DNA of 64,000 bases, from assembly GCA_031409275.1 (NCBI GenBank), contig JANNXA010000055.1, positions 192,001 to 256,000 on the forward strand, written 5' to 3'. Shown here in pieces: positions 1-64,000 of the stretch. The notes beneath the pieces were generated by a model that was not told where the DNA came from, searched no databases, and saw only the letters and a list, made by a program, of their open reading frames with translations. This DNA is from Planctomycetota bacterium. Lineage in GTDB: Bacteria; Planctomycetota; B15-G4; SIAN01. How positions within the stretch are numbered: the first letter of the stretch is position 1; each line of letters opens with the position of its first letter. The position numbers were made by a program, and so were the translations under genes.

Positions 1-1116
1 CCGCAGCGACTTCTCCAGTGCGTGCGCACGCTCGGGCATCCCATCCTTCTTGACCAGCGGCAGCAGCGCGACCTTGGTCGGCGCGAGCCGCGGGTGAAGC
101 TTGAGCACGACGCGCGTCTCGCCTTCGACGACGTCTTCGTGGTAGGCGTCGACCAGGAACGCCAGCGTGGCGCGATCGCAGCCGGCGGCAGGCTCGATCA
201 CGTACGGAACGTAGTGCTCCTTGGTCTGCTCGTCGAAGTACTGCAGGTCCTTGCCGCTCACCGCGGCGTGGCGCTTCAGGTCGAAGTCGGTGCGCGAGGC
301 GACTCCTTCGAGCTCCGACCAGCCGAACGGGAAGAGGTACTCGACGTCGGTGCAGCCGTTGCTGTAGTGGGCGAGTTCGTCGCTGGCGTGGTCGCGCAGG
401 CGCAACTTGGCCGCGTCCATGCCGAGGTCGATGTACCACTGATGGCGCAGGCGCCGCCACTCGGCGAACCACTTCTCCCACTCCGCCGGCGGCACGAAGA
501 ACTCCATCTCCATCTGCTCGAACTCGCGGGTCCGGAAGATGAAGTTGCCCGGGGTGATCTCGTTGCGGAACGACTTCCCGATCTGCGCGATGCCAAACGG
601 CGGCTTCTTGCGCGCCGACTGCTGCACGTTGACGAAGTTGGTGAAGATGCCTTGCGCGGTCTCGGGGCGCAGGTAGGCCACCGACGCCCCCTCTTCCACC
701 GGACCGAGGAAGGTCTTGAACATCAGGTTGAAGCGGCGCGGCGCGGTCAGCTCGCCGCCGCACTCGCCCGGCTTCTTCGACGGCTTCTCGAGGCAGCGGG
801 CGTCGTCGAGCTTGTCGGCCCGGAAGCGCCCCTTGCACTTCAGGCAGTCGACCAGCGGGTCGGTGAAGTTCTCGATGTGGCCCGACGCTTCCCAGACGCG
901 CGGGTGCTGGATGATGGCCGAGTCGAGCCCGACGATGTCGTCGCGCTCGCGCACCATCGACGACCACCAGGCGTCCTTGACGTTGCGCTTCAACTCGACG
1001 CCGAGCGGGCCGTAGTCCCAACTCGAGCCGATGCCGCCGTAGATCTCGCTCGCTTGGAAGACGAAGCCGCGTCGCTTGCTGAGCGACACGAGCTTCGACA
1101 TCAGGTCATCGGCCAT
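1..1116 (-). CDS. glyQS: Glycine--tRNA ligase, alpha2 (eukaryote/archaea-like) type; 3' part runs off the window
   Basis: Manual reverse translation from ATG at 1116 gives [51 protein letters not shown], the classic GlyQS N-terminus. It is absent from the ORF track because its stop lies outside the window. Confidence 0.95.
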
Positions 1117-1316
1117 GGTGCGTTCCCGGGGGGGCGGCGCCAGCGCGGCGCGGTCGTGCAGGCCGGACGGAGGGCACTCCCCCGGCGGAAAGGCGGAGCA
1201 TTTAAGGTGCGGTCGCGCCGCCGATCAACCGTCGCGCGGCTCTCGCGGCTTCTCCGCGGGTGTCGGCCGACTTATCCTATCCGCCCTTCCCATCACGACT
1301 TCCAACCGACGTCACG

Positions 1317-2474
1317 ATGTCTACCGCGACCTCTTCCACTGCGCTCGCGCCGCTCCAGTCGATCCTCGACCGGGTCGCGGCAGGCGTTCGCCTCGATCGC
1401 GACGACGGCCTCGCGCTGCTCGCTTGCGAGGACCTCTCGCTGCTCGGCGAACTCGCCACCTTGGTGCGCGACCGCAAGCGCCCCGAGCGGGTCGTCAGCT
1501 ACATCGTCGATCGCAACATCAACCCGACCAACATCTGTGTCGCGCGCTGCTCGTTCTGCGCCTTCGACCGGCTGCCGGGCGACCCTGAGGGATACGTCCT
1601 CAGCCACGAGCAGATCTTCGCCAAGGTCGACGAGTTGCTCGCCGTGCCCGGCGTCGACGAGCGCCTGCTCGCCCGCGGCGGCGTGCAGGTGCTGCTCCAG
1701 GGCGGCCACCACCCGAAACTCGGGATCGAGTGGTACGAGGAGTTGTTCCGGGCGCTGCGCGCGCGCTACCCGAAGCTGCACGTGCACGGCCTCTCGCCCT
1801 CCGAGATCGTGCACGTCGCGAAGCTTTCGCACCTCGACGTCGCGACGGTCGTGCGCCGCCTCGCGGCCGCCGGCCTCGACAGCATTCCCGGCGGCGGCGG
1901 CGAGATCCTCGTCGATCGGGTCCGTCGCGCCATCGCGCCGGGCAAGGCGATGACCGACGAGTGGCTCGGCGTGATGCGCGAGGCGCATGCCCAGGGCATG
2001 AAGACGACGGCCACGATGATGTACGGCCACGTCGAAACGCACGCGGAGCGCATCGAGCACCTGTTGCGCCTGCGCGAACTGCAGCATGAATCGCTGGCGC
2101 GGCCCGCCGCGCCGGGTCGGCGCCAAGGGGCATTCACCGCCTTCATCTGCTGGCCGTTCCAGCCCGGCGGCAGCGAGCTCGAACTGCCGCGCAGCGGCGC
2201 CAACGAATTCCTGCGGATGAACGCCGTCGCCCGGCTGATGCTCGACAACTTCCCGCACCAGCAGACCTCGTTCGTCACGCAGGGCGACAAGCTCGGCCAG
2301 CTCGCGCTGTTCTTCGGCTGCGACGATTTCGGCGGCACGATGCTCGAAGAGAACGTCGTCTCGGCCGCCGGGACGCAGTGCCTCATCACCATCCAGCAGA
2401 TCGAGCACTGCATCCGCGCCGCCGGCTTCGAACCGATCCGCCGCAACATGTACTACGAGAGGGTCGACGCATGA
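1317..2474 (+). CDS. mqnC: Cyclic dehypoxanthinyl futalosine synthase (radical SAM, CofH/MqnC family)
   Basis: YIVDRNINPTNICVARCSFC (CxxxCxxC), LLQGGHHP, SIPGGGGEIL, DDFGGTMLEENVVSAAG; adjacent to mqnE and mqnA. Start at ATG 1317. Confidence 0.9.
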   Translation: MSTATSSTALAPLQSILDRVAAGVRLDRDDGLALLACEDLSLLGELATLVRDRKRPERVVSYIVDRNINPTNICVARCSFCAFDRLPGDPEGYVLSHEQIFAKVDELLAVPGVDERLLARGGVQVLLQGGHHPKLGIEWYEELFRALRARYPKLHVHGLSPSEIVHVAKLSHLDVATVVRRLAAAGLDSIPGGGGEILVDRVRRAIAPGKAMTDEWLGVMREAHAQGMKTTATMMYGHVETHAERIEHLLRLRELQHESLARPAAPGRRQGAFTAFICWPFQPGGSELELPRSGANEFLRMNAVARLMLDNFPHQQTSFVTQGDKLGQLALFFGCDDFGGTMLEENVVSAAGTQCLITIQQIEHCIRAAGFEPIRRNMYYERVDA

Positions 2475-3643
2475 CGCCCGGCGCTCCCTCAGTCGCACCG
2501 GAGCTGGCGTCGACCACGCACGAGCTGCGCCTCGACGGTCGCGCGGCGCTGCTGCCCGGTGGCCACGACGCGCGGCTGCGCGCGATCGAGGAGTGCGTGC
2601 GCGGCGGTGGACGCCTGACGTTCGACGACGGCTTGTTCCTCATGCGGACGCCGGCGCTGCACCGCGTCGGCCGGCTCGCCAATTGGGTGCGCGAGCAGAA
2701 GCACGGCGATCGCGCCTACTTCGTCGTCAACCGCCACCTGAACCCGACCAACTTCTGCGTCTACGACTGCAAGTTCTGCGCGTTCTATCGGCGCGCCAAC
2801 GACCCCAACGGCTACCGCATGGCGCTCGACGACGTGCGCCGCATGGTGCGCGACGAGTTCGAGCGCGAGCTCACCGAGGTCCACATCGTCGGCGGCATCG
2901 ATCCGAAGCTGCCCTACTCGTACTTCATCGATCTGCTGCGCGTCATCAAGGAGGAGCGGCCCGACCTCCACCTGAAGGCGTGGACCATGATCGAGATCGA
3001 GTGGTTCGCGCGGATCTCGAAGAAGAGCATCGAAGAGGTCATCGACGACCTGCTGGCGGTGGGGCTTGGCTCCTGCCCCGGTGGCGGCGTCGAGGTGCTC
3101 TCCGATCGCGTCCACGCCGAGATCTTTCCCGACAAGCTCTCGCCCACGCAATGGCTCGACACCGCGCGCCGGGTCCAGGAGCACGGCGTCCGCATGAACG
3201 CGACAATGCTCTATGGGCACATCGAGACCGACGAAGAGCTCGTCTCCCACATGGTGCAGGTGCGCGAGCTGCAGGACGCGACGCACGGCTTCATGACCTT
3301 CATCCCGCTGGCGTTCCACCCGGCGCACACCGAGCTTGCCCACCTGCCGGGCCCGACCGGCCTGCTCGACCTGCGCACGATCGCCGTGTCGCGCCTGATG
3401 CTCGACAACGTCGAGCACATCAAGACCTACTGGATCATGCAGGGCATCGGCGTGGCGCAGGTCGCGCTGCGTTACGGCGCCGACGACATCGATGGCACCG
3501 TCGTCGAGGAGAAGATCACCCACGACGCCGGCGCCACCACCCCATTCGGAGTGACCCGCACCGAGTTGATCCGCTTGATCCGCGAAGCCGGTCGCACGCC
3601 CTTCCAACGCGACACGACCTACTCCCGCGCGGCACCCGTGTGA
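2471..3643 (+). CDS. mqnE: Aminofutalosine synthase (radical SAM)
   Basis: NRHLNPTNFCVYDCKFC, FIPLAFHP, HIKTYWIM, GADDIDGTVVEEKITHDAGA; ATGA overlap with the mqnC stop. Confidence 0.92.
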   Translation: MTPGAPSVAPELASTTHELRLDGRAALLPGGHDARLRAIEECVRGGGRLTFDDGLFLMRTPALHRVGRLANWVREQKHGDRAYFVVNRHLNPTNFCVYDCKFCAFYRRANDPNGYRMALDDVRRMVRDEFERELTEVHIVGGIDPKLPYSYFIDLLRVIKEERPDLHLKAWTMIEIEWFARISKKSIEEVIDDLLAVGLGSCPGGGVEVLSDRVHAEIFPDKLSPTQWLDTARRVQEHGVRMNATMLYGHIETDEELVSHMVQVRELQDATHGFMTFIPLAFHPAHTELAHLPGPTGLLDLRTIAVSRLMLDNVEHIKTYWIMQGIGVAQVALRYGADDIDGTVVEEKITHDAGATTPFGVTRTELIRLIREAGRTPFQRDTTYSRAAPV

Positions 3644-3651
3644 GCCTGAAG

Positions 3652-4455
3652 ATGCAGAAGATCCGCATCGGAGTCGTGGATTTCGTCAACGCTCGGCCGC
3701 TGGTGCACGGGCTCGATCGCGAACGCGGCGTCGAGCTGGTGCGCGGCCGCCCGGCCCAGCTCCAGCAAGCGCTGCGCAAGGGCGATCTCGACGTCGCCTT
3801 GATCTCCTCGATCGAGGCGTTCCGCGCGCCCGAACTGAAGATCCTGCCCGAGATCGCGATCTGCTCGGAAGGTCCGGTGAAGAGCGTGAAGCTCTTCCTG
3901 AAGAAGCCGCTCGATCAAGTGGAGAAGGTCGCGCTCGACGCGGGCAGCCGCACCGGCGCGGCGCTCGTGAAGATGGTCTTCGCCGAGTTCCTGCTGAAGC
4001 CCGGCGTCGTGTCGGTCGAAGTCGAGCCCACCCTCGATCCGTCGAAGGTCGACGCCGACGCCGTGCTGCTGATCGGCGACGCGGCGCTGAAGGCGAAACC
4101 CTGCGCGCTCGAACCGCTCGACCTCGGCTGGTTCTGGACCGACCGCACCGGCATGCCCTTCGTCTACGCGGTGTGGGCCTGCAAGAAGCCCAAGGCGTTC
4201 GATGCCGCGCTGCCGCTGCTGATGCGCGCACGCGACCGCGGCCTGCTCGAGCGATCGAAGATCGCCGCCGTCGCCGCCGAAGAACTGCAGCTCCCGGTCG
4301 CCGGCCTCACGCAGTACCTGACGCGCAACCTGCGCTACCACCTCGGCGAGCGCGAGATCAAGGGACTCGAGCGCTTCCGCGACATCGGCGTGACGCACGG
4401 ACTGTGCAACCTGCACGACGTCCCCTTCGCCACGGTGCGCCTCCAGGCCACCTGA
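3652..4455 (+). CDS. mqnA: Chorismate dehydratase (menaquinone futalosine pathway)
   Basis: RIGVVDFVNARPL, GPVKSVKL, DAVLLIGDAAL, DLGWFWTDRTGMPFVYAVWA. C-terminal part of ORF 2593..4455; start is GTG 3640 or ATG 3652. Confidence 0.9.
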   Translation: MQKIRIGVVDFVNARPLVHGLDRERGVELVRGRPAQLQQALRKGDLDVALISSIEAFRAPELKILPEIAICSEGPVKSVKLFLKKPLDQVEKVALDAGSRTGAALVKMVFAEFLLKPGVVSVEVEPTLDPSKVDADAVLLIGDAALKAKPCALEPLDLGWFWTDRTGMPFVYAVWACKKPKAFDAALPLLMRARDRGLLERSKIAAVAAEELQLPVAGLTQYLTRNLRYHLGEREIKGLERFRDIGVTHGLCNLHDVPFATVRLQAT

Positions 4456-4576
4456 ACGCGGCACGCGGAACAGCGCGCCGCTATCATCCTGCGCCACATC
4501 GCGCGCGCGGCCTCTTGGCGGGGGTCGGGCGCGCCGCGCCGAAACGGGCGCCACGCGACAGCAGGGAGGGGATTCG

Positions 4577-6277
4577 ATGACCGACAAGGTCGCCGAGCAG
4601 CACGGCCTTTTTCAATCGAACGACGCGACGCCCGCCGGCAAGCGCAAGTCGGCGCGCACCGAGGCGCCCGCTCCGGCTGCGGCGCCGCTCGAGCGCAGTG
4701 ATGGTGGCGGGGCCGGCGGCGACACCGTCGCGCACCGCCTCGCGACCAAGCAGCGCGAGATCTCCGTCTCGGAGTTCTTCACCAAGAACCGCCACCTGCT
4801 CGGCTTCGACAACCCGCGGAAGGCGCTCCTCACGGCCATCAAGGAGGCGGTCGACAACTCGCTCGACGCCTGCGAGGAAGCGGGGATCCTGCCCGACGTG
4901 AAGATCGAGATCCTGCCGACCGCGCGCGAGGATCGCTTCCGCGTCGTGGTCGAGGACAACGGCCCGGGCATCGTGAAGCAGCAGCTCCCCCACGTCTTCG
5001 CGCGGCTCCTCTACGGCTCGAAGTTCCACGTGCTGAAGCAGCAGCGCGGACAGCAGGGCATCGGCATCAGCGCCGCCGCGATGTACGGCCAGCTCACGAC
5101 GGGCAAGCCGCTGTCGGTCATCTCGCGCATCGGCAAGTCGCACCCGGCGAACTACGTCGAGCTCAAGATCGACACCGCGCGCAACAAGCCGGAAGTGCTG
5201 CGCGAGATGGAGACGGACTGGGACAAGGAGCACGGCACGCGCATCGAGCTCGAGCTCGAAGCGAAGGTGCAGAAGGGCAAGCAGTCGGTCGACGAGTACC
5301 TGCTGCAGACGGCCATCGCGAACCCCCACGTGCGCCTCGAATACAAGGACTGGGAAGGGGTCGTCGTCGTGCACGAGCGCGCGACGCAGACGCTGCCGCC
5401 GCAGCCCAAGCAGATCCAGCCGCATCCCTACGGCGTCGAGGTCGGGATGCTCGGCGGAATGATGAAAACGACCGAGACGAAGAAGCTCGCCGCCTTCCTG
5501 AAGAGCGACTTCTCGCGCGTCAGCGCGCGCGTCGCCGAGGAGATCTGCGAGAAGGCGAGGGTCTCGCCCGATGCGCGACTCACCGGACTCGAGCCCGAGC
5601 AGATCGAGCGGGTCCATCAGGCGATGAGCGAGGTGAAGATCCTCGCGCCCGCCACCGACTGCATCGTGCCGATCGGCGATGCCGGGCTGATCGCCGGCAT
5701 GAAGAAGGTGATCAAGGCCGACCTCTACCTCGCCGAGACGCGCACGCCGAAGATCTACCGCGGCAACCCGTTCGTCGTCGAGGTGGGCGTCGCCTATGGC
5801 GGCGAGCTGCCGGCCGAGGAACCGGTGCGCGTGGTGCGCTTCGCCAATCGCGTCCCGCTGCTCTACCAACAGGGTGCGTGCGTCTCGACCAAGGCGATCA
5901 TCTCGACCGACTGGCGCGGCTACATGCTGCAGCAGCCCAAGGAGTCGCTGCCGGTCGCGCCGATGGTGATCGTCGTCCACCTCGCGTCGGCCTGGGTGCC
6001 GTTCACTTCGGAAGCGAAGGAGGCGGTCGCGCACTACCCCGAGATCCTGAAGGAGATGCGCCTCTCCTTGATGGAGATGGGCCGCAAGATCGCGACCCAC
6101 ATCCGCAAGACGCGCCACGCCGCCGACGAGGCGAAGAAGCGCGACTACATCGACATGTTCCTCCCGACCGTCGTCGACGCCCTGAACGAGATCCTCACGC
6201 TCGATCAGCCGACCCTCGACAAGACCTCCGGCAACCTGCGCGACATCCTCGAAGCGTCGCGCAAGAAGATGACGTAG
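4577..6277 (+). CDS. top6B: DNA topoisomerase VI subunit B (GHKL ATPase, H2TH, transducer)
   Basis: EISVSEFFTKNRHLLGFD, KEAVDNSLDACEEAGILP, EDNGPGI, YGSKFH, RGQQGIGISAA, RFANRVPLLY, VPFTSEAKEAVA; GGAGG RBS upstream. Confidence 0.95.
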   Translation: MTDKVAEQHGLFQSNDATPAGKRKSARTEAPAPAAAPLERSDGGGAGGDTVAHRLATKQREISVSEFFTKNRHLLGFDNPRKALLTAIKEAVDNSLDACEEAGILPDVKIEILPTAREDRFRVVVEDNGPGIVKQQLPHVFARLLYGSKFHVLKQQRGQQGIGISAAAMYGQLTTGKPLSVISRIGKSHPANYVELKIDTARNKPEVLREMETDWDKEHGTRIELELEAKVQKGKQSVDEYLLQTAIANPHVRLEYKDWEGVVVVHERATQTLPPQPKQIQPHPYGVEVGMLGGMMKTTETKKLAAFLKSDFSRVSARVAEEICEKARVSPDARLTGLEPEQIERVHQAMSEVKILAPATDCIVPIGDAGLIAGMKKVIKADLYLAETRTPKIYRGNPFVVEVGVAYGGELPAEEPVRVVRFANRVPLLYQQGACVSTKAIISTDWRGYMLQQPKESLPVAPMVIVVHLASAWVPFTSEAKEAVAHYPEILKEMRLSLMEMGRKIATHIRKTRHAADEAKKRDYIDMFLPTVVDALNEILTLDQPTLDKTSGNLRDILEASRKKMT

Positions 6278-6287
6278 GAGCCGCCCG

Positions 6288-7439
6288 ATGGCGAAGGACG
6301 ACAAGAAGAGCCGCAAGCACGCGAGCGCCAACCCGGAGCTCGACAAGGTCACCGTCAAGTGCATCGATCGCGCGGCGACGCGCGTGCTCGACTCGATCAC
6401 GAAGAAGAAGCAGCCGGAACTCAAGTTCCCGGTCCGCTCGCTCTCCAACGTCGACTACGACGTGAAGAAGGGCTTCTTCGAGCTCGGCGAGAACCTCTCG
6501 ACGCGCACGCTCACCGTCAATTCGGTGAAGACCTTTGCGCAGACGCTGAAGCTGATGTCGCTCAGCAAGCAGATGGTGCTGGAGAACAACTCCGCCACCA
6601 AGCGAGAGGCGTACTACGTCAGCAAGAACTGGAAGGACGCTCGTTTCGACGAGCAGACCGAGTCGGACACCGTGATGGACGACGTCGAGGCGATGTTCAG
6701 CCTCGATGGCGTCACCCGCGAGCAGCTGCGCTTCGTCCCGGACGAGCACGGCGGTGCGGTGGCGGGCGAGCTGATCGTCATCGACCGCGACCCCAACTCG
6801 CACGAGCCGATCGAGATCGACTGCACCAAGTTCGGCACCGGCGCCTACACGATCCCCTCGTCCGTCGAGCACCTGAAGTTCCGCACCAACGCCAAGTTCG
6901 TGCTCGCCATCGAGACGGGCGGCATGTTCCAGCGCCTGCAGAGCAACGGCTACCCGAAGGATGCCCACTGCATCATCGTCTCGATGGCCGGCGTGCCGAC
7001 GCGCTCGACGCGCCGCTTCCTGCGCCGCCTCACCGATGACCTCGACCTCCCCGTCTACGCCTTCGTCGACTGCGACCCCTACGGCATCGCCAACATCTAC
7101 CGCACCTTGAAGGTCGGCTCCGGCAACGCCGCGCACATCAACCAGTTCTTCTGCGTTCCGCGCGCGCGCTTCCTCGGCGTCACGCCGCAGGACATCCTCG
7201 ACTTCAAGCTGCAGGACGCCACCCACCCGCTGCAGGAGGTCGACGAGAAGCGCGCCAAGGATGCGCTGAAGAACGACCCCTTCTTCAAGAAGAACAAGGC
7301 GTGGGTGCGCGCCTTCGAGCAGATGCTCTCGATGAAGGTCCGCGCCGAGCAGCAGGCGCTGACCAAGTGGGGACTCAATTACGTCATCGACGAGTACCTG
7401 CCGCGCAAGCTGAAGAGCCCGGGCACGTTCCTGCCGTAG
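6288..7439 (+). CDS. top6A: DNA topoisomerase VI subunit A (Spo11-like)
   Basis: TKREAYY catalytic-Tyr motif, QTESDTVMDDVE, TOPRIM motifs IETGGMFQRL and FVDCDPYG, KVRAEQQAL; AGGAG RBS; 10 bp after top6B. Confidence 0.95.
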   Translation: MAKDDKKSRKHASANPELDKVTVKCIDRAATRVLDSITKKKQPELKFPVRSLSNVDYDVKKGFFELGENLSTRTLTVNSVKTFAQTLKLMSLSKQMVLENNSATKREAYYVSKNWKDARFDEQTESDTVMDDVEAMFSLDGVTREQLRFVPDEHGGAVAGELIVIDRDPNSHEPIEIDCTKFGTGAYTIPSSVEHLKFRTNAKFVLAIETGGMFQRLQSNGYPKDAHCIIVSMAGVPTRSTRRFLRRLTDDLDLPVYAFVDCDPYGIANIYRTLKVGSGNAAHINQFFCVPRARFLGVTPQDILDFKLQDATHPLQEVDEKRAKDALKNDPFFKKNKAWVRAFEQMLSMKVRAEQQALTKWGLNYVIDEYLPRKLKSPGTFLP

Positions 7440-7462
7440 TCAGCGGGAGGGCGGGATGGCAA

Positions 7463-9004
7463 TCACTCCGTCTTCATCACGATTCCGTCGACGTCGATCG
7501 TCCCCTGGTCCACCGTCAGGGTGAGCCGCGTCTGGAATACCGGGTCGGCGGGCGCGGCGGGCGCGACGGCGGTGACCGTGTACTCCGCCCATTCCGTCGT
7601 GACGTCAAGCGAACGGGTCTCGCTCTTCAGCGGCGCGCTGCCCTGCTCCTGATCGCGGAAGTCGATCGTGAGCAGGAGCCGATCGGCGGGCGACGCGCCG
7701 CGCAGCCGCAGGGTCACGGTCACCGTCTGCCCGTCACTCGCGGGATTCGGCTGATGGACCGTGCTGCCGGCATCGAGGCGCAAGTAGCAGCTTCCCTCGT
7801 ACGCCCGCGCCACGTCGACGACCCGAGCGACCCCCGGGTCGTCGCGATAGCGCCAGCCGAAGCCGCCGAACGGCGCGATCGCCTCGAACCCACCGTTCGC
7901 GACATCGCCGCCGCTGCCAAAACCGCTCATCACGTCGAGCGGCTGCGCTTCCCAGCCGAGGCGCGCGGTGAGATGCGCAACGAGATAGGCCGCCGCGCCC
8001 GCGTGGTCGTACTCGCAACCGTGGTATCGCTCGAACAGCCAGGGAAACGTCGCGAAGGAGACGTTTCGATCGCCGTAGCGCGCGACGACATCGCCGGCGT
8101 AGTTCGCCGGCTCGCGCTTGCTCCAGCCGCGCGAACAGAAGAGCACGATGTGCGCGTCGGAATGAGCTGCTCGCAGCCGATCGAGCAGCGCAACGTAGCG
8201 CTGCTTCACCTGCGCCTTCCCGACCTCGAAGATGTCGTTCGACCCGAGGTCGACCACCACGACGTCGGCGGGAAACTCGGTGAAGTCCCAGCTCGGCGCC
8301 GGATCGTCCCGAAAGCGGCGGTCGTAATGCGTCTGCATCGCGGCGATCGTCTCGCCCGAGATCGAAACGTTGTGGTAGTCCGCGGCAAAGGCGCGCGCGA
8401 CGATCCCGGCGTAGCTCAAGTCGCAGCCGACGTGCTTCCAACCGCTCGCGTTGCGCTCGCTGGTGAGCGAGTCCCCAGCGACGCCGGAATCACCGTAGAA
8501 CTCGATCCGTCGCATCGCCGCTGGGGGCGGCTCGAGCAGCGCGAAACCCTGCAGGGCGAGCCCGTGCAGCGTGCTGCCGCTGCCGGCATCCGTCTCCTTG
8601 ACCAGCTCGACCCGGTGCACGCCGGACGGCAGGTCGGTCGCCAGATGGTAGCTCACCGCCCCAGGCGTCGCGGCGAAGCGGAGACCGTGCGCGCGATCGC
8701 CGTCGACGATGACGCGGAAGTACTCCGTGGCGCTGCCCGCGTCGAGCACGACCGACGCCGCGCTCCCTTCAAACATGAACTCGAGGCGCGCGCCCTGCCA
8801 ACCGACGCGCGGAAACTCGGGGTCGGTGAAATCCCAGCGCCCGACGTAACGCAGCAGCGGATCGGCCGGGCGAATCGAGAGCAGGATCGGCTGCCGATCG
8901 TGGTTTCCGATCGGAGCGGCGAGTGGCTGCGCACTGCCGCTGCGACAGCTGACCGACACCACGCCGAGGCAGACACTCCCGCCCGCGGCGAGAATCCACT
9001 TCAT
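7463..9004 (-). CDS. Putative lipoprotein: CE2-like SGNH/GDSL carbohydrate esterase with C-terminal CBM-like domain
   Basis: Lipoprotein-like signal (VSVSC), CE2-type N-terminal YVGRWD, IEFYGDS block I, DLGSND block III, C-terminal NGGFE beta-sandwich. Confidence 0.65.
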   Translation of the reverse strand: MKWILAAGGSVCLGVVSVSCRSGSAQPLAAPIGNHDRQPILLSIRPADPLLRYVGRWDFTDPEFPRVGWQGARLEFMFEGSAASVVLDAGSATEYFRVIVDGDRAHGLRFAATPGAVSYHLATDLPSGVHRVELVKETDAGSGSTLHGLALQGFALLEPPPAAMRRIEFYGDSGVAGDSLTSERNASGWKHVGCDLSYAGIVARAFAADYHNVSISGETIAAMQTHYDRRFRDDPAPSWDFTEFPADVVVVDLGSNDIFEVGKAQVKQRYVALLDRLRAAHSDAHIVLFCSRGWSKREPANYAGDVVARYGDRNVSFATFPWLFERYHGCEYDHAGAAAYLVAHLTARLGWEAQPLDVMSGFGSGGDVANGGFEAIAPFGGFGWRYRDDPGVARVVDVARAYEGSCYLRLDAGSTVHQPNPASDGQTVTVTLRLRGASPADRLLLTIDFRDQEQGSAPLKSETRSLDVTTEWAEYTVTAVAPAAPADPVFQTRLTLTVDQGTIDVDGIVMKTE

Positions 9005-9008
9005 CCGT

Positions 9009-11222
9009 TCACTCCTTGGTCCGCAGCTCCGCCGCCAGCCCCTCCGCCGTCGTCACCGGCAGCTTGCACGTCCCGGCGCGGCAGACCCACGCGGTCGCCA
9101 CCTTCGCGTCGCGCCCTTCGAGCAAGGCGGTGAGCTTCGCGACCTCCGCGCGCGTCTCCTGCGTCGCGGCGATCACGACTCGGTTCGGGGCGAAGCCTGC
9201 GCGGAGCACCGCGAGGAACGGCGCGAGCGCGGCTCGATCGGGGGCGAGCAGCACCACTTCGGCGGGCTGCGACTGCGCGAAGTCGACGGCGGCGAGCATG
9301 CGCGACAACGCGTGGGGCATCTGCTCGAGCTTGCTGCGGTAGAGCTCGAGCGTGCGCAACGCGGCCAGACGGTAGCTCTCGTTGCCGGTCAGCTCGGCGA
9401 GGCGCAGGAGGTTGTGGACGTGGACGGACGGGCCCGAGGGGGTCGCGCCGTCCCATGCTTCTTTTCCGCGGACCAGCAGCGCTTCGGCGTCGTGCGCCGT
9501 GAAGAAGAAGCCGCCATGCTCGCTGTCCCAGAACTGCTCGAGCGTGACGTCGGCGAGGCGCTTCGCGAACGCGAGATCGGCCGGATCGAAACGCGCCTCC
9601 CACAGCTCGAGCAGCCCCTCGATCAGGAACGCGTAGTCGGCGAGGTTGCCGTCGTGGCGGGCACGGCCGTCCTTGAAGCTGCGCCGGAGCTTGCCGCCGT
9701 CGGCGTCGCTCCACAGCTCGCGCTTCACGAAGGCGGCCGCCGCGGTCGCCGCGTCGATCCAACGCGGCTCCCCCATCGCGGCACCAGCGCGCGCCAGCGC
9801 CGCGATCATGAGTCCGTTCCAGTCGGCCAGCACCTTGTCGTCGCGATTCGGGGCGATTCTCTGCGCGCGAGCGGCGAGGAGTTCGCGGCGCGCCGCGTCG
9901 ATACCGGCGCTCACCGCGGCCGGCTCCATCGAACGCGATTTCGCGAAGTCGGCCACGCTCCACGGCCGCCACAACACCGTCTTGCCATGCTCGAAATTGC
10001 CGCCGGGCCCGACCCCGAAGAACGGCGCCACCCATGCGGCACGCTCCGCCCCCAGCACGGCCTCGAACTGCGCCGGATCCCAGACGAAGTACTTGCCCTC
10101 TTCGCCTTCGCTGTCGGCGTCCTGTGTGGAATAGAAGCCGCCGGCGGGCGAGTGCATCTCGCGCAGCGCCCAGTCGAGCGTTGTGCGAACGGTCTGCGCG
10201 TGCGCCGCATCGCCGGTCGCAAGCCAGCCGTCGAGGTAGGCCATCGCGAGCAACGCGTTGTCGTAGAGCATCTTCTCGAAGTGCGGCACGGCCCAGCGCT
10301 CGTCGACCGAGTAGCGATGGAAGCCGCCGGCGAGCTGATCGTGGAGGCCGCCGCCGGCCATCTTCTCGAGCGAGCGGGCCGCCGCTTCGCGCGCGGGCGC
10401 TTGCCCGAAGCGCGCATCGATGCGCAGCAGCAGTTGCAGGTCCATCGAGTGCGGGAACTTGGGCGCTTCACCGAAACCGCCGTTCTCCTCGTCAAAGCCC
10501 CGCAGCAGCAGTTCCGCGGCGCGCGGCAGCAGGCTCGGATCGTCGACGAACGCGCCCGGCTCGCCGCCGCCGACCGCCGGAGCCGCGACGGCTGCTGCGA
10601 GTTCGCGCAGATGGTCGGTGAGTCCATCGGCCGATCGCAACACGCGCGGGCGATCCTCCTTCCAGAGGCGCGCCATCTCGTTCAGCACGCGCGGGAAGCC
10701 GGGGCGACCGTAGCGGTCGGCGGGCGGGAAGTAGGTGCCGCCGAAGAAGGGCTTCAAGTCGGGCGTGAGCCAGACCGACATCGGCCAGCCGCCGCTCTGC
10801 GTCAGCGTCTGCACCGCCTTCATGTAGACCTCGTCGACGTCGGGCCGCTCTTCGCGATCGACCTTGATGCAGACGAAGGAGGCGTTCATCAGCGCCGCGA
10901 TCGCTTCCTGCTCGAAGCTCTCGTGCTCCATCACGTGGCACCAATGGCAGGCCGAGTAGCCGATCGAAAGGAAGATCGGTTTGTCCTCCGCCTTCGCGCG
11001 CGCGAACGCCTCGGGCCCCCACGGATACCAGTCGACCGGGTTGTGGGCGTGCTGCAGCAGGTAGGGCGACGTCTCCTGCGCCAGGCGGTTCTCATGCTTC
11101 GCGGCCATCGCGTTCGACTCCAAAGCCGTGTCCTGCGCCGCGCTCGGCGAAGCAGGAGTCACGGGAACGCCGCACGCCACCGCGGCCCACCAGGCGAAAG
11201 CGCTCGCGCGAGGCGCGCTCAA
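9009..11222 (-). CDS. Thioredoxin-domain / six-hairpin glycosidase-like protein (YyaL/SSP411/SPATA20 family)
   Basis: [79 protein letters not shown]. Start uncertain: TTG 11222 overlapping the upstream stop, or ATG 11108. Confidence 0.9.
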
Positions 11223-11920
11223 GGCAGGAAGCGCGTTTCGCAGCGTCCGACGTAGCCGAGCAACTGTTCGCGCAACCAATCGTAGGTCTGCACGAACTGG
11301 GCGATGAGCCGCCCCGCCTCCGCCTCGGTCACCTGCGAGCGGAAGACACCGACGTTCTCGAGGAAGATCGTCTTCGGGTCGCGCTGCATCGTCTCGATCC
11401 GCGAGTGGAATTGCCCCTCGTCGACCGGCGCCGTCGGGAAGGTCATGCGCAAGCCCATCAGCAGCGGCGGGCGCTCGAAGTTCGCGTCATCTTCCGCAGT
11501 GAATGCGAGCATCGAACGCTTCATCAGGTCGACGGCATCCTGCGCGACGCGCGGCGTCGCCAGCGATTGCACCGCGAACTGCGTCGCCGCGAAGTGCGGG
11601 ATCTTGAGCTCGCTGAAGGCTGCGCGCGCGAACGCGTCGAGCCGCTTCTCGAAGTCCTCGCGCGAGAGGCCGGTGAGCTGCTCCTGGAGGCGGATGCGAT
11701 CCGGCAGGATCCACGCCGCCGACACGGCGCCCTGCTGCGCCACCGGATTGGCCAGCATCGCGCCGCCCTGCACCAGCTGGAAGTTCACGTAGCGCGTCGT
11801 CTCGCGCTCGAAGCACTTCGCGTGCATGCGCTGGAGATCCGCGAGCTGCCACTGCTGCGCCGGAAACACGAGCTCGGCCAGGAACTGGATGCTGCGCAAC
11901 GGGTGCAAGAGGCGCTCCAA
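11219..11920 (-). CDS. Hypothetical protein (233 aa, alpha/beta)
   Basis: Protein-like composition; fills the gap between the permease and YyaL genes on the same strand. Confidence 0.7.
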
Positions 11921-11947
11921 CGAGAGTCGATCCGCGAGGGCCGCGCA

Positions 11948-13654
11948 TTATCGACGCGGCGACCCCGCGAGCAACCGCAGCGCGATCCACGGCACGAAGA
12001 CCGAGACCACCTGCATCCACGCCAACGTGCCCACCACCGCATCGCGCGACAGATGGACCAGCTGATAGAGGCGATAGGTCAGCATCTCCTGCGCTCCGGG
12101 CAGGAGCACGATCGCATCGAACTCGCGCAGCATCAGGCCGAGCGAGAGCGTGCCCACCGCGAAGAGCCCCGGCGCCAGCAACGGCAGTCGCAAGCGCCGG
12201 AACCGCGTCGCGCCCCCCACCGGCGCCAGTGCCGCGGCCTCTTCCAGTTCCGGCGAGAGGCGCCGCCACGACGCCGCCAGGGCCAGCACGGCGAGCGGCA
12301 GGAAGCGCGATGCGAGCGTCAAGGAGACCAGTCCGTAGCCGCGCGCGATGCGATCGACGATCCCCGAATCGGCCAGGAAGAGCTGCTCGCTCGCCATCCC
12401 GAGCAGCAAGCTCGGGAAGGCGAAGGGAAGCAGCACCAGCGCGCGCGCGGCGGTGCTGACGCGTGATGCGCGGGCGAGCGCACGCGCCGGCCCGATCGCC
12501 AGCAACAACACGATCAGCACGCCGAGCAGCGCGTTGCGCAAGCTCGCCACGATGTCGGGCGAGTAGCGGCGCAGCGCCTCGCGCGCGGGCGAGCGGCTCT
12601 GGTAGATCGACAGGTCGATCACCGGGGTCGCGAGGCGGTTCACGCCGCCGGCCGGATTCGCGCCGCTGGCGGAAGCGGGCGCGGGCGCGGGCGCGGCGGG
12701 CGCGACCACCGGCGGCGGCCCGTTCGACTGCTTCAGCGCCATCTGCCCCAGCACGCCAAGCGGGATCCCCGCGGTCGTGAGGACCACCGCCAGCAGGAAC
12801 AGGTGCGCGAGCGGTTGCCAGCGGCCGAGGTGGAACGGGCGCGGCGCGACGTGGCTGCCTTGCACCGAAGCGACCGAGCGGCGCTGTTCCGCGCGCGCCA
12901 GCAGCAGCAACGCGACGGCGGCGATCGCCACGAGGGGCACGGCGAAGGCCGTGGCGCTGATCGGATCGGAGTTGCGCACGAAGGCGCCGTAGATCTCGGT
13001 CGCGAACACTTGGAACGTCGCCTCGCCCTGCACCGCGAAGCTGAAGAAGTCGGGCACCACGAAGTCGGAGAGGGCGAAGACGAAGACCAGCAGTGCCCCC
13101 GCCGCGATGCCGCCGCGCGCCAACGGCAGCGTCACTCGCCACAGCGCCCGGCGCGCGCCCAACGAAACGCGCGCCGAGTCTTCGAGATCGGCTCCGACTT
13201 CACGGAACGCGCGCGCCGCCAGCAGCGCGACGACGGGGAAGAGCGCGCCGCCGAGGATCAGCACGATGGCCGGCAGGCCGCGCATCGGGTGCAACTGCAC
13301 CCAGGCGATTCCGGCGAGATACGGAGGCAACAGCAGCGGCACGAGCGCAAGCGCCTCGTAGAGGCGCGCGCCGCGCAGGTTGGTGCGCGCGACGAGGAAT
13401 CCGAACGGAACGCCGATCAGCGTCGTCGCCGCCACGACCGCGAGCGCGAGTTCGAGGCTGTTCCACAACGTCGCGCGGCGCGCGGCGGCACCGGCGTCAC
13501 TGCCGAAGATCGCCGCATACGCCGCGAGCGAGAAGCCTCCGCCCTGCGGAAAGAGCGAGCGGCCGATCAGGTAGAGCACCGGCCCGAACGCGACCAGCGC
13601 GAACGGCAGCCAAGGCAACCAGCGCTTCAGCAGCCGAGTCGAATCGGAAGCCAT
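11948..13654 (-). CDS. ABC transporter permease, FbpB/ThiP-like (two fused TM modules)
   Basis: Multiple TM helices, LLLPPYL, two EAA loops (LEDSARVSLGA, LEEAAALAPVG). Confidence 0.85.
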   Translation of the reverse strand: MASDSTRLLKRWLPWLPFALVAFGPVLYLIGRSLFPQGGGFSLAAYAAIFGSDAGAAARRATLWNSLELALAVVAATTLIGVPFGFLVARTNLRGARLYEALALVPLLLPPYLAGIAWVQLHPMRGLPAIVLILGGALFPVVALLAARAFREVGADLEDSARVSLGARRALWRVTLPLARGGIAAGALLVFVFALSDFVVPDFFSFAVQGEATFQVFATEIYGAFVRNSDPISATAFAVPLVAIAAVALLLLARAEQRRSVASVQGSHVAPRPFHLGRWQPLAHLFLLAVVLTTAGIPLGVLGQMALKQSNGPPPVVAPAAPAPAPASASGANPAGGVNRLATPVIDLSIYQSRSPAREALRRYSPDIVASLRNALLGVLIVLLLAIGPARALARASRVSTAARALVLLPFAFPSLLLGMASEQLFLADSGIVDRIARGYGLVSLTLASRFLPLAVLALAASWRRLSPELEEAAALAPVGGATRFRRLRLPLLAPGLFAVGTLSLGLMLREFDAIVLLPGAQEMLTYRLYQLVHLSRDAVVGTLAWMQVVSVFVPWIALRLLAGSPRR

Positions 13655-13717
13655 GGCGGGATCCAGTCCACGTCGCATCGCCCCCGCGATGGCCCGAAGC
13701 CTAGGACCGCGCCGCGG

Positions 13718-14350
13718 CTAGTCAATCTCCGCCGCGTTGCTGATGACGCGATCGACGAGCCCGTAACTGACCGCTTCCTGCGCGGTCAGCCAGAAGTCGC
13801 GCTGGCAATCGGCCTTCACCTTCGCGGCGGCGCGGCCCGTTTCGAGCTCGACGATCCGGTTGTACTTCTCGCGGATCCGCTCGATCTCGGTCGAGGTGAT
13901 CTCGAGGTCGCTCGCGCTGCCCATCGCCTGCATCGAAGGCTGGTGGAGCAGGAAGCGGGAGTTGGGCAGCGAGAAGCGCATCCCCTTGCGACCGCCAAGG
14001 AAGATCGGCACGCCGGCCGACGCCGAGAGGCCCGCGCAGATCGTGCGGATCGGCGCGCGGATGAACTTCATCACGTCGTAGATCGCAAACCCAGAGTCGG
14101 CGTCGCCGCCCGGCGAATTGACCCAGACGGTGATCGGCTTCTCGTGGTTGCGACCGTCGAGCAGCAACAGCGCGGAGCACGCCTTCTCCATCAGGCCGCG
14201 ATCGACCGGCTTGGCGATCATCACGACCCGCTGCTTCAGCAGCAGCCGCAGCCCCGGGGGCATCGGCGGCGCCTTCTTCTTGTCGGTCTTCTCGGGTTCG
14301 GCGAGGAGCGGTCGGTCGCCGTCAAGGCCAGTTTCGCGCGAGGAAGCCAT
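13718..14350 (-). CDS. clpP: ATP-dependent Clp protease proteolytic subunit
   Basis: VNSPGG, AIYDVMKFI, GLSASAG (Ser), LLHQP (His), QRDFWLTAQEAVSYGLVD (Asp). Start uncertain (14263-14422). Confidence 0.92.
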   Translation of the reverse strand: MASSRETGLDGDRPLLAEPEKTDKKKAPPMPPGLRLLLKQRVVMIAKPVDRGLMEKACSALLLLDGRNHEKPITVWVNSPGGDADSGFAIYDVMKFIRAPIRTICAGLSASAGVPIFLGGRKGMRFSLPNSRFLLHQPSMQAMGSASDLEITSTEIERIREKYNRIVELETGRAAAKVKADCQRDFWLTAQEAVSYGLVDRVISNAAEID

Positions 14351-14486
14351 CGGCTCTCGATCTCCCATTGCCTGCGCGCGGCCAAGGAAGCCGCGAAGGC
14401 CGCGCAGGATATCCAAACCCATCGCTGTCCCGATCGGCCAACGCGCCGTTCCAGCTCAAGCTCGAAGCCAGGATGCTGGGCCGCGG

Positions 14487-15224
14487 TCAGCTTTCCTTGC
14501 GGAAGACGAGGTTGTGGTCGGGCGACCACGCCATCGCCTTCCAGGCCGGCACGAGCTTCTCGAGTTCGGCGATCAGCTGCAGCGGCCACTCCTTCGTCTG
14601 CAGCTCGGGCGCCTCGGCCGGCCATTGGCGGCAGAGCGTGAAGCGGTGTTCGCCCGGCTTGAACCACTGCGCGAAGGTCTGGAGCATCCCCGGCGTCATC
14701 TGTTCGCACGGGTAGAGCTTCTGCCAATCGTGGATCCGCATCGAGTAGCCGACCAGCGGCCGCACCGCGGCCGACAGCCGCTCGACCTGCGGCGACTCCT
14801 TGCAGCTCTTCAGCAGGTTCTGCGTGTCCCACCAGCTGCGTTCGGAGATGCGGATGCCCAGCGTGAAGTGCTTGAGCGTCAGCTCGCCATAGAGCAGCGC
14901 ATGGAAGTAGGACGGATCGATGTCCTCGGCGAACTCCTGGCCGAGGATCTGCTGCAACTGCACGCGCTCCTTCTTCCCGGGGAAGAGCGTGAACCACAGC
15001 GCGTCGACGCGATAGCCGTTGAAGCTGAACGGGTGGTTGATCGAGGTCTTGGTCTCGAACTTCACCTCGGTCCGCTTGACGAGTTCCTTGACCGCGAGCT
15101 TGCCGATCGCGCCCAGGTTGGCGCGCACCAGCCGGCGCGCGTCGTTGAACATCGGGTCGCGCGTCTTGTGCGGCTCGAAGACCAGGAAGTCGGCGGGGCG
15201 GAACGGGCGAACGACGTCAGCCAT
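14487..15224 (-). CDS. Hypothetical protein (possibly DUF1054/YktB-like)
   Basis: Globular-looking sequence from MADVVRPFRPADF; divergent from ilvE. Family assignment is a weak impression. Confidence 0.65.
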   Translation of the reverse strand: MADVVRPFRPADFLVFEPHKTRDPMFNDARRLVRANLGAIGKLAVKELVKRTEVKFETKTSINHPFSFNGYRVDALWFTLFPGKKERVQLQQILGQEFAEDIDPSYFHALLYGELTLKHFTLGIRISERSWWDTQNLLKSCKESPQVERLSAAVRPLVGYSMRIHDWQKLYPCEQMTPGMLQTFAQWFKPGEHRFTLCRQWPAEAPELQTKEWPLQLIAELEKLVPAWKAMAWSPDHNLVFRKES

Positions 15225-15330
15225 CGGGAGTCCAGCGCGGGACGAGGGGGGTGAGTGGTCGCGACGATAGACTCTCGCCCCTTCCGAAACCCGGCCCGAT
15301 CGGCGCAGAGCGTCGCGGCCAAGGAGCGCC

Positions 15331-16260
15331 ATGCAGCCCGCCAAACAGCTGTGGATGGACGGACGACTGATCGAGTGGGATGCCGCTCGTGTCCACGTGA
15401 TGGCGAGCACGCTCCACTACGGCGTCGGCGTCTTCGAGGGCGTGCGCTGCTACGCCCAGCAATCGGGGCCGCCGGCGATCTTCCGGCTCGACGACCACAT
15501 CGATCGGCTGATCGACTCGGCGCGCTGCGTCGACATGGCGTTGCCGTTCGACCGCGCCGCGCTGATCGCCGCGTGCAAGGAGGTCGTGCGCGCCAACGGT
15601 TTTGGCGACTGCTACCTGCGACCGATCGCGTTCTACGACGACGGCGAGGCCGGCCTCGGCGCGATCAACCCGGTGCGCGTCGCGGTGATCGCCTTCCAAT
15701 GGGGTGCCTACCTCGGCCGCGACGGGCTCGAGAAGGGCATCTCGACCACGATCTCGTCGTGGATCCGCCACCACCCCGGCTCGGCGATGCTGCGCGCAAA
15801 GATCTCGGGCCAGTACGTGACCTCGGTGCTCGCCAAGCGGCTCGCGAAGAAGAACGGCTTCGACGAGGCGATCTTCTGCGACGTCAACGGTTCCGTCTGC
15901 GAAGGGACCGGCGAGAACCTCTTCCTCGTGCGCCACGGCGTCCTGAAGACGCCACCGACGAGCTCCGCGATCCTCGCGGGCATCACGCGTGACTCGGTGC
16001 TGGCGCTGGCGCGCGCCGCCGCCCGCGAGCAGGCCCTCGAGGTGGTCGAGGAGCCCTTCGCACGCGACGAACTCTTCCTCGCCGACGAGGCGTTCTTCAC
16101 CGGCACCGCGGCCGAGGTGACGCCGATCCGCGCCATCGACCACCGACCCGTCGGTATTGGCAGTCGCGGGAAGGTCACCGCCGACCTGCAGGCTCGCTTC
16201 TTCCGCGCGGCTCGCGGCCACGAAGCGGCCTTCCGCCATTGGCTCGCCCCCATCGCGTGA
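15331..16260 (+). CDS. ilvE: Branched-chain amino acid aminotransferase
   Basis: LHYGVGVFEG, AKISGQY (PLP Lys), EGTGENLF, ILAGITR, ADEAFFTGTAAEVTPI; AAGGAG RBS. Confidence 0.95.
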   Translation: MQPAKQLWMDGRLIEWDAARVHVMASTLHYGVGVFEGVRCYAQQSGPPAIFRLDDHIDRLIDSARCVDMALPFDRAALIAACKEVVRANGFGDCYLRPIAFYDDGEAGLGAINPVRVAVIAFQWGAYLGRDGLEKGISTTISSWIRHHPGSAMLRAKISGQYVTSVLAKRLAKKNGFDEAIFCDVNGSVCEGTGENLFLVRHGVLKTPPTSSAILAGITRDSVLALARAAAREQALEVVEEPFARDELFLADEAFFTGTAAEVTPIRAIDHRPVGIGSRGKVTADLQARFFRAARGHEAAFRHWLAPIA

Positions 16261-17381
16261 ACGCGCCGCCGCGCACGATCTTCGTCAGCGCTGGCGACAC
16301 GTCGGGCGACCACCACGGCGCGCGCCTCGTCGAAGAGTTGCGCCTTCGCTTCCCCGACGCGCGCTTCACCGGGTTCGGCGGCGATGCGCTACGCGCCGCC
16401 GGCGTCGAGCTGCTCGATCCGCTGGCCGACCATCCCGTGATGGGGTTCGCGCCGGTCCTCGCACAGATCGGCCGCTTCATCCGCCTGCTGAACGGCATCG
16501 ACGGATGGCTCGCGCGCGAGCGTCCCGACGTCGTGATCCCGATCGACTACCCCGGCTTCAATGTGCGATTGGCTCGCCTCGCCCGCGGCCACGGCATCAA
16601 GGTCGCCTACTACATCTGCCCGCAGTACTGGGGCTGGGCGCCGTGGCGCGCGAAGCGCTTCGCCACCAGCATCGACCTCGGCCTCACGTTGCTGCCGTTC
16701 GAGGCGCCCTTCCTCGCCCGGTACGGCATCGCAGCGACCTGCGTCGGTCATCCGCTCGCCGATCGCATGGCGGAGGTGGCCCCGGCCGGCGCCGACGCCG
16801 ACGCGCTCGCGCTGCTTCCCGGCAGTCGCCGCCGCGAGATCGACGAACTCTTCCCATGGCAGCTGCGGGCGGCCGCGACGCTGGCGCAACGCGGTGCGCG
16901 ACGGCTGCGACTGGTGAGCGCCCATCCGCGCGCCGCGCAGCGCGACTACCTGCGCTCGATGGCGCGCGCCGCCGGCCTCGAAGTCGACGTGCGCGATCAG
17001 CCGCTGCCGCAACTGCTGCGGGAGTGCCGCGCCACGATCGTCACCTCGGGAACGGCGACGCTCGAGTGCGCCCTGATGCGCGTGCCGTCCGTGATCGTCT
17101 ATCGGGTGAACGCCTTCTCGAAGTGGGCGTCGAGCTTCATCTTGACGAGCCCCTGGATCGGCCTGCCGAACCTGCTCGCCGGCGACGAGCTCTTCCCCGA
17201 GTACCTCGCGGTCGAGGACCCTGGCGCGCCGCTCGACCGCGACCTCGCGGCGCTGTGGGACGACGGGGCGCCGCGTGAGGCGTGCCTGCGCGAGCTCGAC
17301 CGCTTGCGCGCCACGGTGCTGGTGCCGGGTGCCGCGCGCAAGGCCGCGGCCGCCATCGCGGAACTGATCGAGAGACGCTGA
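16257..17381 (+). CDS. lpxB: Lipid-A-disaccharide synthase
   Basis: SAGDTSGD, IDYPGFN, YICPQYWGW, LPFE, VGHPL, LLPGSR, SGTATLE, GLPNLL; GTGA overlap with ilvE. Confidence 0.93.
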   Translation: MNAPPRTIFVSAGDTSGDHHGARLVEELRLRFPDARFTGFGGDALRAAGVELLDPLADHPVMGFAPVLAQIGRFIRLLNGIDGWLARERPDVVIPIDYPGFNVRLARLARGHGIKVAYYICPQYWGWAPWRAKRFATSIDLGLTLLPFEAPFLARYGIAATCVGHPLADRMAEVAPAGADADALALLPGSRRREIDELFPWQLRAAATLAQRGARRLRLVSAHPRAAQRDYLRSMARAAGLEVDVRDQPLPQLLRECRATIVTSGTATLECALMRVPSVIVYRVNAFSKWASSFILTSPWIGLPNLLAGDELFPEYLAVEDPGAPLDRDLAALWDDGAPREACLRELDRLRATVLVPGAARKAAAAIAELIERR

Positions 17382-17412
17382 GCGGCGCGCCACCATCGGC
17401 GCACCTTCGAAC

Positions 17413-19281
17413 TCAGTCGCGCGACGCGGGCGGCGAGGGCGGCGGATCGACGAGGAAGATGACGCGAATGCGCCGCGATGGTGCGGTCGTCCTCGACTTC
17501 GACACCGAAGCGGGAGCGGCGTCGAGGAGGCCGCCGACGGCGGCATCGTCGCCGGCGATCGCTCGATACCGCTCGCTCGAGAGCAGCGCTTCGCTCGGCT
17601 CGGCAGTGGCAGGATCGGCGCTCGCGGCGCGGCCGACCGCGCCCGCGACGTCGCCTGGCTGCTGCAAGTCGCGCGCGGCGCCGGCCGTTTGCGCCGCGAC
17701 TCGACCCGCGCGCCACCGCGCAAGCCATGCCTCCGGCGTAAGTGGCTGCGCGCCATGCCACGCCTGCCACTGCGCTTCGTCGACATCGACGATCATCACT
17801 TCGTCGGCACGCGCACCCGGCGACGCATCCTTGTCTGCCGGCGAACTCTCGTGCGCCTCTTCGCGAGCGCCACCCGCGACGCCCGGCTCCGTGACGATGG
17901 GCCGCGCGTCCGCAGCATCGATCCGCGCGAAGAGGAGCAAGGTCGGCGCTCTCGCTGCGGCAGCCACCGAATCGTCGCTGGAGCGCTCCAACCGCTTGGC
18001 GTCTCCCTTCTGCTCCGGTTTGTTGTCGCGATCGGCGACGTGCTTCGCCTGTTCGCGCGACCGCTCCTTCGCGGATTCACCGGTCGAGAAGCCGCCCTCA
18101 CCCGGTTTCGAGGAAGGCGACGACGAGCGCGCGCTCCACTCCTCCGACTCGATCCCGTCCAGCGTCGCGCGCAACTGCGCGAGCGCGACGTGCGGCGCTG
18201 CGGCAGCGAGCAGTTGCATGGGATCGAACGGCAGCAACGTCGAGGTGTCGACAAGGCCGCGCGCCAGCGCTCCGGGCGCTTCCTCCGATGGAGCCGCCGT
18301 TGTTTCTGGAATCCCGCCGCCATCGTCGCCCGTCGGCGCCGGCGCCGCGACGTCACGTGGGCGGGCCGCTTCGCCGCCGGGGTTCCCGGCCGGCGGAGCG
18401 CCGAGAGGGGCGGGCGCTGCGGGTTTGCGAACGTCCGTCGAGACCGGCTTCGTCGGAGCCTCCTCCTGCTTCTTGGGATCGAGCGAGCCGGAGGTGGCGC
18501 CGCGGGGTCGCGACGACTCCTCGTCCGACTCCACGGCCGGATCTTTCTTCGACTTCGAGTCTCCCGCCAGCGGCGCGTCCTTCTTCCGCCCCGGTTCACG
18601 GCCCGCGCGGCGGTAACCCTGCTCGTCAGTAGCCCCCTCGCGGTCCGCCCCATCGAGCGCTTCGAAGTCGAGGATCGCCGGCGACGACGCCTCGTCCTCG
18701 AGCGCGTGCTCGGCAGGCGCGTCGCTTGCGCCGGCTGCGCCCTCGCTCGAAGCACGTCCCGGAACTCCACTGCCGCCACCGCCGCCGCCCGTCGCGTATC
18801 CGCTGAACCGTTCCTGATCGAACTCTTCGAGCGCGTCGAGATCGGTCATCGCCGCGGGTGGCGCCGAAGCCACGGATGCTGCGTCGCGCGCGGCCAGCAG
18901 CTCCGTTGCCGGCGCGAGAAGCCGCGATTGAAACCAAATCACCGCCGCCACGGCGGTCGCCGCCGCGAGCGCCAACGGCGCGGCGATCTTCCGCCAGCGC
19001 GACACGACGAGGCGCGGGGTGAGCGGCGCAGCAGCGGCGGCATTGACGCGGACGGCCGCATCCAACGCAGCCAGCGTGGCGTCGCGCAACTCGGCGGGAG
19101 CCGCCGTCGGGCCGCCGACCCTCAGTTCGCGCAATCCCGCCGTCACGCGGCGCGCCCGCAGGGCGGCCTCGCGGCAACTCGCACAACTCGCAAGGTGCAG
19201 GTCGAGCAGCGCCTGCTGTTCCGCCGACAAGCCGCCGTCGGCTGCGGTCCAGACCCACTCGCGCAGCGCTTCGCAGCTCAT
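17413..19281 (-). CDS. Zinc-binding (zf-HC2) membrane anti-sigma factor with long low-complexity extracytoplasmic region
   Basis: N-terminal MSCEALR and HLASCASC, TM segment IAAPLALAAATAVAAVIWF; ATGA overlap with the ECF sigma gene. Confidence 0.8.
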   Translation of the reverse strand: MSCEALREWVWTAADGGLSAEQQALLDLHLASCASCREAALRARRVTAGLRELRVGGPTAAPAELRDATLAALDAAVRVNAAAAAPLTPRLVVSRWRKIAAPLALAAATAVAAVIWFQSRLLAPATELLAARDAASVASAPPAAMTDLDALEEFDQERFSGYATGGGGGGSGVPGRASSEGAAGASDAPAEHALEDEASSPAILDFEALDGADREGATDEQGYRRAGREPGRKKDAPLAGDSKSKKDPAVESDEESSRPRGATSGSLDPKKQEEAPTKPVSTDVRKPAAPAPLGAPPAGNPGGEAARPRDVAAPAPTGDDGGGIPETTAAPSEEAPGALARGLVDTSTLLPFDPMQLLAAAAPHVALAQLRATLDGIESEEWSARSSSPSSKPGEGGFSTGESAKERSREQAKHVADRDNKPEQKGDAKRLERSSDDSVAAAARAPTLLLFARIDAADARPIVTEPGVAGGAREEAHESSPADKDASPGARADEVMIVDVDEAQWQAWHGAQPLTPEAWLARWRAGRVAAQTAGAARDLQQPGDVAGAVGRAASADPATAEPSEALLSSERYRAIAGDDAAVGGLLDAAPASVSKSRTTAPSRRIRVIFLVDPPPSPPASRD

Positions 19282-19925
19282 CGCGCCACCTCCGGCCCCT
19301 GGAAGCCGCTGCCGCCAAGCGCTCGCGACAGCTCTTCGCGCGCGCGCGCCAGGCGCGAGCGGACCGTCCCGATCGGGACTTCAAGCAGCGCCGCGATCTC
19401 TTCGTAGCTCTTGCCCTCGACGTCGCGCAGCAGGACCACGATGCGACGCGATTCCTCGAGCGCCGCGAACGCGCGATGGAGGCGCGCCCGCTCTTCCGTC
19501 GCCTGCGCCTGTTCGGGCGGGGTGGCGACTTCTCCGGGGATCTCGAACGTCGAGTCGTCTCCGGCGGCGGCCGCACCCAACGACAGCTGGCGACCCCGCG
19601 CCTTCGCGGCGAGGCTGCTGCTGCGGTTCAGGTGGAGGTTCACCACGATGCGATGGATCCAGGTCGTGAAGGCGGCGTCGCCGCGAAAGGCGGCGATGCC
19701 CTGAAGCGCGCGCAAGAACGCTTCCTGCGCCAGCTCCTGCGCGTCGTCGCGTCGGCCACGGCACAGCTGCAGCGCCAACGTGAAGACGCGATCCTGGTGG
19801 AGTTCGACGAGCTCGCCGAACGCCGCCCGATCCCCGAGCCGGGCACGGGCCACCACCGCCGAGTCATCGGCAGCGGCGGTCGCGTCCAGCGCAGGCGTCA
19901 CGACCTTGGATGACGACGGGTCCAT
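19278..19925 (-). CDS. ECF (sigma-70 family group 4) RNA polymerase sigma factor
   Basis: GDRAAFGELV, DAQELAQEAF, FTTWIHRIVVN, LRDVEGKSYEEIA, GTVRSRLARAR. Confidence 0.95.
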   Translation of the reverse strand: MDPSSSKVVTPALDATAAADDSAVVARARLGDRAAFGELVELHQDRVFTLALQLCRGRRDDAQELAQEAFLRALQGIAAFRGDAAFTTWIHRIVVNLHLNRSSSLAAKARGRQLSLGAAAAGDDSTFEIPGEVATPPEQAQATEERARLHRAFAALEESRRIVVLLRDVEGKSYEEIAALLEVPIGTVRSRLARAREELSRALGGSGFQGPEVAR

Positions 19926-19956
19926 CCGGTTCCCGACCGGGCCGCTGCCCGGAGCG

Positions 19957-20253
19957 TCACGGGGAGATACGACGGACGGTCACCGAGCCGCCGCGCACCG
20001 CCACCAGCCAATCGCCTTCGCCAAGCCTGGGCAACGCGACCTCGCCGCAGCAGTTCGCACCGCCGCTCGTTGCGCAGCCGCTGCAGTCGCACGCCTTCGA
20101 AGGCGCCGCGCCGCCCGCCGCCGGCGCCAGCTCGATGCCAGCCCACAACGCATAGTCGCGAGCCGCCGGCGTGACCAACGTGTCGCGATCCACGACCAGT
20201 CGCGAGCCGCGCGCCAGCCGGCGCAAGTCCGCCTCGGTCACCAAGCGCTTCAC
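19957..20253 (-). CDS. Small BMC-associated protein (98 aa) with Cys-rich middle segment
   Basis: GTG start overlaps the BMC-T stop (GTGA). MKRLVTEADLRR...DTLVTPAARDYALWAGIEL resembles the LITExDV...TPxARD module seen in BMC-locus proteins; followed by CDCSGC..NCC. Confidence 0.7.
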   Translation of the reverse strand: MKRLVTEADLRRLARGSRLVVDRDTLVTPAARDYALWAGIELAPAAGGAAPSKACDCSGCATSGGANCCGEVALPRLGEGDWLVAVRGGSVTVRRISP

Positions 20254-20855
20254 GAGGAGTTTCCCGGGCGCAACCACGCCATGAGGTCGGCGTGCGGTTG
20301 CGGGAGGAGGAGGGAGCCGAGCAGTTGCCCGCGCTCGCGAGCGAAGTGAAGCGCGGCCGCCAATGCGGCCTCGACTTGAGAGACCGTTCCGGTGGCGACG
20401 CAGTACGCCTTGCCGCCGAGCCCGTTCGCGGCGTTCACGGAGAGCAGCTCGATCGCCGCCGTCTTGAGCGCCGCGTCGGCCGCCAGCAGCAGCGTCGCCA
20501 CGGTCGCGCACTCGACGATCGCCACGGCTTCGCCGGCAGGGGCGACCGCCCCGCCGGCCAGCGCGCGCAGCAGGCGCGGCTCGACCTGCGGCAGGAGCAG
20601 CGTGTCGAGCGGCGCGTGCTCGAGTCCTTCTTGCGCGGCGCGCAGACCCGACACGACCGCGGCTGGCGCGCCCGCGAAGAGCACCAGCAACTTGCCGGGA
20701 GAGACCGGTCGGCACAGCAGCAGCGTGACGGGTGCCGCCTTCACCGCGCGATCGGCCGCGGCGAACCCTTCGGCAATGCTCGCGCACTCGACCAGCGCCA
20801 GCGCCTCGCCCTGCGCCGCCGTCGGCAACGCGAGATCGTCGAAGGACGGTTTCAT
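20250..20855 (-). CDS. BMC shell protein, tandem-domain BMC-T (PduT-like)
   Basis: Two BMC domains: ALVECASIAEGFAAADRAVKAAPV..SPGK and AIVECATVATLLLAADAALKTA..GLGGK..PQPH. Confidence 0.9.
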   Translation of the reverse strand: MKPSFDDLALPTAAQGEALALVECASIAEGFAAADRAVKAAPVTLLLCRPVSPGKLLVLFAGAPAAVVSGLRAAQEGLEHAPLDTLLLPQVEPRLLRALAGGAVAPAGEAVAIVECATVATLLLAADAALKTAAIELLSVNAANGLGGKAYCVATGTVSQVEAALAAALHFARERGQLLGSLLLPQPHADLMAWLRPGNSS

Positions 20856-20865
20856 CGCACCGCCA

Positions 20866-21525
20866 TCACGCGTCGCGACCGGAGAGGCCGGCGAGCGCCC
20901 GTTCCGCCGCGCGCGCCGCCTGCTCGATCTCCGCCTCGCCGCCGCCGAGGTAGACGCGCCCGAAGGCGCCCGACGCGCGCATCTCCAGCAGCTTGATCGG
21001 CGCCGCCTTCTCCGCCTCGTTGGCGGCGAGCGCGGCGTAGCCGGCCGGCTCGCACTCGAGGATGTAGAGCGTCTCGCCGCCGAGCAGCATCATCCCGTGG
21101 CGTTCACGGTTGATCAGCATGGTCTGGTAGTCGTCGACGTGCGTGATGATCTCGGAGGATTGGAGCTTCGGCTTGCGCCGCCCCTCTTCCTTCACGCCGA
21201 GGTAGTCGAGGATGCGCTGACCGGCGCCGCGAATCTCGCTCTGCGAGTCGGAGTGCAGTTCCAGCAGCCCGTACGCGCGCTCGACGATCTGCATGCCGGG
21301 GCGCACGTCATGCGACTTCAACGCGAGATCGGTGATGCGGTTGATGGCGATGCCCGGCGCGATCTCGACGTAGAGAGCGGCCTGGCCGGCGACCGGCAGG
21401 TAGCCGCGCGCCACCGTCGCGACGAACGACGCGAACTGCGGCTGCATCCGATCGATGAAGACGAACGAGCGCAGGTCGACGCCGCGCGTCGACGTCGGCT
21501 GCCGCTCGGGAGGTGGCGATTGCAT
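20866..21525 (-). CDS. BMC shell protein, permuted double-stacking trimer BMC-Tdp (CcmP/CsoS1D-like)
   Basis: [61 protein letters not shown]. Confidence 0.92.
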
Positions 21526-21540
21526 CGCGGCGCGCCGGGA

Positions 21541-21837
21541 TCAGCTCTCGGCCGCGGCGGCCGGCGGCGATGGCAGCAGCTGCTCGACTTCGGCGTGCGG
21601 GCGCGCGATGACGTGGACGGCGACGAGTTCGCCGACTCGCTGCGCGGCTGCGGCGCCGGCATCGGTCGCCGCCTTGACGGCGCCGACCTCGCCACGGACC
21701 AGCACGGTGACGAGTCCGCCGCCGACCTTCTCGCGGCCGAGCAGGGTCACCTTCGCGGCCTTGACCATGGCATCGGCCGCCTCGATGGCCGCGACGAGCC
21801 CCTTGGTCTCGATCATTCCCAGTGCGATCTGCTGCAT
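21541..21837 (-). CDS. BMC shell hexamer protein BMC-H (EutM/PduA-like)
   Basis: [62 protein letters not shown] upstream. Confidence 0.97.
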
Positions 21838-21858
21838 GTCGATTCACGTCCTCGGTCG

Positions 21859-21891
21859 GGCGCGACGCACGCCGAAAGGCGCGCGCACGCC
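21859..21891 (-). promoter_or_regulatory. Intergenic RNA stem-loop upstream of the BMC-H RBS
   Basis: Minus strand GGCGUG-CGCGCGCC-UUUC-GGCGUGCG-U-CGCGCC forms a 14-bp stem whose two G-U pairs work only on the mRNA strand; no U-tract. Confidence 0.55.
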
Positions 21892-21902
21892 TGGGTGGAT
21901 GG

Positions 21903-23405
21903 TCAGCGTTTGCGTGGAGGTGTCGGGTAGTCGCGGCCGCCGATCGAAGAGCCATGGAACGAAGGCGGTGCCGGCCGCCGCGGCAGGGATGCCGGCAAGA
22001 AGCTCTCGCGATCGAGACGCCGGCGCGCCTCCTCCTCGATGAAGCCGGGCCGGCCGAAGGCGAGCCGCTTGCGCAACATCAAGTTCTCGGCCGTGATGTT
22101 GTCCGACGTGATGTTGCCGCCGAACGCTCCACAGCCGAGCGTGAGCGACGGCTTCAATCCGGTCGACAGCCCGACCGCGCCGTGGCTGGCCGGCGTGTTC
22201 ACGAGGATGCGGTTGGCCGGCTTCTCGAGCGCGAACTCCCAGATGATCTTCTCGTCGTTGCTGTGGATGGTGAGCGTGTGGCCGCGGCCACCGAAATTGA
22301 GGATCTCGAGGCAACGCTCGCAGCCCGCCTTCCAATCCTTCACCACGTAGAACGCGAGGATCGGCGAGAGCTTCTCCATCGACAGCGGATGGTCCCAACC
22401 GACGCCCGTCTCCTCCGTCAGCAAGACCGGGCAGTCGCGCGGGACCTTGAAGCCCGCCATCTCCGCGATCTGCCAGGGATAGAGGCCGACGATCGCCGGG
22501 TTGAGCGCTTTGCCGTTCGCCACGACGCGCGCGAGTCGAGCGCGCTGATCGGCATCGCAGAAGTGGGCCGCGCGCGCCTTGAAGGCGGCGACCACGGCGT
22601 CACGGATCGGCGCGTCGACGACGACCGCTTGCTCGCTGCAACAGAGCGTCCCGTTGTCGAACGCCTGGCTCTGCACGATCGCCTCGACGGCAAGCTCGAC
22701 GTTCGCGCTCTTCTCGATGTAGACCGGGACGTTGCCCGGCCCGACCCCGATCGCCGGCTTGCCGGAGCTGTAGGCGGCGCGCACGAGGCCCGGCCCGCCG
22801 GTCGCGAGGATCAGCGCCGTCTCGCGCGCCTTCATCGCCGCATCGGTCCCTTCGAGCGTCGGCTTGGCGAGGCAGCTGATGAGGTCCTTCGGCGCGCCCG
22901 CACGCGTGGCCGCCTCGGCAGCGAGTCGCGCCACTTCGCCGATGCATCCCACCGCGCGCGGGTGCGGCGACAAGACGATCGAGTTGCGCGTCTTGACCGC
23001 GATCAGGATCTTGAAGATGGCTGTCGAGGTCGGATTGGTGACTGGGATGATCCCGACCACCACGCCGTAGGGCTGCGCGATCTCGTAGACGCGATTCACT
23101 TCGTCGCTGGCGATGACGCCCACCGTCTTCAGCGCGCGGATCGACTCCCAGACGCCGCTGGCGGCGAAGCGATTCTTGCGCGTCTTGCTCGAGACGTCGC
23201 CGAAGCCTGACTCGGCGCACGCCATGGTCGCGAGCCGATGGGCGTCGCGCTCGAGCACCGCGACGATCGCCGTGCAGACGCGGTCGACCTTGGCCTGATC
23301 CGCCTTGCTCCACGCGGCCTGCGCCACTGCCGAGCGGCGCGTCGCGTCGCGGGCTTCCTGGATCGAGGCGAGATCGGAGTCGGCAGCCATGAGGCGCGGG
23401 ATCAT
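21903..23405 (-). CDS. CoA-acylating aldehyde dehydrogenase (EutE/PduP/AdhE-ALDH type)
   Basis: DSDLASIQEAR, GIIPVTNPTST, SPHPRA, ILATGGPGLVRAAYSSGKPAIGVGPGN, FDNGTLCCSEQ, EKLSPIL, TLGCG..GGN.TSDN. Start ATG 23405 (ATGA overlap with the rodA stop) or ATG 23390. Confidence 0.93.
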   Translation of the reverse strand: MIPRLMAADSDLASIQEARDATRRSAVAQAAWSKADQAKVDRVCTAIVAVLERDAHRLATMACAESGFGDVSSKTRKNRFAASGVWESIRALKTVGVIASDEVNRVYEIAQPYGVVVGIIPVTNPTSTAIFKILIAVKTRNSIVLSPHPRAVGCIGEVARLAAEAATRAGAPKDLISCLAKPTLEGTDAAMKARETALILATGGPGLVRAAYSSGKPAIGVGPGNVPVYIEKSANVELAVEAIVQSQAFDNGTLCCSEQAVVVDAPIRDAVVAAFKARAAHFCDADQRARLARVVANGKALNPAIVGLYPWQIAEMAGFKVPRDCPVLLTEETGVGWDHPLSMEKLSPILAFYVVKDWKAGCERCLEILNFGGRGHTLTIHSNDEKIIWEFALEKPANRILVNTPASHGAVGLSTGLKPSLTLGCGAFGGNITSDNITAENLMLRKRLAFGRPGFIEEEARRRLDRESFLPASLPRRPAPPSFHGSSIGGRDYPTPPRKR

Positions 23406-24658
23406 AGCGCCGCATCTCGCGCCGGCGTCGCCACGCCTCGCGCATGGAACGGGTCGAGCGGCTCGCCCGACCGATAGAGGAACGGCTCGGCATCGCGCCG
23501 CGATCGGGCCGCCGAGATCACCATGCCGATCAGCATGAAGGCGGACAGCACCGAAGAGCCGCCCTGGCTGACGAAGGGAAGCGGGATTCCGGTCACGGGA
23601 ATCAGGCCCGTGGTCATCGCCATGTTGGCGAACGCCTGCATCACCAGCGCCGCGGCCGCGCCGGTCGCGACCAGCTGGCTGAAGCGATCGCGAGTGCTGG
23701 CGCCGACGGCCAGGCAGGAGAGGCCGAGCAGCAGGTAGAGCAGCAGCAACCCGCAACATCCGACGAACCCCCACTCCTCGGCCACCACGGCGAAGATGAA
23801 GTCGGTGTGACGTGCCGGCAGGTAGGAGAGGCGATTCTGCGGCCCCTGTCCGAGTCCCTTGCCGAACAGGCCGCCCGAACCGATCGACGTCTGCGCGCAA
23901 TGCGATTGGTAGCCGGCGCCGCGCTTCAGGTTGGAGAGCTTCTCCTCGAGCGCGTCGGCGGCGACCACATCGCCGGCGCGGCGTGCCGCCAGAGCCTTCG
24001 CCGCGAGCTCCGGCACCGATTCGAGGAACGTGCGCACGCGCTCCTTCTGGTAGGGCTTCAGGATCGGTGAGAAGTACATCGCCGGCATCAGGACGGCGGC
24101 GATCGCCGCGGCGCCGACGAAGTGGAGCTTCCTCGCGCCCGCGCACCACACCATCGCGATCAAGATCGGCACCAGCAGCAGTGCCGTGCCGAGATCGGGC
24201 TCGAACTTGATCAGCACGAACGGCAGGCCGACGATCGCGAGCGGGCCGAGCCAGTCGCGCAGCCGCGTCGGCGGGCGGCGGAACTCGAGCCAGCGCGCCA
24301 ACGCGAGCACCAGCAACGGCTTCATCACCTCGCTCGGCTGCAGCTGGACGTCGAACGGGAGCTTGAACCAGCGCCGCGCGCCGCCGACCTCGATGCCGAT
24401 GAACGGCACCAGCATCAGCAGCACGATGCCGACGGCGTAAAGCGGATAGGCGAAGCGCGCGAGCCGCCGCGGCGCGAATCCAGCGAAGGCGATGAGCGCC
24501 GGCAACGCGGCCGCGGCCAGCACCAGCTGACGGCGCTCGATCCCGGCGTTCTGCGTTCCGAGCGTGCTCGACCGGACGAAGAGGATGCCGGTGGCGAGCA
24601 GACTCGCCGCGAGCAGCAGGAGTTGCCATGGCAGATCGAGACGGCGCCGCCAGATCAT
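23402..24658 (-). CDS. rodA: Rod shape-determining SEDS glycosyltransferase
   Basis: GGARRW, QPSEVMK, EPDLGT, GYQ..SIGSGG..GKG, LPARHTDFIFAVVAEEWGF, PVTGIPLPFVSQGGSS; directly after the PBP2 gene. Confidence 0.95.
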   Translation of the reverse strand: MIWRRRLDLPWQLLLLAASLLATGILFVRSSTLGTQNAGIERRQLVLAAAALPALIAFAGFAPRRLARFAYPLYAVGIVLLMLVPFIGIEVGGARRWFKLPFDVQLQPSEVMKPLLVLALARWLEFRRPPTRLRDWLGPLAIVGLPFVLIKFEPDLGTALLLVPILIAMVWCAGARKLHFVGAAAIAAVLMPAMYFSPILKPYQKERVRTFLESVPELAAKALAARRAGDVVAADALEEKLSNLKRGAGYQSHCAQTSIGSGGLFGKGLGQGPQNRLSYLPARHTDFIFAVVAEEWGFVGCCGLLLLYLLLGLSCLAVGASTRDRFSQLVATGAAAALVMQAFANMAMTTGLIPVTGIPLPFVSQGGSSVLSAFMLIGMVISAARSRRDAEPFLYRSGEPLDPFHARGVATPARDAAL

Positions 24659-27096
24659 CGCGCGCCCTCGCCATCGATCGCGGCGTCCTCGGACGGCGAA
24701 CTCGACGGATCGAGGGGCGCCTCGTCGTCGCCACTCTCCTCACCCTCTGGCACCTTCTCGTCGATGCCGGCCGCGGCCGCCGCCATGCGAATGGCGGCTG
24801 CTTCGGAATCGCTGCGCCGCGCGATCGCCGAGACCTCGGCGAACGCGGGGTCCTGCAGAAGTTCGAGCAGGAACGGGCCACAGGCGTCGCCGCCGTGCAT
24901 CCCCGTACGCTCGACGAAAAGGGCGAAGGCGTAGCGCGGCGCCTGGCTCGGGAAGAAGCCGACCAGCCACGAGTGCGACAAGGGGCTGCCCGCCTGCTGG
25001 GGCGTACCGGTCTTGGTGGCGAGATCCCAACCGGTCAGGTCGTAGCCGTGCGGCGGGCCCGCCGTGCCGCCCGGCATGGTCACGCCGCGCATCGCTTCGA
25101 CGACGGTCGCCCAGGCGGCGGGGCTGATCGGCAGCGGCTCGATGGCGGGACGGGACGGCACCTCCTCGCCGATACGCGCGATCAACGTCGGTGGCTGGTA
25201 GCCGCGCATCGCCAGCGCCCCGATCGCCGCCGCCATCTGCAGCGGCGTCGCGTCGACCTTGCCCTGTCCCAGCCCAAGCAGCATCAGGTTGCGCCCGCCG
25301 TTCTCGCGCGCCGCGTTGCCCGCCGCCTCGCTGCCCAGACCGCGGATGCGGGTGCCGTCGACGAGCTCCGCCGAGGTGAAGCCGGTCTTGCGCCCCAGTC
25401 CGACCGACTGGTACCAGCCGATCATCCGCTCCGAACCGCATGCCGCCGCCGTACGCGCGAAGTAGTGGTTGCACGACTTCACCAGCGCGTCATGAACATC
25501 GATCGCGTCATGACGCCCTTCGCACAGCACCGGCCTGCTCTCGCCTGCGGCTCGCAGCTGGTCCTTGTCGCATTCGAGCAGCGTCCCGGGTCCGATCTTG
25601 CCCGCGGTCAGCGCGAACGCGGCGACCAGCGGTTTCACCGCCGAGCCCGGCGGCGCCGGAAAACACGGCTTCCACGCACGCGGATGGAGCGGCCGCAACT
25701 TCGTGTCGGCGACGAGTCGATCCCACTCCTCGGCGAGCTCGACGCGCGCAAGCGCTGGACACGACGCCAGCACGCGCACCTCCATCGACGGCAATTCCAG
25801 CAGCACGAACGCGGCTGGATGGAAGCGGCGCACCGGATCGCCCTCCTTGGCGACGCCGCGCCGCAGGATCTGCTCCGCGGCCTGCTGCAGCTTCGCGTCG
25901 AGCGTCAGCATCAGCTCCGCGCCAGCGCGCGGCGGCACCACTTCGAGCTCGCGCTCGATGCGACCGGAACGGTCATTCTCCGTCCGTCGATAACCACGCC
26001 GTCCGCGCAACTGCGACTCGTAGGCCGCCTCGAGCCCGTCCTTGCCGATCTCGTCGTCGGGCGTGATCGCGTCGAGTCGCAGCCGCTCGTCGAGCTCCGC
26101 CATGCGCTGCGACTGCTCGAGCGTGGGGAACGGCTCGAGCGCAAGGAGACTGCGCTCGTCGCGATCGTTCTCGTACGCGGCGATCGCCGCCGGCGAAGGT
26201 GGTCCGACCCGGCCGATCAGATCGGCGCAGACATCCTGCTCGGGTGGATAGACGCGGCGCACCTCCTCGCGCACGACGACGCCCGGCAGCCGCGCCGGAT
26301 CGGCGGCGAGGTCGACCGCCAGCGCGTGGGGAATGCGCTCGAAGAGCTTCGCGTCGCGATAGTCGAACTCGCGGTGCATCTCGCGTTCGCGCTCGTAGGG
26401 CCGCGCAGTCGGCGGCTCGTCCGCAAGCGAGCGCAGCACGCGCGCGTCGGTGGCACGGATCGCTTCGTCGATCCGATCCACGAGCGGCGGTTCCGCGGCC
26501 TCGATCCGGAGCGCGCGGCCGAGCGCCGCGAGCGTGATCGCTTCCTGACGCACGCGCTCGAAGATCGCGGCACGCTCCTCCACGAGACGCGGAAACGCCA
26601 GCGCTTGGGGTTCGCCACGGCGCAAGCGCTCGAGGCCCTCCTTGATCGACTCCTCGCCGACCAGCCAGGTCGCGTAGTAGAGGAGATCTTCACGACGTTG
26701 ACCGGGCTCGATCGCCGCGAGTTCGCCGACGCGAAGGGCTGCCAACTCGTCGAGGAAGGGCTGCGGGCGCTCCAGCACCTCCGCCACATCGCGCCGCTCT
26801 CCGGTCAGCAGATAGCGCGCGAGCAGGAGCTGGCCGCTGGCGGCGCCGCGACGGAAACCGGCGAAGACGAACGCGAGGTTCCAGGTCGTGCGATGGCTGG
26901 CGAGCGGGCGACCGGCGCAATCGACGATGGCGCCGCGACGAAAGCCGATCGCCTGCGCGCGCGTGCGCGCCTTGATCGCCTCGGTGTCCCAGAATTCGCG
27001 CTGGGAGAATTGCAACGTGGCGAGGCGCGCGACGATCGCAGCCGCGACGCCGACGAAGACGAGCCCGACCTGGAGCAAGCGCGAGCCGCCGCCCAT
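24655..27096 (-). CDS. mrdA: Class B penicillin-binding protein (PBP2-like transpeptidase)
   Basis: N-terminal TM anchor, RRGAIVDCAGRPLA, GKDGLEAAYE..LRG, LTLD; active-site motifs SAVK, SCN, KTGT; HSWLVGF; mre context. Confidence 0.88.
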   Translation of the reverse strand: MGGGSRLLQVGLVFVGVAAAIVARLATLQFSQREFWDTEAIKARTRAQAIGFRRGAIVDCAGRPLASHRTTWNLAFVFAGFRRGAASGQLLLARYLLTGERRDVAEVLERPQPFLDELAALRVGELAAIEPGQRREDLLYYATWLVGEESIKEGLERLRRGEPQALAFPRLVEERAAIFERVRQEAITLAALGRALRIEAAEPPLVDRIDEAIRATDARVLRSLADEPPTARPYEREREMHREFDYRDAKLFERIPHALAVDLAADPARLPGVVVREEVRRVYPPEQDVCADLIGRVGPPSPAAIAAYENDRDERSLLALEPFPTLEQSQRMAELDERLRLDAITPDDEIGKDGLEAAYESQLRGRRGYRRTENDRSGRIERELEVVPPRAGAELMLTLDAKLQQAAEQILRRGVAKEGDPVRRFHPAAFVLLELPSMEVRVLASCPALARVELAEEWDRLVADTKLRPLHPRAWKPCFPAPPGSAVKPLVAAFALTAGKIGPGTLLECDKDQLRAAGESRPVLCEGRHDAIDVHDALVKSCNHYFARTAAACGSERMIGWYQSVGLGRKTGFTSAELVDGTRIRGLGSEAAGNAARENGGRNLMLLGLGQGKVDATPLQMAAAIGALAMRGYQPPTLIARIGEEVPSRPAIEPLPISPAAWATVVEAMRGVTMPGGTAGPPHGYDLTGWDLATKTGTPQQAGSPLSHSWLVGFFPSQAPRYAFALFVERTGMHGGDACGPFLLELLQDPAFAEVSAIARRSDSEAAAIRMAAAAAGIDEKVPEGEESGDDEAPLDPSSSPSEDAAIDGEGAR

Positions 27097-27144
27097 CCCC
27101 CGCCATTCCTTCGCGCGCCGCCGTTTCGAGAGCGATCCGGTGCG

Positions 27145-27663
27145 CTACGCCGACGAGCGCCCCGACCTTGCCCGCCATGCCGCGAGAGTCGCGACGAGCT
27201 TGCGCCACCCGCTCGCCCCACCATCGCCGGCGCGCGCGAGTATCGGCAGCAGCAGCCCGGCCAGCAACGGCGCGTTCCACGACGCGGCGCTCCACGGCAG
27301 CGCAGCGGCGAGGTCGAACCACGCGAACAGTTCGCGCGCACAGCGCAGCAAGGTCGCCGCGGCGGCCGCAAAGAGGAAACGGGTCAGCGCGCTTTCGACG
27401 AAGACCACTTCGCGCATCGGCACCAGCACCAGCGCGGCGATGCCGCCGCCAAGCAGCAGCGCGCCGATCGGATCGGCGCTGAACGTGGAGAATCCGAGCA
27501 GAAGCCCGATCACGAGGCCCGCGGCGCGACGATCGGGCGCGCGCAACAGGACCGCGCCGATGGCGACGCCGAGCAGGTCGGGGGCGACATCGATGTGAGC
27601 ACGCCACGCGCCCTCCAGGACGCCCAGCAGGAGCCCGATGGCGAGTCCGATCGGCAGGCTCAC
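27145..27663 (-). CDS. mreD: MreD-like integral membrane protein
   Basis: About 172 hydrophobic aa with VAPDLL motif, between mreC and mrdA; GTGA overlap with the mreC stop. Mostly positional. Confidence 0.65.
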   Translation of the reverse strand: MSLPIGLAIGLLLGVLEGAWRAHIDVAPDLLGVAIGAVLLRAPDRRAAGLVIGLLLGFSTFSADPIGALLLGGGIAALVLVPMREVVFVESALTRFLFAAAAATLLRCARELFAWFDLAAALPWSAASWNAPLLAGLLLPILARAGDGGASGWRKLVATLAAWRARSGRSSA

Positions 27664-28922
27664 GGCGCTGCGCTCCACGCGCCAGCCGGTCGCCAAGCGA
27701 CGACGCGACCCACCGGCTCGGGCGTCGCGACCAGCTCGCAACGGCCATTCTTCTCCGTCAGCGCGCCGATCAGCAGTCCCTCCGGGGTGCCGTCCGCGCT
27801 TGCCGCGGTCACGACGAGCGCCCCCTCCCACGCGAGCCCGACCGGCGGACGCACTTCGATGGTGCTCCCGTGCGCCCGCACGACTTCGAGTTCGAAGGCC
27901 AGGACCGTGCCCTCGACCAGGGCGAGCGCACGCTGGCGGAATCCGGGGTCGCGCACCGTCTGCACCAGCGCGTGGCCGAAGCCGGCGCGGACGACGCGGC
28001 CGAGCAGGTACCCCTCGCTCGCGACGGCGCTCCCCGGAACGATGCCCTGCTCGCGGCCGTCGCAAAGGCGTGCGAACGCGCGGCGCGAGTCGACGACGGA
28101 GTGGGCGAGCAGCTCGCTCGCGCAGGGATAGAGGTCGGTGTCGCTCGGGAGCGGAAGTCCCGGCGGAAAGCGGATCGCCACTTCGGCCAGCCGCTCGAGC
28201 GGACGCAGCGGCTCGATCCGCCACTCCTCCCGTTCGGCCCCCTCGGGCAGGTCACCGCGCACGAGCCGACCCAGCACCGCGGCGTCGATCACGCGATTGG
28301 CGGCGCCGCCGCGCGGACTAGGCGGATCGAGGGCGAAGGCGAAATCGCCTTCATGCAGCTCGACGCCGCCGTCGGCGTACGCCACTCGCAGCGCCGTGCT
28401 GCCATCCCCGAGCGCCAGGAAGCGCGCTTCACGTCGCCCGGGTGCACCGGCGCACGCCGACAGGCGGGTGCCCGACTTCGTCACCCGCTCGAGGCGAATG
28501 CTCCCGTTGGAACGAGCCGCCGTGAAGCCGACCAGCTGCTCGCCGTAGAAGGCGGGTTCGCCGGGTGCGACTGCGGCCGGCGGCATCAACGTCAGTTCGA
28601 GGCCGTCCGCCGTGCCGAGAGGGACGACGCCGAAGCGCCCGTCGCGTTGCCACCCGCGAGCCTTGGGTGGCAGCACGCTCTGGCGCAGCGACGCGAGCAG
28701 CTCGGCGACGCGCGGGTCGGCGGCCGCTGCGGGCGGAGTGGAATCAGCGGCGCGGGCGGATCGCCGCGCCGGCTGCACGAGTCCGCGCAACGTCCACGTC
28801 AGCTCCTCGGCGAGCTCGTGCGCGCGCTGGATCGCCGGAATCGGCAAGAGTCCGCTGATCCCGACGAGGACGAGGATCGCCGGCCAACGCTTCGGAGCCG
28901 GCTCCTGCAAGCCGTCCGCCAT
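27660..28922 (-). CDS. mreC: MreC-like protein (divergent, apparently duplicated beta-domain)
   Basis: N-terminal TM; C-terminal DGREQGIVPGSAVASEGYLLGRVV..LVVTAASADGTPEGLLIG matches the MreC pattern; follows mreB. Confidence 0.7.
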   Translation of the reverse strand: MADGLQEPAPKRWPAILVLVGISGLLPIPAIQRAHELAEELTWTLRGLVQPARRSARAADSTPPAAAADPRVAELLASLRQSVLPPKARGWQRDGRFGVVPLGTADGLELTLMPPAAVAPGEPAFYGEQLVGFTAARSNGSIRLERVTKSGTRLSACAGAPGRREARFLALGDGSTALRVAYADGGVELHEGDFAFALDPPSPRGGAANRVIDAAVLGRLVRGDLPEGAEREEWRIEPLRPLERLAEVAIRFPPGLPLPSDTDLYPCASELLAHSVVDSRRAFARLCDGREQGIVPGSAVASEGYLLGRVVRAGFGHALVQTVRDPGFRQRALALVEGTVLAFELEVVRAHGSTIEVRPPVGLAWEGALVVTAASADGTPEGLLIGALTEKNGRCELVATPEPVGRVVAWRPAGAWSAAP

Positions 28923-28949
28923 GGTCGCCTCTCTGCGCGCCGACTGTCG

Positions 28950-30017
28950 TCAGCTGTCGTCGCCGCTCGGAAGCACCTGGCTGTAGAGGTGGAGCTGGCT
29001 CAGGAACTCGAAAGTGCCGCGGGCAACGCAAGTCAGCGGGTCCGGAGCGATGCGCACGGGAAGCTGGACCGCGTCCTGGATCGCGACGTCCATCTTGCGC
29101 AGCAGGGCACCACCGCCGGCGAGCGTGATGCCGGTTCGAACCAGGTCGGCCGACAACTCCGGCGGCGTCTTCTCGAGCGTCCGGCGAACGGCCGCGACGA
29201 TCTGCTTCACGGGCTCGGAGAGGGCGACGCGAATCTCTTCGGACCGCACCATCGTGCGGCGCGGCAACCCAGAAATGGTGTCGCGGCCCGCGACCTCCAT
29301 CTCCATTTCCTGCTCGAGCGCTGCCGCGCTGCCGATCTCGAGCTTCACGCGCTCGGCGGTCGGCTCGCCGATCATCAGATTGTGCTCGCGCCGCATGTAC
29401 TCGCAGATCGAGGCGTCGAACTCATCGCCTGCGACGCGGATCGACTCGGCATGCACGAGACCGAACAACGAGATCACGGCAACCTCGGTCGTGCCGCCAC
29501 CGATGTCGACGATCATGCTGGCGACGGGCTCGGCGATCGGCAGGCCCGCGCCAATGCCGGCCGCGATCGGCTCCTCGACCAGGTAGACCTTGCGAGCGCC
29601 GGCACGCTCCGCCGAGTTGATGACGGCGCGCCGCTCGACCGCCGTGATGCCCGACGGGATCGACACGACGATGCGCGGGCGCACGAACGAACGCCCCTTG
29701 TGCACCTTGCGGATGAAGTACCGCAGCATCTTCTCGGTGATCTCGAAGTCGGCGATCACGCCGTTGCGCAGCGGTCGGATCGCCTCGATGTTGCCCGGCG
29801 TCTTGCCGAGCATCTCTTTGGCGGCGAGTCCCACGGCGTTGCCGTCGAGGAGCACCTCGTTGGTGCCCTTCTTCACCGCGACGACGCTCGGCTCCGAAAT
29901 CACGATTCCGTGGTCCTTGATGCAGACCAACGTGTTCGCGGTTCCGAGGTCGATTCCCATGTCGTGCGAGAAGCGTCCAATCAACCACTCGATCGGCCGC
30001 AAGAAAGCTTGGCTCAT
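28950..30017 (-). CDS. mreB: Actin-like rod shape-determining protein
   Basis: MGIDLGTANT, EPSVVA, IRPLRNGVIADF, EEPIAAGIGAGLPI, VDIGGGTTEVAVISL, LAGGGALL, PLTCVARG. Confidence 0.98.
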   Translation of the reverse strand: MSQAFLRPIEWLIGRFSHDMGIDLGTANTLVCIKDHGIVISEPSVVAVKKGTNEVLLDGNAVGLAAKEMLGKTPGNIEAIRPLRNGVIADFEITEKMLRYFIRKVHKGRSFVRPRIVVSIPSGITAVERRAVINSAERAGARKVYLVEEPIAAGIGAGLPIAEPVASMIVDIGGGTTEVAVISLFGLVHAESIRVAGDEFDASICEYMRREHNLMIGEPTAERVKLEIGSAAALEQEMEMEVAGRDTISGLPRRTMVRSEEIRVALSEPVKQIVAAVRRTLEKTPPELSADLVRTGITLAGGGALLRKMDVAIQDAVQLPVRIAPDPLTCVARGTFEFLSQLHLYSQVLPSGDDS

Positions 30018-30082
30018 GGACCTACCGCCATCCCTTCGCGCGCGGGGCAATTCCCCGCATTCCCGCCGGCTCTCACCGTCCG

Positions 30083-30122
30083 ATAACGAAGCGGGCCGCC
30101 GTCCCTGAGGACCGCGGCCCGC
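30083..30122 (-). terminator. Putative intrinsic terminator/attenuator hairpin between the small membrane gene and mreB
   Basis: Inverted repeat GCGGGCCGC..GTCC-CTGA-GGAC..GCGGCCCGC (30091-30122) followed on the minus strand by TTCGTTAT (weak U-tract). Confidence 0.45.
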
Positions 30123-30233
30123 GCAAGTCACATGCTTGTTTCGGGTGCCGCCGGCCCAGTACGGCCGGCATTCAAGCGCCCAGACCCACCATCGAATAGG
30201 GCCAGGAAAGCCCGACTTCGCGACCCGTCACCG

Positions 30234-30419
30234 TCAGACGAAGAGTCCGGTCCCGAAGTACTTCTTCATCGCGAGCTGCGCGAGGATGACCCCCACCAGC
30301 AGCGCGGCGAAGGTGACGAAGGCCAACCCCCCGGTGAGATCCATCTCCTTCGGAGCCGTAGGCTCCGATTGGAGGTCGTTCTGCTCTTCCATCTTCGCGG
30401 CCGACGTGCGCTTGGCCAT
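30234..30419 (-). CDS. Small single-pass membrane protein (61 aa)
   Basis: GGAG RBS upstream, one hydrophobic helix (GGLAFVTFAALLVGVILAQLAM), same strand as neighbours. Confidence 0.65.
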   Translation of the reverse strand: MAKRTSAAKMEEQNDLQSEPTAPKEMDLTGGLAFVTFAALLVGVILAQLAMKKYFGTGLFV

Positions 30420-30484
30420 GTCAGGCGTCTCCGGTCAATCGAGTGCAGGAGTGGTTTCGATCCGGTGGACAGCAACCGGTCGGC

Positions 30485-31336
30485 TCAGAGCCGGGTGGTC
30501 GCCGTGTCCATGGCCTGGAACTCGAGGCCGCCCTTGTTCTTCATCTGGACGCGGGCCGTCGAGGTGTCCGGAAGGACGTTCTCGACCACGACGCGACCGA
30601 TGTAGCTGTTGCCGCGGTAGACGTCGAAGGGGAAGCCGACCTTCACGCCCTCGTTCTCACCCACCGACAGGACGACGAACCCGGAGCCGACCGCGCTGAC
30701 CTTGCCAGCGATGGAGGGGACCGCGTTGCCGACCAGGGCGCCGATGTCGACGCCGGCAGCCACGAGCGCGGCGCGCTCCGCCTGGAGGTTGCCGATCTCG
30801 TCGCCCTGCTTGGCAAGCTGCATTTCCTTCGCCGCGATGTCCTCGTTGGCGCGCTTCAGATCCCCCTCGAGGCGGGCGCGATCATCCTGCGCGTTCAGCT
30901 TGTCCTGCTCCGCCTTCGCGGTCGTCGCACGGTGCTGATCGTTGGAGTCCATCAGCGCCTTGTTGCGCGCCTCGACATCCGAGAGCTGGGTTTCGACGAC
31001 CTTCAGCGACGCGGCGTTCGCGTCGACCGAGTTGCGCAGCTGGTTGTTGTCGTTGCGCAGCTGATCGACCGAGGCATTCGCCGTCGCGAGCTCGGCACTG
31101 CGATCGGCCAACTGGTTGGTCAGATCGCGATTGCGCGACTCGAAGTTGTTCTTGTCAGAGACAGCAGTGTCGACGTCCTTCTGCTTCGCAGTGACGTCGT
31201 TCTGACGATCCATCTGCTCCTTCTCGAACCTGGCCTTGTAGTCCTCGCTCTTCGACAGGATCGAGCCGATCGTGCCGACCATGACGAGGGAGAAGACGAG
31301 GTTGAGGACCGTGAAGACCTTTGCGATGGTGCTCAT
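30485..31336 (-). CDS. Membrane-anchored coiled-coil protein with C-terminal beta domain
   Basis: MSTIAKVFTVLNLVFSLVMVG anchor, long heptad-rich region, C-terminal GKVSAV..VVLSVGENEGVKVG..FDVYRG..IGRVVV; AGAGGA RBS. Confidence 0.8.
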   Translation of the reverse strand: MSTIAKVFTVLNLVFSLVMVGTIGSILSKSEDYKARFEKEQMDRQNDVTAKQKDVDTAVSDKNNFESRNRDLTNQLADRSAELATANASVDQLRNDNNQLRNSVDANAASLKVVETQLSDVEARNKALMDSNDQHRATTAKAEQDKLNAQDDRARLEGDLKRANEDIAAKEMQLAKQGDEIGNLQAERAALVAAGVDIGALVGNAVPSIAGKVSAVGSGFVVLSVGENEGVKVGFPFDVYRGNSYIGRVVVENVLPDTSTARVQMKNKGGLEFQAMDTATTRL

Positions 31337-31485
31337 CAGCCTTGATTCCTCTGGCAGCGTGAGCGCGCAGGGCACCGCAGCCCAACGCGCGATCCGAGCG
31401 AGCCACTCCACGCATCTGTCAAGATGCGGGCCACGACACCCAACCCCTTTACGTCGCCAGGGTTAGAGCCGTGGAAAGGGGCGGG

Positions 31486-31513
31486 ACTATAGGGCGCCCG
31501 GAAAAGCTGTCAA
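31486..31513 (-). promoter_or_regulatory. Near-consensus sigma70 promoter
   Basis: Minus strand TTGACA-N16-TATAGT in an intergenic region about 150 bp upstream of the coiled-coil gene. Confidence 0.65.
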
Positions 31514-31561
31514 ACAGTCTTTGCCAGGGGTCTGACAGGGCCCCGCCCCACGAGCGGCCCT

Positions 31562-33160
31562 TCAGTTCGCGGAATGTAGGGCGGTGCTCCGGCGAGGTAA
31601 CCGCGCGACGCTGCACAACAGCGCCAGCGCCACCGAAAGCCATGGCAGCCAGTCGCCGAAACGGACGTAGAGCGTGAGGCCGGTCGCGATCGGCGGCGCA
31701 ACCACGATGCTGCCGGCGAAGCCGTCGCGCCGCCCCGCCTGTTCGAGCCAGCTCGGCCGCCCCCAGGGATCGATCCAGCCGCTCGTCCCGGTGTTGGCGC
31801 AGCGCAGCAGACTGCGGCGCGCCTCGACGGCGCGCACGACCGCCATCGCGGAGTACTGGTCGAACTCGGAGCTGTCGGGGAACCACCCTTCGTTCGAAAG
31901 GTTGAGCAGGAAGTCGGCCCCCTCCGCCACCAGCGCGCGTCCGGGTGCCGGGTAGGCGATCTCGTAGCAGATGGTCAAGCCGACGCGGGTCGCAAGACCG
32001 ACCGATCCAAGGTCCACGAGCCCCGGGCGCTCGCCGGCGAGGAGGTTTGGAACGCCGCCTGCCATCGCCACGATCTGGCGCCGGATCGCCGCGGCCACGC
32101 TCTCGGGAAACGCATCGATCCACGGCACGTACTCGCCGCCGGGCACGCGCAGGCGCTTGTCGTACGCCGCGACCTGGCGACCGTCGCGATCGAACAACAG
32201 CGCGGAGTTGAGGAAGGGGGTCGTCGGCAGCCATTCCTTGGCGAGCAGCGTGACGGCACCGGCGAGCAGCGGCTTTCCGTAGCGCTGGGTCATGCGCTCG
32301 TGGATGCGATCGGCGAGGACGGCGCGCAGTTGCGCCAGTTGCTGTTCCTCGCCTGGAAAGGGGCCGTCGCTCGCGCGCCATAGGCCGGGAAGCATCGTTT
32401 CCGGCCAGACGAGCAGATCGCAGCTGCTGGCCGCTGCCGCTCGATCGGCGACCTCCACATGGGCATCGATCATCACGTCAAGCGACGGCGGACGGTTCTT
32501 CAGCTGCTGCTCGATGTTCGCTTGCAGCAACAGGAGGCGCGGCCCGCGCGGCAGGTCGGCCGTCGTCCCGAGCGTCGTGCGTCCGTACCACTCCGCCGCC
32601 CCGAGCAACGCCACCGCCGCGAACGCGCCAACCACGGCGCCGCGGCGCCGACGCTCCAACGCATGCGCGAGCGCGCCCGCGACCATCGCCAGCATGAAGG
32701 TCAGTCCGTGGACGCCGGCCACGCTGGCGAACTGCAGCACACCGAGGTGCGCGTGCTGCGTCGAGCCGAGCGAGAGCCACGGGAATCCGTCGAGCGGCAA
32801 TCGACCGCGCGCAAACTCGACGCTAGTGAACGCCAGCGGCAGCGCGATCCAGGCGGGCCACTGCTGGACCACCTGCAGCCGGCGCAGCAGCAGCGCGAAG
32901 AGCCCGAAGAAGAGCGACTCGGGCAACACCATCAGCACGAGGTTCAGCGGATGGCTCTTGCGCAGCCAGAAGCAGCCAACGGTGAAGATGGCGGCCCCGA
33001 TGAGGTAGGCGAATCCGAAGAGGCGCCGCCCGCTGAGGCGTCGCACCAGTGCCGGCCACGGCGTCAGCGCGATCGCGGCGAGCCACCCGAAATCGAGCGG
33101 CGCGAAGGCCGCGACGTAGGACGCGAACGCCGCGACGGCGAGCAGGAGCAACGCGCTCAT
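31562..33160 (-). CDS. lnt: Apolipoprotein N-acyltransferase
   Basis: TM N-terminus, GFPWLSLG, QANI, VWPET, YDK.LRVPGGEYVP, ICYEI, NLSNEGWF, RAVE.R, RCANTGTS. Confidence 0.93.
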   Translation of the reverse strand: MSALLLLAVAAFASYVAAFAPLDFGWLAAIALTPWPALVRRLSGRRLFGFAYLIGAAIFTVGCFWLRKSHPLNLVLMVLPESLFFGLFALLLRRLQVVQQWPAWIALPLAFTSVEFARGRLPLDGFPWLSLGSTQHAHLGVLQFASVAGVHGLTFMLAMVAGALAHALERRRRGAVVGAFAAVALLGAAEWYGRTTLGTTADLPRGPRLLLLQANIEQQLKNRPPSLDVMIDAHVEVADRAAAASSCDLLVWPETMLPGLWRASDGPFPGEEQQLAQLRAVLADRIHERMTQRYGKPLLAGAVTLLAKEWLPTTPFLNSALLFDRDGRQVAAYDKRLRVPGGEYVPWIDAFPESVAAAIRRQIVAMAGGVPNLLAGERPGLVDLGSVGLATRVGLTICYEIAYPAPGRALVAEGADFLLNLSNEGWFPDSSEFDQYSAMAVVRAVEARRSLLRCANTGTSGWIDPWGRPSWLEQAGRRDGFAGSIVVAPPIATGLTLYVRFGDWLPWLSVALALLCSVARLPRRSTALHSAN

Positions 33161-34392
33161 TCGATCGGCTCCTTGGCGCGCGGCCAGCCATCCGCTCGAT
33201 CGACGAGCGGCACGACCCGAACGTCCTCGCCCAGCGACCGCTGCTCGCCGCGCGGTAACTGGATCAGCGCGGCAGCCCCGGCGATCGCCACCAGGTCCCC
33301 TGAGCCGCTCCATCGCAGCGGCGCCGCCGTGACCCGTCCGTCGCCGCTCGCCTCGTAACGCGCCACCTGCAGCAGGTCGCGCTCGGCCGGAGCCTTGAGC
33401 GCGCTCGCAAGCGGCAGCGTCTGCGCGACGGGCCACACGGCGCGCGCACCGGCCATCCGCTCGATCAGCGGTCGCACCAGCAGTTCGAAGGTGACAAAGG
33501 CCGAGACCGGGTTGCCGGGCAGGCAGAAGATCACCCGATGGCCCCACGTCGCAAGGATGACCGGCTTGCCCGGCTTGATGCGCACGCCATCGAAGCGGAC
33601 GGTGGCGCCGAGCGACGCCAGCACGTCGTGGGCGAAGTCGAAGTCACCGACCGAGGAGCCGCCGGTCAGCAGCAGCAGGTCGGCGTCGCCCGCGGCGAGC
33701 GCCGCTGCGACGATCGCGGCCGGCTCGTCGCGAGTGATCGGCAGCATCTGCGCGACGCCGCCGGCGCTTCGCGTCTGCGCCGCGAGCCCGTGGCGGTTCG
33801 ACTCGCGAATCTGCGCCGCGCGCGGGACTTGCGCGATCTCGACCAGCTCGTCTCCGGTGGCCAGCAAGGCCACCCGCGGACGACGCGTCACCTCCACTTC
33901 GACGCACCCGAGGGTCGCGAGCAACGGCACCATCGCCGACGTGACGCGAGTGCCCGCCGCGAGCGGTCGATCGCCACGCCGCAAGTCGTTCGCGCGCGGA
34001 TGGACGTTCTGTCCCGGCGTCGCGCGGTGCCGGAAGCGGACGCTGTCGGCGTCGGCCGTCGCCTCTTCGATCGGGATCACGGCATCGGCGCCGCTCGGCA
34101 GCGGCGCCCCGGTCATGATGCGAATCGCGTGGCCTGGAGCGACGAGCGCGTCGCTCGCCTGGCCTGCCGCCACGGCCGCCACGACCCTCAGCGGCGATTC
34201 GGGGATGACGTCGCCCGCGCGAACGGCGAAGCCATCCATGGTCACGCGATGGAACGGCGGCAGGTCGAGGTCGCTGGCGGGCGCCGCGGCCAGCGTGCGC
34301 CCCACCGCATCGGCCAGCGCCACTCGCTCCGACGGGAGAGCTGCGAGCGTCAGCGCCGCGATCCGTCGTTGCGCCTCGATCCGAGCGATCAT
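33157..34392 (-). CDS. moeA: Molybdopterin molybdotransferase
   Basis: DLPPFHRVTMDGFAV, IMTGAPLP.GADAV, TGDEL, TGGSSVGDFD, IKPGKP, LPGNPVS. Confidence 0.95.
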   Translation of the reverse strand: MIARIEAQRRIAALTLAALPSERVALADAVGRTLAAAPASDLDLPPFHRVTMDGFAVRAGDVIPESPLRVVAAVAAGQASDALVAPGHAIRIMTGAPLPSGADAVIPIEEATADADSVRFRHRATPGQNVHPRANDLRRGDRPLAAGTRVTSAMVPLLATLGCVEVEVTRRPRVALLATGDELVEIAQVPRAAQIRESNRHGLAAQTRSAGGVAQMLPITRDEPAAIVAAALAAGDADLLLLTGGSSVGDFDFAHDVLASLGATVRFDGVRIKPGKPVILATWGHRVIFCLPGNPVSAFVTFELLVRPLIERMAGARAVWPVAQTLPLASALKAPAERDLLQVARYEASGDGRVTAAPLRWSGSGDLVAIAGAAALIQLPRGEQRSLGEDVRVVPLVDRADGWPRAKEPIE

Positions 34393-34539
34393 TTCGCCTC
34401 CCCTGCCCACGACCCCAGCACGCGCGAATGCGGCGCGGGGCGCGATCTTGCCATGGCGCGCTCGTGGCCCCGACAAGGGAGTCGCGGGCCACTGGAAATG
34501 GCGCGCTCGGTCGCTATGGTTCCCCGCCTTCTCTCGGGT

Positions 34540-34615
<76 letters not shown>

Positions 34616-34630
34616 ACTTAGAACGTGGCT

Positions 34631-34678
34631 CGGGCGGTCAGCGGTCCTTACCGGAACGTTGACCGCCCGTTTTCTTTT
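34631..34678 (+). terminator. Intrinsic terminator after tRNA-Ala
   Basis: CGGGCGGTCAGCG...CGTTGACCGCCCG stem followed by TTTTCTTTT. Confidence 0.85.
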
Positions 34679-34707
34679 CGCGACGCCGCACGCTCGCGAG
34701 CGAGCGC

Positions 34708-34920
34708 TCAGCCGGCCGACTGGAACTCGTCGAGCCAGGCCATCTGGATCGCTTCCAGGACCTTCTCATTCGACTTCTTCGGATCGCCGACGAAGCCGGG
34801 CAGCGCGCAGACCTGACGGTGCAGGTCGGTGAAGCGGACGGTGAGCGGATCGACGGTCGGCTGGGCGGCATGCAACTGCAGGCCGATCTCTTCGAGGTCC
34901 TTCCAGTCGAGCTTCGTCAT
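34708..34920 (-). CDS. iscX: IscX (YfhJ) domain, possibly also translated separately from an internal RBS
   Basis: [66 protein letters not shown] matches the IscX pattern; AAGGAG lies 6 nt upstream of ATG 34920. Confidence 0.85.
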   Translation of the reverse strand: MTKLDWKDLEEIGLQLHAAQPTVDPLTVRFTDLHRQVCALPGFVGDPKKSNEKVLEAIQMAWLDEFQSAG

Positions 34921-36945
34921 GGCCATCTCCTTCTTGGGCGCCGGCGCGGCGCGGAAGCCGTCGCCAAGATCGCCGCACTCCTCGCTGCGAGCCGGCTGCG
35001 AACCGGCGATGCGGACGAGCGCGCGGGCGATCGGGGTTGCGCTGGTCAACGTCGGGCTCGCGCGCGTTGCGACGGCGGGCCGCGGCACCGCCTTGTCGGC
35101 CAGAACCTCGGCCACGGTCCGGCCGGCAATGGCCTGCGTGGCGACCTCCGACATGACGTTGCTGGCCAGCGGCACCGTCGCCTCGACGAAGCGGTCGTAG
35201 GCGGCCTTCAGCTCCTTCACCGTCCCACGCCCGATCCGCGCCTCGACGTCCGCGAGTGCCGTCTCGATCACGGCGAGCGCCGCTGCGTCGAGCCCATGCG
35301 CGCCGGCACGCAGCACGCCCCGCGTCGCGGCGAGCATCGTCTTGCACTCGTTCTCCAGGTCGATGCGCTGGTGCGCTTCGAAGTCCTGGCGCGCGAAACG
35401 GAACGACTCGTCGACCATCCGCGCCACTTCGCCGTCGGTGAGCCCGTAGGAAGGCACCACCTCGATCGAAGACTCGATGCCGGTGAAGCGCTCCTTCGCG
35501 TGGACGGTGAGCACGCCGTTCTCGTCGATCAGGAACTGCACATCGACGCGCACCATGCCGGCGGGAAGCGGCGGCAATCCGCGCAACTTGAAGCGGCCGA
35601 GGCTGCGGCAATCGGCGACGAGCTCGCGCTCGCCCTGCACGACATGCAGGTCGATGGCCGTCTGGTTTGCGACGTGAGTCGTGAACGTGTCGGACGCCTG
35701 CGTCGGGATCGGCGTGTTGCGCATCACGACCTTGGCAGCCGCGCCGCCGTAGGTCTCGATCCCCAGCGACAGCGGAATCACATCGAGCAGCAGCAGGTCG
35801 CGCGCGCCGCCGGCGACGATGTCCGCCTGGACCGCCGCGCCGAGCGCGACCACGAGGTCGGGATCGATCCCCGCGTACGGCTTGCGAGCGAAGAACTGCT
35901 CGACGCGCGCGCGAACGAGCGGCACTCGCGTCGAGCCGCCGACGAGCACCACCGCGCGCACGTCCTTCACCGCGAGGTCGCCATCGACGAGCGCGCGCCG
36001 GCAGCAGGCGAGGGTCCGCTCGAGCTCGGGCGCGATGAGCTCCTCGAACTCGGCGCGCGTGAGCGTGTCTTCGAGCGCGAGCCCGCGCCGATCGTCCGCC
36101 ACGCCCCACGCCACGCTCGTCGCGCTCGACAGCTCGATCTTGGCCTGCTCTGCGGCGAGCTTCGCGGCCTGCAGCAGCGAGGCATCGGGCGCGACGCCCG
36201 CCGGCAGCTTCGCGAGCAGGCGATCGACGAGCTTGCGGTCGAAGTCGTCGCCGCCAAGCTGCGTGTCCCCGGCAGTCGCGCGCACGCGGAAGATGCCGTC
36301 ACGGATCTCGAGCACGGAAACGTCGAAGGTCCCGCCGCCAAGGTCATAGACGACGACGGAGCCCTCCTTGGTGCGATCGAGCCCGTAAGCGAGCGCCGCA
36401 GCCGTCGGCTCGTTCACGATGCGCACGACTTCGAGTCCGGCGAGCTTGCCGGCGAGCCGCGTCGCCTGCCGCTGCGCATCGTCGAAGTAGGCGGGGACCG
36501 TGATCACCGCCTTGCCGACCGGACGACCGAGGCTTCGCTCCGCGCGCCGTTTGAGGTCCTGCAAGATGCGCGCGGAGATCTCCTCCGGGGCGAACTCCTG
36601 CTCGCCGACGCGCACCTTCGCGAGGCCGCGCTCACCGGCGACCACCGCATAGGGCAACGCGGCGCGCTCGCCCGGCAGGAGGTCGGCAAGACTGCGCCCC
36701 ATCAACCGCTTGATCGACCACAACGTGGCGAGCGGATGCTCGATGGCCTGCGCGCGCGCGGCGCGGCCGACGAGGACGCTGCCATCGACGAAGCTCACCA
36801 CGGAGGGCACGATCGGATCGCCGCTCTCGTCGCGCAGCACCTGCGGACCATCCTTGCCGAAGAAGGCGACGAGGCTGTTGGTGGTTCCCAGATCGATGCC
36901 GACGATCGGCTCCGGGCCGCCCGTTGCGTGCTCTGCCGCGTTCAC
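34708..36945 (-). CDS. hscA: Fe-S chaperone HscA (Hsp70) with in-frame C-terminal IscX domain
   Basis: [84 protein letters not shown]; isc context; last 70 aa are IscX-like. Confidence 0.92.
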
Positions 36946-37580
36946 GCCGACTCCTTGTCGCGCAGCCCATCGCGCAGGTCGCGCGCGAGGGTGCGGTAGT
37001 ACGCCATGCCGTTCAGTTCACGCCGCAGCGACGCCAGCAGCGTCGTGCGCTCTTCTGGAATCGCCGTCTCGAGCGCCGCAAAGCCGCGCGCCAGCGCCGC
37101 CTCCGCTTCGAGCCGTCGCGCCTCGAAGCGCGCGCGCAAGGCCTCCGCTGCGGCGCCGCCCTGCGCGATCGCGGCATCGACCGCATCACGCTCGTCGAGC
37201 ATCGCCTCGAGGAATCCCGCCGGCACCGACTTGTCCTGATTGGGCCCCGCCCCACCCAGGAGCGTCAACAGGTACTCGGCGCGCTTGTGCGCATCGCGCA
37301 GCACGCCGAACGCTTCATTGACCTGCGCCGCGCCGAGCACGGCACGAGCGCGGACGCCGGGCGCAGCGCCCGCGAGATCGGGATGGAGGTCGCGCGAAAA
37401 GGCGACCACCCGCCGATCGAGCAGCGCCTCGTCCAAGGCGAACTCGCGCGCAAGGCCAAGCGTCGCGAAGTGATCGCGACGTGGATCGTGCGGCTGGAAT
37501 GCGCCGCAAGCACGGCACCGCTGCGGATTCTCGAGCGGTGCGTGGCAGGCCGAACAGGAAGCGATGACGGCGACGTTCAT
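36942..37580 (-). CDS. hscB: Fe-S co-chaperone HscB (J-domain, N-terminal tetracysteine motif)
   Basis: CSAC..CRAC, DHFATLGL, LHPD, VNEAF..RAEYLL, FLEAML. Confidence 0.9.
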   Translation of the reverse strand: MNVAVIASCSACHAPLENPQRCRACGAFQPHDPRRDHFATLGLAREFALDEALLDRRVVAFSRDLHPDLAGAAPGVRARAVLGAAQVNEAFGVLRDAHKRAEYLLTLLGGAGPNQDKSVPAGFLEAMLDERDAVDAAIAQGGAAAEALRARFEARRLEAEAALARGFAALETAIPEERTTLLASLRRELNGMAYYRTLARDLRDGLRDKESA

Positions 37581-37617
37581 GGCGAGATCGACGGCGCAGG
37601 CCGGAGCGGAAGCCCCG

Positions 37618-38001
37618 TCACGCCGAGAACGACGCTCCGCAGCCGCAGCTCCCGGTGGAGCTTGGATTCTTGAAGACGAAGCCGCGCGACGTCAGGTCGT
37701 CGTTGAAGTCGACTTCGGTTCCTTCGAGGTAGAGGAAGCTCTTCGGGTCGACGAAGACGCGCAGGCCCGCCGACTCGAAGATCTCGTCGCCGCGCGCAGG
37801 ACGCGGCTCGAGGTTCATCACGTAGGAGAAGCCCGAGCAGCCGCCGCCCTTCACGCCGAGGCGCAAACCTGCCTCGACGCCGAGCTGCTTCTGCTCGAAC
37901 GCGCGACGCACCTCGCGGGCCGCCTTGTCGCTGACGGTGATGGTCGAAGAGGGCGTGCCCCCTGCCGGCGCATCGGTGGTTGCAGTCGCATCGGCTGCCA
38001 T
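37618..38001 (-). CDS. iscA: A-type Fe-S carrier (IscA/HesB)
   Basis: LRLGVKGGGCSGFSY, VDPKSFLYLEG, GFVFKNP, SCGCGASF. Confidence 0.93.
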   Translation of the reverse strand: MAADATATTDAPAGGTPSSTITVSDKAAREVRRAFEQKQLGVEAGLRLGVKGGGCSGFSYVMNLEPRPARGDEIFESAGLRVFVDPKSFLYLEGTEVDFNDDLTSRGFVFKNPSSTGSCGCGASFSA

Positions 38002-38005
38002 GAGA

Positions 38006-38437
38006 TCAGCTGCCCGTCTTCGCCGCGTCGGGCGTGCTCGCTGACCCCGCCGCGTGCGCCTGCTGCTTGCTCTGGTAGTCGGCGAGCGCTGCGCGGATCG
38101 CATCCTCGGCGAGCACCGAACAGTGGACCTTGACCGGCGGCAGCGCGAGTTCCTGCACGATGTCGACGTTGCGGATCTGCAGCGCCTGCTCCACCGTCCG
38201 CCCCTTCACCCATTCGGTGGCGAGGCTCGAAGACGCGATCGCGGAGCCGCAGCCGAAGGTCTTGAACTTGGCGTCCTCGATGACGCCCTTGTCGTTCACC
38301 TTGATCTGCAGTCGCATCACGTCGCCGCATTCAGGCGCGCCGACCACCCCGGTCCCGACATCCGCGGCGCTCTTGTCGAGCGAGCCGATGTTGCGCGGGT
38401 TGTTGTAGTGATCGAGGACCTTGTCGCTGTAGGCCAT
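38006..38437 (-). CDS. iscU: Fe-S scaffold protein
   Basis: MAYSDKVLDHYNNPRN, GAPECGDVM, KTFGCGSAIASSS, LPPVKVHCS. Confidence 0.98.
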   Translation of the reverse strand: MAYSDKVLDHYNNPRNIGSLDKSAADVGTGVVGAPECGDVMRLQIKVNDKGVIEDAKFKTFGCGSAIASSSLATEWVKGRTVEQALQIRNVDIVQELALPPVKVHCSVLAEDAIRAALADYQSKQQAHAAGSASTPDAAKTGS

Positions 38438-38489
38438 GGTCTTGTCCTTGCGCGCGGCACGAGGTCGCGCGATGGGTGGATCGGTCGTT

Positions 38490-39710
38490 TCAGTGTTCGG
38501 TCGGGGACCACTTCACCTGGCTGATGTCGATGCCTTCCTTGGCCATCTCGTAGAGCGGCGACATGTCGCGCAGCCGCTTCACCGCGAAGATCACGCGCTC
38601 GGCGGCGAAGTCGACCTCCGCCTCCGTCGTGAAGCGTCCCATGCCGAAGCGGATCGAGGTGTGGGCGAGGTCTTCGCCGACGCCGATCGCGCGCAGCACG
38701 TAGGAAGGCTCGAGGCTCGCCGAAGTGCAGGCGGACCCCGAAGAGACCGCCAGTTCGCTCATCCCCATCATCAGCCCTTCGCCTTCGACGAACGCGAAGG
38801 AGACGTTCAAGTTGCCCGGCAACCGCTGCGTCGGATGGCCGTTCAGGTAGATCTCGTCGAGCGAACCGCGCAGCTTCGACCAGAGCCGTTCGCGCAACGC
38901 GGTGAGTCGCACCGTCTCGCTCGCGAGCTCGGCCCCGGCGATCTCGCAAGCCTTCCCGAGGCCAACGATGCCCGGCACGTTCAGCGTGCCGGAACGCATG
39001 CCGCGCTCGTGGCCGCCGCCGTCGAGTTGCGGCGAGAGGCGCACGCGCGGGTTGCGGCGCCGCACGTAGAGCGCGCCCACTCCCTTCGGACCGTAGACCT
39101 TGTGCGCCGTCATCGAGAGCAGGTCGATGCCCATGCGCTCGACGTCCATCGGGATCTTGCCGACCCCTTGGGTTGCGTCCGTGTGGAAGAGGATGCCGCG
39201 CGCCTTGCAGAGGCGGCCGATCTCCTCGAGCGGGTGGAGCGTGCCGATCTCGTTGTTCGCCGCCATCAGCGACACGAGCACGGTGTCGGGCCGGATCGCC
39301 TTCTCGAGATCGGCGACGTTCACTTGCCCGGACTTGTCGACCGGCAGCAGCGTGACCTGGCAGCCCTCCTGCTCGAGGCGCTTGCACGGGTCGAGCACCG
39401 CCTTGTGCTCGGTCGGCGCCGTGATCAGGTGGCGCCCCTTCTCGCGGTACATCTCGGCGACGCCCTTGATCGCGAGGTTGTTCGATTCGGTGGCACCGCT
39501 GGTGAACACGATCTCCTTCGCGTCCGCACCGATCAGCGTCGCGATCTGCTCGCGCGCGGTCTCCACCGCCTTCTCGGCATCCCAGCCGAACGCGTGGTTG
39601 CGGCTTGCGGCGTTGCCGAACTTGTCGCGGAAGTAGGGCAACATCGCGTCGAGCACGCGCTCATCGAGCGGCGTCGTCGCCTGGTAGTCGAGGTAGATCG
39701 GGGTCTTCAT
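38490..39710 (-). CDS. iscS: Cysteine desulfurase
   Basis: [65 protein letters not shown]. Confidence 0.98.
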
Positions 39711-39731
39711 GGAGCACTCGCTTCGGATGGT

Positions 39732-40184
39732 TCAGCGGGCGAGCGGCGCGGCGAACGCTTCCGCTACCAGCTGGTCGAAGGTCAGTCCGTTCAACACTTC
39801 GTGGATCTTCTCGTGGACGCGGCGCAGCGGCGCCTTGATGAGGCAGGACGATTCGATCTGGCAACTCGATCCGGGGACCGGCAAGGCGCCGATCGCCGAT
39901 GGCACGCACTCGACGAGTCGCACGTCGCCCTCGAGCGCCCGCAACAGCCCGCCCACCGAGAGCTCATCGGGGGCGATGGCCAGCTCGTAGCCACCATGGA
40001 CGCCGCGTGCCGAGCGGACGAGACCGGCGTGGTGCAAGTCCTTCAGGATGTTGGCGAGGATGGCCGGCGGGATCCGAGTCGAGTCGGCCAGGGCGCGTGC
40101 GCTCAGCGGAACCGAACGTCCGCGCGTGGCGAGGTGCGACACCGCGAGGATCGCGTAGTCGAGCCGTCGTGAGAGCTTGATCAT
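39732..40184 (-). CDS. Rrf2-family transcriptional regulator (IscR-like)
   Basis: KLSRRLDYA, SARGVHGGYEL, three Cys (VEC..SSC..SSC); heads the isc operon. Confidence 0.9.
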   Translation of the reverse strand: MIKLSRRLDYAILAVSHLATRGRSVPLSARALADSTRIPPAILANILKDLHHAGLVRSARGVHGGYELAIAPDELSVGGLLRALEGDVRLVECVPSAIGALPVPGSSCQIESSCLIKAPLRRVHEKIHEVLNGLTFDQLVAEAFAAPLAR

Positions 40185-40245
40185 GGATTTGGCCTCGCCG
40201 GGGCGCCCCAGGCGGTGCAACCGTCGATGCAACCGTCAGAGGAGG

Positions 40246-40330
40246 TAATCCGGATGAACTTGGTACGGATTAACTAGTCGGCGCCACCGAGCTCGGCAAG
40301 GAGAAAATCTGGACTCGTTCGGTACGAGTT
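40246..40330. promoter_or_regulatory. Two candidate Rrf2/IscR-type operator sites upstream of the isc operon
   Basis: Inverted repeat TAATCCG-N13-CGGATTA (40246-40272) and a related copy AATCTGGACTCGTTCGGTACGAGTT (40306-40330; 16/25 positions identical by manual count). Confidence 0.6.
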
Positions 40331-40339
40331 TCCGCCGGC

Positions 40340-41020
40340 TCAGGCGGGAGGCAACAATGCGCGCTCGGTCCAGGCCACGGCACGTCGTTCCAGTTCGTCG
40401 ACGCGGGCCAGCAGTTTCGCTACCTCGCCGCGACGAGCCGCGGCGGGCGCCGACTCATCGCCGACCAGATTGACCAGGACGTTCCACGCCGCGCAACGAG
40501 CCCCGGCACGCAACAGCAGCGCGCCCGATCCAGCGTCGGTCGCGAGCCTCTGATTGACGACGGCGAGCGTGCCGTCGACGAGTTCCATCGCCTCTCGCGC
40601 CACCCGCAACGTCTGCAGCGGAACGTCAGCGGAGTGGGCCGTGGCCGCCGCGACCGCCGCGGTTCGCGCAGCCTTCTCCTCGGCGCTCGCTTGCGGCAGC
40701 TTGCGTGCGCTGCGCACCGCTTCGAACGACGCCGCGTCGGCATCGCCGAGTCGCTGCAGTTCCACGGCGACCGCGAGCAGAGCGGCCTCGACCTTCGCCA
40801 GCACCGGGTCGTGCTCGCTCGGCTCCCCCTTCTTGCCGAACGAGAAGCGGACCGCCATGCAGCCAAGCGCGGCACCGAGCGAACCGGCGAGCGCCGCACC
40901 GGTTCCGCCACCTGGAGTTGGAGTGCGCGCGGCGAGTTGCTCGACGAGCTGCGTGAACGGGGCATCACGAAACGAAGCAGCGGGAGCGTCCACAGCAGCC
41001 CTTTCGTTGGCGCCGCTCAT
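40340..41020 (-). CDS. Cyclodeaminase/cyclohydrolase family protein (FTCD C-terminal / FchA-like)
   Basis: LAARTPTPGGGTGAALAGSLGAALGCM, DADAASF, VPL, NVLVNL; ATGA overlap with the upstream gene. Confidence 0.85.
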   Translation of the reverse strand: MSGANERAAVDAPAASFRDAPFTQLVEQLAARTPTPGGGTGAALAGSLGAALGCMAVRFSFGKKGEPSEHDPVLAKVEAALLAVAVELQRLGDADAASFEAVRSARKLPQASAEEKAARTAAVAAATAHSADVPLQTLRVAREAMELVDGTLAVVNQRLATDAGSGALLLRAGARCAAWNVLVNLVGDESAPAAARRGEVAKLLARVDELERRAVAWTERALLPPA

Positions 41021-41766
41021 TCGCGCGAGCGGCCGCGTGAGCCAGCGAGGATCGCGAGCACCTTGATCAGTTCCACCACCGCCGCGGCCGCCGATGCCAC
41101 GTAGGTCCACGCCGCCGCGCTCAGCACGGCGCGCGCGCCGTCGATCTCGCCGCCGACGAGCACGCCGCTGTTGCCGAGCAAGACGAGCGCGCGGCGCGAA
41201 GCGTCGATCTCGACGGGCAAGGTCACGAGACTGAACAGCACGACGGCGGCGAGACCGATCGCAGCGCCGATCAGCAGCGACGTGCCCAACGGGCCCTGCG
41301 ACGCCATGGCGATGAACATGCCGATCGGCATCAGCAACATCCCGAGCTTCGAGCCGATGCTGACGACCGGCACCATGCGACTGCGCAGCGTCAGCCACGC
41401 GTAGGCATCGGCGTGCTGCAGCGCGTGGCCCGTTTCATGAGCGGCGACGCCGAGCGCCGAGATCGAGCGGCCACCGTAGACCTCGCTCGACAACCGCAGC
41501 GTTTTCGTCGTCGGGTCGTAGTGGTCGCTCAGGAAGCCGCCCACCGACTCCACTCGGACGTCGCTGATGCCGCGCGAGCGGAGCAGCAGTTCCGCGACTT
41601 CGGCGCCCGTGAGGCCGGAGCGTGTTGCAACTTTGGCGTACTTCGAAAAGGCCGACTTGACGCGGGCTTGCATCAATACGGCAAAAAGCATCGCCGCAAG
41701 CGGCAGCCAGATCCCGTAGATCGGGTTCACCCAAGGCGGCATGAACCAATACATGAGCAGCGTCAC
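41017..41766 (-). CDS. Membrane zinc metallopeptidase (YugP family)
   Basis: GFLSDHYDP, VAAHETGHALQH, VTLPVEIDASRRA, VLSAAAWTYVA. Confidence 0.9.
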   Translation of the reverse strand: MTLLMYWFMPPWVNPIYGIWLPLAAMLFAVLMQARVKSAFSKYAKVATRSGLTGAEVAELLLRSRGISDVRVESVGGFLSDHYDPTTKTLRLSSEVYGGRSISALGVAAHETGHALQHADAYAWLTLRSRMVPVVSIGSKLGMLLMPIGMFIAMASQGPLGTSLLIGAAIGLAAVVLFSLVTLPVEIDASRRALVLLGNSGVLVGGEIDGARAVLSAAAWTYVASAAAAVVELIKVLAILAGSRGRSRE

Positions 41767-41882
41767 GATCCGTCCTCCTGCGCCCGCGTCAAGGTGACGC
41801 GCTTTCGCGCGAAACGCAAAGCTTCACCGCAAGCGCAGTGCCCTCCGTGCGCCGCGTGCGGTCGGCGAGTATACGGAGCGCC

Positions 41883-43037
41883 ATGGACGCTGTTGGCGCG
41901 CTCTACCTCGATCACAACGCGACCGTTCCGCTGTTGCCGGAAGTGCGCCGCTGCCTGCAAGCGGCTCTGAACGGAGAGCTCGCCAATCCATCGAGCCTGC
42001 ATGCGGCCGGCGTGCACGCTCGCCGCTCCCTCGACGACGCGCGCGAACAGGTCGCCGCGCTGCTCCACGTTTCCGCGGATGAGATCGTCTTCACGTCGGG
42101 CGGCACCGAGGCAAACCACCTCGCGCTCGCCGGGCCGCTGCTGCCGCGCCCAGAAGGGGCGCACCTGGTCGTCAGCGCCATCGAGCACTCCTCGACGCTC
42201 GCGGCCGCGCGTCGCCTCGCCGAACTCGGCGCGCGCGTCACCTTGGTGCCGCCGAGCGCCAACGGCATCGTCAAGGTCGATGCGATGGTCGCCGCGCTCG
42301 AGCCGCAGACCCGACTCGTCGCCTGCATGGCGGCCAACAACGAGACCGGCGTCTGCCAGCCATTCGTCGAACTGGCGGCAGCGCTCGCGCCGCGCGACAT
42401 CCCGCTCCACGTCGACGCCGTGCAGTGGCTCGGCCGCTTCCCGCTCGACGCCGCGCAGAGCGGCGCGACCACGATCAGCGCCTCGGCCCACAAGCTCGGC
42501 GGACCGCAGGGGGTTGGCGCGTTGTGGGTGCGCCGCGGAACGCGGATCGAGGCATGGATTGGCGGCGGACGACAGGAGCGCGGCCGGCGCGGCGGAACGC
42601 CCCCGCTCCTGCTGCTGATCGGGTTCGCCGCCGCTGCCGCCGCCACGCGATCGCGCCTCGCCGCGCAGCCCGAATCGACTCGCGCCCGCGATGCGTTCGA
42701 GTCCGCTCTCGCCTCCGGCGGACGCTCGTTTCGCGTCGTCGGCAGCGACGCGCCGCGCCTGCCGAACACCTCGCTCGTACTCGCGGAGGGGCACGATGGC
42801 GCGCAATTGGTCACGGCCATGAGTGCGCGCGGCGTCGAGATCGCCAGCGGATCGGCCTGCCAGGCGGGCGCGAGCGAACCCTCGCACGTGCTGCGCGCGA
42901 TGGGAATGTCGGCGGCGAGCGCGCGCTCCGCGGTGCGATTCAGCTTCGGCAGCGCGGACGATGTCGCGGTCGGACAAGCCGCCGCCGATCGCCTCCTCGC
43001 GTTGCTCGACGAACGCGCCCGACGCGTCGCAGGCTGA
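41883..43037 (+). CDS. Second NifS/IscS-type cysteine desulfurase
   Basis: YLDHNAT, NPSSLH, FTSGGTEAN, ANNETG, SAHKLGGPQG, SGSAC, SHVL.AMG. Confidence 0.9.
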   Translation: MDAVGALYLDHNATVPLLPEVRRCLQAALNGELANPSSLHAAGVHARRSLDDAREQVAALLHVSADEIVFTSGGTEANHLALAGPLLPRPEGAHLVVSAIEHSSTLAAARRLAELGARVTLVPPSANGIVKVDAMVAALEPQTRLVACMAANNETGVCQPFVELAAALAPRDIPLHVDAVQWLGRFPLDAAQSGATTISASAHKLGGPQGVGALWVRRGTRIEAWIGGGRQERGRRGGTPPLLLLIGFAAAAAATRSRLAAQPESTRARDAFESALASGGRSFRVVGSDAPRLPNTSLVLAEGHDGAQLVTAMSARGVEIASGSACQAGASEPSHVLRAMGMSAASARSAVRFSFGSADDVAVGQAAADRLLALLDERARRVAG

Positions 43038-43184
43038 CCCCCGCTCGCGGAGCTCCCCGCTCCGAGGGAAAGTTCTGCACGCGGCTATGTTGCGCCCTCG
43101 GGCCGTGATACGGCCGCTCGCACCGGACGGAAGATCGCGGCCCTCGCACCGTCTTAGGCGCAAGACTCTTGCGGAATCCCCTCC

Positions 43185-45176
43185 ATGAAGCGTACCGCCC
43201 CACTCCTCCTCGCCGTGATCGCCCTCATCGGCGGCCTCGCCTGGTGGCTGCATGAACCGACCGAACCCGCGATCGGCCCGGTTCCCAATCGCGTCGCCCG
43301 CGAAGGCGGCAACGTGGCTCGCGTGCCGGATGCGGTGACCGCCGACGCGACGACGCCCGAGGCGATCCGCCAGACCGAGCTGCCGCCGGAAGATCCGAAC
43401 GAACTGCCGGTGATCGATCCCACCGCACCGCCGGGAGCGATCTACGGCCGCATCCTCGATCCAGCCGGCGCGCCGGTGGCTGATGCGGAAGTGGAGCTCG
43501 TGCGCGGCCCCGCCGCGGCGATCAACATCCCGAGCCTCTACACGCGGCTGAATCTGCTGGTGCGAACCGACGCCGCCGGAAACTACCGCTTCAACAGGGT
43601 CACTCCCAACGACGACTACATCATCGTCGCGAGCCACCCCGACTACGGCGACTGCGAGGCGGGGCCCATCGTGGTCGCCCCCGCCACCGAGCAACCGGCC
43701 GGCGATCTGCGCTTGCGGGACGGCGTGATGGTCGAGGGGTTCGTGCGCTGCGACGGCCGTCCCCTGCAGAACGCCGTCGTCATCCTCAGCAATGCGATGG
43801 AACGGCTGCGCAAGCTGCGCCCCGACGGTCCTCACCCGCCCGACGCCGAGCCCTTCGAGCTGCGCACCGCCACCGATGCGAATGGCCACTACTCGTTCAC
43901 CTCGGCGCCGTTCTCGAGCTTCGAGATCACCGCCGAACTCGACGGCTACTCGCGCATCACGAAGAACTCGCAGACGAGCTTCCTCGGCCGCAGCTCGAAA
44001 GAGCACAAGATCGATTTCGACCTGACGTTGGCGCGGCGCATCACGGGCAGCGTCACCGACGAGAGCAAGAACCCGATCGCGGGCGCGAAGCTGGCCGCCA
44101 CCATCGCGAACCAGAGCTTCCGGTGCGAAGCCGAGGCGCTCACCGACGGTGCTGGCCGCTTCACGATCGAGGCGCTCGCCGAAGGGCAGTACTTCCTCCA
44201 GGCGAGCTGCGACGGCTTCTCCGAATCGCACCAGCAGCAAGTGAACGCCGGCAGCGAAGGTCTCGTGATCGAGTTGCGGGTGCAGGGCAGCGCGGTCGGC
44301 GTCGTCGTCGATGAGGAGAGCGGCGCGCCCATTCCCGAGTTCACGCTGGCGATCCAGCAGCAATACAAGGGACGCGGCCCGATCGACATGAAGCAGAACC
44401 TGCGCTACCACGACAGCGGCGGCCGCTTCGAAGTGAAGAACCTCGATCCAGGTCGCTACACGGTCGAAGGCTCGGCGGCCGGTTATGCCACGAGCGTCTC
44501 CGATGAGTTCGAGGTCACGCGCGGCCAGGTCACGGCCGGCGTCCGCATCGAGATGAACAAGGGCGGCAAGGTCGTCGGCATCGTCGTCGATCGCGACCAC
44601 AAACCGATCCGCAACGCGCTGGTCAGCCTCCGCGACAACGGCACCAAGGACAACCAGGTGCTCGAGATCTTCTCGCAGATGTCGGCGCGAGGAAGCGGGA
44701 TGCCGAAGTTCCGCACCCAGGAAGATGGCCGCTTCACGCTCGATCTGGTGGTGCCGGAGACCTACCAGGTCGCGGTTCGCCACAACCAGTTCGCCGGTCA
44801 GCTTCGGGACGACGTCACCGTGCGCAAGAACGAGACGGTCGACGTCGGTGAGCTGATCCTGCTGCGTGGCGCGCGCATCTCTGGGACCGCCTACGACCTC
44901 GACGGCAAGCCGCTGGTGGGCGCGACCATCACCGGGATGGCCGGGAAGTCGAGCGGCTACAAGTCGACGCGGACCAACAACGACGGCTTCTACGAACTGC
45001 TCAGCATGAACGACGGCGAGTACACCATCACGATCAACAGCTTCCAGTCGAACCCCCCCATGAACCCGCTCGCGACGCTGTCACTCGCGAAGAACAGCCG
45101 TCAGACCGTGCAGGTCTCCGATGGCGACGACGTCACGGTCGACCTGCGCCTCTCGAAGGACAAGCCGAAGGAGTAA
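43185..45176 (+). CDS. Secreted/membrane-anchored protein with repeated carboxypeptidase-regulatory-like domains
   Basis: N-terminal signal/TM and about six repeats of the type GR.LDPAGAPVADAEV...TDAAG.Y.F...PG.Y. Confidence 0.85.
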   Translation: MKRTAPLLLAVIALIGGLAWWLHEPTEPAIGPVPNRVAREGGNVARVPDAVTADATTPEAIRQTELPPEDPNELPVIDPTAPPGAIYGRILDPAGAPVADAEVELVRGPAAAINIPSLYTRLNLLVRTDAAGNYRFNRVTPNDDYIIVASHPDYGDCEAGPIVVAPATEQPAGDLRLRDGVMVEGFVRCDGRPLQNAVVILSNAMERLRKLRPDGPHPPDAEPFELRTATDANGHYSFTSAPFSSFEITAELDGYSRITKNSQTSFLGRSSKEHKIDFDLTLARRITGSVTDESKNPIAGAKLAATIANQSFRCEAEALTDGAGRFTIEALAEGQYFLQASCDGFSESHQQQVNAGSEGLVIELRVQGSAVGVVVDEESGAPIPEFTLAIQQQYKGRGPIDMKQNLRYHDSGGRFEVKNLDPGRYTVEGSAAGYATSVSDEFEVTRGQVTAGVRIEMNKGGKVVGIVVDRDHKPIRNALVSLRDNGTKDNQVLEIFSQMSARGSGMPKFRTQEDGRFTLDLVVPETYQVAVRHNQFAGQLRDDVTVRKNETVDVGELILLRGARISGTAYDLDGKPLVGATITGMAGKSSGYKSTRTNNDGFYELLSMNDGEYTITINSFQSNPPMNPLATLSLAKNSRQTVQVSDGDDVTVDLRLSKDKPKE

Positions 45177-45222
45177 CGATCTCGAGCTGCGATCGCGACG
45201 CGCGGCGGCACGGACGATCCCA

Positions 45223-46629
45223 TCAGGCGAACGCCGGCACCGGAAGCGCGGTCCGACCGATCGCCAATCCGCGTGGCTCCAGCGCAACGTCGATGGCCCC
45301 ACGCCGGCGCGCGGTGAATACGAGGCGCCATCCGATCCGGCGCGCGAGGCGCCGAGCAAGGATCAGTTCCTCGACTCCGCGTCCGCGCGCGGGGCGGCCG
45401 AATCGCAGCACCCGCAGGCGCAGCGCGCGACCTTCGGCCGTCGCACGCACGCGGATCACGGTGCAGCCTTCGGCGCGCGCTCGCCGCGACTTCGCCAGCG
45501 CCGCGAAGAGCGCCCACAGCAGCGCCCTCAGCAGATCGGGATCACCCTCGCACCATTGCAGTCCGTCGGCGTCGAGTCGAAGCCGGCGCCCGTGGAGTTC
45601 CCCTGCCACCGCGGCCGCGGCCTGACGCGCCACCACTGCAAGATCGCAGGAGCGGCGCAGCTGCTGACGCTCCTGCGCCGGCGCTTGCGCACCGTTCGCC
45701 CGAGTGGCCAGCATGGTCTCGAGGTGATTCAGGACTTCCGCGCCGCCCGCGACCGCTTCTTCGAGCGCCGCCGGCAAACGCGGCCCGTGGCGCTCGAGGT
45801 GCGCAAAGAGGCTGCGCAGGAACGCGAGCGGTCGCTTCGCCTCTTCCTCGAGCCACGTGGCCTGATCGCGCAATCGCCGTCGCTCGCGGACGTAGCGCCC
45901 CTGCTCGTCGACGAGCCGCGCGGCGTAGCGCATGAGCGGCGCACGTGCCGGTGCCGCGTCGCCTGGCGCGCCAGGCGGCTCGATCGGTGCCGCCGCCGTC
46001 GCCGGCAGCGGCGCGGAACGGTTGAACGACTCGTCGAGCGCGATCTGCAGCGCCGACAGTCCGATGCCGCAGCCATCGAGCGCGAGTTCGCCGTGCGCCC
46101 GCGTGGCTCCGCGACGCAACAACTCGAGCAGCGATCGCACCACCTCTTCGCCGTCGAGCGCATCGGTGCTGAACGACGGGAAGCGGCCGGACCCGACCAC
46201 CGACTCGAGCTCCTGGGCCGCGACGAAGTCGCCGCCCGCGCGCCGATTGATCAGCAGGACGCCGGGCATCGCGCTTCGACCCGCGCTGCGCAGGCGCTCG
46301 AGCAGCCAGGCGTACGCGATGAGATTGTCGCGCAGGCGCTCGCGACGCGGATCCGCGACGAAGCAGACGCCGTCCGCGTCACGCATCAGCTGTTCTGCGC
46401 GAGCGTTCTCCTCGTCGATCGGATCGAATTCGACGAGCTCGACTTGCAGGGTCGCGAGCGCACCTGGCACGGCGAGCGGCAGCGAGGTCCACTCGCGACT
46501 GCGCTCGGCGCTGCGGCTGCCGACGCGTTCCCGAATGCGCGCGAGGACTTCGCTCTTTCCGGCCCGCCGTGGACCGCACAGCAGGAACCGCAATGCGATG
46601 ACGCCGCCTTCCGCCTCGTATCGAGCCAT
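45223..46629 (-). CDS. MglA-like small GTPase domain fused to a degenerate histidine-kinase (HisKA/HATPase-like) region
   Basis: GPRRAGKS P-loop; LMRDADGVCFVADPRRERLRDNL resembles MglA LKGVDGVVFVADSQ..R...N; C-terminal EEEAKRPL, EGDPDLLRALL and ILARRLARRIGWRL resemble kinase H-, N- and G2-box regions. Confidence 0.65.
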   Translation of the reverse strand: MARYEAEGGVIALRFLLCGPRRAGKSEVLARIRERVGSRSAERSREWTSLPLAVPGALATLQVELVEFDPIDEENARAEQLMRDADGVCFVADPRRERLRDNLIAYAWLLERLRSAGRSAMPGVLLINRRAGGDFVAAQELESVVGSGRFPSFSTDALDGEEVVRSLLELLRRGATRAHGELALDGCGIGLSALQIALDESFNRSAPLPATAAAPIEPPGAPGDAAPARAPLMRYAARLVDEQGRYVRERRRLRDQATWLEEEAKRPLAFLRSLFAHLERHGPRLPAALEEAVAGGAEVLNHLETMLATRANGAQAPAQERQQLRRSCDLAVVARQAAAAVAGELHGRRLRLDADGLQWCEGDPDLLRALLWALFAALAKSRRARAEGCTVIRVRATAEGRALRLRVLRFGRPARGRGVEELILARRLARRIGWRLVFTARRRGAIDVALEPRGLAIGRTALPVPAFA

Positions 46630-46771
46630 GCCCACGCTCCGTTGGCGGCGCCCCGACGTCGCCCCGGACGCGCCGACGGCTCGTTGATCGACTGACGAGT
46701 GGCCGGGATGCAGGTCGCTGCGCCGACGGCGCCGGAGAAACGATTGCTGGTGCCTCCGCACCGGATCGTCC

Positions 46772-48079
46772 TCAACGCGCGGTTGCGCCCGCGGGGAGTT
46801 CGATCAGGCCGCGGCCCGGACGCTCGCTGCGCCCGAGTCGCCAGAACTCGGCGGCCGCCCGTTCGCACACCACGCGCCAGTCCGTGGCGACCGTCGTTGC
46901 GGCGCTCTGGCGCAGTGCGTCCGCGAACTCGCCGCACAGGAGCAGGTCGTCGCGCTCCCGTCCTGCCGCCTGATCGACGAGGTCGCGCCAACTCGCGGTC
47001 CACTCCGCGAGCCGCGCCTCGTTCCCCGTCGACTCCGTGCGCGGCGCCTGCGCGAGCAGTTCGGCGAGACGCGCCCGAAGCGCTGCACGAGTCGCGAGCG
47101 GCGGCGGCGGAAACGGCAGCGCCGCTGCGGTCCGCTGCTTCTGCTGCGACGGACCACGCCATTCGTCGATCGCCCGCTCGAGGCCGTCATCGAAGGTCGC
47201 GTTGGTCGAGGTCGCGCCAAACCAAGGCAGGCCGAGCCGCAAGAGCAGACCGCCCGCCGCGGTCGCCGCCGCGCCGGACGGAAGCTCGCGACAGCGCGTC
47301 AGCGCCGCGCAGAACCACCGCGTCTCGCACGCGCGCCGCTGCTGCAGCTCGACTTCGCCGCGCTCGGAGTCGGACGCCGCGTCGGCCTCCGCCATGGCGA
47401 TCGGAACGACCCAGGTCGCGACGAGACCGCGAACCGCCACCAACTCCTGGCGCGCCAGCTCGATCTCGAGCCAGCCATCGGCGGCGACCTCCTCGGCGAG
47501 CGGCGCCTGCACCCCGCCGGCAAGAACCCCAGGGAAGAGCGCGACCCCCTGCTCGAACGCGCCCGCAGCGCGCAGCGTCGCCTCGAGCTCGACGAAGGAG
47601 AGGGGCGCGCGCGGTGCGCCACGGCGCAGCGCTCGCCAGCCGGGCTGCGACCACGGCAGAGTTCGTTCGCGCAACGTCTCGAGTTCGGGGCGCCACGGTG
47701 CGAGCTCGCCGACGCGCTGCTCGAAGGTGGCGCCAAGGAGCTGGACGGCTCCGTCATCCCCTTCAACCGCCGCGAACAGGAGCGCCGCTCGCAAACGCGG
47801 CAGCTCCAGCAGCGCTCGCTCGAGCGCGACCGCCGGCGCGGGCGGCCAGCGATTCAGCGCCGCCAGCGCCGCCACGACGTCCGCCGGTGCAAGCGCACGG
47901 CGCAACTGCGCCTCGGCCGCCGACCGACGCGCCGGCTCCGACGCATCGAGCTCGACCCGCCACGCATCGAGGCGCGGGTCGGAGCCGTTCGACGCGACCG
48001 CTTGCGGGCATGGCATCCGCGCGCTCGCCGGCGTCGCGGCCGCGACCAGGAGCCACGCCGCCACCAGCGCACGCCTCAT
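46772..48079 (-). CDS. Hypothetical secreted protein
   Basis: Signal peptide MRRALVAAWLLVAAATPASA; ATGA overlap with the kinase stop; alpha-helical, Ala/Leu-rich. Confidence 0.65.
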   Translation of the reverse strand: MRRALVAAWLLVAAATPASARMPCPQAVASNGSDPRLDAWRVELDASEPARRSAAEAQLRRALAPADVVAALAALNRWPPAPAVALERALLELPRLRAALLFAAVEGDDGAVQLLGATFEQRVGELAPWRPELETLRERTLPWSQPGWRALRRGAPRAPLSFVELEATLRAAGAFEQGVALFPGVLAGGVQAPLAEEVAADGWLEIELARQELVAVRGLVATWVVPIAMAEADAASDSERGEVELQQRRACETRWFCAALTRCRELPSGAAATAAGGLLLRLGLPWFGATSTNATFDDGLERAIDEWRGPSQQKQRTAAALPFPPPPLATRAALRARLAELLAQAPRTESTGNEARLAEWTASWRDLVDQAAGRERDDLLLCGEFADALRQSAATTVATDWRVVCERAAAEFWRLGRSERPGRGLIELPAGATAR

Positions 48080-51000
48080 TCGACGAGCTTCCCGCGCAGC
48101 TCGACCCGCTCGATCTGCAGCTCGGTCAGGCTGCACAGCTGAACCGCATCCTTCGCGCGCGCGGTCGGCAGAGTCGCCTGGGTTTCGTAGACGACGTCGC
48201 CGTCCAGCGCCACCTCGATTCGCACCGTGCCAGCGCCTGGATCGGGGAGCCATCGCACCTCGAGAACGTAACGGCGGCCGCGTTCGAGACCGACATCGAC
48301 GACCTTGCCGACCGCAGGCTCGCTCTGGTCATAGATCGGGTCGTAGAAGCGCTGGGTGCTCTCTTCGAGTGCGCCGACCCAGGCCGCGAGTTGCGGCGTG
48401 TAGCTCTCGCCTCTCGGCTCTTCGGGCCGGAAGAAGGCGGCGCAGGCGGGGCCGAGACGAAGCCCGACGTAGTGCGGATCGTCGGGTGCGCCGAGCGTCG
48501 GCAGCAGTTCCACGCGCAAGCTCGCCGGCGCGCGCCGATCGAGCGGGAACGGAAACGTCGCACTCGGCGCCGGGCCGCTGCGGCCGCTCCCGCCGCCGAC
48601 GAAGACGAGGCGCCCGTTCTCCACGCGCAGCGCGTTGCCGCTGACGTTCCAGTCCTGGCCCTCCGTCACCTGATCGAACGCATAGACCACGCGGACCACG
48701 CCATCTTCGGCGAGCGTCCGTTCGCTCGCGTTGCGAGCCACCTGATCGAGCAGCGCGCGCCGTCGCCCCGTTCGATCGAGGTCGCTGAGCAGCGCCTCGA
48801 GGTGTGCGCGATCCGATTGCGCCGCTCGACCGGCGGCGGTGTCGCCGTAGCGGAGCAGGTCGCGCCAGGCCGCGCGCGCCGTTTCGACGTCGCCGGCCGC
48901 GATCGCCGCGTCGAACTGCGCGCGCCGCTCGTTCGCGGCGCCCTCGCGCTGCTCGCGGCGCGCCGCATCGCTCTGCATCTGGTCCTGCAGCGAACGATGG
49001 AGCGCGTCAGCGACCGGCGCACCCGCCAGCCCGTTCAGCTCGAGCCCCAGCGCGCTGCGCTCCTTGGCGTCCCCGAGGAGAAAACGGACGAAGAGGCGCG
49101 CCGGTGGCGCGGTCACCGTCGCGTTCACCGACTTCTCGAGCGACGCCAACGCGAGATCCTCGACCGTCAGGCCACGCCTGGATCCGACCGCGAACGCGTC
49201 GCCGGCGCCGTCGAACTGCACCTTGCCGCGAATGCCGATCCCCTGGCGATCGCGCACGTCGACCTCCTCACCCGCTCGATCGCGCAGGTTCTGGCGCGCG
49301 TGGCCGAACACGGCGATCAAGTCCGAGACGACGCCGCTCCATGCGGCGCGCTCCGCTTCGGGAAGATCGGACTGAGCAGCGATCGCCTCGGCCGCCTCCG
49401 CGATCCGACGATCGGCCAGGAACGGGACGATGCCGGGCCGCCCGCCGACCCCATCGAGCAGCTGCGCGCGCGCCGTGGCCTCGCGATCGCGCCGCGCCTG
49501 CAAGGCCAGTTCCGCGAGGTCGCGCGCCAGCAGCTCCCAGCGACTCTGCAGCTCGGCCGGAAGCGCGCCGATGGCGACCAGCCCGTCCCATGCGGCACGG
49601 TTCGCCTCCTCGACGTCGGCGCGGCGTTTTGCCAGGTCGACGACGGCGCCCTCGCGAGCCTCCGCCAACGCCTTCTGCGCGGCCCGCTCGACCTCGAACT
49701 GCAGATCGCGGCGCGCCCTCGCCACCCGCCCGGCGAGCGAGTCCGCGAGGATCGACACGAACGACGCGGTCGGATCACGATCGAATTCGACGCGCGTCGA
49801 GTCGGGCCATCCGCGCTGCAGCACGGCAGCGGAGACGTCGCTCGCCACGGCGACTCCGGCGCCGCTCAACACGGCGATCGTCGCGGCGGCACAAGCGTTC
49901 GCCTCCTCCTCCGGATAGGACGCCAGCCGCTGCTGCGCCTCCCCGAATCGCTGCGCCTCGAGCAGCGCTTGCACTTCATCGTCGAGCGCGGTCCGTCGGG
50001 CGAGCAGCTCCTGTCGCACCTTTCGGCGCACCTCCTGCTCGAGGGCCTCCTGCTGAGACGTGGCGTTGGCGCGCGCGGACTGGAGCCACGGCTCCACGTC
50101 GACTTCGGCGCCCACGAGCCGTGTCCGCAGCGAAGCGGGCGCGGCCGCCTCGAAGGCGCGCTCGAGTTCAGCGTCGAGACGCTCTCGCGCTTGCGCGAAG
50201 TCGCCACGCGCGAGCGCCGCGCGGGCTGCCGAGAGGGCCAGCGGCGCCGCCGCGCGCAGTTCCGTCTCGAGGGCGACGCTGGCCGCCGACTTCAGGTCGA
50301 CGCGGGAGAGGCTCGAGACGCTGGTGAGCTGCCCGTCCCGCTTGAGCTCGCCGATGCGCGCCAGCACTTCCGCCGCCGGCCGGGCGCCGCCTCGCCAGCC
50401 TTCCGCGAGTTCGTTCAGCAGCGCTTCCTCACGTTGGCGCGCGTCGCTCCAGTCGACATCGCTGCGGTGGTCGCCCCGCCACAGGAACAGCGCCACGAGC
50501 GCGACCACGAGCGCCGCCGCCGCGGCGATCCATGGGCCGCGACTGCTGCGCGGCGGCGGCTCGGCGGCTTCCTGCCAGGAGAGACCGACCTCTTGCGCCT
50601 GTTCGGGCGCGGTGAGTGCCGCGCGTACCCGCTCGAGGTCTTCGAGCAGCTCCTCGCTCGACTGGTAGCGACGGCGGACATCTTTCGCGAGCAGCCGCGC
50701 GAGCATGCGCGAGAAGCCTTGGGGCAGGCCGGGTTGCAGCTGCTCGGGTGGGCGCGGCACCGAGTAGAGCACCTCGTGCAGGATCTCGGCGACCGACTCG
50801 CCGCGCAGCGGCGGGTGGCCCGTCGCGAGGTGGTAGAGCGTGGCCCCGAGGCTGTAGAGGTCGCTGCGCAGATCGACGCGGCGCGGGCTCCTCACCTGTT
50901 CGGGAGACATGTACTGCGGCGTGCCGACGGTGATGCCGTCCTGGGTGAGCGAACGGTCGCGAGTGGCGCGCGCGAGCCCGAAGTCGGTGAGCTTCACCGC

Positions 51001-51453
51001 CCCATCTTTCGCCAGCAGGATGTTGCCAGGCTTCACGTCGCGATGGACGACGCCGTGGCGCGCCGCATGAGCGAGCGCCAGCGCGACCCGCTCGCCGATC
51101 AGGAGGACCTCGCGCAGCGGGAACGCTCCGCGATCGACCAGCAACTGCTTGCAGCTCTGCCCCTCGACGAGCTCCATCACGAAGTAGACGAGGTCGCCTG
51201 CTTCGCCGAAGTCGATCGAGCGCACGATCGCGGGATGGTCGAGCCGCGAGAGGACGCGCGCCTCCTTCGTCAGACGCGCCAGCGCGAGACCGGGGTCGAG
51301 ATCATCGCGGCGCAGCACCTTGAGGGCGACCATGCGGTCAAGGCCCTTGTGGCGCGCCTTGTAGACCGAGCTCATGCCTCCCGACCCGAGCAGTTCGAGC
51401 ACTTCGTAGCCGGGGATCGGCTGGGTCAGCATGCTGGCGCGCTCGTGCTTCAC
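48076..51453 (-). CDS. Membrane-anchored Hanks-type Ser/Thr protein kinase with large extracytoplasmic region
   Basis: LGSGGMSSVYKA, VALK, HRDVKPGN, DFG, GTPQYMSPE, SDLYSLG; TM WIAAAAALVVALVALFLW. Start GTG 51453 or ATG 51432. Confidence 0.93.
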   Translation of the reverse strand: MKHERASMLTQPIPGYEVLELLGSGGMSSVYKARHKGLDRMVALKVLRRDDLDPGLALARLTKEARVLSRLDHPAIVRSIDFGEAGDLVYFVMELVEGQSCKQLLVDRGAFPLREVLLIGERVALALAHAARHGVVHRDVKPGNILLAKDGAVKLTDFGLARATRDRSLTQDGITVGTPQYMSPEQVRSPRRVDLRSDLYSLGATLYHLATGHPPLRGESVAEILHEVLYSVPRPPEQLQPGLPQGFSRMLARLLAKDVRRRYQSSEELLEDLERVRAALTAPEQAQEVGLSWQEAAEPPPRSSRGPWIAAAAALVVALVALFLWRGDHRSDVDWSDARQREEALLNELAEGWRGGARPAAEVLARIGELKRDGQLTSVSSLSRVDLKSAASVALETELRAAAPLALSAARAALARGDFAQARERLDAELERAFEAAAPASLRTRLVGAEVDVEPWLQSARANATSQQEALEQEVRRKVRQELLARRTALDDEVQALLEAQRFGEAQQRLASYPEEEANACAAATIAVLSGAGVAVASDVSAAVLQRGWPDSTRVEFDRDPTASFVSILADSLAGRVARARRDLQFEVERAAQKALAEAREGAVVDLAKRRADVEEANRAAWDGLVAIGALPAELQSRWELLARDLAELALQARRDREATARAQLLDGVGGRPGIVPFLADRRIAEAAEAIAAQSDLPEAERAAWSGVVSDLIAVFGHARQNLRDRAGEEVDVRDRQGIGIRGKVQFDGAGDAFAVGSRRGLTVEDLALASLEKSVNATVTAPPARLFVRFLLGDAKERSALGLELNGLAGAPVADALHRSLQDQMQSDAARREQREGAANERRAQFDAAIAAGDVETARAAWRDLLRYGDTAAGRAAQSDRAHLEALLSDLDRTGRRRALLDQVARNASERTLAEDGVVRVVYAFDQVTEGQDWNVSGNALRVENGRLVFVGGGSGRSGPAPSATFPFPLDRRAPASLRVELLPTLGAPDDPHYVGLRLGPACAAFFRPEEPRGESYTPQLAAWVGALEESTQRFYDPIYDQSEPAVGKVVDVGLERGRRYVLEVRWLPDPGAGTVRIEVALDGDVVYETQATLPTARAKDAVQLCSLTELQIERVELRGKLVE

Positions 51454-51469
51454 GCGTTCCCTCCCCGAT

Positions 51470-53017
51470 TCAGCGTCGTGTCGGCGCCGCGATCGACTCT
51501 CGCAATGCCGCATCGAGACGCTCGGCCGGGATCCCCAGCGCGGCGAACGCTTTCGCGTGTGCCGCCGCCGCCTCGGCGCCGAGCGCGGGGACCTGCCCTT
51601 TCGGCCACTGCTCGCGCAACGCCGCCAGCATGGCGAGGAAGCCGTCCTGCTTCTGCGTCGACAGCCAATCGACCACCACCATCGACTTCGCGACCTCCTC
51701 GGCGGTGATGGTCGACAGATCGCGCTTCAGGATCGGCCCGAACGGCGGATCCTTGCCTTCCTTGATCGCGCGCACCGCGTCGTCGAACCAGCGGTCGCGG
51801 GAGAGCAGCTCCTCCTTGCGGACCCCTTCGGCGCCGTAGCGGCGGCTCGAGATGCAGGAGATCGCATTGCGTCCGAGCACGCGGTGCTCGGTCCAGGCGG
51901 CGAACCCCTCGTCGAGCCAGGTCGGGAGGAACTTCCAGTTGTAGCCGTGGCGGTTCAGGAGGACGTGACCCAGGTGATGCACGGTATGGGCGACCGTGTC
52001 GTCGACGTGGCGAGCGCCACGAAACGTGGCGGAGGTGCCGGTTGGATCCCACCAATAGAAGCCGTCGACCTTCGCCGCTCCTTCGGCCCAGCGCGCATCG
52101 ACCTTCTTCTCTTGGCGCGAGAAGAAGCGCGCGAAGAGGCCGAAGTCGTCCCGCGTATCGACGACCACCGCGAGCGCCTTGTGGCCACCGATCCACGCCA
52201 GGTCGGTGACCGACTCGCGCAGCGCGCCCGCCGCCAGCGCGAAGCTCTTCTCCGACGCCTCCTGGAGCGCGTGCGCATGCGCCTTTCCGAACGCGCTCGC
52301 GACGACGAAATGGTCGCTCGCATCGAAGGTCAGCGCGAGCGACGCCTCCTTGCCGAAGTCGACGGCGCGGCGGCGCGCCAGCACCTCGCTCGCCACCACC
52401 CATTCGGATCCGACGCGCTCGAGTCCGCGCGCCCGCTGCGCGTCGTCGGCGGAAAGCCACCGCCCGTCGATCTGAACGTCACCGCGTTCGAGGTGCTCCT
52501 TCTCTTCTGGCGTCACGAATCGGCCGCTGTAGGGCACGAGGCCGCGCGCCGCCATCGCCGCGGTCTCGTCCGCTTTCACCTTCGCATCGCGCTCGGCCGG
52601 GGTCATCCACTGCCCCTCATGCCGCACCCGTCCGCGCGCGAGGTTGGCGCCCTCGTGCTGCGGATCACGGGCAAGGGCCTTGTCGAGCAGCCGCTCGCGA
52701 TCGCGTCGAAGCGCTTTCGCGCGAGCGAACTCCGCGAGTTCGAACCAAGCGTCGGCGGAAGCATCCGCCTTCATCGCCTTCTCGCGCTCGGCGAGCTCCT
52801 CGGCCGCCGTGAGCCCCTTCTCGATCCTGGAGATGCGCGAACGCTCGATCACCATGCGGCCGAGCGCGGTGTCGATCGTGATGGAGCCCTTTTCCTCGGC
52901 GACCACCTTCCCCTCGAGCTTGCCGCCGTCGCGCAGATGGACCGTGTCGGCGCGCGCCACCGACGCGACGGCAAGTGCCAGCACCATCCCGCAGACAAAC
53001 GCGACGCGCCGGCTCAT
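51470..53017 (-). CDS. Secreted protein with zincin-like (peptidase MA/gluzincin-like) domain, catalytic Glu apparently absent
   Basis: Signal peptide ending ARA-DTVHLRDGGKLEG; HHLGH...PTWLDEGFA resembles HExxH...PxWLxEG. Confidence 0.65.
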   Translation of the reverse strand: MSRRVAFVCGMVLALAVASVARADTVHLRDGGKLEGKVVAEEKGSITIDTALGRMVIERSRISRIEKGLTAAEELAEREKAMKADASADAWFELAEFARAKALRRDRERLLDKALARDPQHEGANLARGRVRHEGQWMTPAERDAKVKADETAAMAARGLVPYSGRFVTPEEKEHLERGDVQIDGRWLSADDAQRARGLERVGSEWVVASEVLARRRAVDFGKEASLALTFDASDHFVVASAFGKAHAHALQEASEKSFALAAGALRESVTDLAWIGGHKALAVVVDTRDDFGLFARFFSRQEKKVDARWAEGAAKVDGFYWWDPTGTSATFRGARHVDDTVAHTVHHLGHVLLNRHGYNWKFLPTWLDEGFAAWTEHRVLGRNAISCISSRRYGAEGVRKEELLSRDRWFDDAVRAIKEGKDPPFGPILKRDLSTITAEEVAKSMVVVDWLSTQKQDGFLAMLAALREQWPKGQVPALGAEAAAAHAKAFAALGIPAERLDAALRESIAAPTRR

Positions 53018-55065
53018 GTCTCCGGGTCCCCGTCGCCCGTCGCCGCCGGAGCGACCGCACCATCCGGCGGAAGCTCCTCGACGCCGCCGTCCACCGTCTC
53101 TCCTGGTGCGAGCGGGCGACCGTCGCCGCCGATGCGGTACTTCTCGAGCTTGCGCTGCAGCGCGAAACGCGAGATGCCGAGCACGTCAGCGGCGCGGCTC
53201 TTGTTGCCGGTCGCGTCCTCGAGCGCGCGGCGGATCTCGGAGCGCTCGAGCGCTTCGACCCGGCCGGTGAGCCCTTCGCGCAGCGGCGGGTCGGCCGGCG
53301 TCGCCATCGCGCGACGGATCCGCTCGGAGAGCCGATCGAGGGTGATCGGATCGTCCGAAAAGGTGATCAGCATGCGGATCTCGTTCTCGAGTTCGCGCAC
53401 GTTGCCCGGCCAGTGGTAGGCGCACAGCGCGTCGAGGACCTCCGGACGCATCTTGATGCCGGCGCGACCCGACTCGCGACCGAAGCGCTTCAGGAAGGTG
53501 TCAGCGAGGAGCGGGATGTCGTCCTTGCGGTCGCGCAGCGGCGGCAACCGCATCGGCAGCACGTTCAGGCGGTACATCAGGTCTTCGCGGAACTCGCCTT
53601 TCGCGACGATCTCCGCCAGGTCCTTGTTCGACGCGGAGATGATGCGCACGTCGACGTGCACCGACTCGCGGCCGCCGACCGGCCGAAACTCGCCCTCCTG
53701 CAGGAAGCGCAGCAGCTTCTTCTGCACCTCAGGGCTCATGTCGCCGACCTCGTCGAGGAAGAGCGTCCCCTTGTGCGCCGTCTGCAGCAGCCCCTTCTTG
53801 CTTTGGCGCGCGCCGGTGAAGGCGCCGCGTTCGTAGCCGAAGAGTTCGCTCTCGAGCAGCGAATCGGGCAGCGCGGCGCAGTTCTCGGAGACGAAGCGCT
53901 GTCCGGCGCGCGGACCGTTCTCGTGGATCGCGCGCGCGATCAGTTCCTTGCCGGTGCCGCTCTCGCCGGACACATGTACCGGGAACTCGCTCGCGACCAC
54001 GCGATCGAGGAGCCGGAAGATGTCCATCATCGGCTTGCTGCGACCGACGATCCGCGAGTAGTCGTTGCCGCCGGCCGCAGCGCGCTCCCGCAGGCGCGCG
54101 CGCACCTCCACGAGCTCGACTTCCTGGACCGCGACGCGTCGCTTCAACTCCTCGTTCAGCAACCGGACGCGCTCCTGGCTCTCCTCGAGCTGCTTGTTGG
54201 CGTCGACGAGGTGCGTGACGAGCCGCGCGCGGTGGACCGCGACGGCCGCCTGTCCGGCGAACGCCTCGGCGAGGCGCAGGTCCTCGTCGTCGAACGCGCC
54301 CTTCGTCATGCGATGGTCGACGTAGACCGCGCCGATCGTCTCGCCCTGCGCGGTCAGCGGCACGACGAGCACCGAACGCAATCCGAGGTTGGTGATCGAC
54401 TGGACGCCCTCGAAGCGCTGGTCGTCGCCGGCGTTCACCGAGAGGAGCGACTTGCCGCTCTCCAGCACGCGCTGCGCGATCGAACGCGAGATCGCGAGCT
54501 CCGGCTCTGGCACCTGGTCGCCGTCGAAGTTGCGCGCGGCGACGAAATGGAGCGCCTCATCGCCCTCGCGCAGGATGAGGAAACCGCGTTCGGCGCCCGA
54601 AAGCTCGATCAGCGAATCGACCACCAGGTTCAGCAGCTTCTCGACGTCGCTCTCGGTCGAGAGCGCCTGCGAGATCCGTTGCAGCCGCAGGTGGTTGCTG
54701 CGCTCGCGCGTCAGGCGGCGCACGAGGTCGTCGTTGGGAAGCGTCGGTCGCGCGATCAGCGAGGTCTCGTTGGGGTCGGGCTCGCGCTCGTAGTAGATGC
54801 GCGTCGAACCGATCGAGACCACGTCACCGGTGCGCAAGTCGGAGCTGAGGATCTGCTGGCCGTTCAGGAAGGTGCCGTTCTGGCTGCCGACGTCGACCAC
54901 GGTGGCGTGGCCGCCCGGCTCGATCTCGATCCGGCAGTGAATTCGCGAGGCGAGGCGATCGCCGATGCGCAGATCAGTGCCGGTTCCGCGACCGATCAGG
55001 ATCGTGCTCTTGTCGAGTGAGAGTTCGCGACGTTCGCCTTCGGCATGGACGATGAAGCGTGGCAT
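53014..55065 (-). CDS. Sigma-54-dependent activator with FHA, GAF, AAA+ and Fis-HTH domains
   Basis: FHA (IGRG..SRIHC..SQNGTFLNG), GAF (AERGFLI..LRSVLVVPL), GESGTGKE, ESELFG, GAFTGA, LFLDE, WPGNVREL, GNKSRAADVLGISR. Confidence 0.95.
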   Translation of the reverse strand: MPRFIVHAEGERRELSLDKSTILIGRGTGTDLRIGDRLASRIHCRIEIEPGGHATVVDVGSQNGTFLNGQQILSSDLRTGDVVSIGSTRIYYEREPDPNETSLIARPTLPNDDLVRRLTRERSNHLRLQRISQALSTESDVEKLLNLVVDSLIELSGAERGFLILREGDEALHFVAARNFDGDQVPEPELAISRSIAQRVLESGKSLLSVNAGDDQRFEGVQSITNLGLRSVLVVPLTAQGETIGAVYVDHRMTKGAFDDEDLRLAEAFAGQAAVAVHRARLVTHLVDANKQLEESQERVRLLNEELKRRVAVQEVELVEVRARLRERAAAGGNDYSRIVGRSKPMMDIFRLLDRVVASEFPVHVSGESGTGKELIARAIHENGPRAGQRFVSENCAALPDSLLESELFGYERGAFTGARQSKKGLLQTAHKGTLFLDEVGDMSPEVQKKLLRFLQEGEFRPVGGRESVHVDVRIISASNKDLAEIVAKGEFREDLMYRLNVLPMRLPPLRDRKDDIPLLADTFLKRFGRESGRAGIKMRPEVLDALCAYHWPGNVRELENEIRMLITFSDDPITLDRLSERIRRAMATPADPPLREGLTGRVEALERSEIRRALEDATGNKSRAADVLGISRFALQRKLEKYRIGGDGRPLAPGETVDGGVEELPPDGAVAPAATGDGDPET

Positions 55066-55076
55066 GGCGCGGATCC

Positions 55077-56144
55077 TCAGGCGGCGGGCGGAAGGGCGAG
55101 CAGCTCGGCGGCGGCCTGCAGGGCCATCTCCGCCGTCAACGAAGTCATGCAACGATGATCGAGGGGACAGATCTTCAAGTGGCAGGGACCGCATGGAACG
55201 TCGACCCGCAGCACTCGCGTCCGTTCGAGGTTGCTGGCCGTATGGCGCGGGTCGGTCGGTCCCATCAGCACGACACAGGCGGTGCCGACGGCAGTGGCGA
55301 TGTGACGTGGGCCCGTGTCGGTGGTGACCAGCACGCGCGCGCGCTCCAAGACCGGCTTCAGCAACTCGAGCGCGATCGGCGCGGACGAGGTATCGAGCGC
55401 CGCCGGCCCGGCGGCTTGCGCGATGCTGCGCGCGAGCGCCTCTTCACCCGGGCCGCACAGCACGACGGTGCGCAGTCGATGACGCTCGTGAAGGCCGCGG
55501 ATCGTCGCCGCGAACCCTTCAACCGTCCAGAACTTCGAGGCACCGAAGGCGGCGCCTGGATTGGCGGCCGCGAACGGCTCATCGGCGGCGAGGCCGAGGC
55601 GCGCCAACTCCGCAGCCGCGCGCGCGCGCTCGTCGTGGTCGATCACCAGGTGGAGCCGCTCGTCCTGCGCCGTCACCCCCACGGACGCCAACAGGTCGAG
55701 GTAGAGCCGCGTCATGGGCAGCGGGAGCCGCCGCTTCCCCTCCATCGCCTGGCGCGGCTTGACGTCGAGCAGGAAGCCTCGCTCCCGCGACCAGAAACCG
55801 ATGAGGCAGCGCGGACGGCTTGCTCGGCCGATCAAGGCCGACGACAGCGAGTGAGGCAGCAGCACGTGGAGGTCGACCGGGCCTTGCGCCGCGATCTCCC
55901 GCCCCGCGCGCCACCAGCCGAGCCATCCGCCGTGACGTCCCCCGCGCTCCAGCGCGAAGTAGCGATCGAAGTCCGGCGACCCACGAAGCAGGCGTGAGGC
56001 TGGCTTGGTGCCGACGACGGTGATCGTCGCGTGCGGTGCCGCGCGTCGAAGCGCACGCAGCGCGGGCGTGGCCATCACGACGTCGCCAACCCAGTTGGGT
56101 AGTCGGACGACGATCACTCGGCAGCTTTGATCGCGAGGATCCAC
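55077..56144 (-). CDS. waaF: ADP-heptose:LPS heptosyltransferase II (GT9)
   Basis: RLPNWVGDVVMATP, NPGAAFGASK, TDTGPRHIA, GPTDP, CGPCHLKICPLDHRCM. Start uncertain. Confidence 0.9.
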   Translation of the reverse strand: MDPRDQSCRVIVVRLPNWVGDVVMATPALRALRRAAPHATITVVGTKPASRLLRGSPDFDRYFALERGGRHGGWLGWWRAGREIAAQGPVDLHVLLPHSLSSALIGRASRPRCLIGFWSRERGFLLDVKPRQAMEGKRRLPLPMTRLYLDLLASVGVTAQDERLHLVIDHDERARAAAELARLGLAADEPFAAANPGAAFGASKFWTVEGFAATIRGLHERHRLRTVVLCGPGEEALARSIAQAAGPAALDTSSAPIALELLKPVLERARVLVTTDTGPRHIATAVGTACVVLMGPTDPRHTASNLERTRVLRVDVPCGPCHLKICPLDHRCMTSLTAEMALQAAAELLALPPAA

Positions 56145-56250
56145 TGGCGCTTCGCTCCGCACTTGACGGCGCACAGTCTACGTGCGAAACGTCACGCGGT
56201 AACGAGCGAACCCGCCCAACCCCCTGGGCAGCTCTCTTCGGCCGGATCGA

Positions 56251-56814
56251 TCAGAAGCCGAATCCCGGCAGCAGTTGGGCCAGGATTGGCTGGACCTCGC
56301 CGACGGGCAGGCCCTGAGTCGCGGCGACGCCTGCCAGCAGCGCACGCGCCGCGGCAGGGTCGGCGAGCGTGGCCCGCAAGGCCGGACCGATCACCGGCCC
56401 CGACGCCGGACGGAAGCGACCGGTCCGCATGCGCTCCCGATTGCGCGTGAAGTCGGTCGAGACGAATCCTTCGCGCTGCTCCTGGAACTCCTCACGATGG
56501 CGGGCCATCTCGTTACGGCCTGCGGCGAGTTCGTCGTGGCGAAAGTGCTCCGTGCCGGCTTGCTCGAGCATCCGCTCGCGCTGAGCGGCAGGACTCGCGT
56601 CGTGATTGAACGGCAACCATCCGGCCACGGTGTCGATCGACTGGTCGAGCGCGCTTTGCGAGGCCTGTGAGGTCGCGTTCGCTCGATCGGGCACGTTCTC
56701 GCTGGGGCTTGCGCAGCCGCCCAAAGCGGCCGCGCCACCGACAAGGAGGAGGCGCCCGTGGGCGAGCAGGCGGTGCCGAAGCGACCCGAGCGCGCGGACG
56801 CAGGACTTTTCCAA
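56251..56814 (-). CDS. Putative lipoprotein
   Basis: Hydrophobic stretch and lipobox-like LGGC; TTG start, start position uncertain. Confidence 0.55.
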   Translation of the reverse strand: MEKSCVRALGSLRHRLLAHGRLLLVGGAAALGGCASPSENVPDRANATSQASQSALDQSIDTVAGWLPFNHDASPAAQRERMLEQAGTEHFRHDELAAGRNEMARHREEFQEQREGFVSTDFTRNRERMRTGRFRPASGPVIGPALRATLADPAAARALLAGVAATQGLPVGEVQPILAQLLPGFGF

Positions 56815-56902
56815 GCCAGGACTCCTCGGCGAGCAGCGCCTATCGCCGGGCGACGGCCGACTCTTCGACCGCCACGGCGACGAGCGCTACGGGCCGCGCG
56901 TT

Positions 56903-57952
56903 CTACCGACGAGGGGTGGTGGCGGCAACGCCGCGCCCCTCGGCCCGGTCTCCTCCGCGAAGGAGCGCGAGCAAATGCGGCCCCAACCGATCGACCCCGC
57001 GGGCGGCGATCACGTGGGCGCGTCGCGCTTGCGCCGCCGTCCGCTGGCCGGCCCCACCCGCGGCAGCCGCATCCCCCGCGAGGCTCCGCAGCGTCTCCAC
57101 AACGACTTCGACTCCGTCGGCGCACGGCGGCCAGTCGACGACGCCCCTGAACTCCGCGGCGAGCTCCGACTGCGCTCCGACGCGGCTCGCGACCGCAGGC
57201 AGCCCCGCCGCAAGGTAGCCGAGCAAGCGCGCGCCGCACTTGCCTCGCGTCCACGGATCGTCGGCGAGTGGTGCGAGTCCAAGCCACGCCTCGCGAAGGG
57301 CCGCCTCCTCGCCCGCCAGCGACCACGGACGAGCGTCGATCCCATCCCCACTCGTGACGCAGTCAGGCGCGCCGACGACGATCCAGCGAGCGTCGGGTAG
57401 CGCGGCGCGCACTCGCCCCCACGCCGCCGCGAACCGCGCCACGTAACGCCACGTCGAAGGTTGCCCGATCCAGAGCAGCGTCGGCGCCAACGCGCGCGCT
57501 CCCCAATCGCCGGCGGCCGCGTCGTCTGGCGGGACCGGCGTCGGCACGACCGCGGCAGCAACACCGAGCTCCCGCAACTCTCCCGCGAGCGATGCCGCTC
57601 CAGCGACGACCACATCGGCCCGTGAACAGAGCGCCCGAGCGCGCCACGCGCGGCCGCGCGACCGAAAGGGCGAAGCGTCGCGGCGCCACACCGCGTCGTC
57701 GAGGTCGACGACGAGTCGCCGTGCACGAGCGCGCAGCCACGCGCTCTCCCATGGTTGCGGCAACCGACGTTGGAGCCAGACGACGTCGTGGTCCGCCGCC
57801 CGCGCGAGTTGTCGCCAGCGCCGCGGCCCGCTCGGGACGAGCGCCTGCTGCTCGACCGCGACGCCCTGCGACGCAAGCCACGGCAAGAAACGCTCGACGC
57901 GCAACCGCGCGCTCGCGCCGCCGAGCGCCTCAACGAGCGCAAGCACTCTCAT
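56903..57952 (-). CDS. Glycosyltransferase family 4
   Basis: SARLRV, VVDLDDAVW, WIGQ, GLAPL.DDPW.RGKCG, YLAAGLPAVAS.VG; ATGA overlap. Confidence 0.85.
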   Translation of the reverse strand: MRVLALVEALGGASARLRVERFLPWLASQGVAVEQQALVPSGPRRWRQLARAADHDVVWLQRRLPQPWESAWLRARARRLVVDLDDAVWRRDASPFRSRGRAWRARALCSRADVVVAGAASLAGELRELGVAAAVVPTPVPPDDAAAGDWGARALAPTLLWIGQPSTWRYVARFAAAWGRVRAALPDARWIVVGAPDCVTSGDGIDARPWSLAGEEAALREAWLGLAPLADDPWTRGKCGARLLGYLAAGLPAVASRVGAQSELAAEFRGVVDWPPCADGVEVVVETLRSLAGDAAAAGGAGQRTAAQARRAHVIAARGVDRLGPHLLALLRGGDRAEGRGVAATTPRR

Positions 57953-59094
57953 GGGGCGGCCCGCTTCGCGGCGGCTGCGTTGAGCAACGGCAACAGGGTG
58001 TCGATCTGATCGTCCCAACCGAAGCGTGCGCCCACCATGGCCGCGCGAGCTCGCGCTGCGTCCCCTTCCGCCAGCAGGCCGTCGATGGCGGCGGCGATCT
58101 CGGCGATCGATGACGGCGCGTCGACGACGCGCCCGCCCGCTGCCTCGACGTGCGGCGCCGCTCCGTTGCAAGCGGTCGTCACCACTGGTACGCCGGCCGC
58201 GAGCGCTTCGAGGCAGACGAGCGCACATGGGTCGAACCAGGTCGGATGGAGCAGCAGGTCCGCACGAGCCAGCCAAGGGTCGATCGACGTCGCGGCTCCC
58301 GCGAAATCGACCTGCGCCGCGATGCCGAGGCGCCGAGCCACCGCTTGCATCGGCGCGACGTGGCCGCGGCCCGCCACGACGAGTCGCGCCCCCCGCCGGT
58401 GCGCCTCACTGCGCGCGAAGGCGGCCAGGCCACTGCGTAGCCCCTTCAACTCGAAGTCGTGCGCCACGAAGAGCAATCTCGCACCGCGCGGCACCGCGCC
58501 GCGGTCGGAACATGCATCTCGTTGCGCCGCGAGCGCCGCAAGGCGTGCGACGTCGATCGCGGGTGGCACCACGACGATTCGATCGCGTGCGGCCGGGACG
58601 ATTGCCGACAGGTCCGCTCGCACCCGCTCCGACACCGCGATCGTCAAGAGGTCGCGGCGCTCCAGCAGCTCGCGTTCGACGGCGAGGAAGTAGCGGTGCC
58701 GCGCGCTGAACCGCTGCACGAACGCACGCAGCGTGCGGCGCCAACCCCAGCGATCGCTCGCACGCCGCGCGGCCGCGCTCGCTCCCCAACCACCGCCGTG
58801 TGGTTGATAGACATCGACCTGCGGCGCGTGCCGGATGCCGAGCAACGGCGCGCAACCATCCGCTCGCGCCATCGCGCAGGCGATTGCGGCGAAGCGCCGC
58901 TCGCGCGCGATGCGGCGGATGCCGCCGGCCGCGATCGTCACGCACGTCACTCCCGGCGGAGGTTCACCATGGCGCATGCAGTAGACGCGCACTGGATGGC
59001 CACGCGCGACCAGGCGCGCCGACAGCTCGAAGAGGTAGCGCTCCGCCCCACCGCGGGCCGCCGTGAAATCGTCGACGACGATCGCCAGTCGCAC
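57949..59094 (-). CDS. Glycosyltransferase family 4 (WaaG-like LPS core)
   Basis: GGAERY, FVAHDFELKGL, ADLLLHPTWFDP, LEALAAGVPVVTT..NGA. Confidence 0.88.
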   Translation of the reverse strand: MRLAIVVDDFTAARGGAERYLFELSARLVARGHPVRVYCMRHGEPPPGVTCVTIAAGGIRRIARERRFAAIACAMARADGCAPLLGIRHAPQVDVYQPHGGGWGASAAARRASDRWGWRRTLRAFVQRFSARHRYFLAVERELLERRDLLTIAVSERVRADLSAIVPAARDRIVVVPPAIDVARLAALAAQRDACSDRGAVPRGARLLFVAHDFELKGLRSGLAAFARSEAHRRGARLVVAGRGHVAPMQAVARRLGIAAQVDFAGAATSIDPWLARADLLLHPTWFDPCALVCLEALAAGVPVVTTACNGAAPHVEAAGGRVVDAPSSIAEIAAAIDGLLAEGDAARARAAMVGARFGWDDQIDTLLPLLNAAAAKRAAP

Positions 59095-59100
59095 GCGCGG

Positions 59101-60615
59101 CTACGCCTCAGGCGCGGCGCGGCCATGGCGGCGCTCGTGCGCGGCGATCCGCGCCGCCTTCGCAAGCGCGCGCCGTGCCAGCCGACGGGCGAACGCCCCA
59201 TCGCCGCGCGTGTAGGCCAGCAGCGCCCGCCACCGTTCGGCACGTGTCACGCCGGCCGCGCGTGCCGAGAACTCGAGCGCCGCGAGGTCCTTGGTGCGCC
59301 CGCGGCCGGGCAGACGCGCATGCCAGCTGACGCGCGACAGGTCGATCAGCACCAGCGAGCCGTCGACGCGCGGCAGGAAGTGGTCGAGATAGAGATCGCG
59401 GTGGAGGAACCCGGCCGCATGCAGTCGCCGCGCCATGCGCGCCGCAGCCAACAGCAACCGCCGCCGAGACGCTGCGCCAAGCGGCAGGCTCGGCAACTGC
59501 TCCCGCAACGTCACCCCCGGATCCACGCCCCGCGTCCACAGCACCGACGCGGCACCGTGCTGGCGAGCGACGGCCACGACTTGCGGCACCTCAATTCCGA
59601 GCGACGCCACCGCGCGCAGATGAACCCACTCCTGGAACGCCGGCGAGCGGCCGCGCTTCGGCGCCGCGTCGAATCGCTTGCCAAACCAGGTCGCCGTGGG
59701 CTCGCCTGGCGGCGCCGGCCAACGCAGGTTGGCGCGTCCGTCCCGAGTCCGCACCACGATCGAGTCCGCCGGCGCGAGCCATCTCGCCACCGAGCCGATC
59801 GGCGCCGCGCCATTCCACCGCGCAGCCACGTCGCCGGCGATGACGAGACGCTGCGTCGCATCGGTCCACTCGCGCACCCCCTCGGGGCGGGGCAGGCGCG
59901 CCTTCTCGAACAAACGACCGCGCGCGCGCCGAATCGACGCGGCGAGGCGGCGCCGCTTGAGGCGGTCGGGCTCGTAGGCCACCAGCATTCGCGCGCGCTC
60001 CGCCAACGAAAGTTGGCGCCGATCGATCGTCGCGAAGAGCGCGGCCCAATCGGCCGCCCGCGCCACGTCGGGGCAGCTCCGTCGCACCGATCGCACGCGC
60101 GCCTGCGCCAGGTCGATCCAGGCGATCGTGTCGCCGTCGATCCACGCATGCCAGGCGAAGAGCTGGCCGTGCGCGATCCCCGCCGCATGCAGCTTCGACA
60201 GCGCCATCGGGAGCGCGGCGAGGAGCTGCGCGCGCCGCGCGCGATCGACCCGCGGCAGGACCACGTCGAGCGGCTCGCCAGCGCGTTCCGCGTATGCCAG
60301 GAACGCCGCGCCATCGCGCCGCCGACCACGCGCCACGATGCGCGGCGCCGCGATCCCGCGCTCCACGCACGCCCGCGCGGCAGCCTCTTCGCGACGGAAC
60401 GTGCGGCGCTGCGCCGGCAGGAAGCTCTTCACGAAGAGGCGTGGACGCCCGAGTTCGGCGACGCACCACACGGCGCGCCCGTCGTTGGAACCGATGGCGC
60501 GGGCCGCTGCTGGCGGCCACGGCCACTCGGCAGCTGGATCCCACGCCGCCAGCAGCGCGGCCGCTTCGTCCGCGACCGCCAACCTCCAGCGCGAACGCGC
60601 CACCGGCTCAGCCAT
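59101..60615 (-). CDS. LPS kinase (Kdo/WaaP/InaA family), tandem domains
   Basis: C-terminal domain AFQEW, HRDLYLDHFL, LIDL, KDLAAL; N-terminal domain has degenerate HGQL..WIDL. Confidence 0.8.
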   Translation of the reverse strand: MAEPVARSRWRLAVADEAAALLAAWDPAAEWPWPPAAARAIGSNDGRAVWCVAELGRPRLFVKSFLPAQRRTFRREEAAARACVERGIAAPRIVARGRRRDGAAFLAYAERAGEPLDVVLPRVDRARRAQLLAALPMALSKLHAAGIAHGQLFAWHAWIDGDTIAWIDLAQARVRSVRRSCPDVARAADWAALFATIDRRQLSLAERARMLVAYEPDRLKRRRLAASIRRARGRLFEKARLPRPEGVREWTDATQRLVIAGDVAARWNGAAPIGSVARWLAPADSIVVRTRDGRANLRWPAPPGEPTATWFGKRFDAAPKRGRSPAFQEWVHLRAVASLGIEVPQVVAVARQHGAASVLWTRGVDPGVTLREQLPSLPLGAASRRRLLLAAARMARRLHAAGFLHRDLYLDHFLPRVDGSLVLIDLSRVSWHARLPGRGRTKDLAALEFSARAAGVTRAERWRALLAYTRGDGAFARRLARRALAKAARIAAHERRHGRAAPEA

Positions 60616-61399
60616 GCGACTCCGACGCCGCTTTGCTCTTCTTGCCGACGGCCATCGGAGCCGCAACGCGCGCCGCGAGCGCCTTCGCGACGGCATCCTT
60701 CGCCGCTTTCGCGGGCCCCTTGTCGATCAGCTTCGCCGCGCTTTTCATCGGCACCGTCTTGGCCGCGCCCGGCTTCTGCAGCGGCGCGCGCGCGGCAGCC
60801 TTCGGCGCCGACGATTTCGCCTTCGCGTTCGCGGTCGCCACTGGCTTCGCGCCCTTCTTCGGCTTCGCCGCGGGGGGCGCAGCGACCTTGCGCTCGCGGC
60901 GCGGTGCACTCGGACCGCTCGCGCCGCGTTCTCCGCGGATCCGCGCCAGCAGGTCGATGGTCGAGTGGTCCTTCGGATCGCCCACCACGATCAGCTCGGC
61001 GCCGATCTCGGCGAGGACGTCGCGCTCCGGCAGCGTGTCGAGCGCGTAGTCGGTGCCCTTCGCCACGAGCTGCGGCCGCAGCTTGCGCAGCAGCGGGCCG
61101 CAGGTCTCTTCGGAGAAGATCGTGACGTAGGCGACGCCTTGGATGGCGGCGAGGATCTCGGCGCGCTCGGCCTCCGGCTGCACCGGACGATCGGGCCCCT
61201 TCAACTTGCGGATCGAGGCATCGCTGTTCAGCGCGACGACGAGGAAGTCGCCGCGCTTGGCCGCGTCGATGAGGCAGCGGATGTGTCCGACGTGCAGCAG
61301 GTCGAAGCAGCCGTTGGTGAAGACGACGCGCTTGCCACCGTCGCGAAGCCCGCGCAACCGCAGCGCGAGCTCGTCATGGTCGCGGATGATCATTCCCAT
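60608..61399 (-). CDS. Stand-alone heptose-1-phosphate nucleotidyltransferase (RfaE domain II / HldC-like) with Lys/Ala-rich tail
   Basis: VFTNGCFDLLHVGH, ALNSDASIRKLKGPDRP, KGTDY, KDHST; about 100 aa K/A/P-rich C-terminus. Confidence 0.88.
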   Translation of the reverse strand: MGMIIRDHDELALRLRGLRDGGKRVVFTNGCFDLLHVGHIRCLIDAAKRGDFLVVALNSDASIRKLKGPDRPVQPEAERAEILAAIQGVAYVTIFSEETCGPLLRKLRPQLVAKGTDYALDTLPERDVLAEIGAELIVVGDPKDHSTIDLLARIRGERGASGPSAPRRERKVAAPPAAKPKKGAKPVATANAKAKSSAPKAAARAPLQKPGAAKTVPMKSAAKLIDKGPAKAAKDAVAKALAARVAAPMAVGKKSKAASESHG

Positions 61400-61463
61400 C
61401 GGACGCTCCCTCTCCCTGGTTCCGGCACGGCGCGACATCATGCCGCGGCGCCGTCGTTCCTGA

Positions 61464-62468
61464 TCACGCTTGCCCGAAAGGCGCCGGCGCGCGAGCGAGC
61501 ACGTCCCGCAGTTCCTGTTGCGAGCAGGTCGCCGCCCCGACCTTCATCACCACGACGCTGGCCGCGCAGTTGCTGATCCAGGCCGCCTCGCGCAGCGACG
61601 CGCCGGCGAGCCGCGCCGCGCTGAACGCCGCCACCACGGTGTCCCCGGCGCCCGACACGTCGACCACTTCGCCGGTCCCGACGATTCCGAACTCGAGCGG
61701 CTCCTGGCCCTGCGCGAAGAGCACCATGCCGTGCTTGCCGCGGGTCAGCAGCACCGCCCCGACGCCAAGCCGCTGCAACAGCGCCCGCCCGACCGCGAGG
61801 GCATCGCTGCCCGCCTCGATCTTGAGGCCCGCGGTCTCCTCGGCCTCCTCCTCGTTGGGGGTGATGACGGTGACGCCGGAGAACGCCGGCAGTCGATGGC
61901 GCGAATCGACGATGACCGGCTTGCTCTTCGCCTTGCGGCGCAACCAGTCGATCACGGCCGGCGTGAGCAGGTCGTAGTCGTAGTCGGAGACGAGGAAGGC
62001 TTGAACGCTGCGGTCGACCACTTCGAGACGCGCGATCGTCTCCTGCTCGCGCGGTCGCGCCTCGCCCCGGCGCGGCTCGCGGTCGATCCGGAAGAGCTGC
62101 TGCTTGGTGCGATGCGGATCGCCGGCGAGGATGCGGGTCTTGGTCACGGTCGGCCGTTCCGGGCGCCGCAGGATCGCGCCGGGATCGACACCGGCCGCCC
62201 CCAGCATCTCGATGACGCGGTCACCGGCCGAATCGCTGCCGACCTCCGCCACCATCTGCACGTGCACACCGAACGCCGCGAGGTTGCGAGCCGTGTTGGC
62301 CGCGCCGCCCGGGATCACCTCTTCGCGCTCGTAGTGGACCACCAGCACCGGTGCCTCGCGCGAGAGGCGCGCCGGCCGCGTGTACAGGTAGACGTCCGCG
62401 ATGACGTCGCCGACGACGCCGATCGTGAGCCCGTGCATCTTGTCGAGCCAGTGGGCGAGCGGGCTCAC
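61464..62468 (-). CDS. Stand-alone heptose-7-phosphate kinase-like protein (RfaE domain I / HldA-like, PfkB family)
   Basis: VVGDVIAD, RLSREAPV, PGGAANTARN, TKTRI, TPNEEE, TRGKHGM, DVSGAGDTV. Confidence 0.88.
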   Translation of the reverse strand: MSPLAHWLDKMHGLTIGVVGDVIADVYLYTRPARLSREAPVLVVHYEREEVIPGGAANTARNLAAFGVHVQMVAEVGSDSAGDRVIEMLGAAGVDPGAILRRPERPTVTKTRILAGDPHRTKQQLFRIDREPRRGEARPREQETIARLEVVDRSVQAFLVSDYDYDLLTPAVIDWLRRKAKSKPVIVDSRHRLPAFSGVTVITPNEEEAEETAGLKIEAGSDALAVGRALLQRLGVGAVLLTRGKHGMVLFAQGQEPLEFGIVGTGEVVDVSGAGDTVVAAFSAARLAGASLREAAWISNCAASVVVMKVGAATCSQQELRDVLARAPAPFGQA

Positions 62469-63922
62469 GCGTCGGCTCCCTTGCCGTCACGGATACGTTC
62501 GATGAGGCCGGTCGTCGAGAAGCCGGCGACCAGCGGCGCAAGCACCACCACCCCGCCATGCGCCTCCACGAACGAACGGCCGACGACGCCCTTGTCGCGC
62601 CAGTCGGCACCCTTCACCAGCACGGCGGGCGCGATGGCGGGCACCACCTTCTCGGGCGTGTCCTCGCTGAACGGGAAGACGGCGTCGACACACGCGAACG
62701 CGGCCAGCATCCGCATCCGCTGCGCGAGCGCCTGCACCGGCCGCCCGGCGCCCTTCGCGCGGCGCACCGAGGCGTCGTCGTTGACGGCGACGAAGAGGAG
62801 GTCGCCCTGCGAGCGCGCATGCTCGAGCGACTGCACGTGGCCCGCATGCAGCAGATCGAAGCAGCCGTTGGTCAGCACGACGCGCCGCCCCTGCGCGGCG
62901 TAGCGATGGGAGAGCTCCGCCGCTCCGGCGCGCGTGAGCACCTTCGACGCGGTCGAGAAGCCATGGGCGAGCGCATTGGCGAGTTCCGCCGGCGTCACGC
63001 TCGCCGCGCCGAGTCGCTCGACGACGAGTCCAGCCGCCGCATTCGCGAGTTCGACGCCCTCCGACAGCGGCAGCTCCGCCGCGCGCGCGAGCGCCAGCAC
63101 GGCGATGACGGTGTCGCCGGCGCCGGTCACGTCGAAGACGGTGCGCGCGCGCGTCGGAGCATCGCCTTCGGCGCCATCCGCCGTGCGCCAGTAGATGCCG
63201 CGCGCACCGCGCGTGATGACCACCCAACGCAGCCCGATCCGCTTCAGCAACTGCTCCGCCGCGGCACGACAACCGTCGAGCGTCGACGTGTCGCATCCGG
63301 TCGCGGCCTCGGCTTCGGCGGCATTGGGAGTGATGCCGTGCGCGCCGCGATAGCGCTCGAAGTCGCGGCCTTTCGGATCGACCAGCACTTCGGCGCCGAG
63401 CGCACACGCCGCCTCGATCAACGGGCGCGTCAGCAGCCCCTTGGCATAGTCGGAGAGGATGACCGCGTCGACCTTGCCGCGCAGCTTCAGCAGCTGCGCG
63501 ACCATCCGCTGCTCGAGCGCGCCGTGGATCGCGGACGCCTCCTCGCGATCGACCCGCAGCATCTGCTGATGGCGCGCCAGGATGCGGGTCTTCTCGATGG
63601 TCGGGCGCGCCGGATCGACGCGGATCCCGCTGGCGGAGACGCCCGCCGCAACCACCTGTTCCTTCAGCAGGCGGCCCGCCGCGTCGCTGCCGCAGACGCC
63701 GACCAGCAGCGGATGACCGCGCAAGCTCGCGACGTTGGCGGCGACGTTCGCCGCGCCGCCCGCGCGCACCTCTTCGCCGCGGACATGCACGACCGGAACC
63801 GGCGCCTCGGGCGAGATGCGCGGGACGTCGCCGCGCACGTAGCGATCGAGGATGAGATCCCCCACCACCAGCACGCGGCGCCGCGCGAGGCGCGCCACCA
63901 GCTCATCGCCGCCCTCGCTCAT
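62465..63922 (-). CDS. hldE: Bifunctional heptose-7-phosphate kinase / heptose-1-phosphate adenylyltransferase
   Basis: VGDLILD, RISPEAPVPV, GGAANVA, SDYAKG, DVTGAGDT, TNGCFDLLHAGH, KGADW, STT. Start ATG 63922 overlapping the upstream stop. Confidence 0.95.
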   Translation of the reverse strand: MSEGGDELVARLARRRVLVVGDLILDRYVRGDVPRISPEAPVPVVHVRGEEVRAGGAANVAANVASLRGHPLLVGVCGSDAAGRLLKEQVVAAGVSASGIRVDPARPTIEKTRILARHQQMLRVDREEASAIHGALEQRMVAQLLKLRGKVDAVILSDYAKGLLTRPLIEAACALGAEVLVDPKGRDFERYRGAHGITPNAAEAEAATGCDTSTLDGCRAAAEQLLKRIGLRWVVITRGARGIYWRTADGAEGDAPTRARTVFDVTGAGDTVIAVLALARAAELPLSEGVELANAAAGLVVERLGAASVTPAELANALAHGFSTASKVLTRAGAAELSHRYAAQGRRVVLTNGCFDLLHAGHVQSLEHARSQGDLLFVAVNDDASVRRAKGAGRPVQALAQRMRMLAAFACVDAVFPFSEDTPEKVVPAIAPAVLVKGADWRDKGVVGRSFVEAHGGVVVLAPLVAGFSTTGLIERIRDGKGADA

Positions 63923-64000
63923 GCGCGCCACTCCGCCGGCGGATCGATCAGCATCCAGCGCAACAACGGGAGCAGGATCTCGTGGTGACCGCGCAGGTCG
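63919..64000 (-). CDS. 3' end of an upstream gene (partial), unknown function
   Basis: Reverse translation DLRGHHEILLPLLRWMLIDPPAEWRA-stop; its TGA overlaps the hldE ATG. Confidence 0.6.
   Translation of the reverse strand, partial: DLRGHHEILLPLLRWMLIDPPAEWRA

Follow-up and report, generated by a model that had tools for sequence, protein, structure and literature searches.

The window analysed here is a stretch of 64,000 nucleotides from the planctomycete genome under study (G000; f1, f2, f4 and similar labels denote families of the Planctomycetota genomes compared with it). It contains ten genes that run from mreB to a small protein (30017-19957), all on the minus strand. The first, mreB (28950..30017), matches PF06723 and TIGR00904 above cut-off and is followed by a divergent mreC (27660..28922; PF04085, 33.3 bits versus a cut-off of 28). 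The next gene encodes a hydrophobic MreD-like protein (27145..27663) that is named from its position; profile searches gave no family match for it, and the mreB-mrdA interval holds two genes in 25 of 26 loci, the remaining locus having a split mreC call. Then follow mrdA (24655..27096), which encodes PBP2 and matches PF00905 and PF03717, with TIGR03423 as its best NCBIfam match, below cut-off, and rodA (23402..24658; PF01098; TIGR02210, 327.5 versus a cut-off of 336.7), whose stop codon lies within a -10-like hexamer. The other five genes encode a CoA-acylating aldehyde dehydrogenase (AldDH) and bacterial microcompartment (BMC) proteins. The successive gaps are 27, -4, 48, -4, -4 (or +11 to the second AldDH ATG), 65, 15, 10 and -4, and these coordinates bear out an earlier sequence-only reading of ten genes on one strand with gaps of at most 65 bp. 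Tight spacing by itself is common in this genome: of the 2799 co-directional pairs in our own gene calls, 509 share a 4-nt overlap and 1638 have a gap of at most 65 bp.

The cluster extent given in that reading, 19957..30017, has the right gene content but is too narrow, as the same-strand run is longer at both ends. It begins upstream with two extra genes (31336-30234), of which the first encodes a membrane-anchored coiled-coil protein of 283 aa (30485..31336) and the second a 61-aa protein with a single membrane span (30234..30419). The former has no Pfam family at E 0.001 and the latter gave no match in family profile searches. The coiled-coil gene is found upstream of mreB in relatives too and is likely the first gene of the elongasome unit. 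It is preceded by a predicted sigma-70 promoter, TTGACA-16-TATAGT (31486..31513, minus strand; 11/12 matches), which is the only promoter-like match in 17000-32000; a TTGAC-like -35 and a TAnnnT also precede this gene in f1, f3, f16 and f23 genomes. Downstream, the run extends to an ECF sigma factor (19278..19925), which is part of the conserved block and is retained where the BMC is absent, and a zf-HC2 zinc-finger anti-sigma factor (17413..19281; PF13490), together 19925-17413.

The AldDH (495 aa; 21903..23390) scores 582.9 bits against TIGR02518 (cut-off 620.1), has a Pro-rich C-terminal tail and is closest to 5J78 in the PDB. Its start is likely the second ATG, at 23390, rather than that at 23405. 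Residues C250, E339 and H371 are invariant in 14/14 sequences aligned, and their spacing resembles that of C269, E357 and H387 (PMC4762007). The hexamer shell protein BMC-H (21541..21837; PF00936) is the only BMC-H found in G000. It is followed by a CcmP-like stacked trimer, BMC-Tdp (20866..21525; NF053796, 285 bits; PDB matches 5V76, 5V74 and 4HT5), and by a PduT-like BMC-Ts (20250..20855) that is closest to TIGR02526 and has Ser in its PV(C/S)PGK loop in place of the Cys of PDB 3NWG. The last gene, the start of which overlaps the BMC-Ts stop (GTGA), encodes a 98-aa accessory protein (19957..20253) with an N-terminal PduM/PDU_like-type domain, a Cys-rich middle and a short C-terminal motif. 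Its matches to PF15953, TIGR02536 and TIGR04493 are weak and below cut-off, its first Atlas match is an unnamed cluster of mostly Planctomycetota, and it sits after BMC-Ts in relatives (family alignment A3). No conserved transporter or sugar regulator was found in this main locus. Apart from it, on contig C40, lie a BMC-P triplet and a class II aldolase.

The linkage of the two gene sets is not unique to this assembly. In the gene-neighbourhood survey, rodA lies upstream of the AldDH-shell cluster in 23 of 31 class genomes and in 23 of 43 other Planctomycetota examined, and the link is conserved over 12 families. The junction is direct in six of these (f1, f3, f23, f68, f74 and f79), and in f9 only a BMC-H lies between, a recurrence that counts against the reading favoured below. 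The sequence-only reading knew of no BMC locus described in an elongasome operon, and our literature search likewise found no published description of the rodA-BMC link. For 37 loci, the trees of RodA and of AldDH share 16 identical well-supported splits with one conflict; they are congruent, which points to vertical descent. Four distant genomes (median identity of orthologues ~43%) were compared with G000 over ~200 kb each. Of their same-strand orthologue pairs, 60 of 75 that are adjacent and 20 of 51 that are not lie at most 20 kb apart in G000; these four genomes were chosen among the linked ones and the conserved pairs are rich in housekeeping operons, so this inertia may partly be selection for a highly expressed neighbourhood. 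Unrelated neighbours are also retained in linked loci (lnt 10/20, moeA 6/20, sigma factor 11/20). Taken at face value, these comparisons indicate that genes in these lineages generally keep their order.

At the junction itself, the letters ATGA (23405-23402), in which the rodA stop overlaps an in-frame ATG, are present as described. They are contained in a predicted -10 element, TATGAT (23401..23406, minus strand), a sigma-70 -10 hexamer that stands 10 nt 5' of where AldDH likely starts and is one of 16 occurrences of TATGAT in G000. A TAnnnT is found 7-10 nt 5' of the AldDH ATG in 6/6 f1 and 14/14 f4 genomes, where the chance of one in a 4-position slot is ~0.003 per locus. The consensus over these 20 genomes is T20 A20 T15 G16 A17 T20, with G in 17/20 and T in 10/20 at the extended -10 positions, and the 25 bases further 5' are without conservation. 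No -35 element was found at this site. Genome-wide, divergent genes show a peak of TAnnRT at spacers 6-12; TAnnnT at spacers 5-12 precedes 106 of 1032 divergent versus 20 of 1024 tightly linked genes, and it is ~10 times denser in divergent than in convergent intergenic DNA (3.02 versus 0.32 per kb). Across linked loci, TAnnnT occurs no farther than 100 nt from the first BMC gene in 28/37 and is absent there in 9/37, versus 20/128 control starts, a contrast that is inflated, as coding DNA precedes most of the controls. The same arrangement of -10 and start codon is a tested promoter in Deinococcus-Thermus, where near-leaderless promoters carry TAnnnT just 5' of the start codon without a -35 and gene callers mis-pick upstream starts, as is likely here (PMC12340547). 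The spacer there is ~6-7 nt versus 7-10 nt for the predicted element here, and Planctomycetes are not mentioned in that study.

These observations change the meaning of the overlap. The earlier argument that no room is left for a promoter fails because the -10-like hexamer overlaps the rodA stop, and a transcription start inside rodA, named in the sequence-only reading as evidence against its own proposal, is predicted in silico by this conserved hexamer. The hexamer lacks any ATG in 8/20 genomes, and in another 8/20, where the spacer is 8 or 9, its ATG is not in frame; in these 16/20 without an in-frame ATG it cannot be a coupling start. The proposed translational coupling is not upheld: the ATGA sits in a hexamer conserved in 20/20, the junction takes foreign and opposite-strand genes, and the elongasome block is complete in three genomes that have no BMC. 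Since the overlap lies inside a conserved likely promoter, the BMC and the elongasome are probably long-standing neighbours and not one coupled system. We consider it probable that the BMC unit has both its own promoter and an inherited place behind the elongasome. Transcription from TATGAT would begin a few nucleotides 5' of the ATG at 23390, and a near-leaderless mRNA would carry AldDH, BMC-H, BMC-Tdp, BMC-Ts and the small protein; the genes would stay behind rodA because gene order is slow to change in these planctomycetes.

It is unlikely, though worth keeping in view, that the position is itself selected, with read-through from a strong mre promoter supplementing the BMC promoter, so that organelle supply would track growth and the ATGA would allow ribosome re-initiation. 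A search for terminator-like sites found none at the junction, and four f1 genomes (G000, G002, G004 and G005) keep the ATG in frame within the hexamer, so re-initiation on a read-through mRNA is possible there. Also, no foreign gene was called at the junction in 16/37 linked loci, and the link, which spans 12 planctomycete families, is absent from 52/52 non-Planctomycetota AldDH loci with at least 8 kb upstream. However, foreign genes are inserted in 21/37 linked loci, versus 0/26, 0/33 and 0/31 at neighbouring junctions, and an opposite-strand gene (peptidase M16, DNA methylase/Vsr, alpha-2-macroglobulin, DnaJ) intervenes in 15/37. In several genomes the two sets are 9-38 kb apart, rodA was not found near the AldDH in 11 genomes that have this AldDH and at least 13 kb of upstream sequence, and background gene order is comparably stable.

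A physical or metabolic tie, with MreB placing the shell or the organelle clearing aldehydes from wall turnover, is very improbable. Adjacency alone speaks for it; ftsZ was not found in 5/5 genomes searched, so the roles of MreB may differ in this lineage. Nothing was found that points to the MreB positioning or envelope-derived aldehydes suggested earlier. We know of no release of free aldehyde by peptidoglycan synthesis. The BMC occurs unlinked too, wall-recycling enzymes are not conserved in either BMC locus, and three BMC-less relatives have the same elongasome block; in G011 and G017 the sigma factor directly follows rodA with no BMC between, and in G006 the block is kept and the BMC genes are missing. 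An assembly error or one-off rearrangement can practically be dismissed: G000 is a 55-contig draft and the single Logan contigs that cross the junction with zero differences come from runs X1 and X2, which may be its source samples, so that the independent evidence is the same gene order in 46 other genomes, with an identical direct junction in G002, G004 and G005.

The proteins of the main locus and those of C40 would assemble one metabolosome, in which the aldolase would cleave a ketose 1-phosphate to DHAP and an aldehyde, and the AldDH would convert the aldehyde to an acyl-CoA. Our best guess for the substrate, with rather less than an even chance, is aldehydes from salvage of 5'-deoxyadenosine or methylthioadenosine (DHAP shunt). 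MtnP and MtnA would convert these to (methylthio)deoxyribulose 1-phosphate, and its cleavage would give acetaldehyde or methylthioacetaldehyde. Such a housekeeping role would fit a sigma-70-type promoter and a main locus with no conserved transporter or sugar regulator. MtnP and MtnA are each present in 39/42 class genomes and the aldolase orthologue in 34/42 (0/5 in f5), and MtnB is above cut-off in 2/42. Its absence is uninformative, as MtnB is rare across the phylum (17/301; 3/69 with this AldDH and 14/232 without). In favour of the guess, BMC-less G006 carries MtnB and ARD. Against it, the f5 genomes keep MtnP and MtnA and have neither this BMC nor MtnB, and in G000 mtnA and mtnP adjoin neither BMC locus.

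Some different source of the aldehyde, such as a reaction linked to ACT-domain and DUF711 proteins or one of OtnC type, has not far short of an even chance. In many relatives, genes for ACT-domain and DUF711 proteins come after those for the shell, and the BMC operons of f2, f4 and f9 include them; the N-terminal domain of the ACT protein is of the type seen in the small protein. However, tblastn found no homologues of either in G000, which makes them dispensable for the core. No NCBIfam cut-off is reached by the aldolase, which also counts against the DHAP shunt; its best match is 3-oxo-tetronate 4-phosphate decarboxylase (OtnC; 127.7 versus 250), a reaction that is not known to yield an aldehyde. 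Cleavage of fuculose or rhamnulose 1-phosphate to lactaldehyde, in the manner of the PVM metabolosome, is a rather poor prospect. In alignments to FucA-type structures, the aldolase carries the residues that we take to be the FucA metal ligands, and JGI labels its homologues L-fuculose-phosphate aldolase; a rhamnulokinase-like gene is present in G000 and 6/7 other f1 genomes, and G006 lacks both this gene and the BMC. Against this, the gene occurs in 0/16 f4, 0/1 f3 and 2/12 f2 genomes, most of which keep BMC and aldolase, the kinase is present in 4/5 f5 genomes although the BMC is missing there, and the rhamnose cluster of G000 has its own bifunctional aldolase/dehydrogenase (TIGR02632, above cut-off).

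Several known systems resemble this one. The PVM metabolosome of Planctomycetes and Verrucomicrobia comprises a class II aldolase, AldDH, PTAC and Fe-ADH. G000 belongs to the same phylum and shares the first two, but it has two split loci, no PTAC was found and no Fe-ADH scored above cut-off, and kinase distribution does not track the BMC. The HO type I BMC of Haliangium ochraceum also has shell genes and AldDH in a main locus and a satellite with BMC-P and class II aldolase, with one BMC-H and three BMC-P, and its proteins are the best PDB matches of the BMC-Tdp; unlike G000, it has two BMC-Tdp, a BMC-P triplet split between loci and an N-terminal encapsulation peptide on the AldDH, and is mostly deltaproteobacterial. 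The SPU metabolosome, for which nucleoside-sugar salvage is proposed, shares an acetaldehyde-type acylating AldDH, BMC-Tdp and a BMC-P triplet (PMC11585597), but neither its defining DERA nor RpiB was found in G000, where the only PF01791 match is a class I fructose-bisphosphate aldolase. MtnP, MtnA and class II aldolase of the DHAP shunt or Drd pathway (PMC6079011, PMC10986504) are all present, with DHAP and acetaldehyde or methylthioacetaldehyde as the expected products; unlike in that pathway, the three genes are unclustered and the aldolase adjoins BMC-P genes, matching DrdA (PDB 6BTD) only at E 1.5e-20. The word microcompartment occurs in none of the 7 papers listed by a literature search. 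The closest system is MIC3, a catalogued, uncharacterised metabolosome (Sutter et al. 2021, PMC8217296, supplementary file 4), the description of which, in the parts consulted, does not mention a position behind rodA. In locus L063, which likewise has rodA upstream (there at 8 kb), the BMC-Tdp shares a 90% cluster with CMO84_11985 and CMJ98_06050; the tags that neighbour these two appear under MIC3 in the list. Unlike MIC3 as described there, G000 carries a single BMC-H and lacks a pfam04909 amidohydrolase; its main locus is without BMC-P, and it has the separate Cys-rich 98-aa protein instead of a four-Cys tail on the AldDH. The main locus, together with the BMC-P triplet and class II aldolase of C40, is a reduced variant of the MIC3 metabolosome.

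The neighbourhood that joins rodA to the gene of a CoA-acylating aldehyde dehydrogenase (AldDH) is real and deeply conserved, and no published description of it was found. An orthologous AldDH is present in 31 of the 41 other genomes of the class. In 23 of these 31, rodA lies 5' of AldDH on the same strand and contig, with 15 bp to 20 kb between the matches, and in eight of the 31 the two genes are on different contigs. Outside the class, AldDH was found in 50 genomes of a 301-genome phylum sample. The survey covers 43 of these 50. Linkage to rodA is seen in 23 of the 43 (in 20 inside the retrieved sequence, in the other three at 12, 32 and 38 kb), 11 have no rodA in at least 13 kb and nine end too soon; the possible duplicate loci L060 and L061 are left out of the per-genome tallies. 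The linkage noticed in the sequence-only reading thus recurs in related genomes, and it covers 12 families. Among the matches listed, rodA is near AldDH in 4 of 80 named loci, all Planctomycetota, and is absent from 52 of 52 other loci with at least 8 kb upstream. Quick trees of RodA and AldDH from 37 linked loci have 16 well-supported splits in common and one conflict, which points to an old and vertically inherited arrangement. In the AldDH tree, from which 13 close relatives were left out, the linked lineages are neither resolved as a single clade nor separated. Among the papers listed on microcompartments with mreB and rodA or with the elongasome, on MIC3, on OM190 and on the DHAP shunt, no title or abstract describes this arrangement, and the earlier statement that no described bacterial microcompartment (BMC) locus was known from a cell-wall elongation operon agrees with these titles and abstracts. 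In the readable supplements of PMC8217296, MreB occurs as a EutJ homologue only, and two larger supplementary archives of that paper may show the neighbourhood.

All ten genes of the proposed unit lie on the minus strand, and the spacing between them is as described. The family names were confirmed by profile matches, except for mreD, whose name comes from its position only. The same-strand run is wider than was claimed, as two genes (30234-31336, minus strand), one for a coiled-coil protein and one for a 61-aa membrane peptide, precede mreB at the head of the mre unit, and an ECF sigma factor and an anti-sigma gene (17413-19925, minus strand) follow the 98-aa small protein. At the head of the upstream part is TTGACA-16-TATAGT (31513-31486, minus strand), a strong predicted sigma-70 site with counterparts in relatives. 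Tight gene spacing is ordinary in the genome that holds the window (G000; 4056 genes and 90% coding in our calls), with 4-nt overlaps in 509 and gaps of at most 65 bp in 1638 of 2799 co-directional gene pairs. The rodA-AldDH junction is spanned without differences by two assembled contigs, both from one study and possibly derived from the source samples; listed joints with sides of 19-22 letters were disregarded.

Several neighbours of the run were also observed. The coiled-coil and 61-aa genes also head the mre unit in BMC-less relatives, and the segment 30234-31336 has a weak crescentin-rod match (E 0.005). No ftsZ was found in any of the five genomes searched. The two products are candidate new elongasome or cytoskeletal parts. 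Further 5', moeA and lnt (31562-34392, minus strand) share a 4-nt overlap, and distant families also have them 5' of this unit. The ECF sigma/anti-sigma pair directly follows rodA in two related genomes (G011 and G017) and may regulate envelope functions. An isc-type iron-sulfur cluster operon lies at 34708-40184 (minus strand). The terminal segment of its 745-aa HscA-like frame resembles, as we take it, IscX, which suggests a fusion.

The rodA-BMC junction acts like an operon boundary. In 21 of 37 loci, foreign genes separate rodA from the first BMC gene, and in 15 of the 37 the insert includes one or more genes on the opposite strand, although a few short calls among them are possibly spurious and one genome (G173), linked in the neighbourhood survey, was overlooked by the labelling in this count. 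The inserted genes are unrelated to one another. No inserts were observed at mreB-mrdA (26 loci), mrdA-rodA (33 loci) or AldDH-BMC-Tdp (31 loci). Another genome, G264, has genes for a cytosine methylase and Vsr as an opposite-strand insert between rodA and AldDH (L178 3714-5163). In family f4, the usual 5' neighbour of AldDH inside the rodA-BMC interval is presumably a glutamate dehydrogenase-like gene (L047, L048, L049, L058 and L307). Three BMC-less genomes have mreBCD-mrdA-rodA, the sigma factor, lpxB and ilvE in unchanged order. Gene order is stable in the background as well. Of the pairs from about 200 kb of each of four distant genomes, 60 of 75 adjacent ones on the same strand are kept together in G000, as are 20 of 51 same-strand pairs that are not adjacent and 7 of 43 pairs on opposite strands; since conserved pairs are often housekeeping operons, this synteny baseline cannot tell inertia from mild selection.

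The stop-start overlap had been read as leaving no room for a promoter and as translational coupling of the BMC genes to mreBCD-mrdA-rodA. Neither view holds up against the alignments. The ATGA sits within a predicted -10 hexamer, TATGAT (23406-23401), 10 nt 5' of a second ATG (23390) that agrees with the AldDH start of relatives. A TAnnnT hexamer is present 7-10 nt 5' of the AldDH ATG in all 20 genomes of families f1 and f4, with an extended -10 bias and with freely variable bases 5' of it, and it is retained where other genes part rodA from AldDH. In these 20 genomes the hexamer is without an ATG in eight, and the ATG is out of frame in a further eight. The overlap occurs in only four genomes, whereas the hexamer is also conserved where the overlap is absent; in family f68, the site lies within the rodA frame or near its end. 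Across G000, TAnnnT is found at 106 of 1032 divergent genes versus 20 of 1024 tightly linked genes, and at 3.02/kb in divergent versus 0.32/kb in convergent intergenic DNA. It is present at most 100 nt from the first BMC gene in 28 of 37 linked loci, versus 20 of 128 control starts, which mostly have coding DNA upstream, and the related genomes in these counts are non-independent kin. The overlap is therefore better described as the likely promoter of the BMC unit, a prediction from comparative sequence. Promoters with only a -10 element have been experimentally tested in Deinococcus, according to the accessible part of PMC12340547. A standard promoter scan missed the site because it requires a -35 element. 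The rodA frame has likely been extended into the spacer until it was stopped by the TGA within the hexamer. Neither a terminator-like site nor an unusual fold (z +0.85) was found in scans and folding of the junction region, so read-through from the mre promoter into the BMC genes would be possible.

Genome-wide in G000, TAnnnT shows a sharp peak 6-12 nt 5' of the start codons of genes that come first in an operon, which suggests that many mRNAs are near-leaderless. The gene caller chose the ATG of the hexamer as the start at 3 of 16 TATGAT sites. A stop-start overlap can be a misread promoter, which is relevant to the annotation of planctomycete genomes.

The PF00936 shell genes of G000 are found in the window only. 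Three BMC-P (PF03319) genes and a pfam00596 class II aldolase are located on another contig, C40 (L008 9711-11373), behind a SurA-like gene. This arrangement (L008 8249-11373) is also observed in families f1, f3, f7, f9 and f23 and in one f4 genome, with a single BMC-P in f2, and the site is a second old housekeeping neighbourhood. In G000 it is followed by genes for a glycosyltransferase, a PIG-L protein and a nucleoside:H+ symporter. The AldDH has invariant Cys250, Glu339 and His371, the spacing of which resembles that of the catalytic residues of an acylating enzyme in the available text of PMC4762007, and its nearest PDB match is an acetylating acetaldehyde dehydrogenase. The window AldDH falls in one clade (SH-aLRT 98) with its nearest named AldDH loci, which carry the label Planctomycetota, and the phylum of the window is judged from this. 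In many genomes of families f2, f4 and f9, the last genes of the BMC operon encode an ACT-domain protein and DUF711 (PF05167) (L058 2413-4351; L068 14547-16449; L052; L057). The N-terminal domain of the ACT protein resembles that of the 98-aa protein and could possibly be a cargo tag. Pfam05167 is absent from the readable catalogue supplements of PMC8217296, and the Atlas has no named family for the 98-aa protein. Directly 5' of the first BMC-H in f2, a family III (CaiB-like) CoA-transferase is encoded (L050 7622-8719; L051 9877-11007; L308 627-1772); it is a candidate CoA-recycling enzyme for genomes lacking PTAC.

From the established chemistry of the aldolase and the acylating AldDH, we infer that a ketose 1-phosphate is split to DHAP and an aldehyde. 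Substrates other than those of the two routes weighed here take the rest of our expectation. That the DHAP shunt feeds the organelle is a tentative but serious possibility, held at somewhat below even confidence. According to the accessible parts of PMC6079011 and PMC10986504, MtnP, MtnA and a class II aldolase make up this shunt for 5'-deoxyadenosine and methylthioadenosine. MtnP (TIGR01694) and MtnA (TIGR00512) are over cut-off in G000, and among class genomes MtnP and MtnA each occur in 39 of 42 and MtnB in 2 of 42. The only f1 genome at 90% completeness without a BMC (G006) also has no aldolase, and it has MtnB and ARD, with mtnB next to the ARD gene (L294 5024-6147). However, MtnB is rare phylum-wide, and an anti-correlation of BMC and MtnB was sought there and not found (3 of 69 genomes with AldDH versus 14 of 232 without, the 69 leaving out six long AdhE-sized matches recognised by frame length only). 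In addition, the f5 genomes have kept MtnP and MtnA without a BMC, the shunt genes of G000 are unclustered, with the aldolase not beside mtnA, and the likeness of the aldolase to DrdA/Ald2 is at family level only, its best family match being OtnC, below cut-off. A fucose or rhamnose route is unlikely, as the rhamnulokinase-like gene is absent in 16 of 16 f4 genomes and present in four of five BMC-less f5 genomes, and the rhamnose cluster of G000 has its own aldolase. This cluster (C18 21431-27903, L271) encodes a bifunctional aldolase/dehydrogenase and a rhamnulokinase-like protein, together with what we take to be three lactate-utilisation-like genes.

The planctomycete BMC is old and vertically inherited, and its genes occupy core-genome neighbourhoods with a likely sigma-70-type promoter in front of them, which points to a housekeeping and not a niche role. 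In the fullest form of this reading, an ancient organelle of planctomycetes in which ftsZ was not found would clear SAM by-products via the DHAP shunt from its own promoter, kept behind the elongasome because read-through scales its supply with growth. We consider this full combination improbable. If true, it would give MIC3- and HO-type shells a function as core growth-linked, not substrate-induced, organelles. In the available text of PMC4207490, scattered BMC genes are possibly expressed constitutively. Positioning of the BMC via MreB and coupling of the organelle to elongation, both raised earlier, are unsupported by the evidence.

The gene set agrees with that of a catabolic BMC, since shell-protein genes and a gene for a CoA-acylating AldDH with catalytic Cys, Glu and His are present. 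Among the named types, the PVM presumably has PTAC and an alcohol dehydrogenase in one locus with the aldolase. Neither PTAC (PF06130) nor an Fe-ADH (PF00465) over cut-off was found in the 92.9% complete G000, and the kinase pattern does not follow the BMC, which weakens this reading. The SPU type, as defined in the accessible part of PMC11585597, is ruled out. Its DERA (PF01791, DeoC type) has as sole match a class I fructose-bisphosphate aldolase (NF006704), and its RpiB (PF02502) has no match in G000, at the same completeness. The main structural model is that of the HO shell. In contrast to HO type I, G000 has one Tdp and all three BMC-P on C40, and its AldDH begins at the conserved D-x-D-L motif without an N-terminal encapsulation peptide. 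MIC3 and HO microcompartments have been catalogued, with no known substrate. The MIC3 layout, in the available supplement of PMC8217296, is matched by that of the window plus C40, including the satellite with a BMC-P triplet and a pfam00596 aldolase. A Planctomycetes host and the shell trimers (NCBIfam and PDB matches of Tdp and Ts) are likewise shared, and locus L063, in one 90% cluster with proteins of the MIC3 loci catalogued there, is also behind rodA. MIC3 has no detectable encapsulation peptide; the G000 AldDH shows, by eye, no N-terminal extension and a Pro-rich tail. MIC3 differs in having two BMC-H and two further main-locus BMC-P, whereas the window carries a single BMC-H gene and lacks BMC-P; two BMC-H are found in most f2 and f9 relatives, and two main-locus BMC-P in many f4 and f9 relatives. 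The pfam04909 amidohydrolase of MIC3 has no PF04909 match in G000 and precedes the BMC in L063, G311 and G294. It was rejected as a core part, being carried by only three f9-type loci among those examined. The MIC3 AldDH has a long linker and a four-Cys C-terminal domain; this domain is found in f9 and most f68 AldDHs, whereas the G000 tail is without Cys. Since the second BMC-H, the two BMC-P, the amidohydrolase and the four-Cys tail are missing, G000 represents a reduced form of MIC3 that falls short of full membership, and judging from its genes its organelle is likely a reduced MIC3-like metabolosome with, probably, its own promoter.

Follow-up and report, generated by a model that had tools for sequence, protein, structure and literature searches.

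A degenerate MglA-like G domain fused to a degenerate histidine-kinase fold in one chromosomal slot of Planctomycetota, and its possible role as a scaffold

The gene P0001 lies in a window of 64,000 nucleotides (the whole stretch of DNA that was analysed), which corresponds to positions 192,001-256,000 of contig JANNXA010000055.1 in assembly GCA_031409275.1 of a Planctomycetota bacterium. Its minus-strand open reading frame (46629-45223) translates into 468 aa without internal stops, and its start Met is also that of the homologues. No sigma-70 promoter or terminator consensus is found near the gene. An antisense ORF (45121-46695) shows the mirrored codon GC pattern, yet homologues and folds were found only for the minus-strand product, and the antisense frame was rejected. 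The features of the locus are the following, with residues numbered along P0001.

45223..46629, minus strand: whole gene P0001, 468 aa, comprising a degenerate MglA-like G domain, helical cap, linker, pseudo-DHp and pseudo-CA
46637..46640, minus strand: GGAG Shine-Dalgarno-like site, 7 nt 5' of the P0001 ATG
46105..46629, minus strand: MglA-type G-domain fold, residues 1-175 (VIA-align to 6izw; profile to 3t12)
46552..46575, minus strand: P-loop GPRRAGKS, residues 19-26
46486..46518, minus strand: switch I remnant, residues 38-48; about 10 residues deleted, with the G2 Thr, Arg finger and equivalent of MglA Asp58 absent
46417..46431, minus strand: G3 position EFDPI, residues 67-71, replacing TVPGQ; Glu at the canonical Walker-B position
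46288..46353, minus strand: helix alpha3 DPRRERLRDNLIAYAWLLERLR, residues 93-114, the block with the highest conservation in the degenerate family
46237..46248, minus strand: G4 NRRA, residues 128-131 (motif comparison across 17 core members)
46018..46104, minus strand: helical cap after the G domain, residues 176-204, common to the intact syntenic fusions
45946..46017, minus strand: Pro/Ala linker, residues 205-228, variable and of low pLDDT
45691..45945, minus strand: coiled coil (long helix) and pseudo-DHp hairpin, residues 229-313, with E262 at the His site
45274..45654, minus strand: pseudo-CA (GHKL-like alpha/beta sandwich), residues 326-452
46772..55194, minus strand: conserved co-oriented upstream genes for an FHA-GAF-sigma54 activator, a peptidase-MA-like protein, a Ser/Thr kinase and an unknown protein
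43185..45176, plus strand: convergent CarboxypepD_reg-repeat gene, the slot marker (domain match, synteny)

The upstream run and the convergent CarboxypepD gene delimit the chromosomal slot that P0001 occupies. In the run, the FHA-GAF-sigma54 activator and the large Ser/Thr kinase (48076-55194, minus strand) are co-oriented and kept together across the relatives examined; the activator has no receiver domain and is 88-95% conserved within the genus. The genes adjoining these two look like heptose and glycosyltransferase genes. No response regulator was found among the window neighbours scanned, and the upstream unknown protein retrieved nothing at >=0.9 in the ESM Atlas. Elsewhere in the window, presumably, lie an isc-type cluster of Rrf2, IscS, IscU, IscA, HscB and HscA (34708-43037), two ORFs resembling topoisomerase VI subunits B and A (4577-7439, plus strand) and three resembling bacterial microcompartment shell proteins (20250-21837, minus strand). 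A second, divergent cysteine-desulfurase-like gene (PF00266, 41838-43037) is carried on the strand opposite to the isc-type cluster.

P0001 has zero matches in Pfam and NCBIfam. A PDB search with the single sequence retrieves MglA at E 1e-5, and a PDB profile search retrieves MglA 3t12 at E 7.6e-11 over positions 3-178. A first AlphaFold model (pLDDT 72), built from 12 degenerate sequences only, matches in Foldseek the histidine kinases RetS/GacS, HK853, DivL and YycG at E 2e-8 to 7e-7, with the RetS/GacS complex 7n0e as best match, and MglA is also matched. For a second model (43 sequences, pLDDT 83) the best structural match is MglA, with a VIA-align Z of 22.0 and rmsd of 2.2 to 6izw (177 aligned); Z is 20-22 for MglA entries versus 17.3 for the next family. 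The VIA-align listing is filled by the G domain, and the fold of the C-terminal half is assigned by Foldseek and hhalign, which find a DHp hairpin and a GHKL alpha/beta sandwich, as in HisKA/HATPase proteins. Profiles of the degenerate proteins and of intact fusions align in hhalign at 99.8% (E 8.8e-28, 448 columns). In the ESM Atlas, one match at 0.97 (a 502-aa, Arf-bearing cluster in which Acidobacteriota predominate) and matches at 0.89 to HisKA/HATPase clusters are leads only. Both halves thus match the Ras-like MglA and histidine-kinase folds that the initial annotation had read from the sequence.

The motifs of the two halves were compared across a core set of 17 degenerate members, or 24 degenerate rows when 7 deeper-branching relatives are included. 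As annotated initially, the GPRRAGKS P-loop and the MglA-like segment DADGVCFVADPRRERLRDN (residues 84-102) are present, and the MglA motifs DRTLFFD and TVPGQ cannot be recognised in the shortened switch I and in EFDPI. The G1 motif GxxxxGKS, including the Mg-binding Ser, is found in all 17 core members, with GPxxxGKS fixed throughout; the P-loop Lys is lost in three of the seven deeper-branching relatives (P0140, P0145, P0146). No core member retains the G2 Thr and Arg finger (DRT), as the region is deleted or divergent. The G3 Gly is likewise absent from all of them, being Pro in most, and the catalytic Gln is absent. At the position of the Thr of TVPGQ, in a register checked against 3t12, all 17 carry Glu (E67 in P0001). 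In MglA the Walker-B residue is Asp58 (PMC11016934); as this Asp is missing here and the canonical Walker-B position has a fixed acid instead, the Glu reads as compensation. G4 reads NRRD in 9 core members, NRRA in 4, HRRD in 2, NRRE in 1 and NQRS in 1, so that Arg stands at the Lys position in 16/17. The NRRA noted initially in place of NKRD is confirmed in P0001 and is atypical of the family, since the G4 Asp, here Ala, is kept in 11/17.

The kinase-like half is altered as well. Glu had been noticed where the phospho-His is expected, and indeed E262 of EEEAKRPL (261-268) occupies the site, from which His is absent in the 17 core and 7 deeper-branching members. The reported lack of the N-box Asn and of DxGxG holds as well: A377 replaces the Asn and DxGxG is absent. 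In addition, the kinase G2 box reads GRGVEEL versus GTGLGL, and the ATP lid is shortened by about 21 residues (9 from V407 to G416, counted from the last strand ahead of the lid to the G2 box, versus 30 in the intact P0013). MglA proteins are single domains of 150-240 aa and usually coupled to mglB, against the 468 aa of P0001. As the catalytic features of both families are missing, P0001 belongs as an enzyme to neither MglA nor HisKA/HATPase.

The absence of mglB from the window is borne out, as the only Roadblock/MglB domains of the genome are two on contig C27, flanking a separate canonical mglA. This canonical MglA (G000:C27:128590-135127, L070) has 371 aa with all G motifs intact and a long low-complexity tail whose hydrophobic end is probably membrane-spanning, as judged by eye; it lies near helical-repeat proteins, and the tail recurs across the order (L010-L016, L055-L064). 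A canonical mglA is also carried by 10 of the 12 fusion-bearing genomes. That the fusion is tied to the MglA-MglB module is no more than a lead, since ten genomes with mglA lack a fusion match and the kin are not independent.

Scoring of 7987 candidates gave eleven full-length homologues with 48-80% identity; the two that bear an organism name are both labelled Planctomycetes. A profile search of 1.84 billion representatives returned just 9 proteins at E 1e-30 or better, so the degenerate family is small. Intact and GAF-containing MglA-kinase fusions are widespread, Acidobacteria included, and among the genomes examined the fusion is confined to families f1 and f2. P0001 itself belongs to the syntenic family by slot position and full-length homology. 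In the same slot, four genomes carry an intact MglA-HisKA-HATPase fusion (G018, G026, G034, G036; cut at the 5' end in G026, and with only the CarboxypepD side visible on three of the four contigs). Two (G015, G030) carry an intact G domain without CA, and one (G006) an intermediate form that keeps T..G of G3 and NKxD and has lost the His. The fully degenerate form occupies the slot in this genome (G000), in G001, G003, G004 and G005, and at the metagenome loci L031, L033 and L034. Finally, the slot is empty of the fusion in G002, of the same genus, and in G008, G012, G021, G024 and G028, which indicates that the gene is dispensable. The count omits G007 (no match), G009 (short contig) and G011 and G013 (not syntenic).

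Other variants accompany this series. The forms without CA (L008:1246-2292 and L007:1102-2148; P0032-P0034) consist of an intact G domain and a helical region, and look like a second, independent loss of the kinase at the same slot. An extra gene is found 3' of the fusion in G005 (L024:2830-4073) and at L034:7742-8488, and occupies the slot by itself in G002 (L084:1236-2530), where the fusion is gone; the L034 copy matches the peptidase-MA-like neighbour weakly, and the three-way likeness was judged by eye. The intact planctomycete fusions P0013 and P0019-P0029 keep TVPGQ with Thr or Ser replacing the Arg finger (DTT, DST), and the 12 GAF-type fusions examined keep DRT. P0139 is a copy of the G005-type protein whose reading frame is lost in places, probably through an assembly error. 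Stand-alone 195-aa MglA variants at L035, L038 and L040 have GKTR, TVPGN or SVPGN, and NMRD, with the catalytic Gln and G4 Lys altered.

P0001 descends from an intact MglA-histidine kinase fusion in the same slot of related genomes. In a tree of the full-length proteins, for which 33 of 74 aligned rows and 483 columns were used, the 13 degenerate rows form one clade with SH-aLRT 100, which is sister to 8 intact rows with 98/96. The AU test did not reject an alternative tree (p 0.236), and a G-domain-only tree by a quick method did not resolve the sister group, owing to a long branch; the full-length tree was therefore used, and synteny carries most of the weight for the origin. Since the His and N-box motif are missing from all 24 degenerate rows and the G3 Thr and Gly persist in some of the deepest-branching ones, the motif distribution suggests that the kinase was lost first and the GTPase switches later.

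The initial annotation had set its reading against a decaying singleton without purifying selection, and selection was estimated as dN/dS by Nei-Gojobori with the same-genus orthologue in G004 as the reference pair. The value is 0.20 for the whole gene, 0.09 for the G domain, 0.16 for DHp, 0.23 for CA and 0.66 for the linker; the nine neighbour genes give 0.10-0.46, all above the G domain. The gene is thus under purifying selection and no decaying singleton. For three more distant pairs, in which synonymous sites are near saturation, dN/dS is 0.37-0.53, and in each of them the fusion gene lies inside or under the span of values of the genes next to it; the iscS comparisons at L031 and L034 were left out, as they involve paralogues. 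Moreover, 77 of the 468 positions are invariant across 11 degenerate members of about 51% mean identity. Collectively, the low G-domain dN/dS, this invariance and an alpha1-alpha2 hairpin fixed in length and sequence argue against a slowly eroding remnant, in which selection would maintain only a foldable, harmless operon-end protein until deletion. Such erosion would fit the cleanly empty slot in six genomes, one of the same genus, the truncated G015 and G030 forms, the long branches and the graded motif loss, and is improbable.

To locate the constraint, 11 degenerate proteins were set against 11 intact ones of matched overall divergence (0.51 versus 0.48). In the degenerate set, mean identity drops in the effector (switch) lobe (0.47 versus 0.74 in the intact set) and rises in the opposite lobe (0.66 versus 0.50); in region 85-117 around alpha3 it is 0.76 versus 0.60. 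The switch regions, at 0.33-0.37, are the lowest of the G domain, and the P-loop region reaches 0.67. DHp rises from 0.41 in the intact to 0.61 in the degenerate proteins, and residues 262-307 from 0.39 to 0.68, while CA is level (0.49 versus 0.48).

In the reading that we favour, with a probability of roughly 45%, this conserved former MglA-histidine kinase fusion would be a constitutive, dimeric, non-enzymatic docking scaffold that holds nucleotide without switching. For such a scaffold we infer nucleotide binding, dimerisation and a partner in three steps. First, P0001 would neither bind ATP nor autophosphorylate, since the His, N-box Asn, DxGxG and ATP lid are missing. Second, the G domain would hold a guanine nucleotide and Mg2+ as a structural cofactor, on the basis of the fixed GKS, the Glu at the Walker-B position and the N and R of G4; the sequence pattern is consistent with a class ii pseudoGTPase, which binds nucleotide and leaves it unhydrolysed. 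Third, the protein would dimerise via DHp and bind partners on two conserved surfaces, one on the DHp hairpin and the other on the G domain along alpha3-alpha5. The likeliest partner for DHp would be a receiver domain or the DHp of another kinase, as in DivL. The missing G4 Asp of P0001 and the loss of the P-loop Lys in 3/7 deeper relatives count against a scaffold with nucleotide.

The same observations, together with Ala at the G4 Asp in 4/17 core members and Arg at the G4 Lys position in 16/17, would suit the same scaffold with an empty pocket. Here the protein would be a class i pseudoGTPase with a K25-E67 salt bridge stabilising the empty P-loop, and a salt bridge does block the site in p190RhoGAP pG1 (PMC5593906). 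We consider this unlikely, though the strongest of the rivals, as GPxxxGKS with its Mg-binding Ser is kept in 17/17, the G4 Asp in 11/17, and the P-loop region is conserved well above the switches.

The initial annotation had instead proposed a double pseudo-enzyme acting as a nucleotide-sensing scaffold. The double pseudo-enzyme scaffold is supported by the two folds, the motif loss in 17/17 and the whole-gene dN/dS. The sensing part is not supported: with the two gamma-phosphate sensors (G2 Thr, G3 Gly) missing and switch I largely deleted, GTP would not be told from GDP, so discrimination is not plausible and binding is. A non-canonical sensor, in which pocket occupancy, or GTP with catalytic residues supplied in trans, alters the kinase-like half, is somewhat less probable than the empty pocket. 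Its P-loop is intact, a low-affinity pocket could sense occupancy instead of GTP versus GDP, and some prokaryotic small GTPases without Gln or Arg are proposed to receive them in trans (PMC4316618). However, none of the 17 core members has the G2 Thr or G3 Gly, switch I is short, conservation within the G domain is lowest in the switches, and a variable linker of 24 residues separates the halves.

Returning to the docking scaffold, its DHp surface can be described further. The invariant pseudo-DHp residues are R266, P267, L271, L274, H277, R280, R284, L285, L289, E291, A294, G295, E298 and L303, and the length and sequence of the alpha1-alpha2 hairpin, constant in the degenerate family, vary in the intact relatives. 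The DHp of P0001 was mapped on HK853 via P0037, using the five positions in the title of PDB 4jas. These rewiring positions (F270, S273, H277, G295, E298) have a mean identity of 0.90 (p 0.036, for a set picked post hoc). The helix-1 positions of EnvZ, placed by His243 numbering, average 0.69 (p 0.47), and the union of the two sets 0.77 (p 0.17). The EnvZ set is that of PMC2991266. As neither the EnvZ set nor the union is enriched, DHp appears constrained as a whole and receiver docking is weakly supported. Receiver matches number 38-88 per genome among the matches listed, with 45 in this genome, in fragmented assemblies.

Silencing of a kinase by DHp heterodimerisation is known from RetS-GacS, and the dead DHp could similarly pair with an active histidine kinase as a dedicated inhibitor. 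The high identity of residues 262-307 (0.68 versus 0.39 in active relatives), the 29 ORFs of the genome that match the kinase profile and 7n0e as top Foldseek match would agree with this. Still, Foldseek hardly separates the kinases from one another (E 2e-8 to 7e-7), a search of this genome for an intact paralogue of the fusion found none, and the conserved G domain would be left unexplained, which makes an inhibitor quite improbable, more so than erosion. The least probable reading, with hardly any weight, is residual phosphotransfer, in which a migrated H277 (or H302) would accept phosphate in a phosphotransferase with a dead CA. H277 is present in 11/11 core members tested and 3/6 deeper relatives and absent in intact relatives, but lies 15 residues past the His site, at the HK853 specificity position T275, and H302 is not invariant.

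A bolder version of the docking scaffold is possible and clearly less probable than the scaffold as such. A G-protein-controlled histidine kinase would have been converted stepwise, kinase first and then switches, into a double pseudoenzyme that regained a Walker-B acid so as to keep nucleotide-Mg bound at all times and docks a phosphorylated receiver or kinase on a newly fixed DHp face. If true, a bacterial class ii pseudoGTPase would be joined to a DivL-like sensor, with all evolutionary stages at one locus.

P0001 can be compared with several known systems. With Group 1 MglA of Myxococcus xanthus and Thermus thermophilus (6izw, 3t12) it shares the G-domain fold including the N-terminal beta0 strand, the P-loop, the DG-hhh-VAD segment and the G4 N; it differs in lacking the G2 Thr, Arg finger and Asp58 equivalent, in reading EFDPI for TVPGQ and NRRA for NKRD, and in having 290 further residues fused and no adjacent mglB. 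A survey of prokaryotic Ras-family GTPases excluded proteins of >240 aa (PMC4316618). The intact Planctomycetota fusions (P0013, P0019-P0029) share the architecture over 448 columns, and the slot in four genomes. They keep G1-G4, H-box, N-box, DxGxG and GxGLG, whereas P0001, at 21-24% identity to them, keeps only G1 and part of G4.

On the kinase side, DivL of Caulobacter forms dimers and binds DivK~P with no catalysis involved (PMC4211667), and PsmA of Streptomyces is described in PMC12963549 as a polar interaction protein; both resemble P0001 in that their HisKA/HATPase fold lacks the phospho-His. In DivL the site is Tyr, an ATP lid is present and TNP-ATP is bound weakly (57 uM), while P0001 has Glu, a deleted lid and a G-domain input. 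On the G-domain side, the pseudoGTPases of class ii (Rnd) and class i (p190RhoGAP pG1/pG2, AAGAB) also combine a Ras-like fold and degraded G motifs in an interaction module (PMC5593906), and the binding face of AAGAB lies opposite its nucleotide pocket (PMC12490416). Those proteins are eukaryotic, whereas P0001 is bacterial, derives from MglA, is joined to a dead kinase and still has its complete P-loop. In the conservons of Actinobacteria (CvnA-D), an MglA-family GTPase is likewise coupled to a histidine-kinase-like protein, but the two are separate proteins accompanied by a Roadblock partner, and CvnA8 autophosphorylates on H183 (PMC13343842). By analogy, P0001 would most likely work like DivL or PsmA joined to a class ii pseudoGTPase.

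The initial remark that no protein of this architecture is described stands for the literature: a full-text search, covering few subscription papers and no supplements, gave no paper on an MglA-histidine kinase fusion among the matches listed, and the Aravind-lab paper on conflict systems (PMC7159879) does not mention MglA. It does not extend to the architecture being unique, as intact fusions occur in related genomes.

All in all, P0001 is a real and conserved gene that is apparently undescribed. The family is small, its genomes are known here from assemblies only and the gene is dispensable in close relatives. Few pseudo-histidine kinases of bacteria are known, DivL and PsmA among them, and the pseudoGTPases characterised in the literature cited are eukaryotic; P0001 holds both dead folds in one protein under selection. 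In a single slot the fusion is intact, truncated, half-dead, fully dead or deleted, which offers a matched set of soluble proteins that may reveal the role of an MglA-kinase fusion devoid of catalysis and the path by which a signalling enzyme may become a scaffold.
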